From the sequence record MN882349.1: a DNA stretch of 64,000 nucleotides, one strand, 5' to 3'. The notes beneath the pieces are model-generated. The model did no database searches. It saw only the letters and a program-made list of their open reading frames with translations, and had not been told where the DNA came from. Numbering within the stretch: the first letter of the stretch is position 1; each line of letters opens with the position of its first letter. This document shows positions 1-64,000 of this stretch, one piece after another. Position numbers and translations under genes: made by a program. The DNA comes from Escherichia phage Ec_Makalu_003.

Positions 1-269
1 GCTGGTTTAACTTCCCATAAATGCTCCTTGCCATCATCAAACTTAACGTAAAAATCCATAAAGTATCTGTGTCTTTTTCCATCTGTTGATGACTCATAAG
101 GAATTACTACGGTCTCAGATCCCCATTTTGCAACTCTAGGATTGCGGTCTAGCCACTGCATGATCCATCTTTCCCAGCTTGAACGGTATGTGATTTTCCG
201 TATATCCCCTTTATACTTTTCCTTATTCTCAGGAACATACTTGCCCTTATAAGTGTTAGATCCTCCCAT
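1..269 (-). CDS. head completion protein gp4-like, partial (3' end beyond window start)
   Basis: Open minus-strand frame from ATG (267-269) to the window edge, translation MGGSNTYKGKYVPENKEKYKGDIRKITYRSSWERW...; divergent from gene 53 as in T4. Absent from ORF track because no stop lies in the window. Confidence 0.4.
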   Translation of the reverse strand, partial: MGGSNTYKGKYVPENKEKYKGDIRKITYRSSWERWIMQWLDRNPRVAKWGSETVVIPYESSTDGKRHRYFMDFYVKFDDGKEHLWEVKP

Positions 270-284
270 TTTAGCACCCTTTAT

Positions 285-292
285 TATAAATA
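285..292 (+). promoter_or_regulatory. T4-type late promoter TATAAATA upstream of gene 53
   Basis: Exact TATAAATA 33 nt upstream of the gene 53 ATG. Confidence 0.55.
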
Positions 293-324
293 CATAATAC
301 TATTTATCAATTGAGGGTGCTAAA

Positions 325-879
325 ATGCTCTTTTCTTTCTTCCCTGCCATAGAATACAACGGCAAGATGATTACTGACATTGTGCGCAATTACCGCGCAT
401 ATTTCAACGCAATAATTTCTGATTATAACATACAAACATATTACATTCAAGGTAGTCCACGACCGGAACAAGTTGCATATGAAGTATACGGAAACCAGCA
501 ACTTTATTGGATCTTGCTGATGCTTAATGACGTATACGATCCGTTTCATGACTGGATCACCGATCAAGAGACAGCATATGAATCAGCCGAACAACGATAT
601 GCAAATGTAGGAGGAAATCAAGTATTATATCACGTTGATATTGACGGAAACAAGTATTGGAATCTTACCGAATATCCGAAAGGGTCAAGCAATTGGTACG
701 ACAAAGGGGATATTCATCACCGTCATTTGCAGTTTCATGGTGCACTGTCGGCTGTAGACACACTGGAAGATGCGATCCTCCGCAATGAGGAACGACGCAA
801 GATCAAGATCATAGATCCTACACAAATTAAACAATTTATTAACGCATTCATTCGAGAAATGGAAAAGGCTGATGTGTAA
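325..879 (+). CDS. 53: baseplate wedge protein gp53
   Basis: 184 aa; N-terminus MLFSFFPAIEY and YYIQGSPRPE, LYWILLM, NVGGNQ, KIKII segments match recalled T4 gp53 (196 aa); SD GAGGGTG; position before gene 5. Confidence 0.85.
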   Translation: MLFSFFPAIEYNGKMITDIVRNYRAYFNAIISDYNIQTYYIQGSPRPEQVAYEVYGNQQLYWILLMLNDVYDPFHDWITDQETAYESAEQRYANVGGNQVLYHVDIDGNKYWNLTEYPKGSSNWYDKGDIHHRHLQFHGALSAVDTLEDAILRNEERRKIKIIDPTQIKQFINAFIREMEKADV

Positions 880-890
880 GGTGATTAATT

Positions 891-2690
891 ATGCTAATGT
901 TTAATAACTCCGTTAAATGGTTTACCGGAATTGTGGAAAATAGGGAAGACCCGTTAATGTTAGGCCGAGTTCAGGTCAGGATTCATGGTATACATCCTTC
1001 GCTATCCGCACACGGTGACATTCAAGGTCTTCCAACCGAAGATCTATTATGGATTACGCCAGTACAAGATATTACAAGCGCGGCGATCTCCGGTATAGGT
1101 CAAAGCCCTACTGGTATTGTTGAAGGTTCAATGGTATTTGGTTTGGCCTTAGATGAACGTTATTTAAACTGCGTTATTCTGGGTACTATTGCCGGACAAT
1201 ATACAGAGAAACCACTCACTACAGAAGGTTTTTGCGACCCTTCTGGTGCATACCCGCGCTATATTGGTAATGATGTTAATATTCTTGCCCGTGGCGGTAT
1301 TAACCCAGAAACCGGACAAACAACAAAACCTGATAGTGTCTATATTCGAGATGAAAACACTGGAGTTGCAGTAAATCCAGACGACGAGCCATTAGATCAA
1401 ATTCCGGTTGATGATAATCCTGATTTTACAATAGAAAAAATGCTGCGGGGAGATGAGGGATATCGCGAGAAATGGTATCTTGATTCAGAAGGATACCCGA
1501 CAATAGGCATCGGGCATTTGATCATTTATAAGAAAACCAGTGATCTGGGTATTATCAATAATGAACTTTCTAAGCTGGTAGGGCGTGAAGTTACAAACGG
1601 AAGACTTACCGCCGAAGAAGTTAGTAAGGTATTTGCTGACGATATAGAAAAAACTCGTCGTGATATGCGCAAACATCCACGAATTGCACCTGTCTATAAT
1701 AAATGTAATGCTTCTCGTCGTATGGCATTAGAAAATATGGCGTTTCAAATGGGTGTTGGTGGATTGGGTAAATTTAAGAATAGTCTTGCTGCGATGTTAG
1801 CGGAAGAATGGAAACAAGCCTATGATGGATTACGTCAATCAGTATGGGCTAATCAAACTCCGGGACGCTCCAGCCGTGTTTCTAAAATTATTCTTACTGG
1901 CAACTTAGAATCCTATGGCGTAATTGCTCCTAAGAAAGAGGAATCTGTTTCCGATGATCCGCGAGCACGTTTGAGAAATGCCCGTATTGCTGCCTATAAG
2001 ACGCAGAGAGCAGAAGAAGACCCAGAAGCACCGTTTACCCCACAAGACACACGAATCATGTTTAAAGAGCCTAAGAGTTCGTATTCTGCAAGGTATCCAT
2101 ATAACCATGTGTACGAATCAGAGAGCGGTCATATTATCGAGATTGATGATACTCCTTCTCATGAGCGTTATCATCGCAAACATCCTTCTGGTACATTTGA
2201 AGAAACCAGACCGGACGGAACGAGGGTAGAAAAGATTGAAGGCGATGATTATTTGATCGTTAAGCAAGGCCGCAAAGTCAACGTTAAGGGAAATCTGCAA
2301 GTTGTTGTTGAAGGTGACGCGCAAGTTTATTATATGGGTAATGTGATGCAAACCGTTGATGGTAACGTCACTGAATTTATTCGTGGTAATGTTAATCAAA
2401 CCGTTGAAGGTACAGCTAATATGCATGTTGTAGGTGATGTTACCGCACAACTTGACGCTAATTTGACGGCTAACGTCAAGGGTAATGCTGAATTAATGAT
2501 CGAGGGTAACACTACCGAGACAATTAAAGGAAACTATGATTTAACCGTTGAAGGTAATTTTAATATGACCGTCAATGGCACTAAATCAGATCAGGTTAAT
2601 GGTGACTGGTCCCGTAATTGTGGTGCAAGCGTTAAAGATATTGCATCGGGTACAGTTAAAATTGATGGTAGCCGTATTGATCTTGGGTGA
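891..2690 (+). CDS. 5: baseplate hub subunit and tail lysozyme gp5
   Basis: 599 aa; N-terminal NNSVKWFTGIVEN like T4 gp5; central lysozyme segment (YLDSEGYPTIGIGHLI); C-terminal VxGxxxxx beta-helix repeats (VKGNLQVVVEGDAQV...). Confidence 0.9.
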   Translation: MLMFNNSVKWFTGIVENREDPLMLGRVQVRIHGIHPSLSAHGDIQGLPTEDLLWITPVQDITSAAISGIGQSPTGIVEGSMVFGLALDERYLNCVILGTIAGQYTEKPLTTEGFCDPSGAYPRYIGNDVNILARGGINPETGQTTKPDSVYIRDENTGVAVNPDDEPLDQIPVDDNPDFTIEKMLRGDEGYREKWYLDSEGYPTIGIGHLIIYKKTSDLGIINNELSKLVGREVTNGRLTAEEVSKVFADDIEKTRRDMRKHPRIAPVYNKCNASRRMALENMAFQMGVGGLGKFKNSLAAMLAEEWKQAYDGLRQSVWANQTPGRSSRVSKIILTGNLESYGVIAPKKEESVSDDPRARLRNARIAAYKTQRAEEDPEAPFTPQDTRIMFKEPKSSYSARYPYNHVYESESGHIIEIDDTPSHERYHRKHPSGTFEETRPDGTRVEKIEGDDYLIVKQGRKVNVKGNLQVVVEGDAQVYYMGNVMQTVDGNVTEFIRGNVNQTVEGTANMHVVGDVTAQLDANLTANVKGNAELMIEGNTTETIKGNYDLTVEGNFNMTVNGTKSDQVNGDWSRNCGASVKDIASGTVKIDGSRIDLG

Positions 2691-2698
2691 GGTAATTG

Positions 2699-3268
2699 AT
2701 GGTTGAAATTCTTCCTATGAGTTCAAAATTGGAGGATATCAGCGAGCGAGAAATCTTTGAGGTGGTGTTCTCTTATAAGGCAACGCCACCTGATGAAAAT
2801 ACCACATACACGATTAAAGAGTTTAAGATCAGCGAGTATCGCCCTAATAAGGGCGTTACCGTTGAAGAAACTAAAATATCTGGTGAGTATCGGGATAGTT
2901 TTTCGCTTGGCGCGGATTCTCTTAAATATATAACGAAAGATCGAATTAAAAAATCTGCCGGAAGTTTTGATGATTTACCAGATCCAACTACAGCAGATCT
3001 ATATTATTTTAACGCTCCTACACGTCTACAGGAGGTTTATACTTATAAAGTAACCCTAACCTATATCCAATCTGTTTCAGAGTCTTCTGGTGGTTCAGGT
3101 GAAGGAAATAGTGGTGGTTCTAACAGTCGAGAGGGTGCTGGTGAAACTAATCCGCCTCCGGTAGTAACCGAACACACAATAGAGAAAGTTTATACTCAAA
3201 CTGTTTTTGGAAATTGGGATGTGTGGAGTAAACAGTTAAGAGATTATGTTAGAAGAAGTGAGGGATAA
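2699..3268 (+). CDS. hypothetical protein at the T4 gene 5.1 position
   Basis: ATG at 2699 with SD TGAGGT; track ORF begins at an in-frame TTG 2696. Gly/Ser-rich C-terminal segment; no recognisable domain. Confidence 0.6.
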   Translation: MVEILPMSSKLEDISEREIFEVVFSYKATPPDENTTYTIKEFKISEYRPNKGVTVEETKISGEYRDSFSLGADSLKYITKDRIKKSAGSFDDLPDPTTADLYYFNAPTRLQEVYTYKVTLTYIQSVSESSGGSGEGNSGGSNSREGAGETNPPPVVTEHTIEKVYTQTVFGNWDVWSKQLRDYVRRSEG

Positions 3269-3269
3269 T

Positions 3270-3809
3270 ATGATTGAAGTAATTCATTACACCAAAGAAG
3301 ATGAAATTTTATATAATAGACTACATGAACTATTTTATGAAGTTGATGGAAAGGTTTATAGAAGGTTCTCTCGTGGGCGTTCTAAAGCAGGAAGTCTAGT
3401 TGGTGGATTGAAGATAAATCCGTGTGGATATAGATATTGGAGACTTGCTGTTGATGGTAAAGAGTTTCAGAGGTCTCATGTTGTTTATCATATGCATCAC
3501 GGACACACTCCAAGAAAACCACTACAAATAGATCATATTAACACAAACTCCCTTGACGACCGAGTTAGCAATTTAAGACCAGCAACCGTTACTCAACAAA
3601 TGTACAACCAAAATAAACAATCCGATTGCACATCTTCATATATTGGTGTTAATTGGAATAAAAACTCCAAAAAATGGGAAGCTAGAATTAGAGTTAATGG
3701 AAAACGAATCCGTTTAGGTCTATTTGATAATGAAATTGACGCTGCGATTGCCTATAACACCGCTGCATTATCTAGAGATTCAAAAGTTAACAAATTAAAC
3801 GATGTATGA
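3270..3809 (+). CDS. HNH homing endonuclease with AP2-type DNA-binding domain
   Basis: HNH segment HMHHGHTPRKPLQIDHINTNSLDDRVSNLRP; AP2-like YIGVNWNKNSKKWEARIRVNGKRIRLGLFDNEIDAAIAYN. Start 3270 chosen (SD GAGGGA); in-frame ATG 3246 also possible. Free-standing between 5.1 and 5.4. Confidence 0.75.
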   Translation: MIEVIHYTKEDEILYNRLHELFYEVDGKVYRRFSRGRSKAGSLVGGLKINPCGYRYWRLAVDGKEFQRSHVVYHMHHGHTPRKPLQIDHINTNSLDDRVSNLRPATVTQQMYNQNKQSDCTSSYIGVNWNKNSKKWEARIRVNGKRIRLGLFDNEIDAAIAYNTAALSRDSKVNKLNDV

Positions 3810-3824
3810 ATATGGGGGTGTTTA

Positions 3825-4118
3825 ATGGCTGGATTATCCTACGATAAAGCTAAAACTACAGGGCACGGAAACTACCCACCTACGGTAATTAATGCAACTC
3901 AATCTAAGGTATTTGTTGAGGGTATCCCTGTATTAGTCGAAGGAGACCCAATTACACCACATACAAAAACAACAAAACCTTATGATACACACGGGGGAAC
4001 TACGGTCGCCAGTACCCCGAAAGTATTTGTTACCGGAAAGAAAGCAATTCAAATGGCAGATCGTATTAGCTGTGGCGATACCGTCGCTATGGCATCACCG
4101 AAGGTATTCATAAAATGA
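3825..4118 (+). CDS. 5.4: PAAR-repeat baseplate spike tip protein gp5.4
   Basis: 97 aa, same size as T4 gp5.4; PAAR-like segments ([27 protein letters not shown]); directly precedes gene 6. Confidence 0.75.
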
Positions 4119-6019
4119 CAAAGCAAAAGATTACACAAATTCCTGATATTTTTAATGCTGCTACATTCGATGAAATTAAAAGCGCATTAACCGACTGGAT
4201 GAGAAACCAGGAAGAATTTAAAGATTTTGATTTTAATGGTGCTGGTATTAACGTATTGATGGACTTGCTCGCATATAACACTCTGTATATTCAGCAATTC
4301 GCCAACGCCGCGCTATATGAATCTTTTATCAGAACGGCAATTAAGCGTAGTTCAGTTGTTCAAGCCGCGCAAGATTTAGGATATTTGCCAGCGAGTAAAA
4401 CTAGTGCATCGACTACAATTATGTTGCATGTTTCCCATCCACGAAATCCGGCAAGTATTCGAATCCCACGAGGGACTAAATTTATTGCAAGTGTGGATCG
4501 CCAGACTTCTTACCCATTTGTTACTACAGAAGACGTTGTGAGCGTTTTAGGTTCAAATGGTTTATATACGCCTATGCTTAAAGTCGCACAAGGTCGTATT
4601 GTTCGTACAGAAATGTTATTTGATCCGAAGAAACAAATTCTGATCCGTGACCCTGATATTGACCGCGCTCAGGTTAAATTGTGGGTGGACGGTGCTGAAT
4701 GGAAAGACTGGACACGAGAAAGTATTGTTAATGCAACTGGCGCAAGCAATATTTTCTATATGCGTGAAACCGTAGACGGACATACAGAAATTTTCTTTGG
4801 TGAAGGTGAATCAACCTTATCTGCGGCTGGCGGGGCGCTGGAAGCAAATTATATTGGTGGACTTAAGCCGTCAACTGGCGCTAATATTGTTATCGAATAT
4901 ATCAGCACTAAGGGCGCGGAAGCAAACGGTTCAGTTAATTTCACATACGCGGATACCCTTGCATCTATCTCTATTGTTAAAATTATTGAGAATCCGACAA
5001 ATGATCGTGATTATGTCGGTGCAGATGGTGGTGGTGATCCTGAATCAATCGAACGTATCCGTGAACTTGCTCCGGTAATGCGTGAATCTCAGCGTCGTTG
5101 TGTAACTGCTTCCGACTACGAGGCTTTTGTTTCTAGCCGTTTTGGTAGTATTGTTCAGGCGGTACAATGTTTCACCGACCGAGAGAAACCGGGTTATGCT
5201 TTTGTTGCTGTTAAGCCTAAATCTGGATTGCGCTTGACAACTGTTCAAAAAGAAGATATGCGCGATTATCTGGCAAAATATAATCTTGCCCCTATCACAC
5301 CGAGCATCATTGACCCTAACTATCTGTATATTAAACAGAATATTAAAGTTTCCTATTCAATCAACGACTTGTCAGAATCAGAGCAGTGGTTGCGTGGTGC
5401 GGTCATTGATCAGATTGATGCATATTACACCGACGAAGTGGAAATTTTTAACCAGACCTTTAGTAAGTCTAAAATGCTTGCGCGCATCGACAAAGCTGAT
5501 GTATCTGTGATAGGTTCTAGTGCAGAAATCGAGATGGTGCGAGAGATCGACAACTTCTATAAAGCACCGATGGCTGGAATCAAGTTTTTAAACCAGTATA
5601 AGAGCGGAATCAAGTCTAGTTCATTCAACTTCGAAAAGGACGACAAGCAATATCCGATCCATTATGTAAGTACAGAAATGAACAAAGAATCCGGTTTAGC
5701 TAAATTGCTGGTTGGACCTTTCCCTGTTGGTTCTGCAATCGCTTTACCGCACTATTCCGGCACTGATTTTGATAAAGAGGTTATCGACGGTGCGGACCTA
5801 TACTTTGAGGTTGGAGAGGTTCAGCATTATGACGACCTTATTTCATGGGATCTGGGTAAACTGAATATCAATAGCGATCGCTTTACTGGTTCATATATTG
5901 AGTTGACAGCTAAACCGATTGCTGATAACATCTTTACTAAAGACGGTTCTTTGATCGTGTTTGAAAACGATCTCCGTCCTCAGTACACAACTATTAGTCT
6001 GGAGGCAATTGCTCAATGA
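4115..6019 (+). CDS. 6: baseplate wedge subunit gp6
   Basis: 634 aa (T4 gp6 660 aa); start overlaps gene 5.4 stop; gene order. Confidence 0.85.
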
Positions 6020-9000
6020 TTAAAGCGCCTAGTGTAACTAGCTTGACAATAGAAAAATTGTCTGCTAATCAGGCGTATATCACATGGGATGACGTAGGCG
6101 AAAACTTCTTTTATTTTGTAGAGTTAGCCGAAACCAGAACACGAGACGGGGAGATCATCCCCGTCGATGAGTTAAGCTGGGTAAACCTGGGATATACTGC
6201 CGATCAAAACTGGTTTGAGGATAAAAACCTTTTTCCAGAATATTATTACAAGTTTCGTGTAGCAGTAGCCGCAGAAGGATTCGAACAAAGTAAATGGATT
6301 GAAACCGAAGAGTTTCAGACATTTAAGACAAACGCATATAATTTTTCTATGATGCGAGAGTTCAACCTTGCAAACGAGTTTATAAAGGAAAAATTTACAT
6401 ACGATAATAGAGAGTATGTCAAGTTTAATACTGACCTGATTCAAGCATCATTGATGAAGGAAGATTTTGTCTTTAGTCCTGAATATGCAAACATGACCAA
6501 TATCTCAAACTACATTGTAGTTGATGAGAACTTTCATGAAATACAGGACCACATAGAAAAAGTTTGTACTGATATAAACCGCACGATGTTAGCGGAAATG
6601 AACGGTGTTTTGTACCTTTTCGAACGGTTCCAGCCGATCGTGAAAGTGTCAAATGATAAAGGTCAATCATGGAAAGCATACAAGGCTTTTAATGACCGTG
6701 TAGGCAATCCGGTTTCCCGTACATGCGTTTATCAGTCTAAAACCACTACTTACGTTTTAGGATATGACCGAATCTTTTACGGACGACAAGCGAGCGATAC
6801 TAGATGGAGCGCGGACGATGTTCGATTTAGTGATGATACGATCACTTTTGCAAAGGTTGGTGACGAAAACGACTTAGGGTTTGATGTTGAGGTCTTTGGT
6901 GTATTTTCCAGATTAACAGGTGATACCACAAAATACGCCGAAGCTATGGCGTGCAGTGATGACTATTTGTGGGTTGGTGCTAAGGATGTTATTCGCCGGA
7001 TTCGTCTTAAGAATACTCCAGTTGATACCGTTCAGGGTTCGCCTACATTTGGGGAAAAGATATTTGACCCTGATATTATCCGAGTAACAGGAAATGACAA
7101 AGCTGTTATTCAGAAAATGGATGTTGTTGACGGAAAATTACTGGTATTTGTTACGGGTGAAGTTAAACAGCGTTATCAAGATCCGACCAAACCAGAAAAC
7201 GTTGTACCGTCAGATGATGCTGGTGTATACTTAATAGGGAGTGATGGTCTGTCTTTTCAGAGAGTATTTGGCAACACTCCGCAGGAAAGGGAATATATTC
7301 AGCACGGGTTCAGTAATATGTCAACCAATGGTGATGAGGTGTTCATAAGCCATTATAATCATCACTTCGAAAGCATTTTACCTGATCCAGAAACTGCCGC
7401 AAAATATGAATTAGGCGAAGCTGTGAAATATTCTCAGGAGCCAACTTATCTAACTGATAAGAAAATACATCAAACGACTTTCAGAGCAAGTTATGATGAT
7501 TTGCGTATTTGGGAGTTAGGACCGCAAGCGTATTATAATGAGGCTGATTATACATGGATGCGTCGAAACGGTGTCCGTGTGTGGATCACAAATGATAATC
7601 GCCCGTTGGTTGTTTATCCAGAGGTTATCTATACCCAAGAAGTTGATACATCTGGCATTCTTGACCAAAATAGGGTCAACCGAGAAGTTTATGATAAAGG
7701 GACCGTGACCTGTTATCTTAACAATGTTAAATTTGAAGGGTTCAAACAATATGCATCCGGTGTAATGTTCCATAAAAACACGGGAGAGATCATTGGATTC
7801 TATCAATTTAATTATCGTGTTCGTGACCAAGTTGGTGTATATTGGAAACCTACAAATGTAGCATTTGTTGCTGAATTACAAAATCAGGTTCGAGAGGTTC
7901 CCTGGGTTCCTGTTCATTATGACAGAGAGCAAGACCCAGATTTACGGCCTTTACTGAATAAGATGACCCCGGATAGCTTTTTGCTTGAGAACGAAAATTT
8001 CAGAAAATTCTCTGAATATTATCTGCAATTCTTAAGTGATGGTTCAGGAACATATTATAATAAACTAAAAAATCTGATTAAAAACAAATACCCACGCGAG
8101 CAAGATGCATATGAGTATCTTTGGTCAGAGATGAACAAACGAAACATCTATGCAGATAAAAACAAGCGAGATGCGGTAGTAAGATTCTTCGAATCCCGCA
8201 AATCAGATTTTTATTCCACTAAGGGCGTGGAGGCTTCTTATAAGTTCTTGTTTAAGTTACTTTATAATGAAGATGTGGAAATTGAGGTTGAATCGCAAGC
8301 CGGACTAGAGTATGATATTGTTGTTAGTTCAACGAACATTGACGAGGATATCGTAGGTCGCACGATCTATACTCCAACCGGACGGGCTAACGTGACGTAT
8401 CTTGAAAGGGAATATGAAGGTGGTCGCCTACGCTGGCGAGTAACCATTCATAACCTGATCGGGCGGTTCGAAGAAGGTCAAGTGATCAAATCAGAGAAAA
8501 CAGCGTTTGAAGGGATGATCCTTGTTGGTGTACGTGGTAAAGAGTTGTTGAGTAGTTCAATCGACTATATCAACCGCTCACGAAGCCAATACACCATGAA
8601 GATTAAAAGTGCATTACCAGTTTCGCGCTATGCAAATGATGTAATGCGATTCGTTCATCCTGTCGGCTTTGGGTTTATCGGTGTTACCCTGCTTACGATG
8701 TTCATTAACAGCGGGTTGAGCATGAAGCACACCGAGACTATAATTCAATCTCTGAAAAATTATAAGTTTGACAGCGGATTGCCTAGCGTGTATCCTGATC
8801 GGGTGGCAGACCTTGACGTTGACGGAAACATTAAGAAAGACCCGCTTACCGGAAAAGCATTATATTTGACTTCACCTTTAATCGGTGAAGAATTTCCGGT
8901 TCCTCCTGAATATGATCAGGAGAACAGCGAATTGTTCCACGGACTTAAAGCAAGCGAACGAAGATTTGCAATGAGTCCACTGTTTGACCAGTCGGCGGTA

Positions 9001-9102
9001 TCATTCTCTATGTTCCGTGAACTTGTAGATAAACGGTTGAAGGATAATATAGGGAATCCACGCGATCCGAAGAATCCGACACAGAGGAAAATTAATGGCT
9101 AA
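6016..9102 (+). CDS. 7: baseplate wedge subunit gp7
   Basis: 1028 aa (T4 gp7 1032 aa); overlapping start/stop with genes 6 and 8. Confidence 0.85.
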   Translation: MIKAPSVTSLTIEKLSANQAYITWDDVGENFFYFVELAETRTRDGEIIPVDELSWVNLGYTADQNWFEDKNLFPEYYYKFRVAVAAEGFEQSKWIETEEFQTFKTNAYNFSMMREFNLANEFIKEKFTYDNREYVKFNTDLIQASLMKEDFVFSPEYANMTNISNYIVVDENFHEIQDHIEKVCTDINRTMLAEMNGVLYLFERFQPIVKVSNDKGQSWKAYKAFNDRVGNPVSRTCVYQSKTTTYVLGYDRIFYGRQASDTRWSADDVRFSDDTITFAKVGDENDLGFDVEVFGVFSRLTGDTTKYAEAMACSDDYLWVGAKDVIRRIRLKNTPVDTVQGSPTFGEKIFDPDIIRVTGNDKAVIQKMDVVDGKLLVFVTGEVKQRYQDPTKPENVVPSDDAGVYLIGSDGLSFQRVFGNTPQEREYIQHGFSNMSTNGDEVFISHYNHHFESILPDPETAAKYELGEAVKYSQEPTYLTDKKIHQTTFRASYDDLRIWELGPQAYYNEADYTWMRRNGVRVWITNDNRPLVVYPEVIYTQEVDTSGILDQNRVNREVYDKGTVTCYLNNVKFEGFKQYASGVMFHKNTGEIIGFYQFNYRVRDQVGVYWKPTNVAFVAELQNQVREVPWVPVHYDREQDPDLRPLLNKMTPDSFLLENENFRKFSEYYLQFLSDGSGTYYNKLKNLIKNKYPREQDAYEYLWSEMNKRNIYADKNKRDAVVRFFESRKSDFYSTKGVEASYKFLFKLLYNEDVEIEVESQAGLEYDIVVSSTNIDEDIVGRTIYTPTGRANVTYLEREYEGGRLRWRVTIHNLIGRFEEGQVIKSEKTAFEGMILVGVRGKELLSSSIDYINRSRSQYTMKIKSALPVSRYANDVMRFVHPVGFGFIGVTLLTMFINSGLSMKHTETIIQSLKNYKFDSGLPSVYPDRVADLDVDGNIKKDPLTGKALYLTSPLIGEEFPVPPEYDQENSELFHGLKASERRFAMSPLFDQSAVSFSMFRELVDKRLKDNIGNPRDPKNPTQRKING

Positions 9103-10090
9103 TGAAAATAGTGTGATCTATCGCTCAATCATTACTAGTAAATTCAGAACGGAAAAACTTCTGAATTTCTATAATTCTGTAGGCGATGGGGCAAATCAAA
9201 TTACAATTTATGGAACGTTTGGACGTTCGGAGCCGTGGTCAGAAAACGAAAAAGAGGTGGGCTTTGCCCCACCTTATCCGACCGATTCAACGGCTGGTGT
9301 TGTTGACATGTGGACCCATATGATGGGGGCGGTTAAGATTAATAAATCACTTCTTGATGCGGTTATCCCTCGTAAAGATTGGGGTGATACCGGACAGGAT
9401 AACCCGCGCACATTCTTTATCAATGACATTGTTGTTGTCAACTCAGCACCATATAACCGAACTGATGTTGGTAGCGGCTGGATGGTGTATCGCGTAACCG
9501 ATGTTCCTGATCGCGGTTACTGCTCGATTTCAAGCATTGACGCTAAAGTCGAGTGTTTGAAGTTGGGCGGAAAGTGGACACCTACTCATGAATCAATCGC
9601 GCCACCTGTAGGAAAGGGCGATTCTATTGATATGGGTGATGGGTATCGTTGGGAATATCTGTACACAATTCCACCTGATGCGGCGATCAACCGTTGCACC
9701 AATGAACATATTGTTGTACCGTTCCCCGATGAACTGCGACAAGATCCGGCGCGCTGGGGCTACGACAATGTGATCACATGGTATAATGACTATAATCTGC
9801 TTTATCGGCTGAAAGTAGTAACTTTGCGTTTTCAGGCTTATATGGACTCTGCGCAATTCCCAACTACCGCGTTAGTGGGTAATACTGGTTTCCGTCAGTT
9901 AAGCATTATCCTTAACCCATTGGAAAAGAAAGCACGCCCTAGCGATCCAGACGTTAAAGCGGTTCAAGATAAGTACCGTCCGCAAGACTTAGAGCCACAC
10001 TCAGGCGAAATGATCTACATGGAAAACCGACAACCTATCGTTCGGTCATTAGATCAAACAGAACTTGTTTCTGTACTGTTTGAGTTCTAA
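9095..10090 (+). CDS. 8: baseplate wedge subunit gp8
   Basis: 331 aa (T4 gp8 334 aa); gene order. Confidence 0.8.
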   Translation: MANENSVIYRSIITSKFRTEKLLNFYNSVGDGANQITIYGTFGRSEPWSENEKEVGFAPPYPTDSTAGVVDMWTHMMGAVKINKSLLDAVIPRKDWGDTGQDNPRTFFINDIVVVNSAPYNRTDVGSGWMVYRVTDVPDRGYCSISSIDAKVECLKLGGKWTPTHESIAPPVGKGDSIDMGDGYRWEYLYTIPPDAAINRCTNEHIVVPFPDELRQDPARWGYDNVITWYNDYNLLYRLKVVTLRFQAYMDSAQFPTTALVGNTGFRQLSIILNPLEKKARPSDPDVKAVQDKYRPQDLEPHSGEMIYMENRQPIVRSLDQTELVSVLFEF

Positions 10091-10102
10091 GTGTATGATT
10101 TA

Positions 10103-10131
10103 AAAGCCAATTCGAGAGAGTTGGCTTTTTC
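10103..10131 (+). terminator. rho-independent terminator after gene 8
   Basis: Hairpin AAAGCCAATTCGAGAGAGTTGGCTTT followed by TTTTT. Confidence 0.7.
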
Positions 10132-10142
10132 TATTTTGGGTG

Positions 10143-10170
10143 TTGACAATCTTGTCTGATAAGGTATAAT
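10143..10170 (+). promoter_or_regulatory. sigma70-type early promoter (TTGACA-16-TATAAT)
   Basis: TTGACA 10143-10148 and TATAAT 10165-10170, 30 nt upstream of the ATG at 10200 with SD GGAGGA. Confidence 0.65.
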
Positions 10171-10199
10171 GCTCACATCTAAACAACGGAGGATAAATT

Positions 10200-10457
10200 A
10201 TGGCACGTCGTAAATTTACAGATAATTGTGAAGCAATTCAGGTATCCCCTTGCGGTTGGGATGTGATCGCGAAAGGTGAAAAGATCGGAGAGATCATCGA
10301 TCATACTCATTCATCACTAGCCGATTACACCGATGAACTGTGGGAGGGTATCAACTTCATGAATGACACTAAACGATTCAAGACTATCGACGAAGCTATC
10401 TATTTTGTGTATAATCCAACTTTCGGTATGTGGACTGATAGAAAATGGCACGCGTAA
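10200..10457 (+). CDS. hypothetical protein (early cassette ORF 1)
   Basis: 85 aa; strong SD GGAGGA; first gene after the early promoter. Confidence 0.6.
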   Translation: MARRKFTDNCEAIQVSPCGWDVIAKGEKIGEIIDHTHSSLADYTDELWEGINFMNDTKRFKTIDEAIYFVYNPTFGMWTDRKWHA

Positions 10458-10774
10458 ATATTAAACGGCATTATACAATGGGTAAACCAAAACATCCAAT
10501 GCATAAAGTGTTTTGGGGCTTACATCTTCAAGAAAAATGGCATGATAACTATTGGTTTTGTGACCATGATAAGAAGTGGCATTCTCAAGATGAAGTTAAT
10601 GCGATGATGGAACAGGGTATAAAGTTTAATTACTCTAATTATGACCATAGCATTACTTGTATTCGAAAATTGAAACGGTTTATTCGAAAGAATCCACAAT
10701 TTAAAAACTTTGTGTTCTTTATGTCTCATGTTTATTTGGGGCATAGCGTTACCGTAACAGCAAAGGTTAAATAA
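10445..10774 (+). CDS. hypothetical protein (early cassette ORF 2)
   Basis: 109 aa, His/Trp-rich; start overlaps upstream stop (translational coupling). Confidence 0.55.
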   Translation: MARVNIKRHYTMGKPKHPMHKVFWGLHLQEKWHDNYWFCDHDKKWHSQDEVNAMMEQGIKFNYSNYDHSITCIRKLKRFIRKNPQFKNFVFFMSHVYLGHSVTVTAKVK

Positions 10775-11613
10775 TGGCACGACTTTCCAAACAAGAACAA
10801 AAATTACACGATCGGGCAATGGAGCTAATCAATTCAGACCGCCCATTGACATATGAAGAAAAGGAGTTTTGCTATAATAACTATCATGGAGATGGTCTAG
10901 GTGGTTCCGGTGCATTCTTTACCCCAGAGGGGCTTGCGTGGGATTTTACCATTGACGCACACTGCACCGGAAAAGTATTAGATTTGTGTGCTGGGATCGG
11001 TCGCTTATCTTTCTGTATGTTACATCGATGCAGACCAGAAAAGATCGTATGCGTCGAACTCAATCCAGAATTTTCGCGGATTGGCAAGCGACTATTACCG
11101 GAGGCAGAATGGATCACCAGCGATATATTCGAATTTGAGTCAAACGAAAAATTCGATGTGGTGATCAGCAATCCACCTTTCGGTAAAATCAATACAACCG
11201 ACACAAAGGATGTATTTGAATACACAGGCGGCGAATTTGAATTTAAGGTTATGACGTTAGGCCAGAAGTTTTCCGATGTAGGTTATTTTATTGTTCCTTC
11301 TGGTTCCGCTGGGTTTGCGTATTCTGGTAGACCTTATTATGATGGATCAGTGAAGTCTAATAAATATCTAAAGTGGAGCAAACAAACTGGCCTTGTGACT
11401 TATGCCGGATGTGGGATCGATACATCAATTTATCGCGATGAATGGCACTGCACCAACGTTTTAACAGAAGTGGTTGAGGTTCGGTATTACGAGAAAGAAG
11501 CCGTAGAAGCGCCTAAATCGCGTCCTAACGAACAAATAGAAGAAAGTAAGGAGATTACCTTACCAGAACAGGAAAGCGAGTCTGGGACGCTCTCAGACTT
11601 GTTTGACATTTAA
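10774..11613 (+). CDS. putative N6-adenine DNA methyltransferase (gamma-class motif order)
   Basis: 279 aa; motif X-like GAFFTPEGLA, motif I VLDLCAGIGRLS, motif IV VVISNPPFG in that order; TAATG overlap with upstream ORF. DNA versus RNA/protein substrate not decidable from sequence. Confidence 0.6.
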   Translation: MARLSKQEQKLHDRAMELINSDRPLTYEEKEFCYNNYHGDGLGGSGAFFTPEGLAWDFTIDAHCTGKVLDLCAGIGRLSFCMLHRCRPEKIVCVELNPEFSRIGKRLLPEAEWITSDIFEFESNEKFDVVISNPPFGKINTTDTKDVFEYTGGEFEFKVMTLGQKFSDVGYFIVPSGSAGFAYSGRPYYDGSVKSNKYLKWSKQTGLVTYAGCGIDTSIYRDEWHCTNVLTEVVEVRYYEKEAVEAPKSRPNEQIEESKEITLPEQESESGTLSDLFDI

Positions 11614-11616
11614 TTA

Positions 11617-11645
11617 AAAGCCGTCCTTGTGGGCGGCTTTTTTGT
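11617..11645 (+). terminator. rho-independent terminator after methyltransferase cassette
   Basis: Hairpin AGCCGTCCTTGTGGGCGGCT followed by TTTTTT. Confidence 0.7.
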
Positions 11646-11653
11646 ATGTATTT

Positions 11654-11661
11654 TATAAATA
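11654..11661 (+). promoter_or_regulatory. T4-type late promoter TATAAATA upstream of gene 9
   Basis: Exact TATAAATA 28 nt upstream of the gene 9 ATG. Confidence 0.6.
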
Positions 11662-11688
11662 ATACATCATAACATGAGGAATTAAACA

Positions 11689-12543
11689 ATGGCACAAGTT
11701 CCAAAGAAAAGAATAGACACAGGTACTGTCGGCAATCCATCGACTGGCGATATCTTATATGATGGCGGTAATAAAATTAACGATAACTTTGATTCAATAT
11801 ATGACGCATTTGCTGATCAGCGGTTTAAAGACGTAGACCACGGCGTGGGAAGAATGGTTATTCATGCAACCGGATACTATCAGAAGCATCCACGTCAAAG
11901 CTACGCTGGTTCCGCTGTTGAGATTGGGAGTCTACACGATATCGATACAACTCAAGGCGCACTTATTGCTATTCTACCTAAAGCAAAGGTCGGCGAGGGT
12001 GTTGTATTCATAAATAGTAACGGTAGCCTTTCAACGACTACACCGCTCAATATTCGAACTCAAGCAGGTGATTCTATTAGCGGGTATTCTGGTGATGCTA
12101 CAATAACACAACCATTTTCAAAAGTCACTGTTTGGTGTACTGCCGTTGAAGGTAGTCGCGTAACGTGGCGATTGGGTATCGAAAGTATGTTTACCGATAC
12201 AACAACGCCATTGGATAAAACAGTTAACGTAACTGGAGTAGCAACAAACGTTGCTATTGCCGCAAAAACAGAATACGTTTCCATCAAATTATTAACTACC
12301 GCTAGCAATACATCCGGTTCAAAAATGCGTTCAAGTGAAACGCTACTGATGATTGATTCTAAAGCCGGAAAAGTTTATGCGACGGAATATGCAGTTTTGC
12401 AGAAGACAGAAGATGAACTATACACGGTTCGTTATTTCATCGGTTCCGGCGATAAAGTATATGCAGAGTATAAGGCTACTGGCGAAAATATTCGTTTAGC
12501 AGTTAAAGCCGTAGACACTATTAAAATCGGGGTTGCTACATGA
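11689..12543 (+). CDS. 9: baseplate wedge / long tail fiber socket protein gp9
   Basis: 284 aa (T4 gp9 288 aa); gene order; own late promoter. Confidence 0.8.
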   Translation: MAQVPKKRIDTGTVGNPSTGDILYDGGNKINDNFDSIYDAFADQRFKDVDHGVGRMVIHATGYYQKHPRQSYAGSAVEIGSLHDIDTTQGALIAILPKAKVGEGVVFINSNGSLSTTTPLNIRTQAGDSISGYSGDATITQPFSKVTVWCTAVEGSRVTWRLGIESMFTDTTTPLDKTVNVTGVATNVAIAAKTEYVSIKLLTTASNTSGSKMRSSETLLMIDSKAGKVYATEYAVLQKTEDELYTVRYFIGSGDKVYAEYKATGENIRLAVKAVDTIKIGVAT

Positions 12544-14342
12544 AACAATTAATTAATATCGGTAACGTTGTTGATGACGGTACAGGTGATTATCTAAGAA
12601 AAGGTGGTCAAAAGATTAATGACAACTTTTCTGAACTTTATACTAAGCTGGGGGATGGTGATATCCCTCATGCATCCGGCGCGTGGAAAACTCACACACA
12701 ACCAGTATTAAAACCAAATTTTGGTGATGCATGGGCGATTAATACAACGAACAACGCTGTTTCTGTTGAATTGCCTAAAGGAAGCGCGAGTGATTATAAT
12801 AAAACAATTAAACTTCGTGATGTTTGGCGCTCATGGGCTGCACATAACGTAACGTTGAAGCCAGCACAAGGTGATACCATTAAGGGATCTCCAATCGACC
12901 GTGAGTTGTATAAAGATTTCATGGATGTTGAATTGGTTTATTGTGCGCCTGGACGTTGGGAATATGTCGAAAATAAACGAGTAGATACTATCACCACTTC
13001 CGATTTAAGCACAGTTGCCAAAGAAGTTTATATTGCAACCGAAGGACAAACAGACTTCCCTAATGTTTTTGGTTCCAATACTTACAATATTCGAAATGTT
13101 GAAGTGTATTATCGCGGTAACTTGCTTTATTATGGCAAGGATTTAACCGATGATTCTAACTATGGTTCAATCGGTGAAAACGGTGATATTGTTCCGCTGG
13201 ACGGTAAAAGCATTAAATTACGCTTCCCTTGTTCGGCTGGTGATACCATTCAAATCATAACTTATATGGACGGTATCGCATCCTTCCGGTCAAGCTATAT
13301 TACTCATACAATCCGCGTTTATGAAACAGGAATGACCACTTTGGAATCCATCCCCGGTGAAGTTTGGGTTGGTGAACTAGCTAATAAGAAAGAATTTACT
13401 AATGCTGAATTAGGCGTAAGTAAGCGAGATCTTATTAATCCAAATTCATTTGAATTGCTGATCAACGGCACACAAATGATTAAAGCGGGTGATGCGGATT
13501 TACCTTCCTTTATTTGTGAAGGCGCTGACGGTGAAACGGAAGAAACCTGCGTACTTGCTGGCGGTCAATGGGTGGAATCTGGGGAAGATTATTCATTGAT
13601 GTTCGACGAAAACAGCGTGGTGACTGGTATTAAATTATCTAAAGCACTAGATAACCGAGATACTATCACAATTCGCTGGTTTAATAATGATATCGGAACA
13701 TTAATGGAATGGGACGGTGTAGGCGGTATTAAAGAAAAAGCAGATAAAATCTATCTTAATAACGAAGATGAAGTTACTCTGACAAATCGAATTGAATATA
13801 CCGATTTCCAAAATCCAAGCCAAGCAACTAAACGCCCAATGGAAGATTATACAGGTCGTGTGATGGATATCTATTCCATATTCGATATTTTCTATCCTAT
13901 AGGCACAATTTATGAAAATGCGCATAACCCAGCTAACCCAGCGACATATATGGGATTTGGTACATGGGTACGTTATGCAGAAAAAGAATTTTTAGTTGGT
14001 TGGTCTTCTGACGCAAGCGATCAAAACTTCGCACTAAACAACAACGATCTTGATACACATGGTCAACCTACACACACCGCAGGTGGTAACGGTGGTGATG
14101 TTGCATACCAGATCAAGAAAAATATGATTCCTGAATTACAGAGCGACGTTCGGGTTCTTGTAAAAGATGATAACGGAAATATTATCATTGGTGGTTGTCA
14201 GGTAGACCCTGATGCAGTAGGTCCAGCGTTTACCAAATATCGAGAAGATAATGTTAAAGTTAATCAGGGAAATACCGACCCATCAATGATTGGTATTCTT
14301 CCTCCATACAGAACTGTCTATCGTTGGCTAAGGGTAGGTTAA
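12540..14342 (+). CDS. 10: baseplate wedge subunit and tail pin gp10
   Basis: 600 aa (T4 gp10 602 aa); overlaps gene 9 stop. Confidence 0.8.
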   Translation: MKQLINIGNVVDDGTGDYLRKGGQKINDNFSELYTKLGDGDIPHASGAWKTHTQPVLKPNFGDAWAINTTNNAVSVELPKGSASDYNKTIKLRDVWRSWAAHNVTLKPAQGDTIKGSPIDRELYKDFMDVELVYCAPGRWEYVENKRVDTITTSDLSTVAKEVYIATEGQTDFPNVFGSNTYNIRNVEVYYRGNLLYYGKDLTDDSNYGSIGENGDIVPLDGKSIKLRFPCSAGDTIQIITYMDGIASFRSSYITHTIRVYETGMTTLESIPGEVWVGELANKKEFTNAELGVSKRDLINPNSFELLINGTQMIKAGDADLPSFICEGADGETEETCVLAGGQWVESGEDYSLMFDENSVVTGIKLSKALDNRDTITIRWFNNDIGTLMEWDGVGGIKEKADKIYLNNEDEVTLTNRIEYTDFQNPSQATKRPMEDYTGRVMDIYSIFDIFYPIGTIYENAHNPANPATYMGFGTWVRYAEKEFLVGWSSDASDQNFALNNNDLDTHGQPTHTAGGNGGDVAYQIKKNMIPELQSDVRVLVKDDNGNIIIGGCQVDPDAVGPAFTKYREDNVKVNQGNTDPSMIGILPPYRTVYRWLRVG

Positions 14343-14343
14343 T

Positions 14344-14988
14344 ATGATTTCGAAAACACGTTCAAAAGCTAGTGTATTTTCCAGCGATGCGGCGTTTATT
14401 TCATACGATCCAGGATCGAAAGATCCTGTTATCGGTGGTTCTCGTCCAATTGGTGGCGTTAATGTCGATCAATCAAGAAAAGGTTCCTATGTAAGCAACG
14501 TTCAATCTGCAATTGATGACCTTTATTCATTGTCAATGATCCGAATTGGTGATGTGTTGGTTACAACCAACTCAACTCCACCACAAGCCGCAGGACAGAT
14601 TGAAACTCTGTCATTTTCTGGTTCTGTTAACAATCAGCATAATCCAGACGCAAACAAAGTATTAATTGATGTTTTGGGTTATCCATTTATTGTTGATGTT
14701 GGTTCTTCCGGCGTTTCTCTATGTGAGAAAGTAACGGAAAAATTTACCGAACTAATGAATAAAAACATTATGTTCAAAGAAGTAAAAAGAAAAGGAAGTA
14801 GCAACGACCAATTAGAAATTCATTATATCGATTCTCTTGAACACCCACCAACCGATATTAACAAGTACGGAATTACAATCACAGGAAATGTTGATTCCCC
14901 TTCCCGTGTTGGTTATGGTTCATGGTCTCGCATGGGTACAGAAGAGAAATTTGGAACTACCCTATATTATTTCAAACGTATTGCATAA
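14344..14988 (+). CDS. 11: baseplate wedge subunit and tail pin gp11
   Basis: 214 aa (T4 gp11 219 aa); gene order. Confidence 0.8.
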   Translation: MISKTRSKASVFSSDAAFISYDPGSKDPVIGGSRPIGGVNVDQSRKGSYVSNVQSAIDDLYSLSMIRIGDVLVTTNSTPPQAAGQIETLSFSGSVNNQHNPDANKVLIDVLGYPFIVDVGSSGVSLCEKVTEKFTELMNKNIMFKEVKRKGSSNDQLEIHYIDSLEHPPTDINKYGITITGNVDSPSRVGYGSWSRMGTEEKFGTTLYYFKRIA

Positions 14989-14999
14989 GGTGATGTATA

Positions 15000-16400
15000 A
15001 TGTCAAACAATACTATTAACCATGTAAAAGACGATGCTCAATACGTCAAGTTTAACCCTGTAAATGATTGGCCTCAAAGCATTACCAACGTACAAGCGGC
15101 TTTAGCCGCTATTAATGGCTTTGCCGTAAATGGATTACCGGACGCTACGGAAGATACAGCCGGGATCGCTGCAATCGCAACTCAGGAAGAAGTAAACGAC
15201 GGGGTAGTAGACAATAAGATCGTGACTCCAAAAACACTGGCTGTTAAAATGTCACGTCCAGATGCTACAAAAGAAGTAAAAGGCATTACCCGATTTGCCA
15301 CAATGGAAGAATCGCTGCAAGAGAGCAACGAGAACATGGCAATCGGTCCAGACACACTAAACCATTACTTCACCACTAAAAAGGCGTCAGAGAGCGTTCA
15401 GGGGACTATTAAGATATGTTCTCTTGAGGCGGCAAAGATTGGCAGTGATGACACAATGGCAGTAACACCGAAAAAGATGCACACTGCCATTGCACAGATT
15501 GTACCGGGATTAATTCCAGATCAAAACACAGCAACCGAAAGCGCACAGGGTTTAGTTCAGTTAGCAACCAGTGCGCAGGTTTTACAAGGCCAGATTCGAG
15601 AAGGTTTTGCAATTAGTCCTTATGCATTTGCAAATGCTCGCGCCAATGAGAATCAGGCGGGTACTGTTAAGATCGCCAGTCAGTCACAGATGAATGCTGG
15701 TTCAGATGATACTGTAGTTGTTTCTGCTAAGAAGTTTGCAAGCACTAAGGCAACAACGTCTCAATACGGTATTGTTAAACTACGAGACACCGTAGGAAGT
15801 GAGGCTAATGCTGCACTATCAGCAAATGCTAAGGTTCTTCCTAGCACTGGCGGTACGGTAAGCGGAAACGTCTATAAAGGTTCAAACTCAGACGGCAACC
15901 AGTTTGTTACTAAAAATGAATTAGCGAATCACGCAATGCCAATTGGTGGTATTATCCTTTCTGGATTCAATGCCGACCGAGGTGACTTTCTGATCTGTAA
16001 TGGTCGTTCACTGAATAAAAATCAATATCCGCAATTATTTTCTGCGATTGGTTATACCTTTGGTGGTTCAGGTGACAATTTTAACATTCCTGATATGCGC
16101 GGTTTAGTTGCTCGTGGTTGCGATCATGGAAGAAACCTTGATCCAGGTCGTCGATTTGGTTCTTATCAAGAAGACGCAATGCAGAGAATTACTGGTAAAT
16201 TCCCTGTAGCTGACCGCTGGCGCGGTTGGTATGGTGGCGCATTTACTGCACAGCGCGGTCAATGGAGCACGAACTATAAAAATGGTGGGGGTGATGATTG
16301 GGGTTCTACTGTTAACTTTGACTCAGGAAGATCCGTAAGAACGGCTAACGAGACTCGCGTCAAGAGTCTGGCATTAAACTATATCATAAGGGTGCGCTAA
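15000..16400 (+). CDS. 12: short tail fiber protein gp12
   Basis: 466 aa; internal fiber repeats (IGSDDTMAVTPKKM / AGSDDTVVVSAKKF); position between gene 11 and wac. Confidence 0.8.
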   Translation: MSNNTINHVKDDAQYVKFNPVNDWPQSITNVQAALAAINGFAVNGLPDATEDTAGIAAIATQEEVNDGVVDNKIVTPKTLAVKMSRPDATKEVKGITRFATMEESLQESNENMAIGPDTLNHYFTTKKASESVQGTIKICSLEAAKIGSDDTMAVTPKKMHTAIAQIVPGLIPDQNTATESAQGLVQLATSAQVLQGQIREGFAISPYAFANARANENQAGTVKIASQSQMNAGSDDTVVVSAKKFASTKATTSQYGIVKLRDTVGSEANAALSANAKVLPSTGGTVSGNVYKGSNSDGNQFVTKNELANHAMPIGGIILSGFNADRGDFLICNGRSLNKNQYPQLFSAIGYTFGGSGDNFNIPDMRGLVARGCDHGRNLDPGRRFGSYQEDAMQRITGKFPVADRWRGWYGGAFTAQRGQWSTNYKNGGGDDWGSTVNFDSGRSVRTANETRVKSLALNYIIRVR

Positions 16401-18169
16401 TGATTGAACAATTAAACATCCACGAGATCCCACATGTTGACGGTGTACCAAGCGAAGGACAGCACCGTATTAATTGGATCAAGAATGGCGAATGTTTAAG
16501 CGCAGCAACGACACAGACTGGCAATGACGGGACGCTTAACCGCGCCCCGGTTGCAATTCAAGAAAACGTTGCACGCGTAAACGAAAACGCAAAATCAACC
16601 GTCTCTAAAGTTAACGAGGTTGTAACGGCGGTTAACGATATTAAAACAACTTTAGGGGTAATTTCTGACGGAAGTATCATTGATGTGGTTAACCAGACTG
16701 TCGCAAAAGTTGAATCCGTCGAAGAGAACTTAGGAGAAACAGCAAGAACTCTGCAAACAACGGTAGACGCTGTATCAGAACTTAACATCAAGATTGGTGA
16801 TCGCCCCGCTGCCGATCCGAGCACAAGAACAATCTATGATGACATTTCTTTCATCAAACAAGAAATGGGTTCTTATCCTAACTTTAATATCAATGGTTCC
16901 CCTGATGCTGGCAGTTCCGGTTCTGGCATCAAATACCGAGTTATTCAGAATACCGCAGCATTAAATGACCACGGTCGCCGAATCGTTCAGCTTGAAAACG
17001 ACTGGCAAGATTCTGACGTAGGCGAGTTAACAAGACAAGTTAACAAAATGCGCAGTGAGATCGGCGACACGTCTCTTGCCACACAAGAAAATGTGTATGT
17101 TCGTCTCCGCACCAACGCAAGAAACATTGCTAACCTATCAAACGAAGTTCTAGAAGTCAAGAAAGCAATTTTGTTTGATTCAATCCCTGATATCGGGACT
17201 AAAGTCACTACGCTGGGCACTAATTATGAACTTCTAAACAATGATGTTAATGGTGTAGATTCCGGTATTCGTCCTCGTCTTCTGGCTGTCGAGAATAAGA
17301 TCGGAACGCCTCAATCGGCTGGAAGCATTGATTATCGATTAACCAACACAGAGCGAGAATTTTTAGATCTTAAACAGGTTGTTGGTGTAAGCGGTGCTGA
17401 CGGTTTGCGCGGTGAAGTTGTTCGACTTTCCAATGAGATTGGCACTGACAGCGATCGACATACTCTAGCCGGACGTATTAAAGTTGTAGAAAACACTCAG
17501 GGTCGGTTAGAAGCAAGCGTACAGGACATGGAGCAGATTGTAGGTGATCGCGAATCAGGTTTGACCGCTGGCGTCATTAAACTATCAAGTGATATCTATG
17601 GTGATGATGGTTCAGAAGATCCATTTACTCAGAAAGGCGTGATTAAAATCGTCAAAGAGCTACAAACATCTAACGGAAACAAAGTAGATGATGTACCTGA
17701 TGACGGTTTCCATTATCTGCGTAAGCGCGGAGAATGGGTGCAAGTTGCATATGCTGCTGGATCATTTAAAAATACCGCAGATATTACGGTTGAACTTGAC
17801 GAACAGGATGTTTATAAACAGATTCCACTTAACGACATGGCGGCAGAAGTTAATGCTCGTCAAATGGTGAAAAGTGAATCTGTTGTCACCGTTCAGGACA
17901 AAGGTTTATTCCGTTGTGTATTCCGTTGTGCTGTACAAGCTCAACATAATGCAACATTCACTGTTGCGATTTTCAAAAATGGACAGATGGTATATGAAGC
18001 GAAAAATGGTCATTACGGCACAGACGAATTGATCAGCTATTCTACCAGTGCTTTCCTAAATATTGAAAAGGGAGATCAGATTAACATCCGTATTAAGGGT
18101 GTATCTGCCGAAGCAGTAGCACAGCCAGTACAAATTAAAGAGTTCCTCTTTGGGATTTCTCCGGTATAA
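16400..18169 (+). CDS. wac: fibritin (whisker) Wac with foldon-like segment and C-terminal extension
   Basis: 589 aa; N-terminus PHVDGVPSEGQHRINWIKNGE matches recalled T4 fibritin; foldon-like DGFHYLRKRGEWVQV followed by about 130 extra residues. Confidence 0.85.
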   Translation: MIEQLNIHEIPHVDGVPSEGQHRINWIKNGECLSAATTQTGNDGTLNRAPVAIQENVARVNENAKSTVSKVNEVVTAVNDIKTTLGVISDGSIIDVVNQTVAKVESVEENLGETARTLQTTVDAVSELNIKIGDRPAADPSTRTIYDDISFIKQEMGSYPNFNINGSPDAGSSGSGIKYRVIQNTAALNDHGRRIVQLENDWQDSDVGELTRQVNKMRSEIGDTSLATQENVYVRLRTNARNIANLSNEVLEVKKAILFDSIPDIGTKVTTLGTNYELLNNDVNGVDSGIRPRLLAVENKIGTPQSAGSIDYRLTNTEREFLDLKQVVGVSGADGLRGEVVRLSNEIGTDSDRHTLAGRIKVVENTQGRLEASVQDMEQIVGDRESGLTAGVIKLSSDIYGDDGSEDPFTQKGVIKIVKELQTSNGNKVDDVPDDGFHYLRKRGEWVQVAYAAGSFKNTADITVELDEQDVYKQIPLNDMAAEVNARQMVKSESVVTVQDKGLFRCVFRCAVQAQHNATFTVAIFKNGQMVYEAKNGHYGTDELISYSTSAFLNIEKGDQINIRIKGVSAEAVAQPVQIKEFLFGISPV

Positions 18170-18175
18170 GAAATT

Positions 18176-18199
18176 AAAGGGGCGTTAAGCCCCTTTTTC
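18176..18199 (+). terminator. rho-independent terminator after wac
   Basis: Hairpin AAAGGGGCGTTAAGCCCCTTT followed by a T-run. Confidence 0.7.
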
Positions 18200-18215
18200 G
18201 TTTATAGGTGATATT

Positions 18216-19148
18216 ATGTCAGGATATGTAACCAATAACCCAAGAGAATTAAAAGACGCTATTCTGCGTCGTTTAGGCGCACCAGTGATTAACGTAGAAG
18301 TAACAGAAGACCAGATTTACGATTGTATTCAGAGAGCACTAGAACTCTATGGGGAATATCATTTCGATGGTGTGAATAAAGGATATAAAGTATTTCGTGT
18401 TAGCGCAGAGCAAGCACAACACGGGGTATTTGATTTAAGCGATTCTGGGGTATTCGCAGTAACTAAAATTATTCGAACAAACGTAGGTAGCGCGGCTACG
18501 ATGGATGGCACTGCCGTTTATCCGTGGTTTACCGACTTTCTGTTGGGTTTAGCGGGTGTAAATGGCGGTCTAGGATCTGGATGTAGTAAATTTTATGGTC
18601 CAAATGCAATGGGCGGTGATCTAGGATATTTCGAACAGCTTATGAGCTATCGAGCCACTATGCAAAATATGCTCAATCCGCTGCCAGATTATTGGTATAA
18701 CAGCGCAAACGGACAACTTAAGATAACAGGAAACTTCCGAGAAGGTGATCTCATTGTTGTTGAATTATATGTTAAAAGCTATGTAGACGTTCCTGATATG
18801 ATCGGCGCGGTTGCTGGTTATGCTCATGCGGGAGGATGTTCTACCGCTGGAGGAATTAGTGCCGTTTATGATAATCCAACTGCTGGTTTAAGCGGGATTG
18901 TTGCTGGCATGGGACCGATCAGTGAGAACAAGCAGGGCGCATATAATAACCGTTGGGTTAAAGACATGGCAACCGCTTTCACTAAGGAGGTGTGGGGGTC
19001 CATCATGGCTAAACATCAAGGTCTGCAATTACCCGGCGGTGTCACTGTTGATGGTATCCGAATCATTGAAGAAGCACGCGCCGACATTGAGAAATTGCGA
19101 CAAGAACTAGAATTATTAGATCCTCCGTTCGGCATCCTCATGATTTGA
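18216..19148 (+). CDS. 13: neck protein gp13
   Basis: 310 aa (T4 gp13 309 aa); SD AGGTGA; gene order. Confidence 0.8.
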
Positions 19149-19184
19149 TTTATTGGGGGAGTATTCCCCCATTTGGAGTAACAT

Positions 19185-19925
19185 ATGTTTAACAACACTC
19201 TTTTTGCTCGCCTTGAATCGCAAAAGGATTATGAGAATACACGACAAACCGAGATTCTCAATCCTTATGTGAACTTCAATAGGCATACTAATACCCAGAC
19301 GTTAGCCGACGTTATGGTCGCTGAAGCTATTCAGATGCGAGGTGTAGAATTATATTACATCCCTCGTGAATTTGTCAAACCAGACATGATCTTTGGCGAG
19401 GATGTTCAAAGCAAATTTACTAAAGCATGGAAATTTGCGGCTTATATTAACTCATTTGATGGGTATGAAGGAGCGGGGAATTTCTTCTCTAGTTTCGGTT
19501 ATCAAGCCAATGATGAACTAACTTTTACGGTTAACCCCAACCTATTCAAGCATCAAGTAGATGATCAAGAGCCAAAATCAGGTGACTTGATTTATATTCC
19601 AATGAGTAATGATTTATTTGAAATTAATTACGTTGAGCCATATCAGCCGTTTTTTCAGGCTGGCAAAAATGCTATGCGTAAAATTATTGCAGAGAAATTC
19701 GTGTATAGCGGTGAGGAATTGCGACCAGAATTACAACGCAACGAGGGAATTAATGTTGATGAGTTTGCGGATCTGGATCTTGCACCGATCACTAATCTGG
19801 ACGGGTTAACAGATATCAACTTAGATCAGTACAAAGAAGATAAGCAATTCAGAAGCGAAGGACAAGATTTTATTGATCCGTTTGATCCTATTAATGGCAA
19901 GGGTTCACCTTTCGCCGATTTTTGA
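19185..19925 (+). CDS. 14: neck protein gp14
   Basis: 246 aa (T4 gp14 256 aa); SD GGAGTA; gene order. Confidence 0.8.
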
Positions 19926-19953
19926 TAAATACTCATAAACAAGGGGGGGTCAA

Positions 19954-20787
19954 ATGTTCGGTTGGCACTATAATTCGTCAATTAGACGGTATATTGTATT
20001 GCTGGGTAATTTATTCTCCGGCGTACAAATTAAAAGGGTGCGTAGCGACGGTGAGCGTTTTATTAAAGTTCCTATCACCTACGCAAAGAAAGAAAAATTC
20101 ATGATGAGTCTGGACAAATATAACAATATCTCAAGTGAGGAAGACGTAGCAAAGGTAGAAACTATTTTACCGCGTATGTGTCTTTCTTTGATTGATATGA
20201 CATACGCCCAGAACTTTAAAACAAATATTGCAAATAAGACAGTACCAAAATATACGGCTGATGGAATCAGGAGCGTAACACAATATAATCCTGTACCATA
20301 TAAGTTTACTTTCGAGTTAGGGATTTATACGCGTAACGAAGATGATATGTTTCAGATAATTGAACAGATTCTTCCTTACTTCCAGCCTCATTTTAACTGT
20401 AAGATTAAAGAACTACACGGTAATGATGTATGGATTGATCGAGATATTCAGGTCACAATTAGTTCTATTACTCCAGATGAACAGGTAGGCGAAGATAAGT
20501 TTTCTCGTCGTCGTCTTGAGTGGACCATTATGTTCGAATTTATCGGATTTATATATCCTCCAGCTACCGACGTTAAAGGGGAAATTCGAACGATTTATCT
20601 TGATTTTCATGCCAATTCTCGTGAATTGAATCCTAGCGGTAATTTTGAATCAGTGGATCACGAGGTCGTTAAACGTGACGTCGAGCAAGAAGATTGGGAC
20701 GGAACTATCAAAGAATCATATTCTAGTGATATTCCAATACCAGTTGCACCGACTCCACCGGGTCCACGTAGTGTAAGAGAATTTTAA
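19954..20787 (+). CDS. 15: tail sheath stabiliser / completion protein gp15
   Basis: 277 aa; N-terminus MFGWHYNSSIRRY and segments VAKVETILPR, MFQIIEQILPYFQPHFN match recalled T4 gp15. Confidence 0.9.
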   Translation: MFGWHYNSSIRRYIVLLGNLFSGVQIKRVRSDGERFIKVPITYAKKEKFMMSLDKYNNISSEEDVAKVETILPRMCLSLIDMTYAQNFKTNIANKTVPKYTADGIRSVTQYNPVPYKFTFELGIYTRNEDDMFQIIEQILPYFQPHFNCKIKELHGNDVWIDRDIQVTISSITPDEQVGEDKFSRRRLEWTIMFEFIGFIYPPATDVKGEIRTIYLDFHANSRELNPSGNFESVDHEVVKRDVEQEDWDGTIKESYSSDIPIPVAPTPPGPRSVREF

Positions 20788-20800
20788 GAGGTAATTTATT

Positions 20801-24114
<3,314 letters not shown>

Positions 24115-24145
24115 CGATAATGCATAAAAAGATGAGGAAATTCTA

Positions 24146-26146
24146 ATGACTCTATTATCACCGGGTTTCGAAACGAAAGAAACTACTCTCTCCACTACCA
24201 TTGTGCAATCTGCGACTGGTCGCGCGGCACTGGTAGGTAAATTCCAATGGGGTCCAGCTTTCCAGATTATTCAAGTAACTAATGAAGTTGAATTAGTTAA
24301 TAAATTTGGTCAGCCGGATAATAACACCGCAGACTATTTCATGAGCGGGGCTAACTTCCTCCAGTACGGTAATGATCTGCGTGTTGTTCGTGTATTGAAT
24401 AAAGAAAAAGCGAAAAACGCAACCGCACTGGCTGGTAACATCGAGTTTGAAATCACAAACGAAGGTTCAAACTATGAAGTAGGCGATACCATCAAGATTA
24501 AACATAACCGTCAAGATATTGAAACGGCAGGTAAAGTAACTAAAGTTGATGGTGATGGTAAAGTTAAGGGCGTATTTATCCCAACTGGTAAAATTATCGC
24601 TCACGCTAAAGCAATCGGTGTATATCCAGAACTTGATGGCGGTTGGACGGCAGAGTTCACTTCTTCGTCAGGTAACGGTAGTGCGGCGCTGTCAGTAACT
24701 AAAATTGTTACTGATTCCGGTCTTCTGTTAACGGATCTGGAAACTTCCCGCGCCAATATCACAAATCAAACTTTCTTGACTAAACTCCAGAAGTATGATA
24801 TGCCAGCGGTAAGCGCGATCTATGCTGGTGAGATTGGCAACTCGCTGGAAGTTGAAATTCTGGCACGTAGTGCGTTTAAGAACACTGCACCGGATCTGAC
24901 CATGTATCCTTATGGTGGCGAGCGCACCGCAGCACGCAACCTGATTCCATATGCACCGCAGAATGATAATCAATATGCATTTATTGTTCGTCGCGATGGT
25001 GTTGTGGTAGAATCCTATGTACTGTCTACTCTGAAAGGGGATAAAGACGTATACGGCAATTCTATCTACATGGACGACTTCTTTGCTCGTGGTTCTAGCC
25101 AGTACATCTATGCAACCGCTCAAGGGTGGGTAGATGGTTTCAGTGGTATTATCTCTCTTGCTGGTGGTGTTTCTGCTAACGAAGCAACGACTGGTGGAGT
25201 TGGTGCTGATCCGTTCATCGGTGCGATGATGCAAGGTTGGGATCTGTTTGCTGAACGTGAATCTATTCACGTAAACCTTCTGATCGCTGGTGCATGTGCT
25301 GGCGAAGGCGATGCGTTCTCTACCGTACAGAAACATGCTGTTTCCATCGGTGATGAGCGTCAGGATTGCTTAGTAATGGTTTCTCCGCCGCGTAGCACTG
25401 TTGTTAATATTCCGGTGACTACTGCAATTGATAATCTGATTGCATGGCGCGAAGGTTCAGGAAACTATAATGAAAACAACATGAACATTAATACCACTTA
25501 CGCGGTTATTGATGGTAACTACAAATATCAGTATGACAAATACAACGACGTAAACCGTTGGGTTCCGTTGGCTGCTGATATTGCTGGTTTGTGCGCTCGT
25601 ACTGATGCTGTATCCCAGCCGTGGATGAGTCCGGCAGGTTATAACCGTGGTCAGATCATGAACGTGGTTAAACTGGCAATTGAGCCTCGCAAGGCGCACC
25701 GCGATCGTCTGTATCAGGCCGCAATCAACCCGGTGATCGGTGCTGGTGGTGAAGGGTTTATCCTGATGGGTGATAAAACCGCTACGACTGTTCCCAGCCC
25801 GTTTGACCGCATTAACGTTCGTCGTCTGTTTAACATGCTGAAAAAGAATATCGGCGATTCAAGCAAATACAAACTGTTTGAAAACAACGATAACTTTACT
25901 CGCGCTTCCTTCCGTATGGAGGTTTCGCAATATCTCAGCACGATTCGCTCTCTGGGCGGCATTTATGACTTCCGAGTACAATGCGACACCACGAATAACA
26001 CGCCGGATGTAATTGATCGTAACGAATTTGTTGCTAGTATGTTCATCAAACCAGCAAAATCGATCAACTATATCATGCTCAATTTCACTGCTGTTGCAAC
26101 GGGTTCTGATTTTGACGAAATTATCGGTCCAGCTAATCAGGCATAA
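24146..26146 (+). CDS. 18: tail sheath protein gp18
   Basis: 666 aa (T4 gp18 659 aa); gene order. Confidence 0.9.
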   Translation: MTLLSPGFETKETTLSTTIVQSATGRAALVGKFQWGPAFQIIQVTNEVELVNKFGQPDNNTADYFMSGANFLQYGNDLRVVRVLNKEKAKNATALAGNIEFEITNEGSNYEVGDTIKIKHNRQDIETAGKVTKVDGDGKVKGVFIPTGKIIAHAKAIGVYPELDGGWTAEFTSSSGNGSAALSVTKIVTDSGLLLTDLETSRANITNQTFLTKLQKYDMPAVSAIYAGEIGNSLEVEILARSAFKNTAPDLTMYPYGGERTAARNLIPYAPQNDNQYAFIVRRDGVVVESYVLSTLKGDKDVYGNSIYMDDFFARGSSQYIYATAQGWVDGFSGIISLAGGVSANEATTGGVGADPFIGAMMQGWDLFAERESIHVNLLIAGACAGEGDAFSTVQKHAVSIGDERQDCLVMVSPPRSTVVNIPVTTAIDNLIAWREGSGNYNENNMNINTTYAVIDGNYKYQYDKYNDVNRWVPLAADIAGLCARTDAVSQPWMSPAGYNRGQIMNVVKLAIEPRKAHRDRLYQAAINPVIGAGGEGFILMGDKTATTVPSPFDRINVRRLFNMLKKNIGDSSKYKLFENNDNFTRASFRMEVSQYLSTIRSLGGIYDFRVQCDTTNNTPDVIDRNEFVASMFIKPAKSINYIMLNFTAVATGSDFDEIIGPANQA

Positions 26147-26180
26147 TCAGTAAATTAGCATAGATTAAAAGTTAAATCAA

Positions 26181-26199
26181 GCGGGGAGAAAATCCCCGC
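26181..26199 (+). other. stem-loop GCGGGGAG-AAAA-TCCCCGC upstream of gene 19
   Basis: Perfect 7-bp stem; no downstream T-run; near-identical hairpin at 26727-26745. Confidence 0.5.
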
Positions 26200-26219
26200 T
26201 CTATTAAGGAATATCAATT

Positions 26220-26714
26220 ATGGCACTCGATTTGAATGATATTACACGCGGTTTCGAGTCTGGCGATTTTGCTCGTCCTAACCTGTTTGAAGTTGAGATC
26301 CCGTATCTGGGGCAAAACTTTAAGCTGATGTGTAAGGCTGCTACTGTCCCGGCTGCTACCGTAGAAAAAATTGCTGTAGGCTATCAAAACCGTAAAATTA
26401 ACATCGCTGGCGACCGTGTATACGACGACTGGACCATCACTGTATTCAACGATGACGCACACAAGATCCGTGATGCTATCGTTGCATGGAGCGATCAGAC
26501 ACATGGCACTGGTTCGGCGATCACGGGTGCAACTCCTGCACAATATAAGAAACAAGCTATTGTTCGTCAACTTAACCGTAACACCGAATCAACTAGCGAA
26601 AAAACATTGTACGGTATTTTCCCTACCAACGTTGGTGAAGTAACCCTCGATTGGGAACAAAACAACGAAGTTGAAACGTTTGAAGTTACTTTTGCTATCG
26701 ATTGGGTAGAATAA
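26220..26714 (+). CDS. 19: tail tube protein gp19
   Basis: 164 aa; segments FESGDFARPNLFEVEI, NRKINIAGDR, YKKQAIVRQ, ETFEVTFAIDW match recalled T4 gp19. Confidence 0.9.
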   Translation: MALDLNDITRGFESGDFARPNLFEVEIPYLGQNFKLMCKAATVPAATVEKIAVGYQNRKINIAGDRVYDDWTITVFNDDAHKIRDAIVAWSDQTHGTGSAITGATPAQYKKQAIVRQLNRNTESTSEKTLYGIFPTNVGEVTLDWEQNNEVETFEVTFAIDWVE

Positions 26715-26726
26715 ATATATTATCAT

Positions 26727-26745
26727 GCGGGGAGAAGTTCCCCGC
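26727..26745 (+). other. stem-loop GCGGGGAG-AAGT-TCCCCGC downstream of gene 19
   Basis: Same stem as the hairpin at 26181-26199; lies between genes 19 and 20. Confidence 0.5.
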
Positions 26746-26769
26746 CTAATTTCTCCCAATTCGAGGTGA

Positions 26770-28338
26770 ATGATGTTTAGTAGATTAAAAATGCTTGCGC
26801 GTTGGGCTGATTTTGACAACGACAAATACGAAGAACAAATTAAAGATAAAGCAGAGTCTATCGCCGCACCTAAAAACAATGATGGTGCTACGGAAGTAGA
26901 AATTAACGATAATTCACCTGCTAGCTCGTGGAACTCTCTTACCCAGCAATTTTACAGCACCGACCAGAAAATCAGCACAACTAAGCAATTAGTTAACACA
27001 TATCGCGGTTTGATGAATAACCATGAAGTCGAAAACGCTGTACAAAATATCGTTAACGATGCGATTGTATTTGAAGAAGGTCATGAAGTTGTTTCATTAA
27101 ATCTTGAGGCGACTGGCTTTAGTGAATCTGTAAAAGAGCGCATTCATGAAGAATTTAAAGATCTTTTAAACACTATCCAGTTTGATAGGCGCGGTCAGGA
27201 TATGTTCCGTCGCTGGTATGTCGATTCGCGTATTTTCTTCCATAAAATCATCGGCAAAAATCCAAAAGATGGTATCATAGAATTACGCCAGCTTGATCCA
27301 CGAAATCTTGAATATGTTCGCGAGATCATTACAGAAGACACACCGGAAGGTAAAATTTATAAAGCAACGAAAGAATATTTCATTTACACTGTAGGTAATA
27401 GCTCTTATTGCGCAGGTGGTCAAGTATTCTCTCCTAACAGTCGCGTTAAAATCCCGCGTAGTGCTATTACATACGCTCACAGCGGCTTGATGGATTGCGA
27501 TGATAAATATATCATTGGTTATTTGCATCGGGCTGTTAAGCCAGCAAACCAGCTTAAATTGTTGGAAGACGCGATGGTCGTTTATCGTATCACGCGTGCA
27601 CCGGAACGCCGAGTGTTCTTTATTGATACCGGAAACATGAACAACCGCAAGGCTGCACAGCACATGAACTCAGTGGCACAGTCTTTTAAAAACCGCGTTG
27701 TTTATGATGCATCGACTGGTAAACTTAAAAACCAGCAAGCAAATCTATCAATGACAGAGGACTACTGGTTACAGCGTCGAGATGGTAAAGCAATAACCGA
27801 CGTTACTACTTTACCTGGTGCATCCGGTATGAGTGATATCGATGATATTCGCTACTTTAACCGTAAATTGTATGAAGCGTTGCGTGTACCATTGTCACGC
27901 AGTAATCTCTCCGATGCTAATATGGTGATCGGTGGTGACGGTTCAGAAATTACTCGCGATGAGTTGGAATTTTCGAAATTCATTAGAACTCTGCAATCAC
28001 AGTTTTCGGAAGTATTGCGCGATCCTCTGAAATATAATCTGATTCTCAAAAATGTAATTACTGAAGATGATTGGGATCGTGAAATAAATAATATCAAGGT
28101 GGTTTTCCATCGGGACTCTTATTATACAGAAGTTAAAGACGCGGAAATTTTAGAACGTCGAATCGGTCTAATCGAACGTATTACACCTTACATTGGTAAA
28201 TATTTCTCTAACCAGACAGTGATGCGTGACATTCTGAAATATACCGATGACCAGATGGACACCGAGAAGAAACAGATCGAAGAAGAAGCGAACGATCCGC
28301 GCTTTAAACAAACTCCCGATGAAATAGAGGATTTTTAA
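26770..28338 (+). CDS. 20: portal vertex protein gp20
   Basis: 522 aa (T4 gp20 524 aa); gene order. Confidence 0.85.
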   Translation: MMFSRLKMLARWADFDNDKYEEQIKDKAESIAAPKNNDGATEVEINDNSPASSWNSLTQQFYSTDQKISTTKQLVNTYRGLMNNHEVENAVQNIVNDAIVFEEGHEVVSLNLEATGFSESVKERIHEEFKDLLNTIQFDRRGQDMFRRWYVDSRIFFHKIIGKNPKDGIIELRQLDPRNLEYVREIITEDTPEGKIYKATKEYFIYTVGNSSYCAGGQVFSPNSRVKIPRSAITYAHSGLMDCDDKYIIGYLHRAVKPANQLKLLEDAMVVYRITRAPERRVFFIDTGNMNNRKAAQHMNSVAQSFKNRVVYDASTGKLKNQQANLSMTEDYWLQRRDGKAITDVTTLPGASGMSDIDDIRYFNRKLYEALRVPLSRSNLSDANMVIGGDGSEITRDELEFSKFIRTLQSQFSEVLRDPLKYNLILKNVITEDDWDREINNIKVVFHRDSYYTEVKDAEILERRIGLIERITPYIGKYFSNQTVMRDILKYTDDQMDTEKKQIEEEANDPRFKQTPDEIEDF

Positions 28339-28578
28339 ATGAAACAATTTATCGAAGCAATTAAAACTCGCGATCTAACGCTGATCGAAAAAGAATTTGA
28401 TAAGATCATGGAGGCTAAAAAAGCCCAGATCATCGAATCCCAGCGTGTCGAAATCGCATCCAGTATCATGATCGAAGGTGAAGAAGAAAAAGACCGCGAT
28501 GATGAAGAAGATATGGAAGATGAGGACGACGAAGACGAAGATCGCAAAGACGATAAAAAAGACAAAGAAGACGAATAA
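28339..28578 (+). CDS. 67: prohead core protein gp67
   Basis: 79 aa with highly acidic C-terminus (EEEKDRDDEEDMEDEDDEDEDRKDD); position after gene 20. Confidence 0.75.
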   Translation: MKQFIEAIKTRDLTLIEKEFDKIMEAKKAQIIESQRVEIASSIMIEGEEEKDRDDEEDMEDEDDEDEDRKDDKKDKEDE

Positions 28579-28590
28579 TAGGAAGCCAAC

Positions 28591-28998
28591 ATGATTAAAG
28601 ATTTTACTCCTAAAGCTGACTTAGAAACTTTTCTGCCGGAAGCACAGGAAAAATTGGACATGTTGGCTATGTTTGAGTCAGAAGAACTGTTGAAAATCGT
28701 TGAAGGTATCGCCGAAGATGAGCCAGAATTGGCTGTAGCAATGTTGTCTATTATCGACGGAATTACTGTAAACGAAGCAATGGTTAAACATGTAAACGCA
28801 CGCGGGGAAGTTGCACGCAAGAAAGATCGCAAAACCCGTGAGCGTAATGCTTACATGACTACTGGCCTAAGCAAAGCTAAACGCCGTCAAATTGCCCGTC
28901 GTGCTGCAAAAACCAAACGCGCAAATCCATCTATCGAACGTCATGCGGAACGTAAGCGCAAAAAAGCAATGCGTAAACGTAAGGCGTTAGGATTATAA
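28591..28998 (+). CDS. 68: prohead core protein gp68
   Basis: 135 aa with basic C-terminal tail; position between 67 and 21. Confidence 0.7.
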   Translation: MIKDFTPKADLETFLPEAQEKLDMLAMFESEELLKIVEGIAEDEPELAVAMLSIIDGITVNEAMVKHVNARGEVARKKDRKTRERNAYMTTGLSKAKRRQIARRAAKTKRANPSIERHAERKRKKAMRKRKALGL

Positions 28999-29009
28999 CA
29001 GGAAACAAC

Positions 29010-29705
29010 ATGGAAAAGAACGAATTACTGATCGAACAATGGGGCGTTCCTTGTGCTCGCGGTAGTTCGTCATTGCTTGAATCATTTGATGATAAGGCTA
29101 CAGGAAATCTCTATATTCAAGGGATTTTCCTGCAAGCCGAAACGGTAAACCGCAATAAACGCTGGTATCCTCGCAGTGTTCTAGAAAATGCGGTTACTAA
29201 ATACATACATGAACAAGTTGAGACACATCAAGCTCTAGGCGAACTTAATCACCCAGCAAGAGCAATGCCAGATCCATCTAATGCTTGCATCATAATTGAA
29301 AAATTATGGTGGGAAGGTAATAACGTGATGGGTAAAGCCCGTGTTATTGAAGGGGATAAAGGCGCAGGTGATAAACTTGCTGCACTGATTCGCGCTGGCT
29401 GGATTCCTGGCGTTTCCTCCCGTGGGTTGGGTCGGTTGAAAGACTCTGGTCGCGGATACAATATTGTACAGGAAGGTTTTGTGTTGACGGTTGGTGTTGA
29501 TGTTGTTTGGGGTCCAAGCGCACCAGATGCGTGGGTAACTCCTGTGGTTGAGTCAACGGATAGCGATTCTAGCGCGTCAGACGCACCAGAAAGTGATAAA
29601 ACCGAAAAAGTGACTAACCCTACAGCCTCACAACAAAACATCGTAGAATTGAATAATAGCGCGTTTATGGCGCTCGCAGAAGCGTTATCTAAACGTTATA
29701 AATAA
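29010..29705 (+). CDS. 21: prohead core scaffold protein and protease gp21
   Basis: 231 aa; segments HQALGELNHP, ARVIEGDKGAGDKLAALIRAGWIPGVSSRGLG, GVDVVWGPSAPDAWVTP match recalled T4 gp21. Confidence 0.9.
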   Translation: MEKNELLIEQWGVPCARGSSSLLESFDDKATGNLYIQGIFLQAETVNRNKRWYPRSVLENAVTKYIHEQVETHQALGELNHPARAMPDPSNACIIIEKLWWEGNNVMGKARVIEGDKGAGDKLAALIRAGWIPGVSSRGLGRLKDSGRGYNIVQEGFVLTVGVDVVWGPSAPDAWVTPVVESTDSDSSASDAPESDKTEKVTNPTASQQNIVELNNSAFMALAEALSKRYK

Positions 29706-29736
29706 TAACGTCGTTATCAACAAGAAGGTTATAACC

Positions 29737-30531
29737 ATGCTTAAAGAAATGCTGCTCGAAGAAGCAAAACAGATCACCGTAGACGTTGCTCTCGATGACC
29801 TGTTTGAATCCGTCGAACTGTCGCCGGAAGTAAAAGAAAATTTTGGTACTATCTACGCTCAGGCGGTAAAAGCTAATGCTGTTGCTCTGGCAGAAAGCCA
29901 CATTGAAAAAATCGCCGCTAAAGCCGATGAACTGGTAGAATCAAAGGTCGAAGAAGCACGTACCGAGATTGAAACCAAACTATACGAAGATGCAGATAAA
30001 TTCCTGAATCACTTAGGCGCTAAATGGCTGGCAGAAAATAAAGAAGCCGTCACCCGTAATATTAAAGCGGATCTGTGCGAATCCCTGATTGGTTCTCTGA
30101 AAGATGTTTTCGTTACTCACAATGTTGTAGTACCGGAAGAATCTGTAGACGTTGTTGCTGAACTTGACGAAGCACTCAAAGAAGAAAAAGAAAAAACCTC
30201 TGAACTCTTTGATGCCAAACTGCAACTTGAAAGCGAAATTCGTGGCATGAAGCGCGAACAAGCGATCAATGAAAGCACTCGTGATCTTTCCGATACTCAG
30301 AAAGAAAAAGTAACCGCGCTGATTGAAGGTCTGGAATATAGCGAAACTTTCGATAAGAAATTAACTGCAATTGTCGAAATGGTTGCTAAGAAAGAAGACA
30401 AACCAGCGAAGATTGAAGAATCACTAAATACTGATGCCGACAAGCTGAATGTTATTGCAGAAGCTGTCGAAGAATCAGAGAAAAAGGCAACTGTAGATTC
30501 CGGCGTATCCCGCTACCTGAATTTCATCTAA
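29737..30531 (+). CDS. 22: prohead core scaffold protein gp22
   Basis: 264 aa; segments HNVVVPEESVDVVAE and KLTAIVEMV match recalled T4 gp22. Confidence 0.9.
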   Translation: MLKEMLLEEAKQITVDVALDDLFESVELSPEVKENFGTIYAQAVKANAVALAESHIEKIAAKADELVESKVEEARTEIETKLYEDADKFLNHLGAKWLAENKEAVTRNIKADLCESLIGSLKDVFVTHNVVVPEESVDVVAELDEALKEEKEKTSELFDAKLQLESEIRGMKREQAINESTRDLSDTQKEKVTALIEGLEYSETFDKKLTAIVEMVAKKEDKPAKIEESLNTDADKLNVIAEAVEESEKKATVDSGVSRYLNFI

Positions 30532-30549
30532 TGTAATTCAAATCTACTT

Positions 30550-30557
30550 TATAAATA
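30550..30557 (+). promoter_or_regulatory. T4-type late promoter TATAAATA upstream of gene 23
   Basis: Exact TATAAATA 34 nt upstream of the gene 23 ATG. Confidence 0.6.
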
Positions 30558-30590
30558 CTTTAGGTTAACAACAAACAAGGTTTAAAGAAC

Positions 30591-32177
30591 ATGAAAACTA
30601 CCAAAGAACTGATGGAAAAATGGTCCCCGCTGCTGGAGAACGAAAAACTGCCGGAAATCGCAACTGCGTCTAAGCAGAAACTGGTTGCTAAAATTCTGGA
30701 ATCTCAGGAAGCGGATTTTGCTGTAGACCCGATCTATAAGGATGAAAAAGTTGTTGAAGCATTCGGTGGCTTTATCGCAGAAGCCGAAGTTGCTGGCGAC
30801 CACGGTTATGATGCATCTCACATCGCGGCTGGTCAGACTACTGGCGCAATCACTAACGTAGGTCCGGCTGTTATCGGTATGGTTCGCCGTGCTATCCCTA
30901 ACCTGATCGCATTTGATATTTGTGGCGTTCAGCCGATGAGCACTCCGACTAGCCAGATCTTTGCAATCCGTTCTGTATATGGTGCTGATCCGCTGAAATC
31001 CGGTGCTCGCGAAGCATTCCATCCGATGTATGCACCTGATGCGTTCCATAGCTCTCTTGCTGCTAAAGGTGCAACGACTGTTTCTCCTACTGGTACTGCA
31101 TTCGCTAAACTAACTCTCAGTACTCCGATTGAAGCAGGTGATATTGTACACCACACATTCGCAGAAACTGGCATTGCATATCTGCAAAACGTAACCGCAG
31201 GACAAGTAACCCCGACTCAAGCTGGCAGCGAGTCAGATGATGAAGTTGTCATGAAGCTGATGGAAGAAGGTAAACTGGCTGAAATCGCTTTCGGTATGGC
31301 GACTTCCATTGCCGAAATTCAGGAAGGCTTTAACGGTTCCAGCAATAACCCGTGGGCTGAAATGTCAATGCGTATTGACAAACAGGTTGTTGAAGCGAAA
31401 TCTCGCCAACTGAAAGCCCGTTACTCTATCGAAGTTGCGCAGGATCTGCGTGCTGTACACGGTATGGATGCTGACGCTGAACTGAATGCTATCCTGGCTA
31501 ACGAAGTTCTGCTGGAAATCAACCGTGAAATCGTTGACGTTATCAACTTTACCGCACAGGTTGGTAAGACTGGTATGACTCAGACCGTTGGTTCTAAAGC
31601 TGGTGTATTTGACCTGCAAGACCCGATCGATACTCGCGGTGCTCGTTGGGCTGGTGAATCCTTCAAATCTCTGATCTACCAGATCGACAAAGAAGCTGCT
31701 GAAATCGCTCGTCAGACTGGTCGCGGTGCTGGTAACTTTGTTATCGCTTCCCGTAACGTTGTAAACATTCTGGCTTCTGCTGATCAGGGTATTAGTCTTG
31801 CTATGCAGGGTGCTGCAAAAGGTCTGAATACCGACACCACTAAAGCTGTTTTCGCTGGTGTTCTGGCTGGTAAGTACAAAGTATTCATCGACCAGTATGC
31901 TCGTCAGGACTACTTCACCGTAGGTTACAAAGGCGACAACGAAATGGATGCTGGTATCTACTATGCTCCGTATGTTGCTCTGACTCCGCTGCGTGCAACT
32001 GATCCGCAGTCTTTCCACCCGGTTCTGGGCTTCAAGACTCGCTACGGCATCGGTATTAACCCGTTTGCAGACAGCAAATCCCAGGCGCCGTCCGCTCGCA
32101 TCACCTCCGGTATGTTGAGCAAAGACAGTGTAGGTAAAAACGCATACTTCCGTCGTGTATGGGTTAAAGGTTGCTAA
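30591..32177 (+). CDS. 23: major capsid protein gp23
   Basis: 528 aa; long segments (MVRRAIPNLIAFDICGVQPM, RGARWAGESFKSLIYQIDKEA, DYFTVGYKG, NAYFRRVWVKG) match recalled T4 gp23. Confidence 0.95.
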   Translation: MKTTKELMEKWSPLLENEKLPEIATASKQKLVAKILESQEADFAVDPIYKDEKVVEAFGGFIAEAEVAGDHGYDASHIAAGQTTGAITNVGPAVIGMVRRAIPNLIAFDICGVQPMSTPTSQIFAIRSVYGADPLKSGAREAFHPMYAPDAFHSSLAAKGATTVSPTGTAFAKLTLSTPIEAGDIVHHTFAETGIAYLQNVTAGQVTPTQAGSESDDEVVMKLMEEGKLAEIAFGMATSIAEIQEGFNGSSNNPWAEMSMRIDKQVVEAKSRQLKARYSIEVAQDLRAVHGMDADAELNAILANEVLLEINREIVDVINFTAQVGKTGMTQTVGSKAGVFDLQDPIDTRGARWAGESFKSLIYQIDKEAAEIARQTGRGAGNFVIASRNVVNILASADQGISLAMQGAAKGLNTDTTKAVFAGVLAGKYKVFIDQYARQDYFTVGYKGDNEMDAGIYYAPYVALTPLRATDPQSFHPVLGFKTRYGIGINPFADSKSQAPSARITSGMLSKDSVGKNAYFRRVWVKGC

Positions 32178-32262
32178 TATAAGCCATTCCTGAAAAACTC
32201 CTGTCGGGTGCAATGCCCGACTTATCATAAACCTTATGACAGTGTAAAGTGTTAATTCCAAA

Positions 32263-32291
32263 GGGAAGACTCGAAAGGGTCTTCCCTTTTT
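32263..32291 (+). terminator. rho-independent terminator after gene 23
   Basis: Hairpin GGGAAGAC-TCGAAAGG-GTCTTCCC followed by TTTTT; a second hairpin without T-run sits at 32202-32221. Confidence 0.7.
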
Positions 32292-32307
32292 GCGTATCAT
32301 ACCCCGT

Positions 32308-32315
32308 TATAAATA
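32308..32315 (+). promoter_or_regulatory. T4-type late promoter TATAAATA in the 23-24 intergenic region
   Basis: Exact TATAAATA; nearest well-supported ORF starts about 265 nt downstream (32581). Confidence 0.45.
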
Positions 32316-32580
32316 AGGTTGCAAGCCTATATTCTATTGGGAGCGAAAATAGATACACACAACAAAAAATTCCACCAATTTTCGTAGTAACTGCATGGCA
32401 AAGGGACCAATGAATGAAATGAGCGTTCATGTTGATATTGGGTCGGATATATTTGGTAGATATACAGATCTGGTGTATGCCGACCTTGTTATGACATTCC
32501 AGCGTGACGCTAGCGGTAATTTTTGGTTTTGGTACGCTGTTACCTGAATTAACCCAAAATTCTCCATAAGGAGGAAATGC

Positions 32581-32733
32581 ATGAGTAAGAAAGAAAACAG
32601 CTATGTTATGAGTCGTAAGGAATACAACGAATTGATGTTAGCATTAGCTTATGCAATTATTCGTTCTGATCATGCAATTAATCTGGTAAACAAAGTTAAC
32701 CGTAGCGTTGATAATGTTTCTAGGAAGAAGTAA
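32581..32733 (+). CDS. hypothetical small protein (50 aa)
   Basis: ATG preceded by strong SD AAGGAGGA; MSKKENSYVMSRKEYNELMLALAYAIIRSDHAINLVNKVNRSVDNVSRKK; followed by a terminator. Below the size cut-off of the ORF track. Confidence 0.55.
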   Translation: MSKKENSYVMSRKEYNELMLALAYAIIRSDHAINLVNKVNRSVDNVSRKK

Positions 32734-32742
32734 GTTTATTTT

Positions 32743-32770
32743 GGAATCCTTCGGATTCCTTTTTCTTTTT
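32743..32770 (+). terminator. rho-independent terminator
   Basis: Hairpin GGAATCC-TTCG-GGATTCC followed by TTTTTCTTTTT. Confidence 0.7.
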
Positions 32771-32771
32771 G

Positions 32772-32779
32772 TATAAATA
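32772..32779 (+). promoter_or_regulatory. T4-type late promoter TATAAATA upstream of gene 24
   Basis: Exact TATAAATA 37 nt upstream of the ATG at 32817. Confidence 0.6.
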
Positions 32780-32816
32780 TGATATATCCATTAAGGCAAA
32801 TACAGGATTCATAAAC

Positions 32817-34058
32817 ATGACTCATATTTTTACTGAACTGTTGCGGGAATCTACTTCCTCAGTAGCTAACCAGACAGCGCGACCGCAACTATTATCATTA
32901 ACTCGCGCGGTAAACAACCTGATTTTCTCTGATCTGGTAGCAATCCAGCCAACGGATCAACCAGTATCTGCATTGTACGGACTACGTTATCTTAATCATG
33001 ATGGTCAGATGACTTTCCGAACTGCTGCAACCTACGGTGGCGCGGTTGGTGATCGCACAGAGATTGAAGAGTTTTCAAAAGAAAAATCTTATGAAGAAGG
33101 CGCACTATTCAAATCAGGCGATGTTGTATACGAAGTTGTGACCGCTGGTACAGTCGGTGAAGATGCCGCAACTCCAGAAGCTGCGATCTTTAAAGGCGTA
33201 ATGACAAACAAAATTCGTTTCTATAGCGATTGTGCATCGGTAGAATACTTTGAAGATAAAAACACCGAAATTGCGTCTACCTCTATGCAGTTTGACAAGT
33301 GGCAAGTTAATGTAGGTTCTCGTAAACTGAAAACCTCGTTCACCACTGAATTAATGCAGGATCTTGAGGCAAGCCAAATCAACTCTGAAAACTCTGTAAT
33401 TGATCTTCTGGCTACTGTTGCTTCCGAAGAGATCAACAAAGATATTATTCAGAAGTTGATCACTGTATCATCTCGCTATAAAATTAAAGGGATCACCCCT
33501 GATGGCGTACTTTCTCTCGTTAGCGTTCAGGATGCACCAACACAAGCGCGTGAACTTTACCGCTATGCTTGCGAGATGAGCAATCAAATGTTGCGGACTT
33601 CCTCCTTTGCTGGTACATACGTTTTGGCGTCTTCTCGCGTGGTTGGCCTCCTGCAATCTTCCGGTTGGATGGAAGAAACCGACAATGCTCTAAGCGAAGG
33701 TCGTCTACGTTGCGGTCTGGAAGTTTACGCAGACACGACAACACCTTTCGATTATATGCTCGTTGGTTGCAAGCACATGATCGGTGATATGGAGAGTGTC
33801 GGTTCTCTGTTCTACTCCCCATACACAGAAGCCGACGGCGCTGGCGCGTATAAGAGCGTAATTGACCCTAATAGCTTCCAGCATCATGTAGCTATTATGA
33901 ATCGTTATTCACTCTCTGTCAACCCATACACATCAAAAGTTGATCAGGAAGAACACCAGGTCATCAAGGGTGACGATTGGGGTAAAATGGCTGGACGTTC
34001 AGAAATGTCCTACATTTTAGGAATCGAACTGCCACCACTTGAGATTGACAACGCTTAA
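32817..34058 (+). CDS. 24: head vertex protein gp24
   Basis: 413 aa from ATG 32817 (MTHIFTELLRESTSS...LTRAVNNLIFSDLVAIQPTDQPVSALYG), matching the recalled T4 gp24 N-terminus; the track start 32769 is an upstream TTG that includes the promoter. Confidence 0.9.
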   Translation: MTHIFTELLRESTSSVANQTARPQLLSLTRAVNNLIFSDLVAIQPTDQPVSALYGLRYLNHDGQMTFRTAATYGGAVGDRTEIEEFSKEKSYEEGALFKSGDVVYEVVTAGTVGEDAATPEAAIFKGVMTNKIRFYSDCASVEYFEDKNTEIASTSMQFDKWQVNVGSRKLKTSFTTELMQDLEASQINSENSVIDLLATVASEEINKDIIQKLITVSSRYKIKGITPDGVLSLVSVQDAPTQARELYRYACEMSNQMLRTSSFAGTYVLASSRVVGLLQSSGWMEETDNALSEGRLRCGLEVYADTTTPFDYMLVGCKHMIGDMESVGSLFYSPYTEADGAGAYKSVIDPNSFQHHVAIMNRYSLSVNPYTSKVDQEEHQVIKGDDWGKMAGRSEMSYILGIELPPLEIDNA

Positions 34059-34646
34059 CTAAATATCTAACCAAGACAAGTCAGATCCGCCCAAGATTTT
34101 TTCGACGGCGGATCTATTTTCTTGATGATATAAGTTAAAACATGGTATCCCATGTCTACGGGCAACATAAACAGCAATTCGAGTTCCTCCCGAAACGATT
34201 CCATTAACTTCTTTCGCCCAGAATATCACACAATCTACAGGGTCATCAAGTGTCTCACCTAAGACTTGAGCAACATTTCTAGAAAACAGATTTTGCATGT
34301 ATAACGGTATAGATCGAGGATTATCATAAACGTGTTCTAATTCATCCATCGCCAGATTTTTTTGTTCTAAGGTTTGCCATGCAATCACATCATGACCGTT
34401 ATGCTTATGGTCGTAAAACTTCCAATTTGGAATGAAAATTTTTCTATAATCTGGATCGTAATACTTCATGAAAGCATTGTCCATACCGTAAGCCCCTCCA
34501 GAATGCGCTACAACGCGATTTTCTGACAATACCCTCCCAATGGTACTAGCCATTATCAAAATGTCGCTAGGCGCTTTTCTAGAGCCTATTAAAGCACATC
34601 TACGAAGTGGTTTTACTCCAAATAGATCTTGTAACTGGTCAAACAT
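34059..34646 (-). CDS. DprA/Smf-like (SLOG superfamily) Rossmann-fold protein
   Basis: 195 aa; strong SD GGAGGAAA; motifs CALIGSRKAP, VVAHSGGAYGMD, FSRNVAQVLG, IVSGGTRIAVYVARRHGIPCF resemble the DprA core. Confidence 0.6.
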   Translation of the reverse strand: MFDQLQDLFGVKPLRRCALIGSRKAPSDILIMASTIGRVLSENRVVAHSGGAYGMDNAFMKYYDPDYRKIFIPNWKFYDHKHNGHDVIAWQTLEQKNLAMDELEHVYDNPRSIPLYMQNLFSRNVAQVLGETLDDPVDCVIFWAKEVNGIVSGGTRIAVYVARRHGIPCFNLYHQENRSAVEKILGGSDLSWLDI

Positions 34647-34798
34647 AATATTTCCTCCATAGAAAGCAATATCATACTACAAGTTAATAACAAATACAAG
34701 TATCCGCGTAGCGGAAGCGAGCACAGCGAGCAATAAAACACTTCCAGTAATTGATTAATAAATGTTCGAAACAAATTTTTATTATTCTATAAGATAAG

Positions 34799-34824
34799 TC
34801 TTCGTTTTGATCATAATTTAATCA
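34799..34824. repeat. 26-bp perfect direct repeat, copy 1
   Basis: TCTTCGTTTTGATCATAATTTAATCA; identical copy at 34948-34973 within a 415-bp non-coding stretch. Confidence 0.8.
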
Positions 34825-34947
34825 TACATGTAAAAACGACACAAAAGGATATCGCTTCGCGAACTCCTACGGAGTATAACATTTGTGTTACATTATGTGG
34901 TGATTAATAATTAATCAAAGATACATTTTCTATGTTCTAAAGATCTT

Positions 34948-34973
34948 TCTTCGTTTTGATCATAATTTAATCA
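34948..34973. repeat. 26-bp perfect direct repeat, copy 2
   Basis: TCTTCGTTTTGATCATAATTTAATCA; identical to copy 1. Confidence 0.8.
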
Positions 34974-35024
34974 AACAGTATTAATATTGTCCATATGTAA
35001 ACTAAAATTATGTCAGTAATAGAT

Positions 35025-35052
35025 ACAAAAAAAGCCGCCCCGAAGGACGGCT
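35025..35052 (-). terminator. rho-independent terminator (minus strand)
   Basis: Hairpin AGCCGTCCTTCGGGGCGGCT followed by a T-run on the minus strand, downstream of the ORF at 35061-35498. Confidence 0.65.
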
Positions 35053-35060
35053 AATGTTAA

Positions 35061-35498
35061 TTATTTGTTGATAACGATCTGATTTCGGCGAATGGTGACA
35101 TTGCTCTTAGAGATGACCAGATCATCCGGCACTACGTTAGTTTTGTATGGTTGGAAGCGAACAAGCATCTGATTGCGTTTAGACCCTTCCTTAATCTTGA
35201 TTTCCATCTGGATATTGTTGCCTACGTGAGCAACCGCAATTTCACCTTTATTCTCATAGACCCACTTGCTGGTAACGTCTCCCGCAAAAGCCTTAATAAC
35301 TTGCAATGCTTCGTCGTATGCGGTAGAGCTGTGAACTTTCAGAAGGCCAGCCGTAGCAAGACGGGAGCAGGTGATCGCCGGAGATTGCCAAACATCAACA
35401 TTAATTTGCTCAATCAGAGTAACACCGCCCTGATCAACTGCTTTGAATGCTTCGAACATTGCCTTTTTCATTGCTACGTGGTTTTTACGGAATTTCAT
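35061..35498 (-). CDS. hypothetical protein
   Basis: 145 aa minus-strand ORF, last gene of a three-gene early cassette; no recognisable motif. Confidence 0.6.
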   Translation of the reverse strand: MKFRKNHVAMKKAMFEAFKAVDQGGVTLIEQINVDVWQSPAITCSRLATAGLLKVHSSTAYDEALQVIKAFAGDVTSKWVYENKGEIAVAHVGNNIQMEIKIKEGSKRNQMLVRFQPYKTNVVPDDLVISKSNVTIRRNQIVINK

Positions 35499-35544
35499 AA
35501 TTAGTCACCTCTATTGATTAGTTATTCAGAATATTAATTACAAA

Positions 35545-35820
35545 TCAGGACATTGCCCGTTTGAATGCGTCCATTATAACAGTGTTATTTGGCTTGTCAA
35601 CACGTTTTTGAACTTTATTTTTAAATTTTTTGTTTATGTGGTGTTTACGATAAACAACCTTTTCACGGCTGGCGTAAGCCTCGCGTGCATCTTTTACCAT
35701 CAACCATGCCTTAGCCGCATCTTGTCCGCTGATCCCGCCAATCTTCTTAGCAATATCAACAAAATTAAGACCGTGATCTTCGCGTAGCATGTAAACCATT
35801 AACGCTGTTTTCTTGTCCAT
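35545..35820 (-). CDS. hypothetical protein with putative helix-turn-helix
   Basis: 91 aa; segment LNFVDIAKKIGGISGQDAAKAW resembles an HTH; basic C-terminus. Confidence 0.5.
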   Translation of the reverse strand: MDKKTALMVYMLREDHGLNFVDIAKKIGGISGQDAAKAWLMVKDAREAYASREKVVYRKHHINKKFKNKVQKRVDKPNNTVIMDAFKRAMS

Positions 35821-36017
35821 TACTTCGCCTCATTGACGATTAACAGGATAGTGATCAGTACCGGAAACTGGATCATGACAGTACCAATAAACCGGATAAA
35901 CGCATTTTCTGACTTCCACACATGACATGCGACTAGCTGATAGACCATTGTTGCAACCAAAGCCAGAAAATACATCTCGATTGGCGTTTCTTTGATCAAT
36001 CGTACAATCTCATTCAT
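35820..36017 (-). CDS. hypothetical small membrane protein
   Basis: 65 aa with two hydrophobic stretches (YFLALVATMVYQLVA; VMIQFPVLITILLIV). Confidence 0.5.
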   Translation of the reverse strand: MNEIVRLIKETPIEMYFLALVATMVYQLVACHVWKSENAFIRFIGTVMIQFPVLITILLIVNEAK

Positions 36018-36143
36018 ACTTCACCTCATACATTCATAAACACAACAACGAATAGGACAGTAACAGTTATTAAAGCCATTTTCAACCCCATATTCATAAT
36101 ATTTTCTTCGCCTCACGATGACAGTAGCATGTCGATGCGTGCC

Positions 36144-36171
36144 ATTATAGGCATCTAAATCGCTCTGTCAA
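36144..36171 (-). promoter_or_regulatory. sigma70-type early promoter (TTGACA-16-TATAAT, minus strand)
   Basis: Minus-strand TTGACA (36166-36171) and TATAAT (36144-36149), just downstream of the hoc terminator; drives the 36017-35061 cassette. Confidence 0.55.
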
Positions 36172-36180
36172 GCACAAAAA

Positions 36181-36207
36181 CAAAAAAGCCACCCCGAAGG
36201 ATGGCTG
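36181..36207 (-). terminator. rho-independent terminator after hoc (minus strand)
   Basis: Hairpin AGCCATCCTTCGGGGTGGCT followed by TTTTTT on the minus strand. Confidence 0.7.
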
Positions 36208-36217
36208 ATAGATTTCA

Positions 36218-37420
36218 TTAATCACGAATGCGTAGAACTCGCTCTAACGTCTCTCGGTCCAGTTTATGTAACTCTTTGGAATGATACATGAAACCATTGC
36301 GAGATTCCATGCAAGTGCAATCACTATATTTTTCTTCCGCTGCCGCGATTGTCTCCAGATCTTTGGCGTACTTGCTGGTTGAATAAACTTCTCGGTTACG
36401 CCACTCTAAACCAGCCTCATTGAATTTAACAATCTCGTCAAATACCCACCATCCAATGTAGATAAATGAAGTTTTGCGCCACGGGATCGGGTGTACGTAA
36501 CGAAACATTTTAACAACTTCCATTGAACATTTTCTACTTGTACTTGTTGCAACTTCTACTGTTTCATCTTCGATCTGTTGATATAGTTTAGCAACACACC
36601 AGAATTTGGCTGTGTCATCGTAAGTAGCACTCTCTTTGAACAGATGACCGTCTGGCATGATAGAAAATCCTTCCAGTGCTTCGCCGACCTCACTACCGAT
36701 TAGAGTCGGTGACATTTGCCCTTCGCGCTGCAAATACCAGTTATATTTGATCGTCAAATTAGGCATACCGCTAGAATCGCCTACAATGTTCTCTGACACA
36801 ACATAATTAAGTAAGATCTCATTACCTAGTGCCACGGTCTTTGATTCCACCACATCCTGATCTACGTTCATTGTTGCCAGCATGATTTTAGTCGATGCGC
36901 TATCGGCTGAATCTTCCGACTCACCCCACACTTTTACAGTATACACGCCGTTTTTATCTGCTGTAAATTTTTGGATCGTAATATCCTGTGTTGTGTCTAT
37001 AACTTCTTCGCCCTTACTCCAACTATAATGTAGTTCATAGTTGTCTGCTGGAGTCTTCCCACCCGAAAATTTTACTGTTGCATGTAATTCTACGTTTGTT
37101 TGTGATGATACGTAGAATTGCTGCGGTTCGGTGATATTTACGATTAATTCAGCTTCTTCCATGAGGAAAACTTCAGATTCTACTGATTCCATCGTATCGG
37201 TATCTTGTACCGTTACTTTATAGCTACCCGCATTTTCACTTGTTGCGTCTGCTACAGTTAGCGTAGCTGTGCTATTTTCATGCGGTTGGTCGTCTTTTGT
37301 CCATGTATATGTCAAATTGCTGGGTAATGGTTCGTCACCCGCTACAGTCGCCGTTAAGGTGAAACCATCTCCAGCAAGAAAACATCTTTTGTTAGATTGT
37401 ATTGATACTGTGAAAGCCAT
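36218..37420 (-). CDS. hoc: head outer capsid protein Hoc
   Basis: 400 aa; Ig-like repeats; C-terminus YVHPIPWRKTSFIYIGWWVFDEI...ESRNGFMYHSKEL matches the recalled T4 Hoc C-terminus. Confidence 0.9.
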   Translation of the reverse strand: MAFTVSIQSNKRCFLAGDGFTLTATVAGDEPLPSNLTYTWTKDDQPHENSTATLTVADATSENAGSYKVTVQDTDTMESVESEVFLMEEAELIVNITEPQQFYVSSQTNVELHATVKFSGGKTPADNYELHYSWSKGEEVIDTTQDITIQKFTADKNGVYTVKVWGESEDSADSASTKIMLATMNVDQDVVESKTVALGNEILLNYVVSENIVGDSSGMPNLTIKYNWYLQREGQMSPTLIGSEVGEALEGFSIMPDGHLFKESATYDDTAKFWCVAKLYQQIEDETVEVATSTSRKCSMEVVKMFRYVHPIPWRKTSFIYIGWWVFDEIVKFNEAGLEWRNREVYSTSKYAKDLETIAAAEEKYSDCTCMESRNGFMYHSKELHKLDRETLERVLRIRD

Positions 37421-37515
37421 ATAAAGCCACTCCCATAGAAAATCCGAATTTAATTAATTGAAATAGTTGATTGCTATCAACCAGATAACCATTGCGAGAT
37501 TCCAATACATGAGTA

Positions 37516-37680
37516 TTAGAATAGTGATGTAACGAGGCCGAAATAGTATCGATCTCGTCTTGGTATTTGTTCTGTTATAAAGTCTGCTGTACTAACAACA
37601 ATCTTTAACAGAAGTGGATGACCAACGGAGCCATAAACCGGACCTTCTGTTTGATGTAATACATTGATTTTGTTAGACAT
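37516..37680 (-). CDS. hypothetical small protein (54 aa)
   Basis: Minus-strand ORF with SD AGAGGA; MSNKINVLHQTEGPVYGSVGHPLLLKIVVSTADFITEQIPRRDRYYFGLVTSLF. Below the size cut-off of the ORF track. Confidence 0.45.
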   Translation of the reverse strand: MSNKINVLHQTEGPVYGSVGHPLLLKIVVSTADFITEQIPRRDRYYFGLVTSLF

Positions 37681-37758
37681 GTAGTATCCTCTTTTAATTG
37701 CATAACGGAACTACAATTAAAATTATAACAAATATTTCACAACTTTTATCACCCAAAA

Positions 37759-38475
37759 TTACTTGAGTGTGTGGAATTGGCTATGTTTAGTCTCTCTCAC
37801 CTTGACAGACCCATCGCGTTTGATATAATAGATCAGTGACTTGAGGGTGTCGTGTACATACGCGTGCGGGAAACGCTCTGGATACTTCTTCCAATCTGGA
37901 GTATTAACGATCCAGTCGAAAATCCACCACGGGCAGGAGTAGTAACCACGACCGCCACCGATCAAGCAAATGGTCGGACGGAAACCAGTAAGATCACAAA
38001 ATGAATCAGTGTCATGTGCAGGAGAACGATGCTCTGCTTCGTCAGAGAAAATGTTTGCTACCGGAGATTCCACTTTAACTTCCGGTACAACCACAATTTC
38101 AACTGGTACTGTGTGTGGTTTGGCTTCTTCTACAACTGTAACTGGTTCTTCTTTTTGTTCTGGTTCTTTCATTGCTTCAACCAGAGACGGATCAACTTCG
38201 TCGAATACCACTTTATCATCTGCGGTGTCTGCTGCCAGAATAAGATCGTTAATACTGGTTCCTTCTGCCGGAGTTTCTTCTTCCATTTCGGAAGCCAGTT
38301 TAGTTAATTCGGTTTCTACGAACTCGATCATGTTCTCTAGTGATAAAGTCTTTTTGACCTTAATATCAAATTGTTTTGCGTAGTCAGCTAATTCTGTTTT
38401 AGCTGTTTTCTGTGCTTCTTTGTCGTCGGACGCCGCAATAGCGCGGAGTTCTTCGAAATATTCTTTATCAAACAT
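37759..38475 (-). CDS. inh: inhibitor of prohead protease Inh
   Basis: 238 aa (T4 Inh 226 aa); acidic central region; C-terminal CPWWIFDWI motif shared with Hoc; position next to hoc. Confidence 0.75.
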   Translation of the reverse strand: MFDKEYFEELRAIAASDDKEAQKTAKTELADYAKQFDIKVKKTLSLENMIEFVETELTKLASEMEEETPAEGTSINDLILAADTADDKVVFDEVDPSLVEAMKEPEQKEEPVTVVEEAKPHTVPVEIVVVPEVKVESPVANIFSDEAEHRSPAHDTDSFCDLTGFRPTICLIGGGRGYYSCPWWIFDWIVNTPDWKKYPERFPHAYVHDTLKSLIYYIKRDGSVKVRETKHSQFHTLK

Positions 38476-38501
38476 GCTATTCTCCTGATTGGGGGTGTTT
38501 G

Positions 38502-38509
38502 TATAAATA
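38502..38509 (+). promoter_or_regulatory. T4-type late promoter TATAAATA upstream of uvsW
   Basis: Exact TATAAATA 36 nt upstream of the uvsW ATG at 38546. Confidence 0.55.
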
Positions 38510-38545
38510 TTTGTATACTGTATTTATTGAGTGAGGCTATTCGCT

Positions 38546-40048
38546 ATGCAAGATATTAAAATTCACTTTCTGAACTACTCCCATGTTCAAATTGAATGTA
38601 GCGATTCAATTTTATTAGAAATGCGAGATTATTTTAGTTTTGAAGTCGAGGGAGCGCGGTTTCAAAAAAGATTTAAGTATGGCGGATGGGATGGGCGTAT
38701 TCGTCTATTAGATTACAATGGAAAGTTGCCAATCGGCCTAACTAAAACCGTTGGCATCTTCGCTAAAAATATGGGTTATTCTGTTTGGGTAGACCCTCGC
38801 TTATTCGAGAAAGAACAGGTTACAGAAGAAGAGATCACAAAATGGTGTAACGACTTAGAATTATATTCCGGTGCTAACAGGATCACCCCGCATTGGTATC
38901 AATCAAAGGCTGTCTTTGAAGGTATTCATCATAAACGCCGTATGTTAGTTTTGCCTACGTCCGCTGGTAAATCTGCGATTGCTTGTATGTTGTCTCGCTG
39001 GTACTTAGAGAACTACGAAGGGAAAGTGCTGATCATCGTTCCTACCACGTCGCTAGTGCTGCAAATGCGTGATGATTTTGTTGATTATCGCCAGTTTCCA
39101 TATGAAGCAATTCATACTATCATGAGCGGTACTAGTAAACACGTAGGTGATCGCCTGATCGTTGTTAGTACGTGGCAATCAGCATGTAAACAGCCTCGTG
39201 AGTGGTTCCAACAATTCGGGATGGTTATTGTTGACGAATGTCACAAGGCCACGGCTAAAAACCTGCTAAACATCGTTACTGATATGGATCATTGCCAATT
39301 TAAGATCGGTATGACTGGTTCCCCTCGTGACGGGAAAGCTAACATGATGCAGTATGTCGGGCTTTTCGGTGATATTTCTAAGATCGTGAGTATTGACCGC
39401 CTGATGGAAGAAGGGCAGGTGACAAAACTGAAAATTAACTGTCTTTTTCTTCGTTATACCGATGAGGAATGTAGCGCGGTTAAGGGGAGAGAATATGCGG
39501 AAGAGATCAAGTATATTACATCTAACCCACGACGTAATAAGTTTGCTTGCAATTTGGCGCTAAAACTCGCTAAGAAGGGCGAAAACGTATTCCTGATGTT
39601 CCGCAACACTAAGCACGGAAAACTTATGTATGATGCGTTACAGAAGGTACACGACAAGGTTTATTATATTGACGGTGGAGTTAAGACAGAAGAACGTGAT
39701 GAATTTAAGAAAATGGCGGAAGGTGACACTGGCTTAATCTGTGTTGCGTCTTATGGTGTGTTCTCTACTGGTGTTTCCATCAAGAACTTGCATCATGTTA
39801 TTTTCGGTCATCCAGTGAAGGAATCAACTATCGTTCGTCAGAGTATCGGTCGTGCATTGCGTAAACATGGTTCTAAGGATATTGCTACCGTTTGGGATCT
39901 TATCGATCATTTGGCGGTGAAGACAAAGAGCAAGAATGCTAAGAAACAGTTTAGCCACCTTAATTATGCTCTTAAACATGCCCTTGAAAGAATAAAAATT
40001 TACAACACCGATCGATTCGAATATGTCACGAAAACAATCGAGATTTAA
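38546..40048 (+). CDS. uvsW: UvsW DNA/RNA helicase
   Basis: 500 aa from ATG 38546 (MQDIKIHFLNYSHVQIE); Walker A LPTSAGKSAI, motif II DECH; segments match recalled T4 UvsW (LIIVPTT, GKANMMQYVG, ASYGVFSTG, IATVWDLID). Confidence 0.9.
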   Translation: MQDIKIHFLNYSHVQIECSDSILLEMRDYFSFEVEGARFQKRFKYGGWDGRIRLLDYNGKLPIGLTKTVGIFAKNMGYSVWVDPRLFEKEQVTEEEITKWCNDLELYSGANRITPHWYQSKAVFEGIHHKRRMLVLPTSAGKSAIACMLSRWYLENYEGKVLIIVPTTSLVLQMRDDFVDYRQFPYEAIHTIMSGTSKHVGDRLIVVSTWQSACKQPREWFQQFGMVIVDECHKATAKNLLNIVTDMDHCQFKIGMTGSPRDGKANMMQYVGLFGDISKIVSIDRLMEEGQVTKLKINCLFLRYTDEECSAVKGREYAEEIKYITSNPRRNKFACNLALKLAKKGENVFLMFRNTKHGKLMYDALQKVHDKVYYIDGGVKTEERDEFKKMAEGDTGLICVASYGVFSTGVSIKNLHHVIFGHPVKESTIVRQSIGRALRKHGSKDIATVWDLIDHLAVKTKSKNAKKQFSHLNYALKHALERIKIYNTDRFEYVTKTIEI

Positions 40049-40053
40049 TAAAT

Positions 40054-40077
40054 AGGGGCTTTAATGCCCCTTTATTC
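40054..40077 (+). terminator. terminator-like hairpin after uvsW
   Basis: Hairpin AGGGGC-TTTAAT-GCCCCT followed by TTTATT. Confidence 0.55.
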
Positions 40078-40091
40078 TACGGAGATTAAAA

Positions 40092-40328
40092 ATGATTAGC
40101 TTTAAACGTTTTTTGGTTGAGGCCGCTATTGACGGTTTTATGAGTAAGATTTATTCTTGTAATACTATCGAGGGATTGAATGAACTTGAGGCATATTATG
40201 AGAAGCGCAAGAAAGAAACAGAATTGAAACCTGCTGATGATATTTCGATTCGTGATGCCATCGCTGGACGCCGTAAGCAATTGGAGGCCGACAACGAGCC
40301 AGAAGAGGAGCCGGAAGAGGATTTTTAA
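40092..40328 (+). CDS. uvsW.1: UvsW.1-like small protein
   Basis: 78 aa (T4 UvsW.1 76 aa); acidic C-terminus; position after uvsW. Confidence 0.6.
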   Translation: MISFKRFLVEAAIDGFMSKIYSCNTIEGLNELEAYYEKRKKETELKPADDISIRDAIAGRRKQLEADNEPEEEPEEDF

Positions 40329-40332
40329 GATA

Positions 40333-40359
40333 TAAAAAAGCCCCATCATTGATGGGGCA
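40333..40359 (-). terminator. rho-independent terminator (minus strand) after the uvsY operon
   Basis: Hairpin GCCCCATCAATGATGGGGC followed by TTTTTT on the minus strand. Confidence 0.65.
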
Positions 40360-40391
40360 AAATAAACCAATTAAAATCGGTTATCAACAAA

Positions 40392-40568
40392 TTACATTAA
40401 CAGCATTGTTTGCTCTACGAGTTGTTCTTGTTCTTCGCCGTTCGCATCTTCACTGATCGAACGTTCTGTTACTAGCTGTAAGCAGTAGCCAGTGTGAACA
40501 ACGCCGTTTTCTGTCTGGACGGCTAACGCATCCTCGACAGGTTGTTTACAACAAATACAGATTTTCAT
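40392..40568 (-). CDS. small Cys-rich protein at the uvsY.-2 position (58 aa)
   Basis: Minus-strand ORF with SD GGAGG; MKICICCKQPVEDALAVQTENGVVHTGYCLQ...; immediately downstream of uvsY. Below the size cut-off of the ORF track. Confidence 0.5.
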   Translation of the reverse strand: MKICICCKQPVEDALAVQTENGVVHTGYCLQLVTERSISEDANGEEQEQLVEQTMLLM

Positions 40569-40589
40569 AAAAATTCCTCCTGCATGTAT

Positions 40590-40997
40590 TTAGCGACCAG
40601 ATTCCAGCATACGCAATTCTATTGCATTCTTGATCGCAAAGCCACGAGATTTAACGATATCAAGTGCGCGACCAGCGAAATCCATTACCATCTGGTAATA
40701 TGCAATTTTCGTATCAAGTGGTAAGATCTCGTCGTCTGCTGCCATGACAACTTTCAATTCTGATTTCTCATACTCAGCGCGACACCAGTCATCACTACGG
40801 TTAGTGTAAAAGTCAAGACGATTTTTCATAGCCTTTTTCTTTTTAGCCTCAAGTGCAATCGTCTCTCGCTTCGCCTCGCTGTAAATCCTTAACCACTTTG
40901 AGTATACTACCGGATTATTCAGCGCCTCCCATTGCAACTTAGTCGCATCGATCTTCATGTCAGCTTCTAATTGTTCTTTCAAATCGTTTAGGTCCAT
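40590..40997 (-). CDS. uvsY: recombination mediator UvsY
   Basis: 135 aa; segments TKLQWEALNN, YSKWL, YEKSELK, DIVKSRGFAIKN match recalled T4 UvsY. Confidence 0.9.
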   Translation of the reverse strand: MDLNDLKEQLEADMKIDATKLQWEALNNPVVYSKWLRIYSEAKRETIALEAKKKKAMKNRLDFYTNRSDDWCRAEYEKSELKVVMAADDEILPLDTKIAYYQMVMDFAGRALDIVKSRGFAIKNAIELRMLESGR

Positions 40998-41044
40998 AAT
41001 ATCCCCTTATTCACACTAAGACCTATATCATATCACCCACAAAA

Positions 41045-41443
41045 TCACTTTGCAAGTCTTATGCGTAGTTGTTCAAGATCATCTGGGTTATCTATTACTG
41101 AAAAGTAGATTGATACTATGATTGAGTTATCGTCGTACTGCGGAGTTACTTCTACTGTCAGGTTTCGGACCCGTGGTTCATAGTTTCGGATCGCCTCATT
41201 AATGTTTTTTGATAAGGTATCCACTGTCAGTGGGTTCATGTTCTCAAACAGTGATTTATTGAGATCACATCCAAACAGTGGATCAAATGGACGAGATCCC
41301 TTGCGAGTAGTCACGATCAGTAGAATCGAATCCTTAACCGCTTTAATTCCTATGTTCTTTTTAACGTCGTTATTCCATGACCTGGATATATTGAGATCCA
41401 AATCAGTATACATCTGATTAATAGTTGCCATGTTATACCTCAA
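41045..41443 (-). CDS. 25: baseplate wedge subunit gp25
   Basis: 132 aa, same length as T4 gp25; TTRKGSRPFDPLFGCDL, IRNYEPRV, FSVIDNPDDLEQ match recalled T4 gp25. Confidence 0.9.
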   Translation of the reverse strand: MRYNMATINQMYTDLDLNISRSWNNDVKKNIGIKAVKDSILLIVTTRKGSRPFDPLFGCDLNKSLFENMNPLTVDTLSKNINEAIRNYEPRVRNLTVEVTPQYDDNSIIVSIYFSVIDNPDDLEQLRIRLAK

Positions 41444-42069
41444 AGAATTTTAAGGAAACTGGATAGACCTGATAATGAATATACACCAGATTCCCCGCAT
41501 TCGCATTTGATCGGTACTGCCAGCGTGATTTGATTTCTTGTTAGCTCGTCGATCACTTCTTCCACTTTATCCGTGGTAAGCATATCCAGCACGCGGTCAA
41601 AGTCCTGTGCGTTCAGGTCGTCTATATTGAATTGCTGATCGCCGATCACGATATATTCGATACATGCAATTACCATCTGCATAATATCAACATCTTCTGT
41701 AAACTTAGGTTGACGAAACTTGATTTTTACTTGTCCTAAGTCCAGAATATACGGTTCAACTTCTGGTATCTGTGTGCGTGAAACATCAAGAGAATATACT
41801 TTCTCTTTATTACATACACCACACACCCAAGTAGCATCAATTTTCATCTTATTGAGGCTGTGACACCATAAGAGAAGAAAAATATATTCTGCTTCGCATT
41901 TCTCTAGCTCTAATGCATTGATTCCCGTACATTCGTATATAATCTCTATAACAACATCTGACAGCTTGCCAGTCTCTTTTGCTGCTACCAGTTTTTGAAA
42001 TTCGCCGAAGGTGAAAGCACGGGCGTGTATCAACTTTTCGCCTATTTGGATCTTGAAAAAGTATTGCAT
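41440..42069 (-). CDS. 26: baseplate hub subunit gp26
   Basis: 209 aa (T4 gp26 208 aa); overlaps gene 25 start; gene order. Confidence 0.8.
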   Translation of the reverse strand: MQYFFKIQIGEKLIHARAFTFGEFQKLVAAKETGKLSDVVIEIIYECTGINALELEKCEAEYIFLLLWCHSLNKMKIDATWVCGVCNKEKVYSLDVSRTQIPEVEPYILDLGQVKIKFRQPKFTEDVDIMQMVIACIEYIVIGDQQFNIDDLNAQDFDRVLDMLTTDKVEEVIDELTRNQITLAVPIKCECGESGVYSLSGLSSFLKIL

Positions 42070-42111
42070 AATAAAACACCCTTTATAAACACATAGAATT
42101 ATTTAGTATTT

Positions 42112-42119
42112 TATAAATA
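42112..42119 (+). promoter_or_regulatory. T4-type late promoter TATAAATA upstream of gene 51
   Basis: Exact TATAAATA 20 nt upstream of the gene 51 ATG. Confidence 0.55.
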
Positions 42120-42139
42120 CCCGAAAGGGGGATTATACC

Positions 42140-42910
42140 ATGAATATTATCCGAATAAAACTACCGGAAGGTGTACAGCGATTTAAACCTTTCACGGTTA
42201 AAGATTACAGAGATTTCCTTCTGGTGTCAACTGAAATTAAGATGAATCCAGAAGAAGAACAAACTATCCTGGATGAGCTACTAGAAGAAATATACCCAGA
42301 CGTAGACCCTGCATTTCGTGAATATATTTTCCTGAACGTTTTTACTAGCTCAATAGGTAAAACAAAGATACCGCTTTGCTTTACTTGCCCGACTTGCAAC
42401 AAAGAAAGAAAAATGTTGCTCAACTTACAGGTCGAAGCACTAAAACCAATCGTTCTGGAGGCCGCAGGGCTTAAAATAACTTTCCGGTATGTGAAACCAT
42501 CAACCGACTATGCAAAAACGTTTCTAGATGCGATAGAGCGTGTATCTGATGGTGTTAATGATTATCTGTGGACTGAATTGCCGGAAGACGTTCGAGATCA
42601 GGTTATTGATTCAATCTCATTTGCTGAATTTGAAGAAGTTGTTAAGCAGATGCACACGATCAAGATCGAACAAAAGATATCTTGTTGTGAAAGTCATGAC
42701 CTAAAATACATAGGTCTTCTTCCATTATTCAAATTGTTGTTGAATCCAGATGAGTTATTCATCTTTTATCGAATAAACCATCTATTGGCAAAATCAAATT
42801 ATTCTATCAGTGATCTTATGGACATGTTACCCGTCGAGAGAAACATTGCACTGACACTGGTCGAGAAAGACGTAAAAGAGGCAAACAATGCAAAGAACGG
42901 GGTTTCCTAA
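42140..42910 (+). CDS. 51: baseplate hub assembly catalyst gp51
   Basis: 256 aa (T4 gp51 249 aa); divergent from 25/26 as in T4. Confidence 0.75.
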   Translation: MNIIRIKLPEGVQRFKPFTVKDYRDFLLVSTEIKMNPEEEQTILDELLEEIYPDVDPAFREYIFLNVFTSSIGKTKIPLCFTCPTCNKERKMLLNLQVEALKPIVLEAAGLKITFRYVKPSTDYAKTFLDAIERVSDGVNDYLWTELPEDVRDQVIDSISFAEFEEVVKQMHTIKIEQKISCCESHDLKYIGLLPLFKLLLNPDELFIFYRINHLLAKSNYSISDLMDMLPVERNIALTLVEKDVKEANNAKNGVS

Positions 42911-43997
42911 TGTCTCAATAAAACTTTATCAGGATTATGAGGCGTTTCTAAATCATCGCTTTATAGAATTGGGTGCTACCTTTGTTACAATGACTCTGCG
43001 TGATTCGATTCGTGGGGTGAACGAAGGATTGTTGCAATTCTATGATAATAAAGCGATGCATACAAAATTAAACGGGCGGGAGATCATTCAGATTTCGTTA
43101 TCTACTGCCAACACAGATGAAGTGTTCAACCGAATCTATGGGATCTCTCATAGTAATGTAACGCTTGACCAAAAATCTGACAACATTTTAACATTCCAGT
43201 TAAAGAGCTATCACGAAACACTAAACCTTAAATTTTCTCGCGCATTGACAAATAACGCTGTTAATAACGTAACCAGCATGATTGACGCTATCTATAAAGA
43301 AGTTCCTTTATGGAAACCAACCATAAAAGGTGATAACGTGGTTATTCCTCGTTGTCCGTGGGTTAGTACCATAAATGACTATATGGATTTTGTGAGGGCA
43401 TACGGGCAAAGCGTAGAAACCGAGTCTTTCGTGTATTGCTGGGAAGATTTTGATGGTATAACGATCGCTGGACATGATACAATATTAAAAAATGAGCCAA
43501 TACCAGCTATAATCTGTGAGCCTAGACTCATTGGGCAATTTATTGATATGTCGCCTAATCTGATGGTTTTTAATTTCGAGTGGAAGACTAAGAGCAATGC
43601 TAAAGTTAAAAATTCATTTAGCAATGTGACATACACAACTATTGATTTTGTTACTAAGCAGTATAATAAAATTATTGTTGGTAATGGGGATAATATTGCA
43701 CACTTTGCTCATGGTGGCGCTTATGGCGATTTAACTTATAAGAATGCGTTTTTGGAAGGTTCTAAACTTGCCACAATAGAACAATATGATTCATATGCTA
43801 CCGCCGTGTGTCACGGTAATTTTTCGTTGCGCCCCGGTATGGTTATTCGATTCTTTGATGAGAAGCAACAAGCACGCAATGATTTTATTGTTGACGAAGT
43901 GGTGCATGAAATTAGCCGAGAGCAATCATTAACTCACCTGTATATGATCGGTAACAGCGAAGAATTGCAGGAAGTCAAATTTGAAGGTAAGATATAA
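42888..43997 (+). CDS. 27: baseplate hub subunit gp27
   Basis: 369 aa (T4 gp27 391 aa); gene order. Confidence 0.8.
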   Translation: MQRTGFPNVSIKLYQDYEAFLNHRFIELGATFVTMTLRDSIRGVNEGLLQFYDNKAMHTKLNGREIIQISLSTANTDEVFNRIYGISHSNVTLDQKSDNILTFQLKSYHETLNLKFSRALTNNAVNNVTSMIDAIYKEVPLWKPTIKGDNVVIPRCPWVSTINDYMDFVRAYGQSVETESFVYCWEDFDGITIAGHDTILKNEPIPAIICEPRLIGQFIDMSPNLMVFNFEWKTKSNAKVKNSFSNVTYTTIDFVTKQYNKIIVGNGDNIAHFAHGGAYGDLTYKNAFLEGSKLATIEQYDSYATAVCHGNFSLRPGMVIRFFDEKQQARNDFIVDEVVHEISREQSLTHLYMIGNSEELQEVKFEGKI

Positions 43998-44515
43998 TGA
44001 CAGAAACTAAACCTATGTTAAAATTTGTTGTTCCTGTAAAAAAATTAGAGATAAACGGGAAACATATCAAGATCCCAAAAATGGGGATTAAGCAACATCG
44101 ATTATTAAAAGATGTTCGTAGCTGTGATGAAACATTAAAGATTCTTCTTGATTCAATCTGTCCTGGGTTAAACGCTGCCGAGTCTGAATTGGTTATGCTT
44201 AACCTTTGTGCGTTTAACGGTAAGTGTCTGGAAGAAAAAGATGGTCTTAAGCTGTCTGATGTGTATATTTGTACAGAGACTGAATTTACTTTAAATGGTA
44301 AAGTCTTTAAATTTAAAAATCCAATGTATACTTCTGACCCCATTATCGATGACGCTGATTTCTTGAGTCATCATTATCACGATCCTAGTGTAGACTTCCA
44401 TGATTTCCCAGCTTTTATTATGGATTGGGCTACAGGATTAAGAAAAACTATTGCGCTGGATACACCGGAAGGTACTATCTATGGTGGAATTAACATATTG
44501 GATCGCCTATCATGA
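43997..44515 (+). CDS. 28: baseplate hub distal subunit gp28
   Basis: 172 aa (T4 gp28 177 aa); gene order. Confidence 0.75.
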   Translation: MTETKPMLKFVVPVKKLEINGKHIKIPKMGIKQHRLLKDVRSCDETLKILLDSICPGLNAAESELVMLNLCAFNGKCLEEKDGLKLSDVYICTETEFTLNGKVFKFKNPMYTSDPIIDDADFLSHHYHDPSVDFHDFPAFIMDWATGLRKTIALDTPEGTIYGGINILDRLS

Positions 44516-46245
44516 ATGACGCATTAACATCATTTCGCGGGATGCGCAAGGAAGCGGAAGAAAACCCGATTGATAAACTTAACAAATTAGATAAACTTGA
44601 TTCTATTGATAATTTGCAAGCCGCGACCGAATTGGTAGCGGAGACAGTAGAACAAAAATCTAATGAAGTTGTTGGTGCGGTAGAGGATAACACCGCAGCC
44701 AACGAATTGACGGCAGAAAATACACAATCTACCGCTGGCAATACCCAAAAAACTTATGAAGAATTGCAAAAACTCAATAATTTCTCTTCTCAGATGAATG
44801 AGAAATTACGTGGTTTTGGTGTTATGATGGAACGTAGATTTGGTGTTGTCAGTAAAATGGCTAGTGGTATTGGTGCGATTGAAGAAGCACTGAAAAAACC
44901 GGAACAACCGCAAACAATGCCATCACCTCAGCCAGTTTTGCCTACTGTACCTGAACAGCCTAATAATGACAACTATCAAGGTCTTCCAAAGAAAAAACCA
45001 GATGTTGATGACCGAAAGAAAAAGAACGCCACAGATAAGCGTAATGCGGATTCTATGGAAAATCTTCTTAAAGTTGTTCGTGGAGGATTTAAAGAAACCA
45101 TAGGTATCTCTAATAAGGTCTTAGGGATGTTATTTAAGATCACTTTGACCGCTATGGCAGAAGCCGCAAAATGGGGTGCTATTTTGATGGGTATTGTTTT
45201 TGTCATTGATACCCTGATGGTTCATTTCAGATATTGGAGCGATTTATTCGAGACAAAATTCAGTGAATTTATGGATAAGGCCGGAGATTGGGCTGGTCCT
45301 ATTAGCGATATTTTAACTACTGTTCGTCAGGTTAGAGATTATTGGTCTAAAGGAGAATATAAAGAATTAATTAAATCGCTGGTTATGGGTATTGGTGATG
45401 CATTCTATAAAACCTTTATCCAACTTGATCGAATTATCACTACTGGTATTGCTAAAATTCTTCGCATGATCCCTGGTATGGGTGATTATGCCGATAATTT
45501 AGAATACGGTGCTTTAAAGTCTGCTGTTGCTAAAGGCTATAAGCCAAATGACCGAGAACTCGAATTAATGGATAAGATCGAGTCTGAACACGAAGAAGAC
45601 AAATATGGAGAGCGCACAGGATGGACAGGAAAAGCCCGTGATATTGGCGAGGCCATAGGCGAATCTATTAAAGATAAATTTAATGAAGGTCTTGTTAGTC
45701 TGGGCTGGAGAGATCAAAAGGATGTTGACGCAGAGAAACGACAAGAAGAATTAAAACGCGGGGAATACAAGTCTGTTTCTGCTGAACAACGATCTGCTAG
45801 TCGTAAACTTAAAATTAAAAGCGAGGGAGCGATCAATAATATTAATGAAGTTATGGAGAATTTGAGCGGTGACTATGACAAAGAAAGAATGGAAGAGTTG
45901 AAAAAGGATATTGATGTTTACCGTGAGCAAGTTCAAGATCCTACATTAGTTGAAAGTGATCGTTCTCAGTTAGAGCGTCTTATTGAAAAATTTGATGAGA
46001 TGTATGCTGATAAAACTAAGGGTGTGGTTCCAACTAATCCTGTTCCTGCAACTGAAACGGAAACAGCAAAACAAGCGGAACGTACTGAACAAATGCAGAA
46101 ACAAGCTGCAATCCAGCAACAAACGACAAATCAGACCTCAAACGTAAATAATACACAAATTGTAACAAACAATAGAACTATTAAACAGGGTGCACCAACA
46201 ACTAGAATTGATGCCCCCGGTACAATTAATATGGGGAACTTTTAA
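44512..46245 (+). CDS. 29: baseplate hub subunit / tail length determinator gp29
   Basis: 577 aa (T4 gp29 590 aa); one internal hydrophobic segment (AILMGIVFVIDTLMV); Gln/Thr-rich C-terminus. Confidence 0.8.
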   Translation: MNDALTSFRGMRKEAEENPIDKLNKLDKLDSIDNLQAATELVAETVEQKSNEVVGAVEDNTAANELTAENTQSTAGNTQKTYEELQKLNNFSSQMNEKLRGFGVMMERRFGVVSKMASGIGAIEEALKKPEQPQTMPSPQPVLPTVPEQPNNDNYQGLPKKKPDVDDRKKKNATDKRNADSMENLLKVVRGGFKETIGISNKVLGMLFKITLTAMAEAAKWGAILMGIVFVIDTLMVHFRYWSDLFETKFSEFMDKAGDWAGPISDILTTVRQVRDYWSKGEYKELIKSLVMGIGDAFYKTFIQLDRIITTGIAKILRMIPGMGDYADNLEYGALKSAVAKGYKPNDRELELMDKIESEHEEDKYGERTGWTGKARDIGEAIGESIKDKFNEGLVSLGWRDQKDVDAEKRQEELKRGEYKSVSAEQRSASRKLKIKSEGAINNINEVMENLSGDYDKERMEELKKDIDVYREQVQDPTLVESDRSQLERLIEKFDEMYADKTKGVVPTNPVPATETETAKQAERTEQMQKQAAIQQQTTNQTSNVNNTQIVTNNRTIKQGAPTTRIDAPGTINMGNF

Positions 46246-47303
46246 TGAAAATTAGTGTTATCAATGATGCCGTTGATAGCTTTAAAGCGGGGGTTAAAAC
46301 CTCCGCTGGTTTTACCTCAAAAAATAAAGGGAAAACATTAACCGCTCAATTCCCCGCTGAACGTGCTAGCGGTAATGATGCTAGCGGTTATTATATCAAC
46401 GACTTATATAATAATGGTCTGTTATTCACTGCATACGATTATACATCTCGTACTACCGGATCGTTGCGTGATTTCAGGAAAAAGAAAAATGTTGCTAGTG
46501 GTTTTGGTGGTAGCGTTAATATCGCTGGTTTTGATTTAAATTTGGGTGGAAGAAATGCTGCATTTGACCGAGAGGCAATTGCTAATATTCTTCTTCCTCG
46601 TAGTCAATCTGACGTTGACGCTGCTAGCCATAAGTTTAATGATGTTGGTGAATCTGTTATTTCTCGCGGTGGTGGTACTTTAGGGGGTGCTCTTTCTAAT
46701 ATGGCATCTACTGCCGTTTTTGGTGGTATCGAAAGTATTACTGGTGGATATCTTGCCGATCACGGTGAACAGATTTATAATACTGCTCGAAGCATGTATG
46801 CTGGTGCTGACGCACGAACTAAAAACTACGTATGGCATCTAACCCCACGTAGTATTGAAGACCTTCGCAATATTCTAATCATATACGAAACGTTTTTAGA
46901 ATTGTCTTATGGTTCTAGTGGTATTTCCAGCACCGCAAAAGAATTAAAAGCGGAAGTTGATGCGTGGTATAAAAATACACTATTGAGAAAATCCACCCCA
47001 GAGGAAGCGAAGAGAAATGATACTCTGTTTGAAGGGATCACCGATTTTCTATCAAACGTAATTACTGTATCTAACCCGACAATATGGATGATCTCTAACT
47101 TCGGCAAGCGTACATCGTTTGAAGGGCGTAGCGATGCATTTGGTCCCGCTCAGATCTCAAGTGTACGTCTGGACAAGTCGCCTGATGGTAAGTTTAATGG
47201 CCTTGCTATTTCTCCTAACTTGCCGAGTACCTTTGTTCTGGAAGTATCATTTAGAGAGATCTTGACACTTTCCCGTGGTACTATATTTGGGAGTGCGGCA
47301 TAA
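46245..47303 (+). CDS. 48: baseplate tail tube cap gp48
   Basis: 352 aa (T4 gp48 364 aa); gene order. Confidence 0.8.
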   Translation: MKISVINDAVDSFKAGVKTSAGFTSKNKGKTLTAQFPAERASGNDASGYYINDLYNNGLLFTAYDYTSRTTGSLRDFRKKKNVASGFGGSVNIAGFDLNLGGRNAAFDREAIANILLPRSQSDVDAASHKFNDVGESVISRGGGTLGGALSNMASTAVFGGIESITGGYLADHGEQIYNTARSMYAGADARTKNYVWHLTPRSIEDLRNILIIYETFLELSYGSSGISSTAKELKAEVDAWYKNTLLRKSTPEEAKRNDTLFEGITDFLSNVITVSNPTIWMISNFGKRTSFEGRSDAFGPAQISSVRLDKSPDGKFNGLAISPNLPSTFVLEVSFREILTLSRGTIFGSAA

Positions 47304-48235
47304 TGTTTGATTTAAATGACTTTAACGAACAAGCCGCTAACCTTGACTTTCAGCGATCTAACTTATTCAGCGTGGCATTTGCCACCACTCCAAGTAATAA
47401 GACACAAGCGATCCTAGAAAGTATGGGCGGTGCGGTATATGATATTATACCAAATGCATTAAATGACTATTTCGGGATTACTCGTGGTGATTATACTGAC
47501 GCATTAACAAATCTTGCTGTACAGGGTGTTAGGCGTGCTGTTGATTCATCCGGTGTCAAAAAGTATCTTTTAGGTGCAATGTCATCCCGCGTAGTTCAAT
47601 CTCTTCTGGGGCAATTTGATGTTGGTACATATGCGCTTGACTGGTTCAATATGGCATATAAGACAAGCGGTCTTCTGGTGTATGCTGTTAAGGTTCCAGA
47701 AAACAGATTGAATTATGAAATAGACCGCAACCACAATGCGCCAAACATTCGAATTACGGGACGTGATTTTGATCCGCTTGTATTGAGCTTTAGAATGGAC
47801 TCTAGCGCATCAAACTATAGAGCAATGCAGGATTGGGTTAACTCAGTAGAAGACCCCGTTACAGGGCTTCGTGCGCTTCCTGTTGACGTTGAAGCAGATA
47901 TTCAGGTTAACTTACATAACCGAATGGGAGTTCCTCACACGATCATGATGTTTAATGGTTGTGTTCCTGTTGGTGTGAGTGCACCGGAATTAACCTATGA
48001 AAATAACAACGAAATTACAACATTCGATGTTACTTTTGCGTATAGGACTATGCAAACTGGTGCTGTAGGAGAGCAAGCCGCGCGAGAATGGATTGAGGAT
48101 AAGGCAATAAACGCAATAACAAACACTTTCGGCAACAATTTACTTGATAGTGGGTTATCTGCTGCTGGTAATGCTTTATCGCGTCTAAATGGCGTCGGTG
48201 GGCGTGTGGTGAATACTGTCACTAACTGGTTCTGA
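47303..48235 (+). CDS. 54: baseplate tail tube initiator gp54
   Basis: 310 aa (T4 gp54 320 aa); gene order. Confidence 0.8.
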   Translation: MFDLNDFNEQAANLDFQRSNLFSVAFATTPSNKTQAILESMGGAVYDIIPNALNDYFGITRGDYTDALTNLAVQGVRRAVDSSGVKKYLLGAMSSRVVQSLLGQFDVGTYALDWFNMAYKTSGLLVYAVKVPENRLNYEIDRNHNAPNIRITGRDFDPLVLSFRMDSSASNYRAMQDWVNSVEDPVTGLRALPVDVEADIQVNLHNRMGVPHTIMMFNGCVPVGVSAPELTYENNNEITTFDVTFAYRTMQTGAVGEQAAREWIEDKAINAITNTFGNNLLDSGLSAAGNALSRLNGVGGRVVNTVTNWF

Positions 48236-48242
48236 TAAGCGA

Positions 48243-48274
48243 AAGGCGGGGGACAATCCCCCGCCTTTTTATTT
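48243..48274 (+). terminator. rho-independent terminator after gene 54
   Basis: Hairpin GGCGGGGG-ACAA-TCCCCCGCC followed by TTTTTATTTT; sits between convergent genes. Confidence 0.75.
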
Positions 48275-48754
48275 TGCTAAATCATTGCAATATTTTAGTG
48301 CCTTAGTTTGAAACTCTGCGCTGTTAAGTTCTTCATAACGGTCATAATCACCGTTTAATGCTGCCTTTCTTGCTTCTTGTTCTATCTGCATGTCAGACAT
48401 GATAATACAACGATCCCGCGATTTCATCTTCTCAAGTTGTATAGACTCTTCTTGTTGCTTGCGCAATTCTTCTTGATGCTTCTTTTCTTCTCGTGCTTTC
48501 TCTTCCCGCGCTTCTTTGATTGCATCTTTGAACATCTGCGTTTGTGGTGCTAAACCAACTTTAACGCGATCCACGTCTCGACGTTCCATTTTAGAAATAA
48601 AACATGATTCGATCTGGTCATCGCTTGCATATGCTGCTTTACATTCACGAAGCAAGAAAACCGGATCTGATTTAGCATTCATCATAGCTTCCATGTTAGT
48701 ACAACCAGTAAGCATGAATGCAGCCGCAAGACCAATCAGTTTAATCATTTTCAT
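48269..48754 (-). CDS. putative lipoprotein
   Basis: 161 aa; signal peptide with lipobox LTGC (MKMIKLIGLAAAFMLTGC); charged coiled-coil-like segment; SD GAGGTG. Confidence 0.65.
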   Translation of the reverse strand: MKMIKLIGLAAAFMLTGCTNMEAMMNAKSDPVFLLRECKAAYASDDQIESCFISKMERRDVDRVKVGLAPQTQMFKDAIKEAREEKAREEKKHQEELRKQQEESIQLEKMKSRDRCIIMSDMQIEQEARKAALNGDYDRYEELNSAEFQTKALKYCNDLAK

Positions 48755-49575
48755 TTAGTCACCTCACCGAAAATTGTAAATTGTCTACGATTCTCATCGC
48801 CGAAAGATTCTACTACGTCGTTTACCTTGATGCAAGTCCCGCGCGGTAAAATTACTTCACATTCGCAAGGATTCCATGCAATAGACCCAACAACAAAACC
48901 TTTATGATCTTTTACGTCAATTACCCATGATACATTACAAGAATGTTGCATCTTTCCGGTCATTGATTCATATCGATTCTCACAATAAAGGCTAGTGCTG
49001 TTTGAAAGCCATCCTCCAAAGATGATCGGTGTCATGCTGGTCGATACAAAGTTTTTAAAGGTAAATTCCTTATCTTCAATAATACGCTCTATTGTCTGAA
49101 TGTCAAGATGTTGACCGCGATAAAGAGTACCGTTTAACTTTTCGGTTTTATCCATGACACAATCCATCAAATCGACAATCTCTGATATCTCATCGGTCAT
49201 GTCTTCTTCCCCTAAGAGAGCACCATTTACCCATTCGTATTGTTCAGACACATAATCGCAGATTGCATTATATTCTGCTGGGGTTATGTTGTTATGTTTG
49301 TAATGTTTGAATACATTATCTCCAAAATCTTCGGAATGTACTTCATACATCACATTAATGATTTTCTTGACAAATCCATAATCTTGCGTTTCTCGCTCAA
49401 GGAAACGGATAACTTTCACGTAATCATCAAAGTTAATATGATCGCTGATCATTTCAGTGATCATGTAACCATTAATCCCCTCAATGCCATATGTTTCGAT
49501 GTAATTATCCATACGTTCCATCATTGATTCGCGTGATTCTTCGGAAAGGCGAAAATCCTGTAATTTCTTGAACAT
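48751..49575 (-). CDS. ADP-ribosyltransferase, Alt-like paralog
   Basis: 274 aa; R-S-E motifs (LYRGQ, FVSTSMTPIIFGGW, ECEVILPRG) parallel those in the Alt C-terminus. Confidence 0.7.
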   Translation of the reverse strand: MFKKLQDFRLSEESRESMMERMDNYIETYGIEGINGYMITEMISDHINFDDYVKVIRFLERETQDYGFVKKIINVMYEVHSEDFGDNVFKHYKHNNITPAEYNAICDYVSEQYEWVNGALLGEEDMTDEISEIVDLMDCVMDKTEKLNGTLYRGQHLDIQTIERIIEDKEFTFKNFVSTSMTPIIFGGWLSNSTSLYCENRYESMTGKMQHSCNVSWVIDVKDHKGFVVGSIAWNPCECEVILPRGTCIKVNDVVESFGDENRRQFTIFGEVTK

Positions 49576-49593
49576 TTTAAATCTCCCATATAA

Positions 49594-49628
49594 CAGAAAA
49601 CGGGGCTAGTATAAAACTAGTCCCCGTT
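49594..49628 (-). terminator. terminator-like hairpin after alt (minus strand)
   Basis: Imperfect hairpin AACGGGGACTAGTTTTATACTAGCCCCGTT followed by TTTTCTG on the minus strand. Confidence 0.5.
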
Positions 49629-49653
49629 TGAGTCAACCATTATTTCTTAAAAA

Positions 49654-51705
49654 TTACATTTTAAATTTATCCGGCATAGCGTCTACAGACACAAGATCAG
49701 CGATAAGCTGACGTAGAGTTGCCTTATCTGCTTTCTTACGTTCGGTTTTAGCTTCGGTAATGAAGCTGGAGAAAGACAGGTCAGAAGCAGGTTTAACAAC
49801 ACCTTCACGGATGAATGCATCACCGTCCGCGATCATCTCACCAGATTCTTGTAATGCTGCCAGTTCATTTTTGTTCATAATATGTGCCTCAATGTAATAA
49901 GTTTCTTGTGAATCCGTCGATGCCGTAGCACGAGTTACCGTATCAAAGGATAACACAACACCGCGAGGAAGTAAAATCTCGCATTCTTTGTAAGCAAATG
50001 CTTTGTTACCTACTGGCAATACAGGGATGTTTTCCGCGCCAGCAATGGAGAAAGCAACATTAGCGCCACCTTCACCGCGAGATCCAGCCATAGAATCAAC
50101 ACCAGCAACGGCACTAGCCACGTTTGCATTCCATCCACCAAAAATATTAGGTGCAAGGGAAGTGCTCACATAGTTTTTAAAGTAAAACGCTTTTTGCTTA
50201 CGTGCAGTTTCCCACATTTGAGAACGGAAGTCCATACCACGATACAAGATAGTACCTGGATCAAGTTTAACACCATAGTTAGCAAATGCGTTATCCAGTG
50301 CATCACACATCTTGACCAATTCTTCTGGGTCTGCGATGCCTTCAAACTCTTCCAGCTTACGGTCGGTTAGGAAGTTGTTCATATTGATGTATGCTGCATC
50401 CGCATATTCGCTCAACACAAAACCTTCCGCGCCAGGCAGATCAAGATCAATATCTGCCATCATTTCACCCATGTTGCTAGCAATTGCTTCAAACATACCG
50501 GAAGCAACATTACGCAGGGCATCGGTTTTAATCTGCGTGATGTGACTACGCAGCATTTCAGCTTTTACATCTGCTGGCATAGACTGGTCGACGCGATCCA
50601 TTGCCAGGGCGGTGATCTTGTTTTCGAATACTTCCTCGCTCATGATTTCTTTTAAGCGTTTGATTGATGCTGCGATAACTTCCGCAGACAACGGATCATA
50701 TTGATCCTGAACTTTTACCAGTTCGCTTACTGCATATTTTGCATCGGCTTCGCTTTCAAAAATAGTACGCATGAAACCATAGCGAGTGATAATATCACTT
50801 GTCCAGTCATTCAGAGAACGGGCGGTTGAACGTTCTAAGGCTTGACGGTCAATCAGAGTATTAAACTGTTTCTTAGGTTCTGCTTCGGTGATATCTTCTT
50901 CCGGTTTAAGATTAATTTTTTCTGGATGATTCACATAGTCGCTGTTATAGGTCGCTTGAGTTTTCAGCATTTCTTCTTTAGTCAAACGAGATTTAGCCGC
51001 TACGCGTTGTTCTGCTTCCGCGTTTCGTTCTTCTTCCGACACAAGACTAGCCGCATACGCCTCATCTTTAGTCAGAGATTCACCAGTAGCCTTAGATACC
51101 CAGCGATCACCTAAATCACTTTCTACTTTAGTGAACAGGGATTCATCGAGTTTAATCCCTTTAATCTTATCAATCGCCATCCCGCGACGTTTGACAACAA
51201 CTAAAGCGATCTTTTTGCTGGTCATTACTTCCTGCTGGAATACTTCAAACTTCGGTGTACGACGCACCAAACGCTCTATAACGCGCTTAACCAGTTCGGT
51301 CTTACCTTTCATGCGGGATACGTTAAAACGGAACATAACAGCGTCTAATTGCGCTTTACGGGCTGTTTCCATGACCACATCAAAAGCACTTGACATAACT
51401 GCAATCGGGTTATCTCCTAGACCATTTTTAAGCTGTACAATACGACCGCTTTTGTTCATTTCGCACAGTACAACATGTGCGGTCTTGTCACCCATACGAA
51501 TGATTTTAGGTGTTTTGTTGGTGAAGTTACAAAGACGGACAATCACATCTTTATCGCGTGTCTGTACTGCAAAAAGCTGTTTAGGATTCTGCTTAGGCTT
51601 TAAGCACTGTACCGGAGCAATACTGCCAAAGTTTTCTTCCTCTTCCGTCAACAGCCATTTCTCGAAAGATTCAATCATTAGATCGTCGATTTCTAAGTTA
51701 AACAT
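49654..51705 (-). CDS. alt: ADP-ribosyltransferase Alt
   Basis: 683 aa (T4 Alt 682 aa); C-terminal domain with ILYRGMD, NYVSTSLAPNIFGGW, ECEILLPRG. Confidence 0.85.
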   Translation of the reverse strand: MFNLEIDDLMIESFEKWLLTEEEENFGSIAPVQCLKPKQNPKQLFAVQTRDKDVIVRLCNFTNKTPKIIRMGDKTAHVVLCEMNKSGRIVQLKNGLGDNPIAVMSSAFDVVMETARKAQLDAVMFRFNVSRMKGKTELVKRVIERLVRRTPKFEVFQQEVMTSKKIALVVVKRRGMAIDKIKGIKLDESLFTKVESDLGDRWVSKATGESLTKDEAYAASLVSEEERNAEAEQRVAAKSRLTKEEMLKTQATYNSDYVNHPEKINLKPEEDITEAEPKKQFNTLIDRQALERSTARSLNDWTSDIITRYGFMRTIFESEADAKYAVSELVKVQDQYDPLSAEVIAASIKRLKEIMSEEVFENKITALAMDRVDQSMPADVKAEMLRSHITQIKTDALRNVASGMFEAIASNMGEMMADIDLDLPGAEGFVLSEYADAAYINMNNFLTDRKLEEFEGIADPEELVKMCDALDNAFANYGVKLDPGTILYRGMDFRSQMWETARKQKAFYFKNYVSTSLAPNIFGGWNANVASAVAGVDSMAGSRGEGGANVAFSIAGAENIPVLPVGNKAFAYKECEILLPRGVVLSFDTVTRATASTDSQETYYIEAHIMNKNELAALQESGEMIADGDAFIREGVVKPASDLSFSSFITEAKTERKKADKATLRQLIADLVSVDAMPDKFKM

Positions 51706-51746
51706 TTTATATCCTCTAGTTGATAACCTATAAACCTATATTTATG

Positions 51747-51771
51747 AAAAAGGGGCTTAACACCCCCATTT
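51747..51771 (-). terminator. rho-independent terminator (minus strand)
   Basis: Hairpin GGGGGTGTTAAGCCCC followed by TTTTT on the minus strand. Confidence 0.6.
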
Positions 51772-51772
51772 A

Positions 51773-51985
51773 TTATAATGCACCATCGAGCAATTGCTCT
51801 AAGGTGTATCCTGAATAGTCTTTTTCAATCAGGATATATTTTCCTACTCGTTTAATACAACCGCGCATTTCAACGTATTCTGCGTAGTTGATGGTGCGAG
51901 TTGTTCCATCTTCTAGTAAAGCAGTACCGATTTCGTTAATGCGGTCATAAGTTACGTCGGTAATGATGATTTCGATGTTAGCCAT
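51773..51985 (-). CDS. hypothetical protein
   Basis: 70 aa; starts MANIE, sharing its first 15 nt with the ORF at 54109-54360; preceded by promoter cassette C1. Confidence 0.55.
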   Translation of the reverse strand: MANIEIIITDVTYDRINEIGTALLEDGTTRTINYAEYVEMRGCIKRVGKYILIEKDYSGYTLEQLLDGAL

Positions 51986-52021
51986 TTGATACTCCTTAGT
52001 AGTTCGTTTCGGTATGGGTGT

Positions 52022-52050
52022 ATTATGATATACACCCTCTGTTATGTCAA
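52022..52050 (-). promoter_or_regulatory. repeated early promoter cassette C1 (TTGACA-17-CATAAT)
   Basis: Minus-strand -35 TTGACA, 17-nt spacer, -10 CATAAT; inverted repeat GGGTGTAT/ATACACCC spans the -10; conserved leader and AGGAG SD. Confidence 0.6.
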
Positions 52051-52056
52051 CAACTT

Positions 52057-52236
52057 TTAGAACATTTTTGAAATTAATTCTGCTTTGATTTCGCAGAGAA
52101 CATCTAAAGATTTCTCGTCACCCGCTTTTGCTGCTTCTGCTTGCATTTTTGAAATGGCTTCAATGTCAGTGCAATTATAAGCCGCTTGAACTTTAGCGAT
52201 TGCGATGATTGCCGATTCGATGGTTAAGTGTTTCAT
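52057..52236 (-). CDS. hypothetical small protein (59 aa)
   Basis: Minus-strand ORF preceded by cassette C2 with SD AGGAG; below track cut-off. Confidence 0.5.
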   Translation of the reverse strand: MKHLTIESAIIAIAKVQAAYNCTDIEAISKMQAEAAKAGDEKSLDVLCEIKAELISKMF

Positions 52237-52268
52237 GTTTGATTCTCCTTTCGTTTCGGTATGTGTGC

Positions 52269-52297
52269 AGTATAGGGGATCGCCGATCCCCTGTCAA
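52269..52297 (-). promoter_or_regulatory. repeated early promoter cassette C2 (TTGACA-17-TATACT)
   Basis: The 17-nt spacer is the perfect palindrome GGGGATCGGCGATCCCC; same cassette as C10. Confidence 0.6.
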
Positions 52298-52304
52298 CAA
52301 CTTT

Positions 52305-52823
52305 TTAGTTATTTTTTAATTGCTCATCTTGCAATAATGCAATCACATGCTGGCGATGTTCTTCCGATTGAGGAACACCGAAAAAGTTTGTTTTGTAGAA
52401 ATACTCTAATCGGTCTTCTCGTGTGCTCTCTTCCATCATGATCGCGGGTAGTCCAAGATTTCGGAAACGTCGCTTTTCTGCTGGCGTAAAATCACTGTAA
52501 TACAACATAGAATCATCATTACCAGCAATGCTAAACTCATCCTTCATAAAGGAGAATATTGCGTTTAAACGCTGTTTACCGTCCACGATTTCGATCTCAT
52601 AGCGAGAGCCATCATCAATCTTAGCCATTGCGATAGCACCAACCGGAAAATCATTAATCAGGTTTTCGATAAACATACGTTTGTTTTCGGTGTCCCATAC
52701 CAAAGGACGCTGATAATCTGGGTTCATGTTGATATAGCCATCTTCTAACCACGCCTCATAAACAGAGATGACAAAGTTTTTAGTATTGGTATAGTAACGG
52801 CGTTTAGGCGTTAAACGGTTCAT
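52305..52823 (-). CDS. DUF262-like (ParB/Srx-fold) protein
   Basis: 172 aa from ATG 52823 (SD AGGAG); DYQRPLVW and VDGKQRL resemble the DUF262 N-terminal motifs (DGQQR type); last gene of a five-gene operon. Confidence 0.55.
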   Translation of the reverse strand: MNRLTPKRRYYTNTKNFVISVYEAWLEDGYINMNPDYQRPLVWDTENKRMFIENLINDFPVGAIAMAKIDDGSRYEIEIVDGKQRLNAIFSFMKDEFSIAGNDDSMLYYSDFTPAEKRRFRNLGLPAIMMEESTREDRLEYFYKTNFFGVPQSEEHRQHVIALLQDEQLKNN

Positions 52824-52824
52824 G

Positions 52825-53157
52825 TTATAGTCTCCTGAATGGATCATCACGTAAATCAATATCTTTTAAGAACTCATCCCATGAATGGCGGATAATGTTC
52901 TTAATTCTCCAGATAAGCGCAGGGATTGAACGCTCTCCCATCTGGAAGTAAGGATCATATGATCCATATGCCCAATATGCTACTACAATTCCACAATCGG
53001 CGCAATAATATTCTATTTCACTTGCTGGCGACCAAAGTCCATCAATATGATCACGGATCTTGCTTTCGATGTTATGGCTATGGCAATCAGGGCAACGGAT
53101 GCAATGACCTTGTTTATCGTAATTTGACGTTAGCGAATACTTAAACAATCTCATCAT
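52825..53157 (-). CDS. zinc-ribbon protein
   Basis: 110 aa; CIRCPDC ... CADCG (CxxC...CxxC); start overlaps upstream stop. Confidence 0.55.
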   Translation of the reverse strand: MMRLFKYSLTSNYDKQGHCIRCPDCHSHNIESKIRDHIDGLWSPASEIEYYCADCGIVVAYWAYGSYDPYFQMGERSIPALIWRIKNIIRHSWDEFLKDIDLRDDPFRRL

Positions 53158-53870
53158 AGATCCTTATTGGCTTCAAATACTGCCTTTGCGAATCCTCGCG
53201 GGGTAAGTGACCTGATAGTCTTTGTTCTGGTTCCTTTCCCGCCTAGCTTAGAATGCTGTTTACTGTACCCTTTATTAATCTGCAACGGTTTCTTTTCTGG
53301 CATTATAAAGCCTTGTCCGGTCCATAAGCAAGTCTTTTTCGGGTACATATCACGGGCGGCAATATACTCAGGAAACGTAGGATGCTTATCATCTTCCGGC
53401 AAATAACCGCCATATTCCCACGGATGGAACATGTAATCAGGCTTACGCCACATGCTAGAGATAACGCTTACAGGATTCTCTATCATGTAGGGAACTCCTA
53501 GCCATTCACCCAAATAAGCGGTTATTTTAGCTGCCCTTACATCATGAACTTGAATTAATGGTCCTTGTTCTCGTTTCTTTCGTTCAAAGTGCGCAGCGCC
53601 ACTAACAGCTAAATTGGTGCATGGTGGGAATGCAAAGATAATATCCGGTTTCCCCCATTCAAGGTCCATTGCTCTTTCCAGCCAATTTAAATCAATCCAT
53701 GTGTTTACATATGTAATGTTTGGATGTTCAAATCTGGTATTATATTTTTTGTATGTACCGTGGTCGCCATCGTCAGCATTAAAGCAGATCACCTTATGAC
53801 CTGCTTTAGCCCATTCTAACCCCATTATCCCCGATCCGTCAAAGTTGCAGAATATTAATTTTTGTTTCAT
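53154..53870 (-). CDS. C5-cytosine DNA methyltransferase-like protein (compact)
   Basis: 238 aa; motif I-like LIFCNFDGSGIMGLEWAKAGHKVICFNADD, motif IV-like IIFAFPPCTNLAVSG (Pro-Cys), motif VI-like MIENP; region after motif VI too short for a typical target-recognition domain. Confidence 0.55.
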   Translation of the reverse strand: MKQKLIFCNFDGSGIMGLEWAKAGHKVICFNADDGDHGTYKKYNTRFEHPNITYVNTWIDLNWLERAMDLEWGKPDIIFAFPPCTNLAVSGAAHFERKKREQGPLIQVHDVRAAKITAYLGEWLGVPYMIENPVSVISSMWRKPDYMFHPWEYGGYLPEDDKHPTFPEYIAARDMYPKKTCLWTGQGFIMPEKKPLQINKGYSKQHSKLGGKGTRTKTIRSLTPRGFAKAVFEANKDL

Positions 53871-54112
53871 ATACGCCCCTTTAACCCAACACAGATTTTA
53901 GAAGGTTCTTTGCCGTGCCACATTAAGTAAATTCCGTTAATGCGTCCTTGTTTTGTATATGATTCTTTTCTGATCTTCTTATAGTGTCGTGCTTCCTCAG
54001 CCGATTGTTTAGAATGTCGATCATAAAGGAAGAGGAACAAAGGCCAACCATTAGCGGCCTTAATGCAGTTATTCAAAAATTCCTTATTTCGTTTAATTAA
54101 TTTTCTTTTCAC
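53867..54112 (-). CDS. hypothetical basic protein
   Basis: 81 aa; GTG start overlapping the upstream stop; Lys/Arg-rich. Confidence 0.45.
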   Translation of the reverse strand: MKRKLIKRNKEFLNNCIKAANGWPLFLFLYDRHSKQSAEEARHYKKIRKESYTKQGRINGIYLMWHGKEPSKICVGLKGRI

Positions 54113-54360
54113 GCTGCCCCCATTGGTTTGATAGTAACAGAATCTAAAAGACCTTTGTTAGCCAGTTCGCGGCAAGTTTTCAGATCCGCAACTTCCCAGC
54201 CAGCCGCAATAAGGTTATCAATGAGGCTGTTAGCAACTTCTTCGCTCATGAAAGAGCACTGTTTGCCGATGGTGTAGCGTACACGCTGTAATTTCAGTTT
54301 ACGGAAGCCTTTAACGTTCAGGTCTTTAGCGATTTTCTTTGCGGTTTCGATGTTAGCCAT
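54109..54360 (-). CDS. hypothetical protein
   Basis: 83 aa; starts MANIE; first gene after cassette C3. Confidence 0.55.
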   Translation of the reverse strand: MANIETAKKIAKDLNVKGFRKLKLQRVRYTIGKQCSFMSEEVANSLIDNLIAAGWEVADLKTCRELANKGLLDSVTIKPMGAA

Positions 54361-54400
54361 TGTTTGATTCTCCTAAGTGGTATCTCGTCTTGATGGTTGT

Positions 54401-54429
54401 ATTGTAGGGGAGTTATCCTCCCCTGTCAA
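54401..54429 (-). promoter_or_regulatory. repeated early promoter cassette C3 (TTGACA-17-TACAAT)
   Basis: Spacer is the palindrome GGGGAGGATAACTCCCC; SD AGGAG downstream. Confidence 0.6.
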
Positions 54430-54443
54430 CACTTTTTATAAAA

Positions 54444-54611
54444 TTATTTGTTAATTTCTGGTGCGTTGCTAGGATAGTAACCTTCTTTAACTCCGAGGTA
54501 TTTTGCAACCATCCCTACAATCTTCTGTGCTACTACAATGTCAAATTTCAGATAATCTTCGCCGTGGGTTTCAATGATATATGCTTCACATGCTGCTTTA
54601 GTCTCGAACAT
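54444..54611 (-). CDS. hypothetical small protein (55 aa), paralog of 57726-57893
   Basis: MFETKAACEAYIIETHGEDYLKFDIVVAQKIVGMVAKYLGVKEGYYPSNAPEINK; near-identical to the ORF at 57726-57893. Confidence 0.55.
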   Translation of the reverse strand: MFETKAACEAYIIETHGEDYLKFDIVVAQKIVGMVAKYLGVKEGYYPSNAPEINK

Positions 54612-54644
54612 TTTGATTCTCCTATTTCGTTTCGGTATGTGTGT

Positions 54645-54673
54645 ATTATAGGGGATCTCCCGATCCCCGTCAA
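54645..54673 (-). promoter_or_regulatory. repeated early promoter cassette C4 (TTGACG-17-TATAAT)
   Basis: Palindromic spacer GGGATCGGGAGATCCCC; SD AGGAG downstream. Confidence 0.6.
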
Positions 54674-54687
54674 CAACTTTTTTAAAA

Positions 54688-54969
54688 TTATTCGTGATTA
54701 GTTTCGATATTGTGCATTTTGCACCAGTTCAGCCAATCGCCAAGATCTTGATAGTTGATGCTTTTATCTGCTGCCATCGTTTTTGTCTTGATACCCATAT
54801 GTGCGTTATGAGTAAGCATTTTTACAGTGAACTCAATTTTATCGCCTTTAGCTTTAACATCAACCAGTTTGGTCCACTGGCTACCAGCACCGCGAATGTT
54901 CATACCAACGATGTTTCCGATGTATGCTTCTTTGTTGTTCAGGATTTCGGTTGCTTTGATGAATTTCAT
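54688..54969 (-). CDS. hypothetical protein
   Basis: 93 aa; preceded by cassette C5. Confidence 0.55.
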   Translation of the reverse strand: MKFIKATEILNNKEAYIGNIVGMNIRGAGSQWTKLVDVKAKGDKIEFTVKMLTHNAHMGIKTKTMAADKSINYQDLGDWLNWCKMHNIETNHE

Positions 54970-55002
54970 TTTTGATTCTCCAGTTCGTTTCGGTATGGGT
55001 GT

Positions 55003-55031
55003 ATTATGCTATGTTCTTACTTTGGTGTCAA
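55003..55031 (-). promoter_or_regulatory. repeated early promoter cassette C5 (TTGACA-17-CATAAT)
   Basis: Same -35/-10/leader/SD architecture as C1; no palindrome in the spacer. Confidence 0.55.
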
Positions 55032-55039
55032 CAACTTTT

Positions 55040-55309
55040 TTAGATATTTTCAGAAATAAATTTTAAAACTTGACGTAAATGTTTCTCATCTTTGATAGTC
55101 GCCGGAAGTTCTTCTTTTACTTCCTGTGCAAGATAGATATTTCCGTTCCAAGTGAAAGACCCGTCTTCGTTTACGCGATAGCTGAACATCCATTCGCAAT
55201 CATTTTCGATTTCATATACACACAGAAGGGTGTAATCTTCAAAGCTATTGATTTCAAGGTCGAAGCCGTGGCGTTTTGCAAAGTTGGTAGTGGTTTTAGT
55301 CAGTGCCAT
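55040..55309 (-). CDS. hypothetical protein
   Basis: 89 aa; preceded by cassette C6. Confidence 0.55.
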   Translation of the reverse strand: MALTKTTTNFAKRHGFDLEINSFEDYTLLCVYEIENDCEWMFSYRVNEDGSFTWNGNIYLAQEVKEELPATIKDEKHLRQVLKFISENI

Positions 55310-55348
55310 TGTTTGATTCTCCTAAGTGGTATCTCGTTTCGATGGGTG

Positions 55349-55377
55349 TATTATGCTATAGGCGTGATCAGGTGTCA
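55349..55377 (-). promoter_or_regulatory. repeated early promoter cassette C6 (TTGACA-17-CATAAT)
   Basis: Same architecture; immediately downstream of the terminator at 55403-55428. Confidence 0.55.
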
Positions 55378-55402
55378 ATGCCTTTTTTAAAATTTTATGC
55401 AA

Positions 55403-55428
55403 TAAAAAAGCCGACACTAAGGTCGGCT
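55403..55428 (-). terminator. rho-independent terminator (minus strand)
   Basis: Hairpin AGCCGACCTTAGTGTCGGCT followed by TTTTTT on the minus strand. Confidence 0.65.
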
Positions 55429-55435
55429 AATAAAA

Positions 55436-55744
55436 TCATTTAGACAAATAATCATTCAGTGCAATCCGGTCGGCATGTTCCGGCGTTACATCAATCGCAA
55501 TCACTTTAACGCGTGCTTTCTTGCGACCTGGGTTTTCTCGTAACCAGTGCTCATGACCGTGAACATTTTTATACTGCGATGCTTCTTCGAAGGTACGGAT
55601 CGGACCAGGGTAATCAGCGTAAAGGATCTCTAGGTCATCGGTGATGTAAAAATATACGTTGTAATTACTGTTCTCTAGCTTAAGCAGAGACTTTCGGAAC
55701 ATTGGGAGATTTTCGCGGGTAAATTCAAAAGTAATATCTTTCAT
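55436..55744 (-). CDS. HxHW-motif small protein family member
   Basis: 102 aa from ATG 55744 (SD GAGGAT); YFYITDDLEILYADY ... HGHEHWL ... VKVIAIDV. Confidence 0.55.
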   Translation of the reverse strand: MKDITFEFTRENLPMFRKSLLKLENSNYNVYFYITDDLEILYADYPGPIRTFEEASQYKNVHGHEHWLRENPGRKKARVKVIAIDVTPEHADRIALNDYLSK

Positions 55745-55766
55745 AGTATTATCCTCAATAGTTGGA

Positions 55767-55788
55767 TGAAAAGGGGGCTTAACGCCCC
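55767..55788 (-). terminator. terminator-like hairpin (minus strand)
   Basis: Hairpin GGGGCGTTAAGCCCCC followed by TTTTC on the minus strand. Confidence 0.5.
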
Positions 55789-55793
55789 ATATA

Positions 55794-56081
55794 TTAAAAC
55801 AGTCCTTCCTGTACACCGTAGTAGAGTTCGTCGCTGATAATTTCATTAATGCGACGGTGTGCATATTCCTGATTTGCGAAGTTGTCAGCAAGTTCTACTT
55901 TAGTTTCACCGTCATGAGTCCATTTAGTGATAACTTTACCATCTGCAAATTTGAAGTTGAACTCTTTAGCTACTGCATCGCGTACCAGACGTGCGAACTT
56001 GTTGTTACGGATTGCATTATCGGTTTCGTGTGCAGCGTGAGCAAATTTGTTAACTTTCAGAGTGATAGTGATGTATGCCAT
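55794..56081 (-). CDS. hypothetical protein
   Basis: 95 aa; preceded by cassette C7. Confidence 0.55.
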   Translation of the reverse strand: MAYITITLKVNKFAHAAHETDNAIRNNKFARLVRDAVAKEFNFKFADGKVITKWTHDGETKVELADNFANQEYAHRRINEIISDELYYGVQEGLF

Positions 56082-56127
56082 AATTTGATTCTCCTAGTTA
56101 GAAAGTGTATCTCGTTTCGATGGGTGT

Positions 56128-56156
56128 ATTATGCTATACACCCGATCTTATGTCAA
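56128..56156 (-). promoter_or_regulatory. repeated early promoter cassette C7 (TTGACA-17-CATAAT)
   Basis: Inverted repeat GGGTGTAT/ATACACCC spans the -10, as in C1. Confidence 0.6.
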
Positions 56157-56163
56157 CACTTTT

Positions 56164-56442
56164 TTATAAAATAATTTTTTGATATTTTTCTATGATGTTT
56201 GTGTAATCCACATCAACCGCTATCACCGTTGCTTCGAATCCACCGTTTAGCCAATGGCTATGGTCATGATCGTGAAAGAAACCAAGACCAGTACGAAGAC
56301 CTTCTTTATATTCGGCGCGTACATTTAGATCATCATCGATAAACAGATAAAACCATGAATTTTTACTAGGATTGATGATACAACCTTTCAGATTAGGGAG
56401 AATATCACGACTAAGAATAAACTTATCACCTACTTTGAACAT
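56164..56442 (-). CDS. HxHW-motif small protein family member
   Basis: 92 aa from ATG 56442 (SD GAGGA); WFYLFIDDDLNVRAEY ... HDHDHSHWL ... VIAVDV. Confidence 0.55.
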   Translation of the reverse strand: MFKVGDKFILSRDILPNLKGCIINPSKNSWFYLFIDDDLNVRAEYKEGLRTGLGFFHDHDHSHWLNGGFEATVIAVDVDYTNIIEKYQKIIL

Positions 56443-56446
56443 AATA

Positions 56447-56767
56447 TTAGTCCTCACTTATAAGGTCAAACCAATTGTTTTTCGCATAATGCTTAATGCG
56501 TGCTTGATCTGCTTCCGCTGGTGATAGATTCCATGCAACCACTACAACTTCTGACGCGTCGTCATCCGTTTCTGATACCCAATGATTGTGATTCATACAG
56601 TTATTTGCGATCGAGTGAGCAAATGATTTCATCACTGGAGACGTATAATCATAGTAACGGATTTTCAGATTTTCATCAACATACAAGTAGATCGTATAAG
56701 GTTTATATTCAGTAACCAGTAACAGACAGTTACGCAATTCTGGGAAAATCTTTTTAGTTAATTTCAT
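56447..56767 (-). CDS. HxHW-motif small protein family member
   Basis: 106 aa from ATG 56767; YTIYLYVDENLKIRYYDY ... HNHW ... VVVVAW. Confidence 0.5.
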   Translation of the reverse strand: MKLTKKIFPELRNCLLLVTEYKPYTIYLYVDENLKIRYYDYTSPVMKSFAHSIANNCMNHNHWVSETDDDASEVVVVAWNLSPAEADQARIKHYAKNNWFDLISED

Positions 56768-56768
56768 T

Positions 56769-56987
56769 TTATAATCCTCGGTCGCGGCTATAGTACACGG
56801 TACGCCATACAATTTCATGTTTCGTGTCGCTCCAGCACACGATCTCATTTACTCTTAAATCTTTGTTATCAACAAAAGATGAACATTGTGACGCTTCTTT
56901 CATCATTTTATCTGCTGTTTTCTCATCAAATACAGCACAGATTTCTTTATACACTCGATAATCTTTGAATTGACTCTGGATACCCAT
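56769..56987 (-). CDS. hypothetical protein, tandem paralog of 56947-57204
   Basis: About 72 aa; SQFKDYRVYKEICAVFDEKTADKMMKEASQCSSF parallels the upstream ORF; start uncertain (56987 or 56999). Confidence 0.45.
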   Translation of the reverse strand: MGIQSQFKDYRVYKEICAVFDEKTADKMMKEASQCSSFVDNKDLRVNEIVCWSDTKHEIVWRTVYYSRDRGL

Positions 56988-57204
56988 AATTAACACCATT
57001 CCAACCAATTGTTTTTGAGAAAACGTTTATCCACTGTTGAGTGTAGCATGTTTCTTTCCATGATACAATACGAGTAGAATAATGGTTTTTGTTTCCAGAA
57101 AAGGACGGGCATTTTGATGCATCTTCCATCATCTTTTCGGCGAACTCCGCGTCATATACCCGCAGGATCTGTTGATATGCTTTATAATCTTTAAATTTGC
57201 TCAT
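56947..57204 (-). CDS. hypothetical protein, tandem paralog of 56769-56987
   Basis: 85 aa; MSKFKDYKAYQQILRVYDAEFAEKMMEDASKCPSF. Confidence 0.5.
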   Translation of the reverse strand: MSKFKDYKAYQQILRVYDAEFAEKMMEDASKCPSFSGNKNHYSTRIVSWKETCYTQQWINVFSKTIGWNGVNYGYPESIQRLSSV

Positions 57205-57469
57205 AATTGTTAACTACCTTATCAGCTTCTTTTATTGTTTTTACATCAACTGCGATAATCCGTAAAGGTTCGTCGAAGGTCCACCAGTGGTCATGAATAT
57301 CAGCTTGTGATTTATCACCAAAGGAATCACGAATATCATTTTTACATTTATAGCTAATATGGCCTTCATAGTCAACATAAAGGTAATTATCGAAAATCGG
57401 AGTTTTTAAGATCATACCGAAAAATCTTTCTTTGTGTGTCTTATCAAGTGTTGCAGTAATTCGCATCAT
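57191..57469 (-). CDS. HxHW-motif small protein family member
   Basis: 92 aa; SD GAGGA; NYLYVDYEGHISY ... HDHWW ... RIIAVDV. Confidence 0.55.
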   Translation of the reverse strand: MMRITATLDKTHKERFFGMILKTPIFDNYLYVDYEGHISYKCKNDIRDSFGDKSQADIHDHWWTFDEPLRIIAVDVKTIKEADKVVNNYEQI

Positions 57470-57481
57470 AATATATTCCTC

Positions 57482-57661
57482 TTAGAAAGGGATGGTCATT
57501 TCTTGAGCTTGTACATTCTCGTTAGGATTAAACTTCATCCAACCGATATTGTCTACCAGCATATGTACATTTTTATCATATCCTACGTGAGTAGTCAACA
57601 CTAAATGTGCTTTACCTTCAACGATGATTTCCATGTACTTCTGAACTTCGATAGCTTTCAT
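57482..57661 (-). CDS. hypothetical small protein (59 aa)
   Basis: Minus-strand ORF directly downstream of cassette C8; below track cut-off. Confidence 0.45.
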   Translation of the reverse strand: MKAIEVQKYMEIIVEGKAHLVLTTHVGYDKNVHMLVDNIGWMKFNPNENVQAQEMTIPF

Positions 57662-57693
57662 TTTGATTCTCCGTTTGTTGTCTTGATGGGAGT

Positions 57694-57722
57694 ATCTTAC
57701 TACTCCCTTTAATCATTGTCAA
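57694..57722 (-). promoter_or_regulatory. repeated early promoter cassette C8 (TTGACA-17-TAAGAT, weak -10)
   Basis: Inverted repeat GGGAGTA/TACTCCC overlaps the -10 region. Confidence 0.45.
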
Positions 57723-57725
57723 CTA

Positions 57726-57893
57726 TTATTTGTTAATTTCTGGTGCGTTGCTCGGATAGTAACCTTCTTTAACACCCAGATATTTTGCAACCATTCCGGT
57801 GATCTTCTGTGCTACTACGATATCGAATTTCAGGTAGTCTTCACCGTGGTTTGCTACAATGTATGCTTCGCATTCTGCTTTAGTCTGGAACAT
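57726..57893 (-). CDS. hypothetical small protein (55 aa), paralog of 54444-54611
   Basis: MFQTKAECEAYIVANHGEDYLKFDIVVAQKITGMVAKYLGVKEGYYPSNAPEINK; the track start at 57929 extends into the promoter cassette. Confidence 0.55.
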   Translation of the reverse strand: MFQTKAECEAYIVANHGEDYLKFDIVVAQKITGMVAKYLGVKEGYYPSNAPEINK

Positions 57894-57927
57894 TTTTGAT
57901 TCTCCTATATCTCGTTGGTATGTGTGC

Positions 57928-57956
57928 ATTATAGGGGATCACCGATCCCCTGTCAA
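57928..57956 (-). promoter_or_regulatory. repeated early promoter cassette C9 (TTGACA-17-TATAAT)
   Basis: Palindromic spacer GGGGATCGGTGATCCCC. Confidence 0.6.
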
Positions 57957-57961
57957 CAACT

Positions 57962-58255
57962 TTATAATGCTTTATACGCGTATTTCATAAATTTGTCTGC
58001 CACTTCATTGGCATGTTCAGATTCTACGCCTGATTCGAGAACAATAGCTAGGTCGGTTTCGTCATTCCCGCCGTACCAATGATTTGATGTTCGATTTTTT
58101 TCAATTGGAAATTGGTCACTTTTATCTGTGCGACAAAATACATCTAAATGCTCGTCGATGTAAAAGATCCAATCTTCATAAAGAATAACGGTATTAGCAA
58201 GATTTTTATTGCCTTCAACGAAAGGTTCCGCGACAAATAGCTTAGTTTGTTCCAT
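57962..58255 (-). CDS. HxHW-motif small protein family member (divergent)
   Basis: 97 aa from ATG 58255 (SD GAGGAA); ILYEDWIFYIDEHLDVF ... SNHWYGG ... LAIVLESG. Confidence 0.5.
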   Translation of the reverse strand: MEQTKLFVAEPFVEGNKNLANTVILYEDWIFYIDEHLDVFCRTDKSDQFPIEKNRTSNHWYGGNDETDLAIVLESGVESEHANEVADKFMKYAYKAL

Positions 58256-58271
58256 AGTAATTTCCTCAAAA

Positions 58272-58463
58272 TTATACAGTTTCGTAAACTTCCCAATGTT
58301 CAGCGCCAACACGCTTAACGAAAAGGTTTTCTTTGATGTTATTCATAAACGTCTGGATGGATTTAATGCGGTTTGAAGGTTTCCATTCTTCGTTGGCATT
58401 GCGTCGATACATCATAACATTACCAGTTCGCTTATATTCAGCAACCATTTTAAGACCACACAT
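58272..58463 (-). CDS. hypothetical protein
   Basis: 63 aa; SD GAGGA. Confidence 0.5.
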   Translation of the reverse strand: MCGLKMVAEYKRTGNVMMYRRNANEEWKPSNRIKSIQTFMNNIKENLFVKRVGAEHWEVYETV

Positions 58464-58520
58464 AATATTATCCTCAATTTGTGGGAGAGTATTACCCCTC
58501 CCAATGATTGTTATGTTATA

Positions 58521-58841
58521 TCACACAAAATGGCGTGTCAATGCTTCTTTTGCGGTTCCGCTAAGACTTTCAATCTCGCCTGGCATAACATCAACCGCCA
58601 GAACTTCTACAACATCTTCGGACCCTAACCAGTGAGTATGGCCTTTGTAGAACTTGATAACCAGACCACCTTCCTCGTCCCATTTAACGCTATCGCTAGC
58701 CCACCACACATCACCGTCGATAAAGTTGATGTAAAGCACACTACGCCACATTGAATTAATTACTTTCAATACTGCGCCTTTCATCTCTTCCACGGTATGG
58801 TCTTCCATTTTGAAGACCTCACCTACCTGAACTTTTGCCAT
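58521..58841 (-). CDS. HxHW-motif small protein family member
   Basis: 106 aa; VLYINFIDGDVWWASD ... HTHWL ... VLAVDV. Confidence 0.55.
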   Translation of the reverse strand: MAKVQVGEVFKMEDHTVEEMKGAVLKVINSMWRSVLYINFIDGDVWWASDSVKWDEEGGLVIKFYKGHTHWLGSEDVVEVLAVDVMPGEIESLSGTAKEALTRHFV

Positions 58842-58858
58842 TTAGTCACCTCTCTTTA

Positions 58859-59038
58859 TTACATAACAATCACGCCAGCCGTTGAAAGTTGATGTTTCAA
58901 CTGAGCATTTTCTGCTACTGTCAAATCAATGATTTCTTGTGACGCTGCAATCATATAACCATTGGTGATATTGTTTTGCATCAGTTCAATGGTTTCTTCG
59001 TTGTAGCGGATTTTAGCGATGATTTCGTTGAAGTTCAT
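58859..59038 (-). CDS. hypothetical small protein (59 aa)
   Basis: MNFNEIIAKIRYNEETIELMQNN...; preceded by cassette C10; the track start at 59104 extends into the promoter. Confidence 0.5.
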   Translation of the reverse strand: MNFNEIIAKIRYNEETIELMQNNITNGYMIAASQEIIDLTVAENAQLKHQLSTAGVIVM

Positions 59039-59072
59039 AATTGATTCTCCTAGTTCGTTTCGGTATGTGTGC

Positions 59073-59101
59073 AGTATAGGGGATCGCCGATCCCCTGTCA
59101 A
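59073..59101 (-). promoter_or_regulatory. repeated early promoter cassette C10 (TTGACA-17-TATACT)
   Basis: Spacer GGGGATCGGCGATCCCC identical to C2; begins right after the HNH gene stop. Confidence 0.6.
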
Positions 59102-59114
59102 CAACTTTTTTGAA

Positions 59115-59591
59115 TTATTTTTCTTGATGCTCGCGCTCGTACTTTTCGAAATAAAATTCTACTGGCTGATCGTGGATTGAAAGCAAGCCAAAGCGTTTAG
59201 CCGCACGTAATCCCATGTTACGTTGAATGTACTTCTGGAAGTTCTCGCGTATACACTTACGCCAGTATTCTAAGCCCATACAGCTTTTGTAAAGATTGCA
59301 TTGCACACAAGCCGGATTCATGTTGTCAAGTATATCGTGCTCCGGTTTATGCATTCCTACAACCTTATACTTCCACGATCCATCATCATTACGGGCAATT
59401 CGTCCATTTTCATCATAGACTACTTTTGAGCGTCGCAATACTGGTTTGATGTGGTCTGCGTGCCAGCGATCCCCTAGTTCCTCGCCACAATAGGCACAAC
59501 GCCCACCGTATTTCATTTTCAGGATCTGGCGTTGCTCTTTCTTTGACAATTTTTTAGGTTTAGGGGCTTTCGCCCCTTCATTATCACACAT
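59115..59591 (-). CDS. HNH endonuclease
   Basis: 158 aa; CAYCGEEL ... WHADHIKPV ... NMNPACVQCN; start overlaps the 3' end of DNA ligase gene 30. Confidence 0.75.
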   Translation of the reverse strand: MCDNEGAKAPKPKKLSKKEQRQILKMKYGGRCAYCGEELGDRWHADHIKPVLRRSKVVYDENGRIARNDDGSWKYKVVGMHKPEHDILDNMNPACVQCNLYKSCMGLEYWRKCIRENFQKYIQRNMGLRAAKRFGLLSIHDQPVEFYFEKYEREHQEK

Positions 59592-61080
59592 CGAATACCT
59601 CTTTTACTGTATTTGCAGTGGTCTTGTCGTAGCGAATACGTTTGATGATTGGGAGAAATAAAGAGAACTCCGGTTCATCTTCTTTACGTGATTTGCTGCG
59701 GATATATCCGTTGCATGTCATCTCAATGACTTTTCCGATCAGGTTATGACGGTCAGCCCATAACATTTCTCGGTCGAGTTCATTTCGACGATCGAACGGA
59801 ATTACACGTTCAATACCATCATCATCTTTTTCGGTTGTGGTGTCGGTCAATCCCGATCCGGTGTTAGTCGTCATTCGTCCGCACGCACTACGGACAGTAA
59901 AACCGCCTACCTTGTTAGGATCTTTACTATGCGGATATACATCAACAATTTCCGCGTCGAAGTCAATCACTTCTTTAAATTTAACCTGATCTTTACTGCG
60001 ACGATCTTCAAATACACCATGTAAATTTTTAAGGATAATACCTTCTAATCCCATGTTGACATAACGATGATATACTTCGCGAGCTTCATCGATATTGTTA
60101 ACTACAGTGTTTTCGATTATCTGAACACGAGGATCGTTAAGTTCTTCAACAATCTGTTTTAGTTCTTCGAATCGATCTTTATATTGCTTCGTTGCTTTCT
60201 CGTTTCCGTAATACACATCACGGTCGATAACATCCCAGACAGTGTAAACAATACATTGGGCTTCTTCTTTTGGAATAGTTCCTTTCAGTGATTTGTTGAG
60301 GATACCATTTCCGGTCTGACGGTCTGCAACAACGGATTCTTTCACTGCTTCCGCTACTGGCGTTAATGGCATTTCCTCTTCTTCAAATATCCATGATAGA
60401 GTACCATCATAAACGCTCTCAACGAAGTTCTGCGCTGGTGTTTGAGAAAGGGTAGGCATATATACCAACTCACCATCTAAAACAATTCCACGGCCTCGTA
60501 GACGCTCTAAAACAGCAAACAAATCATCCAGCCCCTGATAGGTATTACCTGAACGGGTATAGATTGCTAATGTTTCTCCGTCAATATCAGCCATACCACG
60601 AGCGCCATCGCTTTTAAGTTGTGCATACGCCGGATATTTGATATTGGCAATAGTCTTATCAGAACATGACGATGCAAGGTGGCACGGCTGCTGAGGAATC
60701 AGCTTCTTCCATACCTTGTTTGCGGTGGTAGCGGAACAACCGCATTCCAGATCACGATTCAGGACCATCATTGCAACTTTAGCATCATCTTCTGACAAGC
60801 AAGTCAGAGTATCGGTAACTAGCTGTAATGCAGCATTACCAGTTACTTGACGCGTGGCAAGTTTATTTTTAAAGACCTGTAATGCACCGGATAAAGACAA
60901 TACAGACGAATAGCGAGACGGTTTATCGTATTTCTTTACGCCAAACGTAACCTGCTTGCAATATGCCAGATAAAAGCATTCTTTCAGCGTTTCATTGCTT
61001 GCAGATTCTTTCAGGATCTTTTCTTTCAGCGATGTTTTGTCAGTGGCTGCAAGCTGATTAATGATATTAAGAATTGACAT
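59584..61080 (-). CDS. 30: ATP-dependent DNA ligase gp30
   Basis: 498 aa from ATG 61080 (track uses upstream GTG 61086); motif I KYPAYAQLKSDGARG; TGNAA, MVLNRDLECG, ANKVWKKLIPQQP match recalled T4 DNA ligase. Confidence 0.9.
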   Translation of the reverse strand: MSILNIINQLAATDKTSLKEKILKESASNETLKECFYLAYCKQVTFGVKKYDKPSRYSSVLSLSGALQVFKNKLATRQVTGNAALQLVTDTLTCLSEDDAKVAMMVLNRDLECGCSATTANKVWKKLIPQQPCHLASSCSDKTIANIKYPAYAQLKSDGARGMADIDGETLAIYTRSGNTYQGLDDLFAVLERLRGRGIVLDGELVYMPTLSQTPAQNFVESVYDGTLSWIFEEEEMPLTPVAEAVKESVVADRQTGNGILNKSLKGTIPKEEAQCIVYTVWDVIDRDVYYGNEKATKQYKDRFEELKQIVEELNDPRVQIIENTVVNNIDEAREVYHRYVNMGLEGIILKNLHGVFEDRRSKDQVKFKEVIDFDAEIVDVYPHSKDPNKVGGFTVRSACGRMTTNTGSGLTDTTTEKDDDGIERVIPFDRRNELDREMLWADRHNLIGKVIEMTCNGYIRSKSRKEDEPEFSLFLPIIKRIRYDKTTANTVKEVFDV

Positions 61081-61546
61081 TTTCACCTCGTTTTGTTAAA
61101 CGTTCACGAATATCATTTAGGATACTACAAAATTCCGATTCGGTCAATATGGTCTTTAACGGATCAGTTCCACCTATGCTATGACGCAATTTCTTATTTC
61201 CGGTAGCGAGCAATGCTTTACAAAAATCTGGGTTATTTCGTGCCATCGTAACAAATGCCAGATGTACCAGTCTGTAATAATGCTCACTCATTCGATGAAT
61301 CGGGCGACCCTGAAAATATAGCATGTGATTCTCTATCTTTTCAGTCCTTCCGGTTCTTTTTGCTTTGCAGCCGTGCATCAAAAAGATTTCTCTTTGTCTC
61401 TGAGGGTTCTTAAATCTTAGCCCCTGTAAAAATCCTTCTGTGCTGTTAATATCGCAACCAAATAGACGGAATGGCCTTTTATTGAAATTACTCAACTCGC
61501 CAGATGGATAAGGTCCACCCGCATAGATATCAATTTCAGAAGTCAT
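61067..61546 (-). CDS. NADAR (YbiA-like) domain protein
   Basis: 159 aa; LSNF, INSTEGFLQGLRF, AKRTGR, CKALLATGNKKL...ILNDIRERL parallel the YbiA/NADAR pattern (FSNF, TSEHYFQAQKF, GR, ALLLAT...). Confidence 0.6.
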   Translation of the reverse strand: MTSEIDIYAGGPYPSGELSNFNKRPFRLFGCDINSTEGFLQGLRFKNPQRQREIFLMHGCKAKRTGRTEKIENHMLYFQGRPIHRMSEHYYRLVHLAFVTMARNNPDFCKALLATGNKKLRHSIGGTDPLKTILTESEFCSILNDIRERLTKRGENVNS

Positions 61547-61700
61547 TGAAACTAATCTCGCTAATCAGAGAGAACGGATCATAATCGTCATGAGGAATAT
61601 CGATAGTAATCGAGTGAGGATTTACCCATACACCAAACTGGTCTTCTTCGGTGAATACTTCGGTATGGATTTCGTGGATGTTTACATTCATAGTTTTCAT
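61536..61700 (-). CDS. hypothetical small protein (54 aa)
   Basis: Minus-strand ORF between gene 31 and the NADAR gene, stop overlapping the NADAR start; below track cut-off. Confidence 0.4.
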   Translation of the reverse strand: MKTMNVNIHEIHTEVFTEEDQFGVWVNPHSITIDIPHDDYDPFSLISEISFNDF

Positions 61701-61743
61701 AATAAAAATTCCTTAATAATCAATAACTTACAAAATCATATAG

Positions 61744-61772
61744 CCAAAATATAGGCGGGATTATTTCCCGCC
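61744..61772 (-). terminator. terminator-like hairpin after gene 31 (minus strand)
   Basis: Hairpin GGCGGGAAATAATCCCGCC followed by a T-rich run on the minus strand. Confidence 0.5.
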
Positions 61773-61783
61773 GTTTAAACTCA

Positions 61784-62107
61784 TTAACCGTAAACTACCA
61801 CAATATTCTGTTTGTGTGTTACAGTCCATTTCAGGTCGATCTCTTCTTCCTTCTTAACGCCGTTAATAACGTCTGGATGAGGAACTTTATTCATCTTGCC
61901 GTGTGGCAGTAGAACAGTTTTACCCAGCAATTCTTTATCTACAGTTTCACCAATATCAATAATCTTACCTACCAGCGGAATCTCGCCCATAGTGCGCTTT
62001 TGCTCAATAATGATCCCCATAGAGCTTTTTACTTCGGTTCCTGCGCTTTCTGCTTTAGCTTCGATAATTACATAATCACCAAGTGCTTTAGGAGTTTTAA
62101 CGGTCAT
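61784..62107 (-). CDS. 31: co-chaperonin gp31 (GroES-like)
   Basis: 107 aa (T4 gp31 111 aa); GDYVIIEA and KMNKVPHP resemble T4 gp31 and the GroES fold; SD GAGGTAA. Confidence 0.8.
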   Translation of the reverse strand: MTVKTPKALGDYVIIEAKAESAGTEVKSSMGIIIEQKRTMGEIPLVGKIIDIGETVDKELLGKTVLLPHGKMNKVPHPDVINGVKKEEEIDLKWTVTHKQNIVVVYG

Positions 62108-62147
62108 AATTTCTTACCTCTTCAAATCAATACAGTTTAATGATGAA

Positions 62148-62462
62148 TTATTTATAAATTTCGACGATCTGCGCTGGAGTCAGCCCGTCTACATTAATCA
62201 GACTATCAAGCCCAAAACTACGGAAACCTTCAACTGCAATTTCATATACTGGCAAAGATGTTTCTGATTCTTTACGCGGTTTTTCTACATTAGGAACTAA
62301 CCATTTTTCGTATGTTTCAAAAGGCATCAGTGCCGGATCTCGCGTGGCGATCATCTCGCGGACAGTACCATCTTTCTTAGTAAACTGCAAAGAGTGAGTA
62401 CCGACCGAAAACATTTTCTTTAGTGCTTCACGAAGTGCGATAATATCAATTTGTTCAGTCAT
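62148..62462 (-). CDS. hypothetical protein
   Basis: 104 aa from ATG 62462 (track uses upstream TTG 62468); sits between cd and gene 31. Confidence 0.55.
   Translation of the reverse strand: MTEQIDIIALREALKKMFSVGTHSLQFTKKDGTVREMIATRDPALMPFETYEKWLVPNVEKPRKESETSLPVYEIAVEGFRSFGLDSLINVDGLTPAQIVEIYK
62149..62156 (-). promoter_or_regulatory. T4-type late promoter TATAAATA upstream of gene 31 (minus strand)
   Basis: Minus-strand TATAAATA about 41 nt upstream of the gene 31 ATG, inside the 3' end of the upstream ORF. Confidence 0.45.
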
Positions 62463-62961
62463 TATCAATACCCTTCAAATCAGTCAGTAATGCTTTTGGA
62501 ATACGCGTAACCGTAATGTCAGCTTTATCCAAAATATCAGCCCAATCACGCCCACCATTTCGATCATATGTGTCGCAATAGTATAGATGTTTAATTCCAC
62601 TGTTTGCAATTGCTTTAGCGCAATCTGGACACGGTGAAGCCGTACACCACATACTAGCTCCTTCAATCGATACACCGCTACGGGCAGCAAACAAAATAGC
62701 ATTTAATTCAGCATGGATCTCGTTTTTCTGTGACCATGCACTATGCTCTGGTCGTTTTTCTGGGATCATTTTACCTTCATCATCCAGCCAACCGCTTTTA
62801 TGTGCATGACAGCTACAGTTTTCTTGTCCTGCTGGAGTACCATTAAATCCAGTAGAAATGATTCGCCCGTCTTTTTCAATTAGTGCGCCTACCTTCCACG
62901 AAACACATTTAGAGTTCTTTGCGATCAGGTAGGCGATCTGCATGTAAGTTTGTGATAACAT
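62455..62961 (-). CDS. cd: dCMP deaminase
   Basis: 168 aa from ATG 62961 (SD GAGGA); HAELNAI and PCPDCAKAI zinc-binding motifs; QIAYLIAKNSKCVSWKVGALIEKDGRIISTGFNG matches recalled T4 Cd. Confidence 0.9.
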   Translation of the reverse strand: MLSQTYMQIAYLIAKNSKCVSWKVGALIEKDGRIISTGFNGTPAGQENCSCHAHKSGWLDDEGKMIPEKRPEHSAWSQKNEIHAELNAILFAARSGVSIEGASMWCTASPCPDCAKAIANSGIKHLYYCDTYDRNGGRDWADILDKADITVTRIPKALLTDLKGIDND

Positions 62962-62982
62962 AATATAATCCTCACATATCAA

Positions 62983-63186
62983 TTAACCGTATACGCGAAA
63001 GTATTCTACTGACCCGTCGCTATACTGTTTTACATTGAATGTATTCACACCATGATTATTTCTCATGATGACATATAAACTACGACGTTCATCGCTAAAC
63101 GGCATAACTGGTGCTGGTTCAATGTCAACATTAAAACCACGTTTAGCAAGTGCTTCGCCTAATTTCTTGATTTTATCGGTAAACAT
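62983..63186 (-). CDS. hypothetical protein
   Basis: 67 aa; sits between pseT and cd. Confidence 0.5.
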   Translation of the reverse strand: MFTDKIKKLGEALAKRGFNVDIEPAPVMPFSDERRSLYVIMRNNHGVNTFNVKQYSDGSVEYFRVYG

Positions 63187-64000
63187 TAAAAGTCTCCGTA
63201 GTTAACCTGAAAACATTCTACACCGATTGTGCGGTACATGTCAACCACTTGGTCACGGTCATCCACTGCCAAAACAACATGATAACGTGGTGCAATTTCC
63301 GAGAAAAAGATCTCTTTCTTCACTTCATGATCTGGACGTCGATCATTAGTTTCACGTTGAAAGTGATCGCTAGGTTCAATACCCTGTTCACGCAACCATT
63401 GCAGAGTATCTTCTTCGCAAACATCCTCACGCCCTGAGCATGTAATGATACGATAACCATTATCACGATACAGTTTAAGCATTTCGATCACTTGCGGACG
63501 CGGTTTATCTTCTTTGACCTTTGTCCAGTCAAACGGATGACGACCGCCCTTATCCGCTAATGTTCCATCAATATCAAAGATCACTGCCTTTGGCAGCATG
63601 GTATTCGGTTTGTATACTTCTTGACCCATATATTCTTGCATCAGATAAAATTGGTTACGTAAATGAGATAGCGGAATTGCTTTCTCGCCGCGATAGAAAT
63701 TACGTTTCTTTAGTGTCTCAAACGGTTCATTGAACACTTGTTCAGTATACACCGCGTTAAATTCTTTTGCAAGTTCTTTGTAGAATACACGATGTTTTTC
63801 TTTCAGGTTGGTATCAGAGATAATTATACTCAATCCGCGTGATAGAGTCTCGCGAGCAATCATTCTCTGAACAGACTCTACCAGCTTTTCCTTTTCCTTA
63901 GTATATTTGTATTTCAAAGGTGAGTCAACACCAAACAACATAAGACGAAGATCATCACGATTCACATTACGATAATTACTAAACCGTTTACACGTTTCCA
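63186..64000 (-). CDS. pseT: polynucleotide kinase / 3'-phosphatase PseT, partial (5' end beyond window)
   Basis: HAD phosphatase motif VIFDIDGTL; NRDD, KYKYTKEKE, IISDTNL, GVECFQVNYGDF match recalled T4 Pnk; the frame stays open upstream of the track GTG start, so the Walker A part lies outside the window. Confidence 0.85.
   Translation of the reverse strand, partial: ETCKRFSNYRNVNRDDLRLMLFGVDSPLKYKYTKEKEKLVESVQRMIARETLSRGLSIIISDTNLKEKHRVFYKELAKEFNAVYTEQVFNEPFETLKKRNFYRGEKAIPLSHLRNQFYLMQEYMGQEVYKPNTMLPKAVIFDIDGTLADKGGRHPFDWTKVKEDKPRPQVIEMLKLYRDNGYRIITCSGREDVCEEDTLQWLREQGIEPSDHFQRETNDRRPDHEVKKEIFFSEIAPRYHVVLAVDDRDQVVDMYRTIGVECFQVNYGDF

Follow-up and report, generated by a model that had tools for sequence, protein, structure and literature searches.

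The open reading frame (ORF) at positions 3270-3809 is probably a free-standing HNH-AP2 homing endonuclease gene, carried as a minimal, promoterless cassette of 560 bp in a T4-type phage of the genus Krischvirus (RB49-like). The gene, referred to hereafter as HEG-A, was studied in a stretch of 64,000 nucleotides from Escherichia phage Ec_Makalu_003 (MN882349.1), the whole of which is called the window. Within the baseplate operon, HEG-A is a mobile passenger with no structural role and not a baseplate component. An earlier note on this DNA had interpreted it as a mobile homing-type insertion, and this view is supported by the HNH-AP2 architecture, by a precise 560-bp polymorphism and by the uncoupling of the gene from its flanking haplotypes, with a presumed cleavage activity and a presumed target site.

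Gene context

A segment of 2.3 kb around the gene is matched by 59 phage records at 96.7-98.7% identity, all from Escherichia or Shigella Krischviruses. In the window, a gp53-like ORF (325-879) and gp5 (891-2690; Gp5_OB, lysozyme and Gp5_C) are followed by a 5.1 homologue (2696-3268; PHROG 1168), HEG-A on the plus strand, the PAAR gene 5.4 (3825-4118) and gp6 (from 4115), which confirms the two neighbours previously named for the gene, 5.1 and the PAAR gene. HEG-A comprises 540 nt and encodes 179 aa, supported by Pfam, PHROG, an AlphaFold2 model and Foldseek. It begins with an ATG at 3270-3272, ends with a TGA at 3807-3809 and is preceded by a Shine-Dalgarno (SD) sequence, GAGG (3260-3263), located 6 nt upstream of the start; the same start codon is used in the GenBank annotation of phages MIZ4, KFS-EC, G37-3 and G5211. 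The 5.1 stop codon (TAA, 3266-3268) and the HEG-A ATG are separated by a single base, and the overlap with the end of 5.1 asserted in the earlier note has to be abandoned, as it arises only for the mechanical ORF drawn from an in-frame ATG upstream, at 3246. That statement may have been meant for T4 segC, which overlaps 5.1 by 20 nt.

The description of the gene as free-standing holds, with an SD of its own, an ATG placed between the 5.1 stop and the 5.4 start, and no Rfam intron family around it. Regarding a group I intron or another structured RNA, a search of 2600-4300 against Rfam (E ≤ 1) returned only a meaningless snoRNA match at 0.76. HNH proteins can also have a terminase-associated role, as occurs in HK97-like phages; for HEG-A such a role is ruled out by the baseplate-operon context, the polymorphism of the locus and the AP2 architecture. 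A repeated family in the window is likewise ruled out, since a tblastn search of the 64 kb with the HEG-A protein matched its own gene alone and thus revealed no paralogues there.

Domain architecture and fold

The combination of an HNH nuclease motif with an AP2 domain at 3270-3809 is borne out by the ORF call, Pfam, PHROG and the structural model. Pfam HNH_3 covers residues 70-111 (37.1 bits, cut-off 24.8, E 2.4e-9), and the HNH (beta-beta-alpha-metal) nuclease core as a whole, delimited by HNH_3 and by a profile alignment with the nuclease I-HmuI, corresponds to residues 68-113 (3471-3608, plus strand). Pfam AP2 covers residues 123-168 with a score of 32.9 bits (E 8e-8), just below its cut-off of 33.3. 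The marginal score is backed by matches of the protein to solved plant AP2 domains and by a confidently modelled fold. The single sequence matches the solved plant AP2 protein WRI1 at E 2.9e-6 and a family profile built from 23 homologues does so at 2.7e-17, and the PDB sequence matches to the domain are WRI1, ERF1 and TEM1. Together with Pfam and Foldseek, these matches place the AP2 DNA-binding domain at residues of about 121-168 (3630-3773, plus strand).

The AlphaFold2 model of HEG-A has a mean pLDDT of 92.1. Two strands (86-89 and 102-105) and a helix (107-112) give its HNH part the beta-beta-alpha-metal fold, and its AP2 part consists of a sheet of three strands (127-130, 135-142 and 145-152) against which a C-terminal helix (155-168) is packed. 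The best folds found by Foldseek in the PDB are AP2 domains (7et5, 7wq5 and 1gcc; TEM1, WRI1 and AtERF1) and I-HmuI; the model superposes on 1gcc (AtERF1) with a TM of 0.76 and an rmsd of 2.1 Å over 61 columns, and on I-HmuI (1u3e) with a probability of 1.00 and an rmsd of 3.8 Å over 89 columns. HEG-A also matches PHROG 99, annotated as HNH endonuclease, at E 7.6e-46, and belongs to a very large family of 25,682 cluster representatives at E ≤ 1e-10. That the frame could be a chance or mis-annotated one with no protein product, a reading for which nothing but the AT-rich context speaks, is refuted by its two independent domains, the strength of the PHROG match, the number of homologues, the confidence of the model and the excess of synonymous changes described below. 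With an HNH domain followed by an AP2 domain in one polypeptide encoded by a mobile ORF, the 179-aa protein has the defining features of the HNH-AP2 class.

Catalytic residues

The family profile aligns with I-HmuI without gaps through the HNH motif. In this alignment, D74-H75 of I-HmuI corresponds to D88-H89 of HEG-A, N87 to N101, N96 to Q110 and N99 to N113. In I-HmuI, D74-H75 is the general-base histidine with its preceding aspartate, N87 is a structural asparagine and N96 is the metal ligand. Among 93 relatives in which the HNH region could be aligned, D88 is kept in all 93, H89 and N101 each in 92, and R103 and N113 each in 89. Position 110 is an asparagine in 84/93 of them and a glutamine, as in HEG-A, in six; the Krischvirus paralogues examined all keep the asparagine. 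Two further departures are seen in HEG-A, namely an aspartate at position 97 (shared by 3/93), where asparagine is near-invariant (85/93), and the residues SH at the place of a conserved upstream HR motif.

The loss of HNH catalytic residues had been named in the earlier note as an observation that would count against a homing endonuclease. The Asp-His pair and the structural asparagine are intact and one ligand position is occupied by glutamine. By residue conservation, the HNH core is largely intact and Gln110 is a conservative minority substitution. The same T-x-x-Q-Q variant is found in at least four other clusters at 50% identity (P0019, P0021, P0046 and P0168) with otherwise intact motifs; this recurrence in otherwise intact lineages points to tolerance rather than decay, and Gln110 is probably tolerated in what is predicted to be a nuclease.

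An alternative, judged unlikely, is that HEG-A descends from a homing endonuclease, has since been attenuated or inactivated and is kept as a site-specific DNA-binding protein or nickase, e.g., as a regulator or competitor-exclusion factor, and that its spread no longer depends on double-strand cleavage of its own. The three substitutions, i.e., glutamine for the ligand asparagine, Asp97 for a near-invariant asparagine and SH for HR, are in line with such a history, and I-HmuI, the closest solved HNH relative, is reportedly a nicking enzyme. Purifying selection on the gene, documented below, would fit a DNA-binding role equally well, and AP2 domains do work without a nuclease in the phage DNA-binding CasPRs (bioRxiv 10.64898/2026.02.23.707548). 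However, D88-H89, N101, R103 and N113 are all retained, glutamine bears the same carboxamide as asparagine and recurs in the four or more otherwise intact clusters, and the presence or absence of the gene together with its uncoupling from the flanking haplotypes fits ongoing mobility.

The inserted cassette and the empty site

The comparison of the 5.1-5.4 junction with that of relatives lacking the gene, suggested in the earlier note, resolves into a precise 560-bp indel and gives the insertion point to the base. Alignments of filled and empty alleles (2301 vs 1741 bp) delimit an inserted cassette at 3250-3809 on the plus strand, composed of a 20-nt leader and the ORF. Homology to the empty site stops after GATTATGT (3242-3249), 17 nt before the end of gene 5.1, and picks up again at 3810. 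In the empty allele, AGAGATTATGT is directly followed by ACATAGGGGTGTTTAATGGCTGG and the 5.1 stop overlaps the 5.4 start codon (TAATG). The leader, TAGAAGAAGTGAGGGATAAT (3250-3269, plus strand; read directly against RB49 and Makalu_002), changes the C-terminus of the 5.1 product from VHRGV* to VRRSEG* and brings in both the new stop codon and the SD of HEG-A. Downstream of the cassette, the end of the original 5.1/5.4 junction, ATATGGGGGTGTTTAATGG (3810-3828, plus strand), is retained with the SD and ATG of 5.4.

The eight empty alleles sampled are identical over 3237-3847. All eight have C at 3811 and A at 3814, where all carriers have T or G and G, respectively. The insert has a short repeat, GAT(G)TATG, at its left (3242-3249) and right (3801-3808) ends. 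The composition of the insert is foreign, with a GC content of 34.8% vs 40.8% for the window. Among relatives from IMG/VR, 5.1 abuts 5.4 in 10/10, including members of other genera with 68-73% gp5.4 identity, which indicates that the empty state is ancestral.

Distribution, exchange between backbones and selection

HEG-A is present in six of the 59 related records, which represent five phages (MIZ4, MIZ5, G37-3, G5211 and KFS-EC), and the remaining records align in two pieces with the 560 bp absent. The locus is thus polymorphic and the gene is not fixed, fixation being the other finding that had been held to contradict homing; with six records only, the gene is not sweeping either.

Fourteen alleles were aligned, their SNPs were tabulated and differences from the window were counted by segment. 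In the right flank (3890-4700), Makalu_002 differs from the window at 0/811 positions and the four other carriers at 20-27/811; in gene 5.1 (2696-3240), the corresponding figures are 7/545 and 14-15/545. Makalu_002 thus shares the flank haplotype of the window, yet it has no endonuclease gene at 5.1/5.4. HEG-A itself differs from the other copies at 9/540 positions. The window-specific or Makalu-type SNPs nearest to the insert are those at 3202 to its left and at 3884 to its right. Since the flank haplotypes are incongruent with the presence of the gene and such SNPs lie close to the insert, phage backbones must have exchanged the element or its absence, the breakpoints lying within about 50 bp (left) and about 75 bp (right) of the insert. 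This is the pattern that homing with short co-conversion tracts would leave, and ordinary recombination is also possible: recombination is so frequent in T4-type phages that the gene could have become uncoupled from its flanks without the help of an endonuclease.

All five sequenced copies of HEG-A are intact. The variable sites comprise nine synonymous changes for about 113 synonymous sites and five non-synonymous changes for about 424 sites, i.e., a dN/dS (omega) of about 0.15 (Fisher p = 5e-4), a value that rests on small numbers. The intact copies and the synonymous excess indicate purifying selection, which argues for a functional protein.

These data bear on a further explanation, considered very unlikely, according to which HEG-A is a passive passenger that entered once by illegitimate recombination and owes its patchy distribution to ordinary homologous recombination or replacement among co-infecting Krischviruses instead of homing. 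Such an origin would be compatible with the terminal repeat, which could have provided microhomology, with the low frequency of the gene and with the highly recombinogenic nature of T4-type phages, for which the modular shuffling of small cassettes has been described between phi1 and RB49 (PMC2839356). Against it, the ORF is intact in all copies and under purifying selection, which is unexpected for a functionless passenger, the breakpoints are only tens of bp from the insert on both sides, and two further nuclease genes, a second HNH gene of Krischvirus and T4 segC, have invaded the same junction independently. Repeated invasion of this kind is typical of endonucleases that target a conserved sequence.

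Expression

The nearest T4-type late promoter motif upstream of HEG-A is TATAAATA at 285-292 on the plus strand, from which a polycistronic transcript that includes HEG-A presumably starts, and the next one after it is at 11654. On the plus strand between 2700 and 3825, no promoter- or terminator-like site stands out. The possibility that the cassette has a promoter or terminator of its own was accordingly rejected, as no convincing sigma-70-like, late-promoter or terminator site lies inside or beside it. Since the only late motif lies upstream at 285-292 and nothing resembling a promoter or terminator surrounds the cassette, HEG-A looks like a promoterless gene carried on the late baseplate transcript. 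The T4 genes segC, segF, segG and mobE have likewise been described as promoterless cassettes (PMC2988022).

Folding of 3225-3300 predicts an RNA hairpin at 3242-3275 (plus strand; arms 3242-3251 and 3266-3275), in which the HEG-A start codon is held in the stem and the SD is exposed in a loop of 14 nt. The fold has an energy of -12.3 kcal/mol (z = -3.2), and one of 200 shuffled sequences folded as well; the other copies carry exactly this sequence, which therefore offers no variation from which covariation could be scored. The fold of the 5.4 initiation region (3780-3850) is no better than shuffled sequences (z = +0.8). The model suggests that the hairpin, opened by the ribosome terminating on 5.1, may restrict HEG-A to a low level of coupled translation.

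Other nuclease genes at the same junction

A second HNH_3 ORF, termed here HEG-B, occupies the 5.1/5.4 junction in seven records from six phages, namely Whisky, GEC-3S (two records), Skers, G2494, JEP8 and W115. It encodes 246 aa, belongs to PHROG 99 and is 32% identical to HEG-A; in GEC-3S it is annotated as a putative HNH homing endonuclease. Its insertion point, after TAATGGC, is located about 19 bp downstream of that of HEG-A. In common with HEG-A, it has the PHROG 99/HNH_3 assignment, the same junction and a cassette whose 3' end re-creates the SD and ATG of 5.4. It differs from HEG-A in that its AP2-like repeats are degenerate and stay under the Pfam threshold, it has its own GC-rich hairpin and a motif resembling a late promoter upstream, its insertion does not alter the 5.1 terminus, and it always occurs together with a recoded patch in 5.4. 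A third gene, a 184-aa HNH-AP2 ORF with 42% identity, is found between 5.4 and 6 in Whisky only. In T4, the GIY-YIG gene segC lies directly after 5.1 and before 5.3/5.4. Nuclease genes have thus settled at the junction before the PAAR gene on at least three independent occasions.

The recoded patch covers codons 3-21 of 5.4, where 16/63 nt differ, vs 2/231 nt in the rest of the gene; the changes amount to 12 synonymous codons together with P18G and V21I. In the phage collection, the patch is confined to the carriers of HEG-B and to KFS-EC, which combines it with HEG-A, a combination that implies recombination or replacement between the HEG-A and HEG-B cassettes. A donor for the patch was absent from the 10 IMG/VR relatives and from T4 (17-30 differences over 66 nt). 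Taken together, these observations can tentatively be read as a contested landing site ahead of 5.4, the essential gene for the PAAR spike tip, for which HEG-A, HEG-B and T4 segC compete as unrelated selfish nucleases. The 5.4 patch would then be a HEG-B-linked allele of cleavage immunity or co-conversion, KFS-EC would record the displacement of one endonuclease gene by another, and Gln110 would reflect a tuned, i.e., nickase-like or attenuated, and not a decaying enzyme. This is a possible but doubtful synthesis.

Proposed mechanism

For the HNH-AP2 homing endonuclease considered probable here, the following cycle can be proposed. From the motifs present, the gene would be transcribed late with the baseplate operon, from the promoter at 285. 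Translation would be low and coupled to termination of 5.1, the ribosome that stops at 3266-3268 opening the hairpin around the ATG at 3270. Within the protein, the N-terminal region, similar to that of I-HmuI, and the HNH core would cut, while the C-terminal AP2 domain would recognise the sequence; the two-domain architecture is observed, and the roles are assigned by analogy with the structures of I-HmuI and of plant AP2-DNA complexes. When the carrier and an endonuclease-less relative infect the same cell, the enzyme would nick or cut at or near the intact 5.1/5.4 junction, and recombination-dependent repair would copy the cassette from the carrier genome. A population signature of this step is present in the precise indel and in the uncoupling of the gene from the flanking haplotypes. 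The neighbours are kept working, as the cassette provides 5.1 with a new terminus and leaves the SD and ATG of 5.4 intact. The carrier allele would be immune, since the insertion splits the presumed site and two adjacent bases differ.

In the searchable literature, no report of cleavage by HEG-A or any close relative was found. The free-standing endonucleases of T4 often cut hundreds of bp away from their own gene (PMC2988022), and for this reason the 5.1/5.4 junction may not be the target itself.

With regards to its significance, the analysis settles the annotation of the HEG-A ORF and indicates that the insertion alters the last residues of gp5.1. The junction is a naturally occurring example of convergence, with several selfish nucleases at a single site beside an essential gene, and the filled, empty and recoded alleles all exist in sequenced, culturable phages, which makes target mapping, immunity and competition testable in crosses. 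If the specificity of its AP2 domain were mapped, the 179-aa protein would represent a compact HNH-AP2 nuclease. Current understanding is not overturned, the element being of an ordinary kind.

Comparison with known systems

A literature search on Krischvirus homing endonucleases, on this locus and on the biochemistry of phage HNH-AP2 proteins found no paper, and near-identical copies of HEG-A are already annotated as HNH endonuclease in GenBank and RefSeq. HNH-AP2 proteins as such form a recognised category of putative homing endonuclease genes in T4-related phages (PMC2993671 Table 5; PMC1524935). One such gene is counted in RB49, two in JSE, three in RB43 and six in RB16 (Petrov et al., 2010, PMC2993671 Table 5), and RB49ORF040c is listed as AP2 plus HNH by Nolan et al. 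(2006, PMC1524935), who cite Magnani et al. (2004). HEG-A is a member of this known class, located at a site from which the class had not been described before. Paralogues at other Krischvirus loci are small, free-standing, two-domain ORFs like HEG-A, in the same genus and with 38-43% amino acid identity to it. They lie at nrdA/nrdB in G2494, beside the helicase-loader gene in E26 and Makalu_002 and beside dam in GEC-3S, and they differ from HEG-A by these locations and, in those examined, by an asparagine instead of a glutamine at the ligand position.

Among solved nucleases, the closest is the HNH homing endonuclease I-HmuI from the Bacillus phage SPO1 (PDB 1u3e), matched by the family profile at E 7e-10. 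The match spans the N-terminal sheet and the HNH core of HEG-A, with the D-H and N motifs aligned without gaps. The two proteins differ at the metal ligand, Asn96 in I-HmuI and Gln110 in HEG-A. I-HmuI is also intron-encoded, and its C-terminal DNA-binding region is helical, of the helix-turn-helix type and not AP2.

The Mob proteins of T4, such as MobE, are HNH enzymes that resemble HEG-A in being free-standing and promoterless, with translation coupled to the upstream gene and a location between essential genes (PMC2988022); an AP2 domain is not reported for them, and the likeness drawn here is one of description. By position, the nearest counterpart is T4 SegC, whose gene occupies the equivalent place after 5.1, is promoterless, relies on an upstream late transcript and has its translation linked to 5.1 (PMC2988022). 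SegC differs from HEG-A in that it is a GIY-YIG and not an HNH enzyme, is devoid of an AP2 domain, overlaps 5.1 and has a demonstrated activity, being listed as active with 5.1/5.3 as its insertion site (Edgell et al., PMC2988022 Table 1).

Additional endonuclease genes at and near the 5.1/5.4 junction

The junction between genes 5.1 and 5.4 that carries the window's HNH-AP2 endonuclease gene is also filled by a distinct 246-aa HNH_3 gene in Whisky, GEC-3S, Skers, G2494, JEP8, and W115. In phage Whisky (MZ504878), this gene is located at 1386-2191, is assigned to PHROG 99 and shares 32% identity with the window-type gene. Its insertion point, after TAATGGC, lies ~19 bp downstream of that used in the window, and the region upstream of it in Whisky has a GC-rich hairpin (GGCGGGCGGG...CCCCGCC) as well as a late-promoter-like CATAAATAG. 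A further HNH-AP2 endonuclease gene, encoding 184 aa, is inserted between 5.4 and gene 6 of the same phage (2489-3043); it exhibits 42% identity to the window's HNH-AP2 and, within the phage collection, is found in Whisky only.

Recoded and mosaic flanks

Codons 3-21 of 5.4 (2930-2986 in KFS-EC and 2197-2253 in Whisky, corresponding to window 3831-3887) form a recoded patch with sharp edges, where 16 of 63 nt differ as against 2 of 231 in the remainder of the gene, the changes being mostly synonymous. Within the collection, the patch is limited to phages with the 246-aa HNH gene and to KFS-EC, the latter having the patch but harboring the window-type gene in place of the 246-aa one. The patch may represent an allele for immunity or one left by co-conversion; comparison with the 10 IMG/VR relatives and T4 revealed no lineage as its donor. 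Regarding the backbone of the window's phage, its 5.4-6 segment (3890-4700) shows 0 differences over 811 positions with Ec_Makalu_002, a phage from Nepal without the endonuclease gene, and no record of the collection matches the window over the whole locus. The window's phage is a mosaic absent from the collection.

Endonuclease start and neighboring genes

An RNA hairpin is predicted at window 3242-3275 (z = -3.2), with the SD in its loop, the endonuclease start codon in its stem, and a 5' arm crossing the insertion junction. Such a structure may act as a translational throttle, lifted by ribosomes terminating on 5.1. The 5.1 homologue, a gene without a Pfam family, contains a low-complexity Gly/Ser-rich stretch at 3080-3160 (SESSGGSGEGNSGGSNSREGAGETNPPP). 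With regard to annotation, the RefSeq 5.4 of KFS-EC (NC_055757, 2903-3217) begins at an upstream start overlapping the endonuclease gene, which is probably wrong because the conserved ATGGCTGG start is present at 2924. Gene 6 is a single 1905-nt gene in all relatives, unlike in G37-3 (MK327941, 3216-5118), whose annotation splits it into two ORFs that overlap (3216-4865 and 4828-5118), owing to a frameshift or else to an error in sequencing.

Comparison with T4

In T4 (NC_000866), the position equivalent to that of the window-type gene is occupied by segC (4197-4619), a GIY-YIG homing endonuclease gene placed directly after 5.1, which it overlaps by 20 nt, and ahead of 5.3/5.4. The same junction is colonized in different genera by nuclease families unrelated to each other.

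Follow-up and report, generated by a model that had tools for sequence, protein, structure and literature searches.

Between baseplate genes 8 and 9, a Krischvirus (an RB49-like coliphage, 99.8% identical to Ec_Makalu_002) encodes a 279-aa orphan methyltransferase that ends in the peptide TLSDLFDI. We consider it probable that the gene belongs to an early unit of the promoter-early stem-loop (PeSL) type, and that its product is a gamma-class, likely N6-adenine DNA methyltransferase that lacks a target-recognition domain (TRD) and is tethered to the gp45 sliding clamp by this peptide. The clamp-type tail is the most informative feature of the locus; it was absent from an earlier note made on this DNA, and it appears to be new. 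Since the tail nearly copies the clamp anchor of the DNA polymerase gp43, the enzyme is probably carried along by the replication machinery as it methylates DNA.

A probable early transcription unit between genes 8 and 9

The cassette and its boundaries occupy the following positions in the window, that is the whole analysed stretch of 64,000 nucleotides.

9095..10090, + strand: gp8 baseplate wedge gene, the upstream boundary (Pfam Phage-Gp8, 2.2e-143; phrog_977)
10102..10129, + strand: intrinsic terminator 1 (12-bp stem, 4-nt loop, T-run; -15.6 kcal/mol, z -4.18)
10143..10170, + strand: sigma-70 (early-type) promoter, a 12/12 match (TTGACA at 10143-10148, 16-nt spacer, TATAAT at 10165-10170)
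10188-10192, + strand: Shine-Dalgarno GGAGG ahead of ORF85
10200..10457, + strand: ORF85 (phrog_16603, uncharacterised), first gene of a two-gene module
10445..10774, + strand: ORF109 (phrog_12630, uncharacterised), with a 13-nt overlap with ORF85
10774..11613, + strand: 279-aa orphan class-I SAM methyltransferase (phrog_3820), catalytic core at about aa 1-237
11616..11641, + strand: intrinsic terminator 2 (11-bp stem, 4-nt loop, T-run; -17.7 kcal/mol, z -4.99)
11654..11661, + strand: T4-type late promoter TATAAATA serving gene 9; the same element stands before gene 9 in T4 and in locus L010
11689..12543, + strand: gp9 baseplate/tail-fibre connector gene, the downstream boundary (Pfam T4_gp9_10_N, 1.4e-40)

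The earlier note had described a terminator, a promoter, three coupled ORFs, a second terminator and a late promoter between genes 8 and 9, and all of these elements were located as claimed, with ORF109 and the methyltransferase gene overlapping by 1 nt (TAATG). The gap between genes 8 and 9 measures 63 nt in T4 and holds a terminator and TATAAATA. This junction, together with the anatomy of the cassette, bears out the description of an insulated, sigma-70-driven insertion relative to T4, and as part of our best explanation we place the insertion point at this ancestral terminator/late-promoter junction. None of 200 shuffles folded as stably as terminator 1. Perfect 12/12 sigma-70 sites occur only twice on the + strand of the 64-kb window, the cassette promoter included, and an equivalent promoter is kept in L010, a divergent relative. 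The two flanking terminators have AAAGCC...GGCTTTT ends in common. No endonuclease gene adjoins the methyltransferase, whose neighbours are gp8, the two small ORFans and gp9.

PeSL cassettes have been described in RB49, phi1 and other T4-like phages (Arbiol et al. 2010, PMC2839356; Comeau et al. 2014, PMC4122927). In the window, the 12/12 promoter lies 13 nt downstream of the -15.6 kcal/mol hairpin, in intergenic DNA upstream of ORF85, and terminator 1 is the stem-loop half of a PeSL-type element. The cassette shares with the published PeSLs a strong sigma-70 consensus promoter and a terminator stem-loop directly upstream of ORFans; it differs in having the stem-loop ahead of the -35 box and in ending with a second terminator joined to a late promoter. 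Promoter and terminator activity have been demonstrated for other PeSLs, and for the few that lie inside virion modules the proposed role is to block the spill-over of early transcription into late genes (PMC2839356). Neither this locus nor any methyltransferase is mentioned by Arbiol et al. 2010 (PMC2839356). In RB49 the genes of the cassette have an existing annotation (RB49p140-143), and about 58 Krischvirus genomes contain the cassette. Given annotated genes and a layout of published type, the finding as first described is an ordinary one.

Our best explanation also holds that the cassette is a composite of two independent modules, the ORF85+ORF109 pair and the orphan methyltransferase. 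The three ORFs could instead form one functional system in which the small proteins serve as specificity or regulatory subunits, as suggested by the single promoter, by translational coupling through the 13-nt and 1-nt overlaps, and by equal genome counts in Krischvirus (58 for ORF85 at 90% identity or more, 58 for the methyltransferase). However, the methyltransferase is the sole occupant of the insulated gp8/gp9 slot in L010, L011 and L012, whose promoter and terminators correspond to those of the cassette. Conversely, the Vequintavirus-like phage HMD-6 has the pair, with the identical 13-nt overlap, without the methyltransferase, and RudolfGeigy has ORF109 alone. RB16 and Matisse have unrelated small ORFs ahead of the methyltransferase gene, and the RB49 reference record has ORF85 split into two CDS. 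ORF109 matches fall into two identity classes (at least 95% in 19 records; 60-80% in 69 records from Krischvirus and Vequintavirus), while the methyltransferase is at least 94% identical across Krischvirus. We regard a single system as highly improbable. The view of the small ORFs as partners of the 279-aa enzyme, put forward in the earlier note, fails on the solitary methyltransferase of L010 and the solitary pair of HMD-6; with the unrelated RB16 and Matisse ORFs, these rule the small ORFs out as conserved partners. At 60-80% identity ORF85 was found in three records, including HMD-6 (66.7%), and the Vequintavirus homologues of ORF109 are 67-70% identical. Profile searches with ORF85 and ORF109 (Pfam, NCBIfam, PADLOC) gave no match.

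Motifs, fold and substrate of the methyltransferase

Within the methyltransferase gene, the following elements were located.

10915..10926, + strand: motif X FFTP (aa 48-51); GAFFTP is invariant (columns G46-P51)
10981..11004, + strand: motif I DLCAGIGR (aa 70-77), the SAM-binding loop; invariant L71 C72 A73 G74 I75 G76
11170..11181, + strand: motif IV NPPF (aa 133-136), the catalytic amino-methyltransferase motif; invariant N133 P134 P135 F136 G137
11485..11586, + strand: acidic Pro/Ser/Glu-rich flexible linker (aa 238-271); pLDDT below 50 at residues 245-273
11587..11610, + strand: C-terminal peptide TLSDLFDI, a predicted gp45 sliding-clamp-binding tail that resembles the RB49 gp43 tail

Invariance was judged on an alignment of 30 homologues with 45-95% identity. 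FFTP and NPPF are present as the earlier note had claimed, whereas its GxGxG is not, the actual motif I being of the form GxG (CAGIGR, aa 72-77). The motifs follow one another in the linear order of the gamma class, X (FFTP), I (AGIG, aa 73-76) and IV (NPPF), and the assignment of the protein as an orphan class-I methyltransferase with FFTP, GxG and NPPF in this order stands. An AF2 model calculated from the 30-sequence alignment consists of a single Rossmann domain and a disordered tail. No target-recognition domain is present in this model, and no conserved partner specificity gene was found among the compared loci. Foldseek matches of the model were generic Rossmann folds; 207-214 residues could be aligned with DNA adenine methyltransferases (2f8l, HsdM, PacII, MmeI), against 165-173 with RNA methyltransferases.

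The family comprises about 340 clusters (50% identity; E <= 1e-30). Its members have a patchy distribution across unrelated phages, megaplasmids and chromosomal islands, which fits horizontal spread and so agrees with the horizontal acquisition first suggested for the cassette. At the gp8/gp9 site the methyltransferase is retained in the roughly 58 Krischvirus genomes and in a relative that is only 63-64% identical. The cassette might nevertheless be selfish, PeSL-shuffled cargo that brings the phage no benefit and whose methyltransferase is inactive or irrelevant: PeSL-flanked ORFans have been described as mobile and nonessential, mini-circles arise from PeSL recombination, and the terminators on both sides share their ends. 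Against this, the catalytic motifs are all invariant among the 30 homologues, the gene is kept at its site even in the diverged relative, and the tail is conserved. We give selfish cargo very little credence.

Sequence profiles, and likewise the PDB and Foldseek matches, cannot by themselves tell a DNA from an RNA methyltransferase here. The proposal of an N6-adenine DNA enzyme met with a divided answer: in Pfam and NCBIfam the protein matched RNA/protein models best (MTS, PrmC, RsmC), and in PHROG and PADLOC it matched DNA methyltransferases best. In Pfam, MTS scored 36.5 (top match, 4.9e-9), Eco57I 28.3 (cut-off 25.3) and N6_Mtase 16.3 (cut-off 20.4). PADLOC returned mad2 at 8e-16 and Type II MTase at 7e-9. 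The top NCBIfam matches all lay under the equivalog cut-off (PrmC 35.6 against 199.1, L3 glutamine methyltransferase 27.3 against 229.7, RsmC 27.0 against 295). The DNA-methyltransferase profile matches begin at aa 35-46 and cover motif X, whereas the RNA/protein-methyltransferase matches begin at aa 59-66 and miss it.

The protein could accordingly be read as an RNA or protein methyltransferase that modifies the host translation apparatus early in infection, with RsmC/RsmD-like m2G, METTL5/TrmN6-like m6A and PrmC-like glutamine methyltransferases as candidate types. The top Pfam and NCBIfam matches point in this direction, as do the PDB sequence/profile searches (weak and mixed matches, including PH1948 and RsmC), the label 'release factor glutamine methyltransferase' in several GenBank records, and the lack of a TRD in the model. 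Nucleoside HPLC-MS of DNA from Krischvirus TB34, whose genome carries the methyltransferase gene, found no detectable modified DNA (PMC13390438), which is likewise in keeping with an RNA or protein substrate. From this null result, any methylation of TB34 DNA would be infrequent or under the sensitivity of that assay. We found no Krischvirus or RB43 methylome in the literature, and papers on Slopekvirus DNA modification do not include the methyltransferase gene in their lists.

Several observations speak against a substrate in the translation apparatus. The NCBIfam scores fall far below the PrmC and RsmC cut-offs, and the RNA/protein matches start past motif X, whereas the DNA-methyltransferase models include the invariant GAFFTP. 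The genomic neighbourhoods also point to DNA. RB16, Matisse, POP12 and L013 have the methyltransferase gene flanked by genes 61 (primase) and 41 (helicase), and in a Brevibacterium siphovirus the homologue adjoins a replication initiator and DnaB. In Dickeya phage JA29 the homologue is fused to an N6_N4_Mtase fragment and is followed by a full DNA methylase gene. The neighbourhoods in a Citrobacter chromosomal island and in the Pseudomonas megaplasmid pTTS12 gave no functional clue. Finally, clamp-type tails (of gp43 type in phages, QLSLF in plasmids) would make little sense on an RNA or protein methyltransferase. We regard this reading as unlikely, and DNA as the predicted substrate.

The clamp-type tail in the phage and across the family

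The last residues of the methyltransferase are ...GTLSDLFDI and those of gp43, the RB49 DNA polymerase, are ...ASLTDLFDI, and the last 18 nt of the methyltransferase gene and gene 43 are identical at 17 positions. The RB49 gp43 tail aligns with the C-terminus of the RB69 polymerase, ASLFDMFD (RB69 gp43: SLFDMFDF), and T4 gp43 ends in ASLDFLFG. Likewise, the RB49 gp55 tail SLDQFYEI aligns with SLDFLYEA of T4 gp55. Both gp55 and gp33 bind gp45 via a C-terminal LDFL motif (PMC9690074). Among about 740 ORFs, the strict pattern L.D[LF]F was found at the C-terminus of only gp43 and the methyltransferase, and among 1027 ORFs a looser tail pattern was found only in gp43, gp55 and the methyltransferase. 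Of the other methyltransferases of RB49, neither Dam nor RB49p189 has a clamp-type tail at its C-terminus. The tail is predicted to be presented flexibly, at the end of a variable, acidic, Pro/Ser-rich linker with pLDDT below 50 (residues 245-273). Between proteins P0001 and P0002 the linker sequence diverges and the C-terminal tail is kept; P0002, a 67%-identical homologue, ends in GTLTDLFDI. P0003, encoded at locus L010, has the T4-like C-terminus TKTLDFVDFSEI.

Other branches of the family carry different C-termini. Methyltransferases of the RB16/Slopekvirus type end in [DN]LFTFxIE, which is not a close copy of the tails of their own gp43 proteins (SLN[DT]LFGD(D)W), and no other protein with an FTFxIE tail was found in the scanned 40 kb of RB16, 33 kb of Matisse and 18 kb of L013. 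We treat clamp binding in this subgroup as the weaker case. The family also has tailless members, in the Aeromonas T4-like phage CC2, in two jumbo phages and on enterobacterial chromosomes. The homologue on megaplasmid pTTS12 ends in ...FAQLSLFDAA, and plasmid and bacterial members of the family have C-termini such as QLSLFDAA, QLDLFAEAA and QLTLF; QLSLF is canonical for beta-clamp binding and is found, for example, in Hda (PMC7049699). The pattern Q[LM]x[LIM]F was observed in the last 14 aa of 55 of 120 relatives of the pTTS12 homologue, where shuffles expect 0.02, and had no match elsewhere in 31,602 residues. In diverse 50%-identity representatives having a C-terminal extension, L[FW] lay within the last 12 aa in 47 of 96, against 4.3 expected. 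At the level of sequence, tail type follows clamp type: gp43-like in T4-like phages, the beta-clamp motif in plasmids and bacteria.

A DNA methyltransferase whose C-terminal peptide does not bind the clamp is a further alternative; the similarity of the peptide could then be accidental or left over from recombination with the end of gene 43, or the peptide could bind some other partner. The 17/18 nt identity with the end of gene 43 makes an origin by recombination possible, and the alternative is also favoured by the RB16-type tails, unlike those of their own gp43, and by the several tailless members of the family. If the peptide did not matter for clamp binding, however, its retention despite linker divergence (P0001, P0002, P0004) would be hard to account for, as would the T4-type variant TLDFVDF of a relative and the independent enrichment of beta-clamp motifs at the C-terminus (55/120 and 47/96, as above). 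Within the phage proteome, moreover, only known gp45 partners have the same pattern. We hold this alternative to be improbable as well.

With a DNA methyltransferase bound to gp45 as the preferred reading, the following mechanism can be proposed. Host RNA polymerase would transcribe the cassette early from the sigma-70 promoter, while the flanking terminators would separate early from late transcription. Through its tail the methyltransferase would attach itself to loaded gp45 clamps where phage DNA is being replicated, and the nascent duplex would be methylated, most likely at adenine N6. Rapidly made, otherwise unmodified (cytosine-containing) phage DNA could in this way be marked ahead of packaging, with restriction evasion as a plausible purpose. 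For the family as a whole, we lean slightly towards a previously unrecognised group of small, sliding-clamp-coupled DNA methyltransferases borne by mobile genetic elements, in which the clamp peptide is swapped per replicon: gp43-like for gp45 in T4-like phages, and QL[SD]LF for the beta clamp in plasmids, ICEs and bacterial elements.

Comparison with known clamp clients and DNA methyltransferases

The methyltransferase has at its extreme C-terminus a short hydrophobic/acidic peptide like the gp45 tails of gp43, gp55 and gp33. The known carriers are a polymerase and late-transcription factors, whereas binding by the methyltransferase is predicted. Plasmid and bacterial members of the family have the bacterial beta-clamp motif QL[SD]LF, in place of which the window protein has the phage-clamp version. 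We know of no methyltransferase among the established beta-clamp partners, and the searched literature yielded neither a gp45-binding methyltransferase nor any phage or plasmid methyltransferase described as binding a clamp. If the predicted binding is real, these enzymes would be a new class of client for the gp45 and beta-clamp "tool belts", and a C-terminal clamp motif would be a sequence signature that separates DNA- from RNA-directed members of ambiguous methyltransferase families.

Compared with gamma-class N6-adenine DNA methyltransferases (M.TaqI, HsdM, the Eco57I family, MmeI; lmo1582 = 2f8l), the 279-aa protein is without a TRD or specificity subunit, its N6_Mtase score of 16.3 lies below the cut-off of 20.4, and DNA is its predicted substrate. 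With the anti-restriction orphan methyltransferases of phages, such as the Dam of the T4 family, it shares the lack of an adjacent endonuclease and a phage with ordinary cytosines, and we infer an anti-restriction role for it also. RB49 encodes Dam too; the 279-aa protein belongs to another class and family, and the C-terminus of RB49 Dam lacks the clamp-type tail.

The closest functional parallel is eukaryotic. In DNMT1-PCNA, a short linear motif couples a DNA methyltransferase to the replication clamp and favours newly replicated DNA (PMC9690074). Clamp coupling by a short linear motif is likewise predicted for the phage enzyme, and if the tail works as predicted, a T4-like phage and many plasmids would couple DNA methylation to replication via the sliding clamp. 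Whereas DNMT1 is large, methylates cytosine at C5 and carries its PIP box at the N-terminus, the phage protein has an amino-methyltransferase core of about 235 aa with a C-terminal motif (for gp45; for the beta clamp in plasmids), and the two are non-homologous. To our knowledge, clamp-coupled DNA methylation has so far been established only for eukaryotic DNMT1. Coupling of the kind proposed here would allow processive methylation of nascent DNA at the fork by TRD-less enzymes, which might for example outrun restriction during explosive phage replication or plasmid entry, and it would explain how hundreds of fast-replicating genome copies become fully methylated in phages with ordinary cytosines. 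The phage and plasmid enzymes would then be the prokaryotic and viral counterpart of DNMT1-PCNA.

Architecture and origin of the cassette

An insulated cassette with an early promoter had been proposed for the interval between genes 8 and 9, and every one of its elements was recovered there.

Elements of the gp8/gp9 interval
Ends at 10090, plus strand: gp8 (Pfam Phage-Gp8, 2e-143)
10102-10129, plus strand: terminator 1, hairpin and T-run (-15.6 kcal/mol, z -4.2)
10143-10170, plus strand: sigma-70 promoter, TTGACA at 10143, 16-nt spacer, TATAAT to 10170 (12/12 match)
10188-10192, plus strand: Shine-Dalgarno GGAGG
10200-10457, plus strand: ORF85
10445-10774, plus strand: ORF109, 13-nt overlap with ORF85
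10774-11613, plus strand: 279-aa methyltransferase ORF, 1-nt overlap with ORF109 (TAATG)
11616-11641, plus strand: terminator 2, hairpin and T-run (-17.7 kcal/mol, z -5.0)
From 11654, plus strand: late promoter TATAAATA
Starts at 11689, plus strand: gp9

Escherichia phage Ec_Makalu_002 matches this region at 99.8% identity, and RB49, Phi1, GEC-3S and some 55 further Krischvirus genomes match it at 95-98%. The RB49 annotation lists the cassette as RB49p140-143, in the genes 8/9 interval. The cassette promoter is one of two perfect sigma-70 matches on the plus strand of the 64-kb window. The regulatory layout is of a known type. From RB49 and phi1, Arbiol et al. (2010) reported about 50 promoter-early stem-loop (PeSL) elements, in which a terminator stem-loop accompanies a sigma-70 consensus promoter. 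Most lie 5' of ORFans; a few are inside virion modules, and their proposed role is to block spill-over of early transcription into late genes (PMC2839356). We found no discussion of the gp8/gp9 locus in that paper.

Genes 8 and 9 are indeed adjacent in T4, where a 63-nt gap holds one terminator (L024 3160-3185) followed by TATAAATA, which places the Krischvirus cassette exactly at an ancestral terminator/late-promoter junction. AAAGCC...GGCTTTT ends are common to both cassette terminators and recur in the bracketing terminators (9911-9937 and 10773-10798) of the divergent metagenomic relative L010, a pattern compatible with insertion by recombination at the stem-loop, in the style of the PeSL model. 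ORF85, ORF109, the methyltransferase ORF and gp9 all begin with ATGGCAC (10200, 10445, 10774 and 11689; Met-Ala-Arg or Met-Ala-Gln), which may reflect a translation-initiation preference or chance.

Early elements were also observed elsewhere in the window. Between the gp24-like and uvsW genes, a minus-strand island (34059-38475) encodes an Ig/PKD-domain Hoc-like protein, a DUF2774 protein and other ORFs. Since it contains perfect sigma-70 promoters (36171 and 35600, minus strand; 37802, plus strand), one of them directly 3' of a hairpin and T-run, it is a further insertion of PeSL type into the late region. The minus strand from 49000 to 63300 is a hyperplastic early region with repeated PeSLs, in which near-consensus sigma-70 promoters (11-12 of 12 positions matched) are densely arrayed, most of them downstream of a conserved A-rich ...AAAAAGTTG/GTG element.

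Independence of the small ORFs

The earlier note treated the three ORFs as one unit, with the small ORFs as partners of the methyltransferase. This reading failed, because the methyltransferase and the ORF pair each occur apart. In the divergent relative (L010/L011/L012) the methyltransferase (63-64% identical) is the sole gene in the gp8/gp9 interval, and the slot keeps the terminator, the TTGACA/TATAAT promoter and a closing terminator fused to TATAAATA. The Vequintavirus-like phage HMD-6 has adjacent ORF85 (67%) and ORF109 (70%) with the identical 13-nt overlap and without any methyltransferase, and RudolfGeigy has ORF109 without ORF85. Judged from gene arrangement, the cassette is a composite and not a three-protein system.

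Neither small ORF matched a family in Pfam, NCBIfam or PADLOC. The small ORFs 5' of the methyltransferase in RB16 and Matisse are unrelated. The RB49 reference NC_005066 (L001 2699-2945) divides ORF85 between two CDS, RB49p140 and RB49p141, and tblastn aligns the ORF in two pieces; it is intact in the newer RB49 record OZ035808 and in all other Krischvirus genomes, and the split is either a laboratory-strain frameshift or an old sequencing error. The ORF109 matches form two groups by identity, 19 records at 95% or above and 69 at 60-80%; among the matches listed, those from Krischvirus are near 72% and those from Vequintavirus at 67-69%. Since the flanking ORF85 and methyltransferase stay at least 94% identical throughout Krischvirus, these two classes suggest allelic replacement of ORF109 inside the cassette.

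Class and substrate of the methyltransferase

The 279-aa protein had been noted for a motif order typical of gamma-class N6-adenine methyltransferases. It falls in phrog_3820, annotated "DNA methyltransferase" (4e-115). Pfam returned MTS at 4.9e-9 and Eco57I at 2.2e-6, over cut-off, and N6_Mtase under cut-off; PADLOC returned the MADS DNA methyltransferase mad2 (8e-16) and Type II methyltransferases down to 7e-9; and NCBIfam returned PrmC, L3 glutamine methyltransferase and RsmC, every score far under cut-off. Because the DNA-methyltransferase matches start at aa 35-46, they cover the invariant GAFFTP, which the RNA/protein-methyltransferase matches, starting at aa 59-66, miss. PDB sequence and profile searches gave weak, mixed matches. 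The alignment-based AF2 model (pLDDT 83, pTM 0.80) consists of one Rossmann domain followed by disordered residues 245-273, and a target-recognition domain is absent. Profiles and fold together favour a gamma-class amino-methyltransferase without fixing the substrate; the profile check, being mixed, did not separate DNA from RNA or protein substrates.

Genomic context supports a DNA substrate. The gene is part of the replication cluster of RB16, Matisse, POP12 and the metagenomic relative L013, flanked there by primase gene 61 and helicase gene 41, and in Brevibacterium phage Rousseau the homologue adjoins RusA, a replication initiator and DnaB. In Dickeya jumbo phage JA29 (L019 1501-2670) the homologue is fused to the C-terminal portion of an N6_N4_Mtase DNA methylase (3.5e-9), giving a 389-aa protein; next come a small 'methyltransferase' ORF and an entire N6_N4 DNA methylase. 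The missing target-recognition domain and the ambiguous curated profile matches count against a DNA methyltransferase. HPLC-MS of DNA from Krischvirus TB34 detected no modified nucleoside (PMC13390438); since the TB34 genome carries the gene, any methylation would be rare or below assay sensitivity. DNA of Krischvirus SAP, 99.96% identical to TB34, was reported to contain glucosyl-methyl-cytosine with no known pathway genes present, TB34 DNA being unmodified (PMC13390438); as far as can be seen, this difference is unrelated to the cassette.

By tblastn the methyltransferase matched 288 phage records. The Escherichia matches were essentially about 58 Krischvirus genomes plus RB16 and RB43, and from these counts the hydroxymethylcytosine-containing T-even genera appear to lack the gene. 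A second methyltransferase-annotated gene was observed at 53157-53870 (minus strand), 98.7% identical to RB49p189 ('DNA methyltransferase', 238 aa); its product has an FPPC motif, no Pfam match and no clamp-type tail. With the RB49 Dam, encoded outside the window, and the cassette enzyme, the phage has three candidate methyltransferases.

A putative clamp-binding tail

The decisive feature of the methyltransferase, as far as sequence can tell, is its C-terminus. Phage family members carry a C-terminal extension that is missing from the 238-aa enterobacterial chromosomal homologues. In the window it comprises an acidic Pro/Ser/Glu-rich linker and a terminal GTLSDLFDI; the RB49 DNA polymerase gp43 ends in ASLTDLFDI, and the final 18 nt of the two genes are identical at 17/18 positions. 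The gp43 tail can be aligned with ASLFDMFD at the C-terminus of the RB69 polymerase (T4 gp43 ends in ASLDFLFG); this RB69 peptide is reportedly the one that Shamoo and Steitz (1999) crystallised with the RB69 clamp. The C-terminus of RB49 gp55, SLDQFYEIEN, aligns with SLDFLYEA of T4 gp55 in the late-transcription complex 7D7C; gp55 and gp33 bind the sliding clamp gp45 via a C-terminal LDFL motif (PMC9690074). Among about 740 ORFs in about 150 kb of Krischvirus sequence, C-terminal L.D[LF]F occurred only in gp43 and the methyltransferase, and a looser pattern applied to 1027 ORFs added only gp55 to these two. The tail is kept while the linker drifts: homologues P0002 (67% identity) and P0004 have GTLTDLFDI and GSLSMFDI, and the L010 enzyme ends in TKTLDFVDFSEI, a T4-style LDF variant.

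The 322-aa homologue encoded by the Pseudomonas conjugative megaplasmid pTTS12 has a long linker rich in Pro and Ala and a terminal FAQLSLFDAA; QLSLF is the motif through which Hda binds the beta clamp (PMC7049699). Among 120 relatives of this protein, 55 have Q[LM]x[LIM]F within the final 14 residues (0.02 expected from shuffles); the pattern occurs nowhere in 31,602 residues outside their C-termini, and a broader pattern matched 75/120 (0.8 expected). A methyltransferase profile search of 1.84 billion representatives gave 343 clusters at E <= 1e-30. The strict motif was present in 18 of the best 150 representatives (0.1 expected), many with terminal QLTLF, QLALF or QLSLFA, and 47 of the 96 among these 150 that bear an extension had L[FW] in the final 12 residues (4.3 expected), compared with only 2.2% of internal linker windows. 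By these family-wide counts, tail type tracks clamp type: beta clamp in host-replicated elements, gp45 in T4-like phages.

The RB16/Slopekvirus/POP12 subgroup has a distinct, strongly conserved tail, [DN]LFTFxIE, sharing only its (D/N)LF core with its own gp43 terminus, SLN[DT]LFGD(D)W. Terminal [DN]LFTF[TRKV]IE follows a Pro/Glu-rich linker in the methyltransferases of Pseudotevenvirus (L008 11841-12572), Slopekvirus (L009 16001-16777), POP12 (L016 1501-2286) and L013 (7334-8176), and the scanned parts of RB16, Matisse and L013 encode no second protein that carries it. Clamp binding by this tail is plausible but weaker, with gp45 the suspected partner. Homologues of Aeromonas phage CC2, two jumbo phages, a siphovirus and enterobacterial chromosomes have no clamp-type tail.

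In the mechanism we propose, host RNA polymerase, starting at the sigma-70 promoter, would express the methyltransferase early, and early and late transcription would be separated by the flanking terminators. The tail would dock on gp45 clamps at replicating DNA, where the enzyme would methylate newly made phage DNA, probably at adenine N6. Such tethering may make up for the absent recognition domain, letting methylation match the pace of replication. Restriction evasion would be the obvious benefit. The cassette and the PeSL layout are already known; our literature searches turned up no methyltransferase described as binding the clamp in phages or plasmids. The closest analogue of this putative one would be eukaryotic DNMT1-PCNA.

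Follow-up and report, generated by a model that had tools for sequence, protein, structure and literature searches.

We propose that the wac gene of Escherichia phage Ec_Makalu_003 encodes an RB49-like fibritin in which a T4-like neck domain, a coiled-coil shaft and a foldon are followed by a C1q/TNF/BclA-like head that serves as a trimer-registering, and probably fibre-docking, knob, a reading to which we give a probability of roughly 0.6. The gene lies in a stretch of 64,000 nucleotides from record MN882349.1 (the window throughout), and the model builds on four results of our analysis, namely the identity of the gene, the homology of its foldon, the purifying selection that conserves the head and the fold predicted for it. 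The finding is essentially ordinary, as it rediscovers the published RB49-type fibritin; an expanded C-terminus on this protein is an already published architecture, a point that the initial annotation of this DNA had missed. What is offered here is a reading of the "alien" C-terminal moiety as a foldon that has been kept, joined to a knob of predicted C1q/TNF-like fold. The C1q/TNF-like fold assignment may be new and, together with the recombination just past the foldon, represents a small increment over a known feature. It does define the head as a module for which tail-fibre docking can be weighed against ligand binding.

Gene identity and domain organization

The features of the gene and its surroundings are as follows, with coordinates in the window.

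16400..18169, + strand: wac (fibritin, neck whisker) ORF, by nucleotide identity to RB49 wac, PHROG 1056 and T4 2bsg
16400..16549, + strand: aa 1-50, the conserved N-terminal domain, a homolog of the domain by which T4 fibritin attaches to the neck (phmmer)
16550..17677, + strand: aa 51-426, the fibrous shaft, a homolog of the segmented coiled coil of T4 (continuous T4 alignment)
17678..17752, + strand: internal foldon homolog, aa 427-451, NKVDDVPDDGFHYLRKRGEWVQVAY (Pfam Fibritin_C, invariant P/Y/R/W, shuffle test)
17753..18166, + strand: aa 452-589 (138 aa), the C-terminal head, a short linker leading into a C1q/TNF/BclA-like beta jelly roll with 10 predicted strands
17762..17869, + strand: zone of 5' crossovers between RB49-type and JSE-type head alleles (mismatch maps, near-identity upstream)
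18176..18204, + strand: terminator-like hairpin, AAAGGGGC-GTTAA-GCCCCTTT followed by a T-run, between wac and g13 (consensus scan)

The ORF, which the ORF list gives as 589 aa plus stop, is 98.9% identical to RB49 wac across all 1770 nt and 99.7% identical at the nucleotide level to wac of Ec_Makalu_001, and the records that match its DNA are Krischvirus-type coliphages in 57 cases out of 57. At the protein level PHROG 1056 ("fibritin neck whisker") covers aa 1-581 (E=8.7e-187), and phmmer aligns aa 6-426 with residues 5-431 of T4 fibritin (PDB 2bsg, E=1.7e-49). The PHROG family, the T4 structure and the identity to RB49 wac all bear out the initial annotation, which had called the protein a fibritin. 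A gp12-like short-tail-fibre gene (15000..16400) lies upstream, its stop overlapping the start ATG of wac (TAATG), and a gp13-like neck gene (18216..19148) lies downstream; the same g12-wac-g13 order is annotated in RB49 and its relatives. The hairpin site between wac and g13 carries a putative terminator in the annotation of phage G2248 as well.

The N-terminal domain is 82-100% identical in amino acid sequence among Krischviruses, and phmmer aligns aa 7-83 with 1ox3 and 2ibl, constructs of the N-terminus of T4 fibritin, at E ~1e-15. By its homology to T4 the shaft is expected to be a coiled coil. The window ORF is the wac, or fibritin (neck whisker), gene of an RB49-like Krischvirus. It carries each of the fibritin hallmarks that were looked for, namely the N-terminal domain, shaft homology, location between g12 and g13 and the foldon with its Fibritin_C match, and its C-terminal module is homologous to that of RB49 wac, as expected of the RB49 type. 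A further hallmark, assembly as a parallel homotrimer on the collar of the virion, has been reported from biochemical work on RB49 fibritin (PMC3797505).

A T4-type foldon homolog within the protein

Pfam Fibritin_C (PF07921) matches aa 368-451 with E=2.6e-30, scoring 104.9 bits where the cut-off is 21, and the match extends to position 92 of the 93 in the profile. When the 27-aa T4 foldon is compared with the whole protein, the best ungapped BLOSUM62 match falls at aa 427-453 with a score of 51; shuffles score 9.2 +/- 5.0, and none of 5000 attains 51. An alignment of the fibritins of Krischvirus, a Serratia phage, a metagenomic lineage and T4 shows no variation at the equivalents of T4 P463, Y469, R471 and W476. 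An AlphaFold2 (AF2) model places a beta-hairpin, aa 437-442 and 445-451, within the foldon at low pLDDT. Taken alone the foldon resembles that of T4 weakly (10 of 27 positions identical, phmmer domain i-Evalue 84), and the homology is therefore argued from its context, the coverage of the profile and the key residues. On this sequence evidence the foldon homolog in wac is a genuine T4-type foldon that has been retained inside the protein.

The initial annotation had placed a foldon-like segment internally, and its position is upheld by the Fibritin_C match, the invariant P/Y/R/W residues and the shuffles. The segment it quoted, DGFHYLRKRGEWVQV, corresponds to wac aa 435-449 (nt 17702-17746), and the string GLFRCVFRCAVQAQHNATFTVAIFKNGQMVY is found in wac from aa 502. 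An extension does follow the quoted segment, as had been claimed, with a length of 140 residues in place of the approximately 130 proposed; the start given for the feature, 17695, falls 1 nt out of frame, codon 433 beginning at 17696.

Predicted fold of the C-terminal head

AF2 models were made of monomers from a 5-sequence alignment. Modelled by itself (aa 452-589) the head is compact and all-beta with ten strands, at a pLDDT of 76.7 for the best of five models (58-63 for the other four) and a pTM of 0.73, and the strands of the model are arranged as the ten-strand beta-sandwich that defines the jelly roll. The foldon and head modelled together (aa 427-589) are likewise all-beta, at pLDDT 65.9 and pTM 0.62. 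Foldseek against the PDB returns C1QL3, 4-1BBL, Cbln1, the collagen VIII/X NC1 domains and adiponectin as neighbours of the head; the closest include the receptor-binding heads of phage fibres (8ke9, 9k09, 4l92 and 9n6a), and the TNF-like lectin 9ib6 is found among the neighbours as well. Against BFVD there are 221 matches at E<1e-3, many of them to phage proteins bearing the name "C1q domain" or "collagen triple helix". Because of the AF2 models and these PDB and BFVD neighbours we call the head a predicted C1q/TNF-like jelly roll.

The corresponding Pfam families score below threshold on the head, BclA_C (PF18573) at 22.3 bits against a cut-off of 38 and C1q (PF00386) at 16.5 bits against 23.7, and sequence and profile searches of the PDB with the head gave no match. 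The similarity is therefore described at the level of the fold, and the head is not filed in either Pfam family. Of seven divergent heads, six independently give a weak BclA_C match. A collagen-like Gly-X-Y stalk is not seen: the translation upstream of the head shows no such repeats and consists of the coiled coil and the foldon.

Distribution and conservation of the head

Within the phage collection the head is present in 57 Krischvirus genomes at 74-100% amino acid identity, that of RB49 being 95.7% identical to the head in the window, and also in the Serratia phages WSPA, 4S, 92A1, PS2, Muldoon and SP1 and the Cronobacter phage VP8, whose heads share 24-32% identity with those of Krischvirus. 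In every case it forms the C-terminus of an annotated fibritin. Set beside RB49-like fibritins, a comparison that the initial annotation had proposed, the protein has the same expanded C-terminus as RB49 and the 57 Krischvirus genomes. An exhaustive phmmer search with the head over 1.84 billion representatives yielded two real clusters, both of fibritins: one is the RB49 type, the other is P0006, a metagenomic protein of 591 aa. Seven further hits, to NHL, cadherin or other repeat proteins, were rejected as spurious. A profile search of a 5.8-billion-protein database and sequence searches of the PDB gave no further homologs. By sequence the head is restricted to fibritins, those of Krischvirus, of the Serratia/Cronobacter phage group and of one metagenomic lineage.

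Head dN/dS is 0.16-0.19, and the head is therefore under purifying selection; against JSE the value is 0.163 for the head and 0.083 for the shaft, a difference of about twofold. The full 589-aa frame is retained in all 57 Krischvirus genes where examined, and homologs at 27-33% identity have the extension at the same length and position. The extra distal domain that the initial annotation had placed on the whiskers thus stands as a folded and conserved module and not an unstructured tail, on the evidence of the ten-strand model, the dN/dS values and its occurrence in both Krischvirus and the Serratia/Cronobacter phages.

Three database entries departed from this pattern. The protein P0003 appeared to be an RB49-type fibritin that ended at the foldon, but its contig (L002) is a fold-back chimera that ends in an Illumina adapter, and the minus strand of this contig encodes the beginning of the head. 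The apparent stand-alone head protein P0001, of 110 aa, is a fragment called after a 100-N scaffold gap within a normal wac. A second head-like protein of 110 aa, P0002, is found on a 927-bp contig.

Recombination of head alleles

The heads of the 57 Krischvirus genomes fall into two allele classes, RB49-type and JSE-type, which share ~75% amino acid identity. The identity of ECD7 and Makalu_002 to the window is 99-100% from g10 up to and including the foldon, falls to 74-80% at the nucleotide level over the remainder of wac and is back at 98-99% in g13. Their heads are of the JSE type; that of ECD7 is 93% identical to the JSE head, to which the head in the window is 75% identical in amino acid sequence. 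The 5' crossover lies within 17762-17820 in ECD7, where divergence from the window starts at 17820, and within 17762-17869 in Makalu_002, where it starts at 17869. Krischviruses exchange head alleles by recombination, and the crossovers fall immediately 3' of the foldon.

Since g13 is near-identical between JSE-type and RB49-type lineages (95-99%), the 3' edge of the exchange is not locatable, and the head is therefore not claimed as a discrete recombination cassette, an idea that was considered on the strength of the clear 5' crossovers and then downgraded. Homing endonuclease (seg) genes are found between g13 and g14 in ECD7 and Makalu_002, ~1 kb downstream, and are absent from the window; co-conversion with seg could have contributed to the wac mosaic, the intervening g13 being uninformative on this point. 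The fibritin C-terminus has been described as no longer moving (PMC3797505), and the reassortment of heads within a type adds a nuance to this published view without contradicting it.

Within Krischvirus gp36 shows no covariation with the head allele. Where a JSE-type head stands in an RB49-type background (ECD7, JK32, PHB13, 011D4 and JEP8), gp36 is 99.6-99.8% identical to that of RB49, and gp34-gp36 of ECD7 are RB49-type throughout, including the C-terminus of gp36. Covariation with the polymorphic proximal segment of gp37, hinted at by ECD7, was ruled out by the pattern over 57 genomes. At the level of the genus, covariation with gp36 or with the gp37 segment lends no support to tail-fibre docking. 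The Serratia phages WSPA and 92A1 have this head family together with a full-length long gp36 of the RB49 type and, as judged from these sequences, the association of the two holds at a deep level. Letarov et al. reportedly argued in 2005 that novel wac C-termini accompany novel gp36 C-termini.

Discussion

In the model that we favour, three heads would pack round the three-fold axis of the fibre and form a knob at the tip of the whisker, as C1q/TNF/BclA domains do, an arrangement suggested by the position of the head directly after the trimeric coiled coil and the foldon. The knob and the foldon together would bring the three chains into register, from which the coiled coil could zip from the C-terminus toward the N-terminus, mirroring the way in which gC1q/NC1 domains and the C-terminal domains of BclA nucleate triple-stranded stalks. 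A C-terminal trimerisation nucleus made of head and foldon is the best-supported mechanism, as argued from the literature and from the analogy of fold to gC1q, NC1 and BclA. Only in the fibritins of T4 and JS98 is the trimer folded by the small foldon motif alone, and the fibritin of RB49 needs its expanded C-terminal domain for folding and trimerisation, a requirement that is the sole published function for this region (PMC3797505). A foldon followed by a predicted C1q-type knob therefore provides a concrete structural hypothesis for why the folding of RB49 fibritin depends on it. In T4 the tip of the whisker touches the long tail fibre at a point slightly below its knee, which promotes attachment of the fibres and holds them retracted (PMC3797505). 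Since the T4 C-terminal tip makes this contact near the knee, the knob would most likely provide the tail-fibre docking surface in RB49-type phages by analogy, where it would aid attachment of the tail fibres and keep them retracted.

Instead of, or besides, docking fibres the head could serve as an accessory adhesin or environmental sensor, as the initial annotation had suggested, with the six whisker tips binding a host-surface or environmental ligand, e.g. a glycan, and thereby allowing reversible pre-adsorption or condition-dependent control of infectivity. We regard this as possible but doubtful. The idea is plausible because the C1q/TNF-like fold is common in the receptor-binding heads of phage fibres, and the structural neighbours include the CBD of the cyanophage A-1(L) short tail fibre (8ke9), the cyanophage A4 tail fibre (9k09), the receptor-binding protein of lactococcal phage 1358 (4l92), the receptor-binding domain of TM4 gp23 (9n6a) and the TNF-like lectin 9ib6; no ligand-binding motif, however, was identified in the head itself. 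Two head alleles at 75% amino acid identity have been reassorted on shafts that are otherwise 99-100% identical, independently of the tail-fibre alleles tested, which would suit a recognition module, but this reassortment may be a by-product of recombination in a stretch that homing endonuclease genes flank. The dN/dS of the head, about twice that of the shaft against JSE (0.163 vs 0.083), is consistent with an adhesin, although selection on the head is clearly purifying and just two allele classes are seen across 57 genomes from diverse E. coli and Shigella hosts, far fewer than in the true receptor-binding region of gp37. For the fibritin C-termini of RB43 (with Ig-like domains) and Aeh1, roles like those of adhesins were suggested by Letarov and Krisch, who also found that the type of fibritin tracks the phylogeny of the phage and not its host (PMC3797505). 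A stronger version, in which the knob is a ligand-binding module (a polysaccharide lectin or environment sensor) and its alleles are reassorted because adsorption behaviour differs between them, we consider unlikely; if true, it would make the neck whiskers a second and swappable organelle for recognition of host or environment in a T4-type phage.

Two further readings would deny the head a place on the mature whisker or a structure of its own. In one the extension acts only as an intramolecular chaperone that nucleates the trimer and is then removed by autoproteolysis, in the manner of the autoproteolytic Peptidase_S74 domains at the C-termini of endosialidases and of certain tail fibres. The need of RB49 fibritin for its expanded C-terminus in folding (PMC3797505) would be accommodated, and one BFVD neighbour of the head is annotated as an L-shaped tail fibre protein, a class able to carry chaperone domains. 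Pfam, however, finds neither Peptidase_S74 nor any other chaperone domain at E up to 1, and because of this missing Peptidase_S74 signal we hold an autocleaved chaperone to be highly improbable; furthermore, the predicted fold is that of a stable C1q/TNF-type knob and not of S74, and no cleavage-site motif was seen. In the other reading the extension is an unstructured tail or an artefact, e.g. the product of reading through a stop codon that once followed the foldon, for which P0003, apparently stopping right after the foldon, would have been the witness. As P0003 itself derives from a chimeric, adapter-ended contig, the 589-aa frame is kept in the 57 Krischvirus genes where examined with dN/dS well below 1, distant homologs retain the extension in length and position, and the head model is compact and all-beta, this explanation is in effect already refuted.

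A trimer-registering and probably fibre-docking knob can be placed among the fibritins already described. Letarov and Krisch (2013, PMC3797505, citing Letarov et al. 2005) sort fibritin C-termini into eight types, one of which is named RB49. RB49 gpwac matches the protein in the window in length, in its place in the gene order (g12, wac, g13) and in its expanded C-terminal domain, and the window gene differs from it only allelically; to the published description our analysis adds the retained T4-type foldon and the predicted C1q/TNF-like nature of the added part. No fold for the expanded domain of the RB49 type is given in PMC3797505, and none was found in a search of the literature. The Wac of RB49-like phages has been described as having a "C-terminal moiety unrelated to T4 Wac", with the conformation of the tail fibres possibly different (PMC9569957). 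T4 fibritin (PDB 2bsg, 1aa0 and 1avy) shares a homologous N-terminal domain, shaft and foldon, with the key P, Y, R and W residues; it ends a few residues past the foldon, at residue 487, whereas the protein in the window continues for 138 more as the extra head. The double foldon of JS98, the Ig-like domains of RB43/KP15 and the large domain of Aeh1, with its chaperone gene, follow the shared theme of a conserved N-terminus and shaft joined to a variable C-terminal module, from all of which the window head differs in predicted fold. As g13 directly follows wac in the window, there is no chaperone gene downstream.

Outside the fibritins, a close likeness is with the C-terminal domain of BclA and the heads of the C1q/TNF class (1wck, 3twi, 9h38, 4oul, 5h48, 1o91 and 1gr3), which are likewise C-terminal knobs on a trimeric fibre. 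Heads of the C1q/TNF/BclA class nucleate the trimerisation of their stalks. The stalk of C1q and BclA is a collagen-like triple helix, whereas that of the window fibritin would be an alpha-helical coiled coil with a foldon; the similarity in sequence to BclA and C1q lies under the Pfam thresholds, and the trimer is here an expectation from position and fold. The heads of cyanophages A4 and A-1(L) (9k09 and 8ke9), 4l92, 9n6a and P5 of PRD1 (1yq5) belong to tail fibres or spikes, where they serve to bind receptors of the host; the window head belongs to the neck whiskers. Finally, the tandem of a foldon and a C1q-like domain could be of interest to engineers who use the foldon as a trimerisation tag.

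Flanks of the wac gene

When positions 13900-19900 of the window are compared with JSE, an abrupt mosaic boundary is seen at the 3′ end of wac, nucleotide identity being only 50-84% from g10 through wac, 95-99% over most of g13 and 81-100% over g14. A strong terminator-like hairpin lies immediately 3′ of the wac stop codon, ahead of g13, and the annotation of phage G2248 places a putative terminator at the equivalent wac-g13 site.

Window 18176-18204, terminator-like hairpin (8-bp stem, five G-C pairs) with T-run

Homing endonuclease genes occupy nearby intervals in three related phages:

ECD7 (L012) 5291-5875, SegC-like homing endonuclease gene, g13/g14 interval
Makalu_002 (L013) 5278-6093, SegB-like homing endonuclease gene, g13/g14 interval
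JSE (L014) 6042-6797, homing endonuclease gene, g14/g15 interval

Unlike ECD7 and Makalu_002, the window has no homing endonuclease gene in its g13/g14 intergenic region (about 19145-19185). The 5′ part of g14 in ECD7 is just 74-78% identical to positions 19200-19500 of the window, and this divergent segment looks like a co-conversion tract.

Assembly artefacts and a possible relative of the head

Two database proteins derived from metagenomic fibritin genes were rejected. In scaffold L003, a 100-N gap and a duplicated 55-nt flank break wac at the equivalent of about 17764 in the window, exactly within the post-foldon crossover zone, and because the gap splits the gene, the gene caller produced the 110-aa P0001, which is not a genuine protein. 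Assembly may have been broken at this site by co-existing alleles of the head, the predicted knob that follows the foldon. P0003, seemingly a fibritin terminated by its foldon, is likewise false, having been created by a fold-back chimera at 1623-1888 of contig L002, where the contig's own reverse complement resumes after the foldon codons; the contig terminus is Illumina adapter (AGATCGGAAGAGC...).

In BFVD, the foldon-plus-head model is matched by the whole of a short stand-alone protein of Klebsiella phage KPV15 (A0A1J0MHA5, 159 aa; TM 0.62/0.63, 23% identity). On this structural modelling, the protein may be related to the fibritin head but encoded separately, in a KP15/RB43-like phage the fibritin of which bears Ig-like domains.

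Receptor-prediction k-mers and tail fibres

A 2026 receptor-prediction study reported k-mers specific for LPS sugars in gp12 of Straboviridae and also in the adjoining fibritin gene (bioRxiv 10.64898/2026.04.02.716166). The signal in fibritin probably reflects linkage to gp12, and is potentially relevant to the head alleles.

The tail-fibre genes were surveyed relative to RB49:

RB49 (L015) 30157-31647, gp36 (496 aa)
RB49 (L015) 32240-32839, gp37 aa 175-374

Two Serratia phages, WSPA and 92A1, have counterparts of RB49-type gp36 that align along its full length at 31-33% identity. Among Krischviruses, at least five classes of the proximal gp37 segment can be distinguished, with identities to RB49 of 100, 81-86, 76-78, 61-65 and 41-45%.

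What the first reader, a model, noticed from the sequence alone, without database searches (positions are those of the whole stretch)
34059..34646. DprA/SLOG-like Rossmann-fold protein between gene 24 and hoc
Where T4 carries rnlB, this phage encodes a 195-aa protein with the DprA/Smf core signature (GSR ... SGGAYGMD ... FSRN ... SGGTRIAVYVARRHG). DprA loads RecA on single-stranded DNA, so this could be a second recombination mediator beside UvsY; SLOG-superfamily members also process nucleotides, which is relevant to nucleotide-signalling defence systems. It has its own strong SD and a 415-bp upstream non-coding region containing direct repeats.
Basis: partly seen in the sequence, partly recalled or inferred. 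Interest (0 to 1): 0.6.

Follow-up and report, generated by a model that had tools for sequence, protein, structure and literature searches.

The report
Phage DprA-like SLOG protein, uncharacterised
The gene is real and encodes a small nucleotide-binding protein related to the bacterial DNA-uptake factor DprA. It is already annotated as such in public phage genomes. It lacks the parts DprA uses to load RecA, and it more likely helps the phage repair or protect its nucleic acids against host ADP-ribose-based defences.

Summary
A 195-aa ORF lies on the minus strand at 34059..34646, with all the quoted motifs, a GGAGG Shine-Dalgarno 7 nt upstream, and a 414-bp spacer holding two 77-nt direct repeats.

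The window is a Krischvirus (RB49/JSE/Phi1 type). The protein is 100% identical to that of RB49 and JSE. RefSeq already calls it 'DprA-like DNA recombination-mediator protein' (PHROG 768).

The family is large, with 1450 phage records and 4319 clusters at 50% identity. Members are repeatedly fused or adjacent to NADAR, and adjacent to Macro and NAD-salvage genes. One member is fused to DUF4326 and one to RecJ. In several T4-like genera the gene overlaps the end of RNA ligase 2, which Krischvirus has lost.

The best reading is an accessory nucleic-acid-binding partner in ADP-ribose counter-defence and repair. The function has not been tested. The kind is known and interest is modest.

The parts
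34059..34646 (-). CDS of 195 aa: single-domain SLOG / DprA-like protein (Phi1 ORF164 orthologue, PHROG 768).
34654..34658 (-). Shine-Dalgarno GGAGG, 7 nt upstream of the ATG.
   Evidence: Read directly from the sequence.
34671..34699 (-). Weak sigma-70-like promoter candidate TTGTAT-17-TATGAT, just upstream of the SD. Inferred only.
   Evidence: Relaxed scan, 8 of 12 matches. Not reported by the stricter scan.
34784..34813 (-). Weak sigma-70-like promoter candidate TGATCA-18-TAGAAT, inside repeat copy 1. Inferred only.
   Evidence: No TATAAATA late promoter on this strand anywhere in the spacer.
34752..34828 (.). Direct repeat, copy 1 (77 nt), with an internal imperfect palindrome.
34901..34977 (.). 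Direct repeat, copy 2 (77 nt, 73% identical to copy 1, identical 24-nt core).
35023..35052 (-). Intrinsic terminator (8-bp stem with 6 G-C pairs, then a T-run) that ends the upstream ORF165 transcript. The SLOG gene therefore needs its own promoter.
   Evidence: sequence.
61070..61546 (-). gp30.3 / NADAR (AdfN homologue). It is a separate gene, but it is the likely functional partner, because other phages fuse or juxtapose NADAR with this family.
   Evidence: tblastn 98.7% to Phi1 gp30.3. NADAR HMM at E 3e-53. Fusions and adjacency.

Best explanation
The gene encodes a stand-alone SLOG-fold protein of a large, mostly phage-borne family that branched from the DprA clade.

It keeps the DprA nucleotide pocket. 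The G-S-R loop (R23), the L-x-x-R-N helix (R123, N124), the SGGAxGxD loop (D56) and the GGT loop (G153-T155) line that pocket. In H. pylori DprA the same pocket takes in one flipped-out base of single-stranded DNA.

It lacks everything DprA uses to dimerise and hand DNA to RecA. It also has no LOG-type catalytic glutamate.

I therefore propose that it is a non-catalytic, or at most weakly catalytic, binder of a nucleotide moiety on single-stranded nucleic acid. I propose that it serves as an accessory in phage counter-defence and repair. In this role it would recognise or shield damaged single strands, in particular ADP-ribosylated ones. It would work with the enzymes that remove the adduct (NADAR/gp30.3, Macro/Tk.4) and reseal nucleic acids (RNA ligase 2 where present, DNA ligase).

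It is probably expressed early from its own sigma-70-type promoter.

Shown: fold, motif conservation, absences, fusions and neighbourhoods. Inferred: the ligand, the partnership and the timing.
For: Fold and homology:
- AF2 model at pLDDT 96.1.
- Foldseek top hits are HpDprA.
- hhalign of the family against the DprA domain: 94.8% probability, E 5.6e-8.
- 96 of 137 family members give weak Pfam DprA hits. None hits YpsA, LOG or YAcAr.

Pocket:
- Invariant or near-invariant in 137 diverse members: G21, R23, G50, D56, R123, N124, G153, G154, T155.
- These map onto HpDprA R52, R143, N144 and G164, which contact ssDNA (PMC3950713).
- They also map onto ShosA R139 and R234, which are needed for ssDNA binding (PMC12961424).

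Gene fusions among the top 150 cluster representatives:
- NADAR, five times, three of them also matching T4 gp30.3.
- DUF4326, once.
- RecJ (DHH-DHHA1-OB), once.
- Two are polyvalent proteins of about 1480 aa that also carry two other SLOG types plus NADAR.

Neighbourhoods:
- NADAR overlapping the SLOG gene by 19 nt.
- NADAR 0.56 kb downstream.
- RnlB overlapping the gene, with gp30.3 and DNA ligase within 3 kb.
- RnlB linkage in STP4-a, KP27 and phiM7.
- Macro, NadV-like, Prs-like or NADAR genes in 15 of 80 viral loci, across several lineages whose SLOG proteins are only 35-58% identical.
- SRAP, an ssDNA abasic-site protein, upstream in 33 of 55 bacterial loci.

Precedents from the literature:
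- NADAR/gp30.3 removes ADP-ribose from DNA and defeats DarTG1 (PMC11257639).

Other:
- The same phage carries stand-alone NADAR and Macro genes.
- There is no late promoter upstream of the gene.
Against: - No experiment exists for any member of this family.
- The conserved arginines and glycine loops are shared across SLOG families that bind free nucleotides, so they do not prove a nucleic-acid ligand.
- The third DprA/ShosA ssDNA arginine (Hp R170) aligns to V159 and is not conserved.
- Adjacency to NAD-salvage genes (Prs-like plus NAPRTase-like) and the DUF4326 fusion fit a soluble ADP-ribose ligand at least as well.
- I had no genome-wide control, so the 15 of 80 enrichment is not tested statistically, and some of those loci share ancestry.
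- The query protein is mildly acidic (pI 6.4), so charge gives no support.
- Only about 130 of 195 residues superpose on DprA. Residues 74-115 form a family-specific insert of unknown role.
- In this window the gene has no informative neighbour.
Confidence: 0.42

Rival explanations
1. Soluble-ligand counter-defence. The SLOG pocket binds, as a sponge or sensor, or cleaves a free ADP-ribose-derived molecule (ADPR, 2'/3'cADPR, His-ADPR and the like). This would blunt Thoeris-type or other NAD-based immune signalling, or feed ADPR into phage NAD reconstitution.
For: - Iyer et al. 2022 (PMC9503650) predicted exactly this for viral SLOG domains, from their fusions to Macro, NADAR and DUF4326.
- Prs-like plus NAPRTase-like genes lie next to the SLOG gene in several lineages (KP27).
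- There is a DUF4326 fusion.
Against: - The LOG catalytic signature P-G-G-x-G-T-x-x-E is absent: the sequence is S-G-G-T-R-I-A, and the family has no conserved acidic residue there.
- The family is nearer to ssDNA-binding DprA and ShosA than to ThsA, YpsA or LOG.
- NADAR's demonstrated substrates are ADP-ribosylated bases in nucleic acids (abstracts).
- The RecJ fusion, the RnlB coupling and the SRAP neighbourhoods involve nucleic-acid enzymes.
Confidence: 0.28
2. One reading: a true DprA-like recombination mediator that loads UvsX (or host RecA) on ssDNA, alongside UvsY.
For: - DprA is the closest characterised relative, and the ssDNA-binding motifs are kept.
- The phage has uvsX, uvsY, uvsW, gene 32 and genes 46/47.
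- ShosA, another DprA-like protein, binds RecA.
Against: - No SAM domain.
- No counterpart of the C-terminal dimer and RecA interface.
- Below the curated DprA thresholds.
- Among the fusions and neighbourhoods examined, none involved a recombinase. The partners were NADAR, Macro, NAD salvage, ligases and RecJ.
- UvsY already fills this role in T4-type phages (established knowledge).
Confidence: 0.08
3. Orphan antitoxin mimic. The phage supplies a stable DprA-like protein that stands in for the labile ShosA or PsyrA antitoxin when host protein synthesis is shut off. This would disarm the ShosTA or PsyrTA defences.
For: - Weak PADLOC hits to PsyrA (E 4e-5) and ShosA (E 3.5e-4).
- ShosA is unstable and acts without binding its toxin (PMC11961720, PMC12961424).
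- T4 gp30.3 shows that phages carry orphan antitoxin-like enzymes.
Against: - The PADLOC hits cover only about 45 N-terminal residues, the shared GSR and SGG motifs.
- ShosA needs its SAM domain, dimerisation and RecA binding, and the phage protein has no counterpart for any of these.
Confidence: 0.07
4. RNA-repair accessory of RNA ligase 2. The protein binds broken or modified RNA ends for Rnl2, and in Krischvirus it is a leftover after the loss of rnlB.
For: - Overlap consistent with translational coupling to rnlB in STP4-a and vB_Mm5, and linkage in KP27, phiM7, Merlin and ZX13.
- The Krischvirus gene sits at the same map position, but rnlB is gone.
Against: - No Rnl2 in any of 80 viral loci carrying the family.
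- The gene is kept intact at 95-100% identity in 58 Krischvirus records that lack rnlB. It is also kept in relatives of 50-57% identity with the same rnlB-less layout. It therefore works without Rnl2.
Confidence: 0.08

Closest known systems
Bacterial DprA/Smf (Pfam PF02481; H. pylori 4LJK/4LJR, S. pneumoniae 3UQZ, R. palustris 3MAJ)
   Same: - Rossmann/SLOG core with the same strand order.
- G-S-R loop, SGxAxGxD loop, (Y)P after strand 3, [FLY]-x-x-R-N helix and SG[SG][ST] loop all align.
   Different: - Only about 20% identical.
- 130 of 195 residues superpose.
- Below the Pfam and TIGRFAM thresholds.
- No SAM or winged-helix domains, and no C-terminal dimer and RecA interface.
- A 9-residue insertion between the RN helix and the GGT loop, and a 40-residue insert at residues 74-115.
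- Found in lytic phages, not in competence loci.
ShosA, the DprA-like antitoxin of the ShosTA defence system (8ZVA, 9VZO)
   Same: - A DprA-type domain used in phage-host conflict rather than in transformation.
- The ssDNA-binding arginines R139 and R234 correspond to R23 and R123.
   Different: - ShosA has a SAM domain and an extra C-terminal helix, dimerises and binds RecA.
- It is host-encoded and paired with a PRTase toxin.
Viral SLOG domains surveyed by Iyer, Burroughs, Anantharaman and Aravind 2022 (PMC9503650)
   Same: - Phage-borne and usually stand-alone.
- Fused to NADAR and DUF4326 and adjacent to Macro (that survey also reports fusions to Macro), and present in polyvalent proteins.
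- Co-occur with NADAR and Macro in the same genomes.
   Different: - That survey places most viral SLOG domains in the YpsA-like clade and predicts soluble ADPr ligands.
- This family is closest to DprA and gives no YpsA or YAcAr hits.
LOG / 'lysine decarboxylase-like' phosphoribohydrolases (PF03641; 5WQ3, 1WEK)
   Same: - SLOG fold.
- A conserved Arg and a GGT-type loop in equivalent positions.
   Different: - No P-G-G-x-G-T-x-x-E motif and no catalytic Glu.
- No Pfam hit.
DruSM1 ORF83, an anti-AVAST type III 'Smf/DprA' protein (bioRxiv 10.1101/2024.04.14.589459; EVADES preprint 10.1101/2025.06.06.658234)
   Same: A small phage SLOG protein annotated as DprA/Smf, with a counter-defence phenotype on deletion.
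   Different: - Its likely orthologue in the related Seuratvirus CAjan (gp82, 130 aa) is a YAcAr/PF10686 SLOG protein.
- That protein is not detectably related to this family (hhalign probability 3.4%).
- The equivalence of CAjan gp82 and ORF83 is my inference.

Membership tests
SLOG superfamily (Smf/DprA-LOG Rossmannoid fold) | Three-layer alpha/beta fold with a five-stranded parallel sheet, structurally similar to several SLOG families. | tested here: met
SLOG superfamily (Smf/DprA-LOG Rossmannoid fold) | Glycine-rich nucleotide-binding loops after strands 1 and 2 and before the last helix. | tested here: met
   G21-S-R23, S49-G-G-A-x-G-x-D56 and G153-G-T155 are invariant or nearly so in 137 members.
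DprA/Smf (PF02481, TIGR00732) | Score above the curated family thresholds. | tested here: not met
   Pfam 22.3 bits against a cut-off of 29.6, matching residues 15-60 only. TIGR00732 14.4 bits against 191.
DprA/Smf (PF02481, TIGR00732) | ssDNA-binding signature motifs G-[STA]-R and [FLY]-x-x-R-[ND] (Wang et al. 2014). | tested here: met
   G21-S-R23 and L120-F-S-R123-N124 align to Hp G50-R52 and F140-N144.
DprA/Smf (PF02481, TIGR00732) | C-terminal part of the Rossmann domain that forms the dimer and the RecA-binding surface (Sp H260, Q264, E265, L269, with M238 as a further RecA contact; Hp P183, L196, F205). | tested here: not met
   The profile alignment ends at residue 174. Only 21 residues follow (one helix and a low-confidence tail), against about 45 in DprA. 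Sp M238 lies within the aligned helix (about residues 162-164, 'ARR') and is not conserved. An unrelated dimer interface cannot be excluded.
DprA/Smf (PF02481, TIGR00732) | Accessory domains: an N-terminal SAM domain and/or a C-terminal winged helix. | tested here: not met
   The 195-aa protein is the Rossmann core alone.
DprA/Smf (PF02481, TIGR00732) | Binds ssDNA and loads RecA. | not testable with these tools
   Needs EMSA or MST and RecA/UvsX interaction assays.
LOG phosphoribohydrolases (PF03641) | P-G-G-x-G-T-x-x-E motif with a catalytic Glu. | tested here: not met
   The sequence is V-S-G-G-T-R-I-A-V and the family consensus is GGTxTAV, with no acidic residue. No PF03641 hit in 137 members.
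YpsA / YAcAr (cpYpsA) SLOG families | Profile match to PF06908 or PF10686. | tested here: not met
   0 of 137 members match. The YAcAr protein CAjan gp82 against the family gives hhalign probability 3.4%.
ShosA / PsyrA antitoxins | Full-length match, with a SAM domain plus a DprA domain, paired with a PRTase or RecQ-like toxin. | tested here: not met
   The PADLOC hits cover only residues 15-61. There is no SAM domain and no toxin gene nearby.
Phage NAD/ADP-ribose counter-defence network (Macro, NADAR, SLOG, DUF4326, NAD salvage) | Recurrent fusion or operonic linkage to NADAR, Macro, DUF4326 or NAD-salvage genes in independent lineages. | tested here: met
   Fusions. Adjacency. A statistical control for chance proximity was not possible.
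Phage NAD/ADP-ribose counter-defence network (Macro, NADAR, SLOG, DUF4326, NAD salvage) | A demonstrated counter-defence phenotype. | not testable with these tools
   The paper searches found no published experiment on this family.

The most novel reading that the evidence does not exclude
The family is a lesion reader. Its DprA-type pocket would capture an ADP-ribosylated (or otherwise modified) base flipped out of single-stranded phage DNA or RNA and present it to NADAR or Macro hydrolases. That would make it a previously unrecognised specificity subunit of anti-DarT or anti-CmdT counter-defence. In some phages the subunit is fused to the hydrolase, and in Krischvirus it is encoded apart from gp30.3.
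Probability: 0.2. Interest if true: 0.7.

Novelty: already known. Interest (0 to 1): 0.33.

Why it matters
The family occurs in about 3% of sequenced phages (1450 of 50,697 records). These include therapeutic candidates against Klebsiella, Pseudomonas, Acinetobacter and E. coli. None of its members has been studied.

The name it carries in databases, 'recombination mediator', is probably misleading.

If the family works with NADAR and Macro enzymes against ADP-ribosylating defences, it would add a component to a counter-defence pathway that has only just been described (T4 gp30.3/AdfN). It would also give a concrete role to a DprA-type domain outside natural transformation.

For this window alone, the result is a correct but already public annotation.

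Tried and rejected
- **RNA element in the 414-bp spacer:** no Rfam match above noise. Folding is no better than shuffles, z -0.66.
- **Hidden small gene in the spacer:** only implausible ORFs of 23-53 aa.
- **Repeats as a dispersed motif:** the 24-nt core occurs only at this spot in the genome.
- **Conserved downstream partner protein:** the overlapping downstream ORFs in KP27, PHB05 and PAK_P5 belong to three different PHROGs. No neighbour cluster occurs in more than 10 of 80 viral loci.
- **Equating the protein with the anti-AVAST ORF83 of DruSM1:** rejected. The likely orthologue belongs to a different SLOG family.
- **Remnant of rnlB in the spacer or elsewhere in the genome:** none.
- **Net charge as a clue to DNA binding:** uninformative. 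The query has pI 6.4, the family median is 8.55, and DprA domains range from 5.8 to 9.2.
- **Locus search with the 137-sequence alignment:** Repeated with a 17-sequence subset.
- **AlphaFold-database fold search:** the library was not available.
- **Gene calls in the Sphingomonad loci:** my simple ORF caller picked antisense ORFs in that high-GC DNA. There I rely only on same-strand clusters and the in-frame check.

Full report
**What is there**

The window carries a 195-aa ORF on the minus strand at 34059..34646. A GGAGG lies 7 nt before the ATG.

Upstream is a 414-bp AT-rich spacer, 34647..35060, at 30% G+C against 41% for the window. It begins with a strong intrinsic terminator for the preceding ORF, at 35052..35033. 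It contains two 77-nt direct repeats that share an identical 24-nt core. That core is not expected by chance and is found nowhere else in the phage genome.

The spacer gave nothing else:
- It matches no Rfam family.
- It folds no better than shuffled sequence.
- It has no credible small ORF.
- It has no TATAAATA late promoter on the coding strand, only weak sigma-70-like candidates.

Gene 24 converges on the gene with no spacer. hoc lies 1.6 kb further on, with three small ORFs in between.

**Identity of the phage and of the gene**

The DNA is 95-99.4% identical to 58 Krischvirus records, including Phi1, JSE, GEC-3S and Makalu. The protein is 100% identical to those of RB49 and JSE.

RefSeq annotates the Phi1 orthologue (ORF164) as 'DprA-like DNA recombination-mediator protein'. 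That is the name of PHROG 768, which the protein matches at E 1e-60.

**Fold and family**

The curated models match only weakly:

| Model | Score | Cut-off or E-value | Extent of match |
|---|---|---|---|
| Pfam DprA (PF02481) | 22.3 bits | cut-off 29.6 bits | residues 15-60 |
| TIGR00732 (dprA) | 14.4 bits | cut-off 191 bits | residues 15-57 |
| PADLOC PsyrA | 20.8 bits | E 4e-5 | residues 17-61 |
| PADLOC ShosA | 17.9 bits | E 3.5e-4 | residues 15-58 |

A full HMMER search with a profile of close relatives found 4319 cluster representatives, nearly all stand-alone proteins of 160-220 aa. tblastn found the family in 1450 phage records across many genera.

An AlphaFold2 model built on 137 diverse members is very confident: pLDDT 96.1 and pTM 0.91. 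The structural neighbours are:
- Foldseek against the PDB puts H. pylori DprA first, at E 2e-5 and TM 0.55.
- Only about 130 residues superpose on any of these.

The family profile aligns to a DprA Rossmann-domain alignment with 94.8% probability, E 5.6e-8, over residues 12-174. Of the 137 members, 96 give weak Pfam DprA hits, 18 hit SLOG cluster 4, and none hits YpsA, YAcAr or LOG.

The conclusion is a distinct SLOG family whose nearest relative is DprA.

**Residue-level test of the DprA idea**

Wang et al. 2014 (PMC3950713) define two signatures for the ssDNA-binding DprA domain: G-[STA]-R and [FLY]-x-x-R-[ND]. They show that R52, R143, N144 and G164 hold a thymine flipped into a small pocket.

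Through the alignments, these residues correspond to R23, R123, N124 and G153/G154 here. All are invariant or nearly so across the family. ShosA R139 and R234, which are needed for ssDNA binding (PMC12961424), are the same two arginines. The third arginine (Hp R170, ShosA R261) aligns to V159 and is not conserved.

Three things are absent:
- **LOG signature:** P-G-G-x-G-T-x-x-E is missing. The sequence is S-G-G-T-R-I-A, with no conserved acid.
- **Dimer and RecA surface:** the alignment stops at residue 174. Only a short helix and a low-confidence tail follow. DprA continues for about 45 more residues. These carry the pneumococcal dimerisation and RecA-contact residues H260, Q264, E265 and L269. 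I recalled their positions from memory and confirmed them against the 3UQZ sequence. They also carry the H. pylori dimer residues. A further RecA-contact residue, M238, lies within the aligned helix and is not conserved.
- **Accessory domains:** there is no SAM or winged-helix domain.

The pocket is therefore DprA-like, but the machinery for loading RecA is missing.

**Context elsewhere**

Fusions among the 150 best cluster representatives:
- NADAR, five times, three of them also matching T4 gp30.3.
- DUF4326, once.
- A complete RecJ (DHH-DHHA1-OB), once.
- An A1S_2505 phage domain, once.
- Two of the NADAR fusions are polyvalent proteins of about 1480 aa. They string this domain together with YAcAr and cluster-4 SLOG domains and NADAR.

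Gene neighbourhoods with Pfam-annotated calls:
- NADAR immediately upstream, overlapping the SLOG gene by 19 nt, preceded by NAD kinase.
- NADAR 0.56 kb downstream.
- Prs-like, NAPRTase, then SLOG.
- In Morganella phage vB_Mm5: 24.3, RnlB overlapping SLOG, then gp30.3 and DNA ligase within 3 kb.

In 80 viral-contig loci, the numbers carrying each gene type within 5 kb were:

| Gene type within 5 kb | Loci (of 80) |
|---|---|
| Macro | 10 |
| NadV-like | 9 |
| Prs-like | 7 |
| NADAR | 3 |
| At least one of these | 15 |
| Rnl2 | 0 |

These 15 loci show several different gene arrangements, and their SLOG proteins are only 35-58% identical between groups. I could not run a genome-wide control for chance proximity.

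RNA ligase 2 is linked to the gene in Gelderlandvirus, Slopekvirus and Emdodecavirus, and in phages Merlin, ZX13 and vB_Mm5.

Relatives of 50-57% identity share the RB49 layout without rnlB and with a similar 330-400-bp gap. The complete Krischvirus genome has no Rnl2 homologue. It has one copy of this family, one NADAR (gp30.3; window 61070..61546) and a Macro-like Tk.4.

In bacterial genomes, a narrow pattern search found the family mainly in Sphingomonadaceae, often twice per genome. An SRAP (ssDNA abasic-site) gene lies upstream in 33 of 55 loci, and a pentapeptide-repeat protein lies downstream.

**Literature**

- Iyer et al. 2022 (PMC9503650) surveyed viral SLOG domains. They noted fusions to Macro, NADAR and DUF4326 and predicted that these domains sense or cleave soluble ADP-ribose derivatives.
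- Since then, NADAR enzymes have been shown to remove ADP-ribose from guanine in DNA. T4 gp30.3 (AdfN) has been shown to defeat DarTG1.
- ShosA is a DprA-like antitoxin that works by binding ssDNA and RecA.
- A phage 'Smf/DprA' protein with an anti-AVAST phenotype, DruSM1 ORF83, most likely belongs to the unrelated YAcAr SLOG family. I judged this from its probable orthologue in phage CAjan.
- I found no experimental work on the present family.

**Interpretation**

The evidence shows a DprA-derived nucleotide pocket on a minimal scaffold. That scaffold has been recruited again and again next to enzymes that act on damaged or modified nucleic acids (NADAR, Macro, RecJ, Rnl2, DNA ligase, SRAP) and next to NAD-salvage genes.

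My ranking of the explanations is:

| Explanation | Confidence |
|---|---|
| Non-catalytic binder of a nucleotide moiety on single-stranded nucleic acid, assisting removal of ADP-ribose adducts and repair | 0.42 |
| Binder or hydrolase of soluble ADP-ribose-derived signals | 0.28 |
| True recombination mediator | 0.08 |
| RNA ligase 2 accessory | 0.08 |
| ShosA/PsyrA antitoxin mimic | 0.07 |

The first two differ only in the ligand, and simple binding assays would separate them. The other three are each contradicted by a tested feature.

**Verdict**

The fold assignment is correct. The recombination-mediator reading is not supported, and the defence-related aside is the better lead.

The gene is already annotated and the kind has already been surveyed, so novelty is low. 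The family is nevertheless widespread, untested, and probably misnamed.

Noticed in passing
window 61070..61546 (-): Homologue of T4 gp30.3 (NADAR, the AdfN anti-DarTG1 factor), 98.7% identical to Phi1 gp30.3. In Phi1, gp30.3 lies directly beside the DNA ligase gene 30. Phi1 also has a Macro-like Tk.4 outside the window.
   Followed up: partly
window 34752-34828 and 34901-34977: Two 77-nt direct repeats, each with an imperfect palindrome (TGATTAA...TTAATCA), unique to this spacer in the genome. They may be duplicated promoter or operator sites. No function was established.
   Followed up: partly
window 34056-34061: Gene 24 (+) and the SLOG gene (-) converge with abutting stop codons and no terminator between them. 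Late transcripts through gene 24 would therefore be antisense to this gene.
   Followed up: no
window 35061..35498 (-): ORF165 (145 aa, PHROG 15652, no Pfam match) keeps its place just upstream of the SLOG gene in relatives of only 50-57% identity (L151 4141-4596, L152 4246-4674). Its function is unknown.
   Followed up: no
window 32769..34058 (+): The mechanical ORF for gene 24 starts at a TTG and gives 429 aa. The Phi1 annotation gives 413 aa, so the true start is probably the downstream ATG.
   Followed up: no
L103 4791-8807; L092-L146: In Sphingomonadaceae genomes the family occurs as a gene of about 170 aa, often twice per genome, with an SRAP gene upstream and a pentapeptide-repeat gene downstream. 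In one MAG the ORF continues to 1338 aa with an SbcC/Rad50 Walker B region. These may be plasmid or ICE loci, but I did not check.
   Followed up: partly
P0017, P0019 (about 1480 aa): Polyvalent proteins that carry this SLOG domain, a YAcAr SLOG, a cluster-4 SLOG and a NADAR domain in one chain. This implies that the three SLOG types are not redundant.
   Followed up: no
L009 45867-46259 (phage CAjan gp82): A 130-aa protein annotated 'GTP-binding domain' is a YAcAr SLOG protein. It is probably the orthologue of the anti-AVAST ORF83 of DruSM1. The 'DprA/Smf' label used for ORF83 in the literature therefore refers to a different family.
   Followed up: partly
P0094 residues 236-331: One family member is fused to an A1S_2505-family phage non-structural domain of unknown function.
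   Followed up: no
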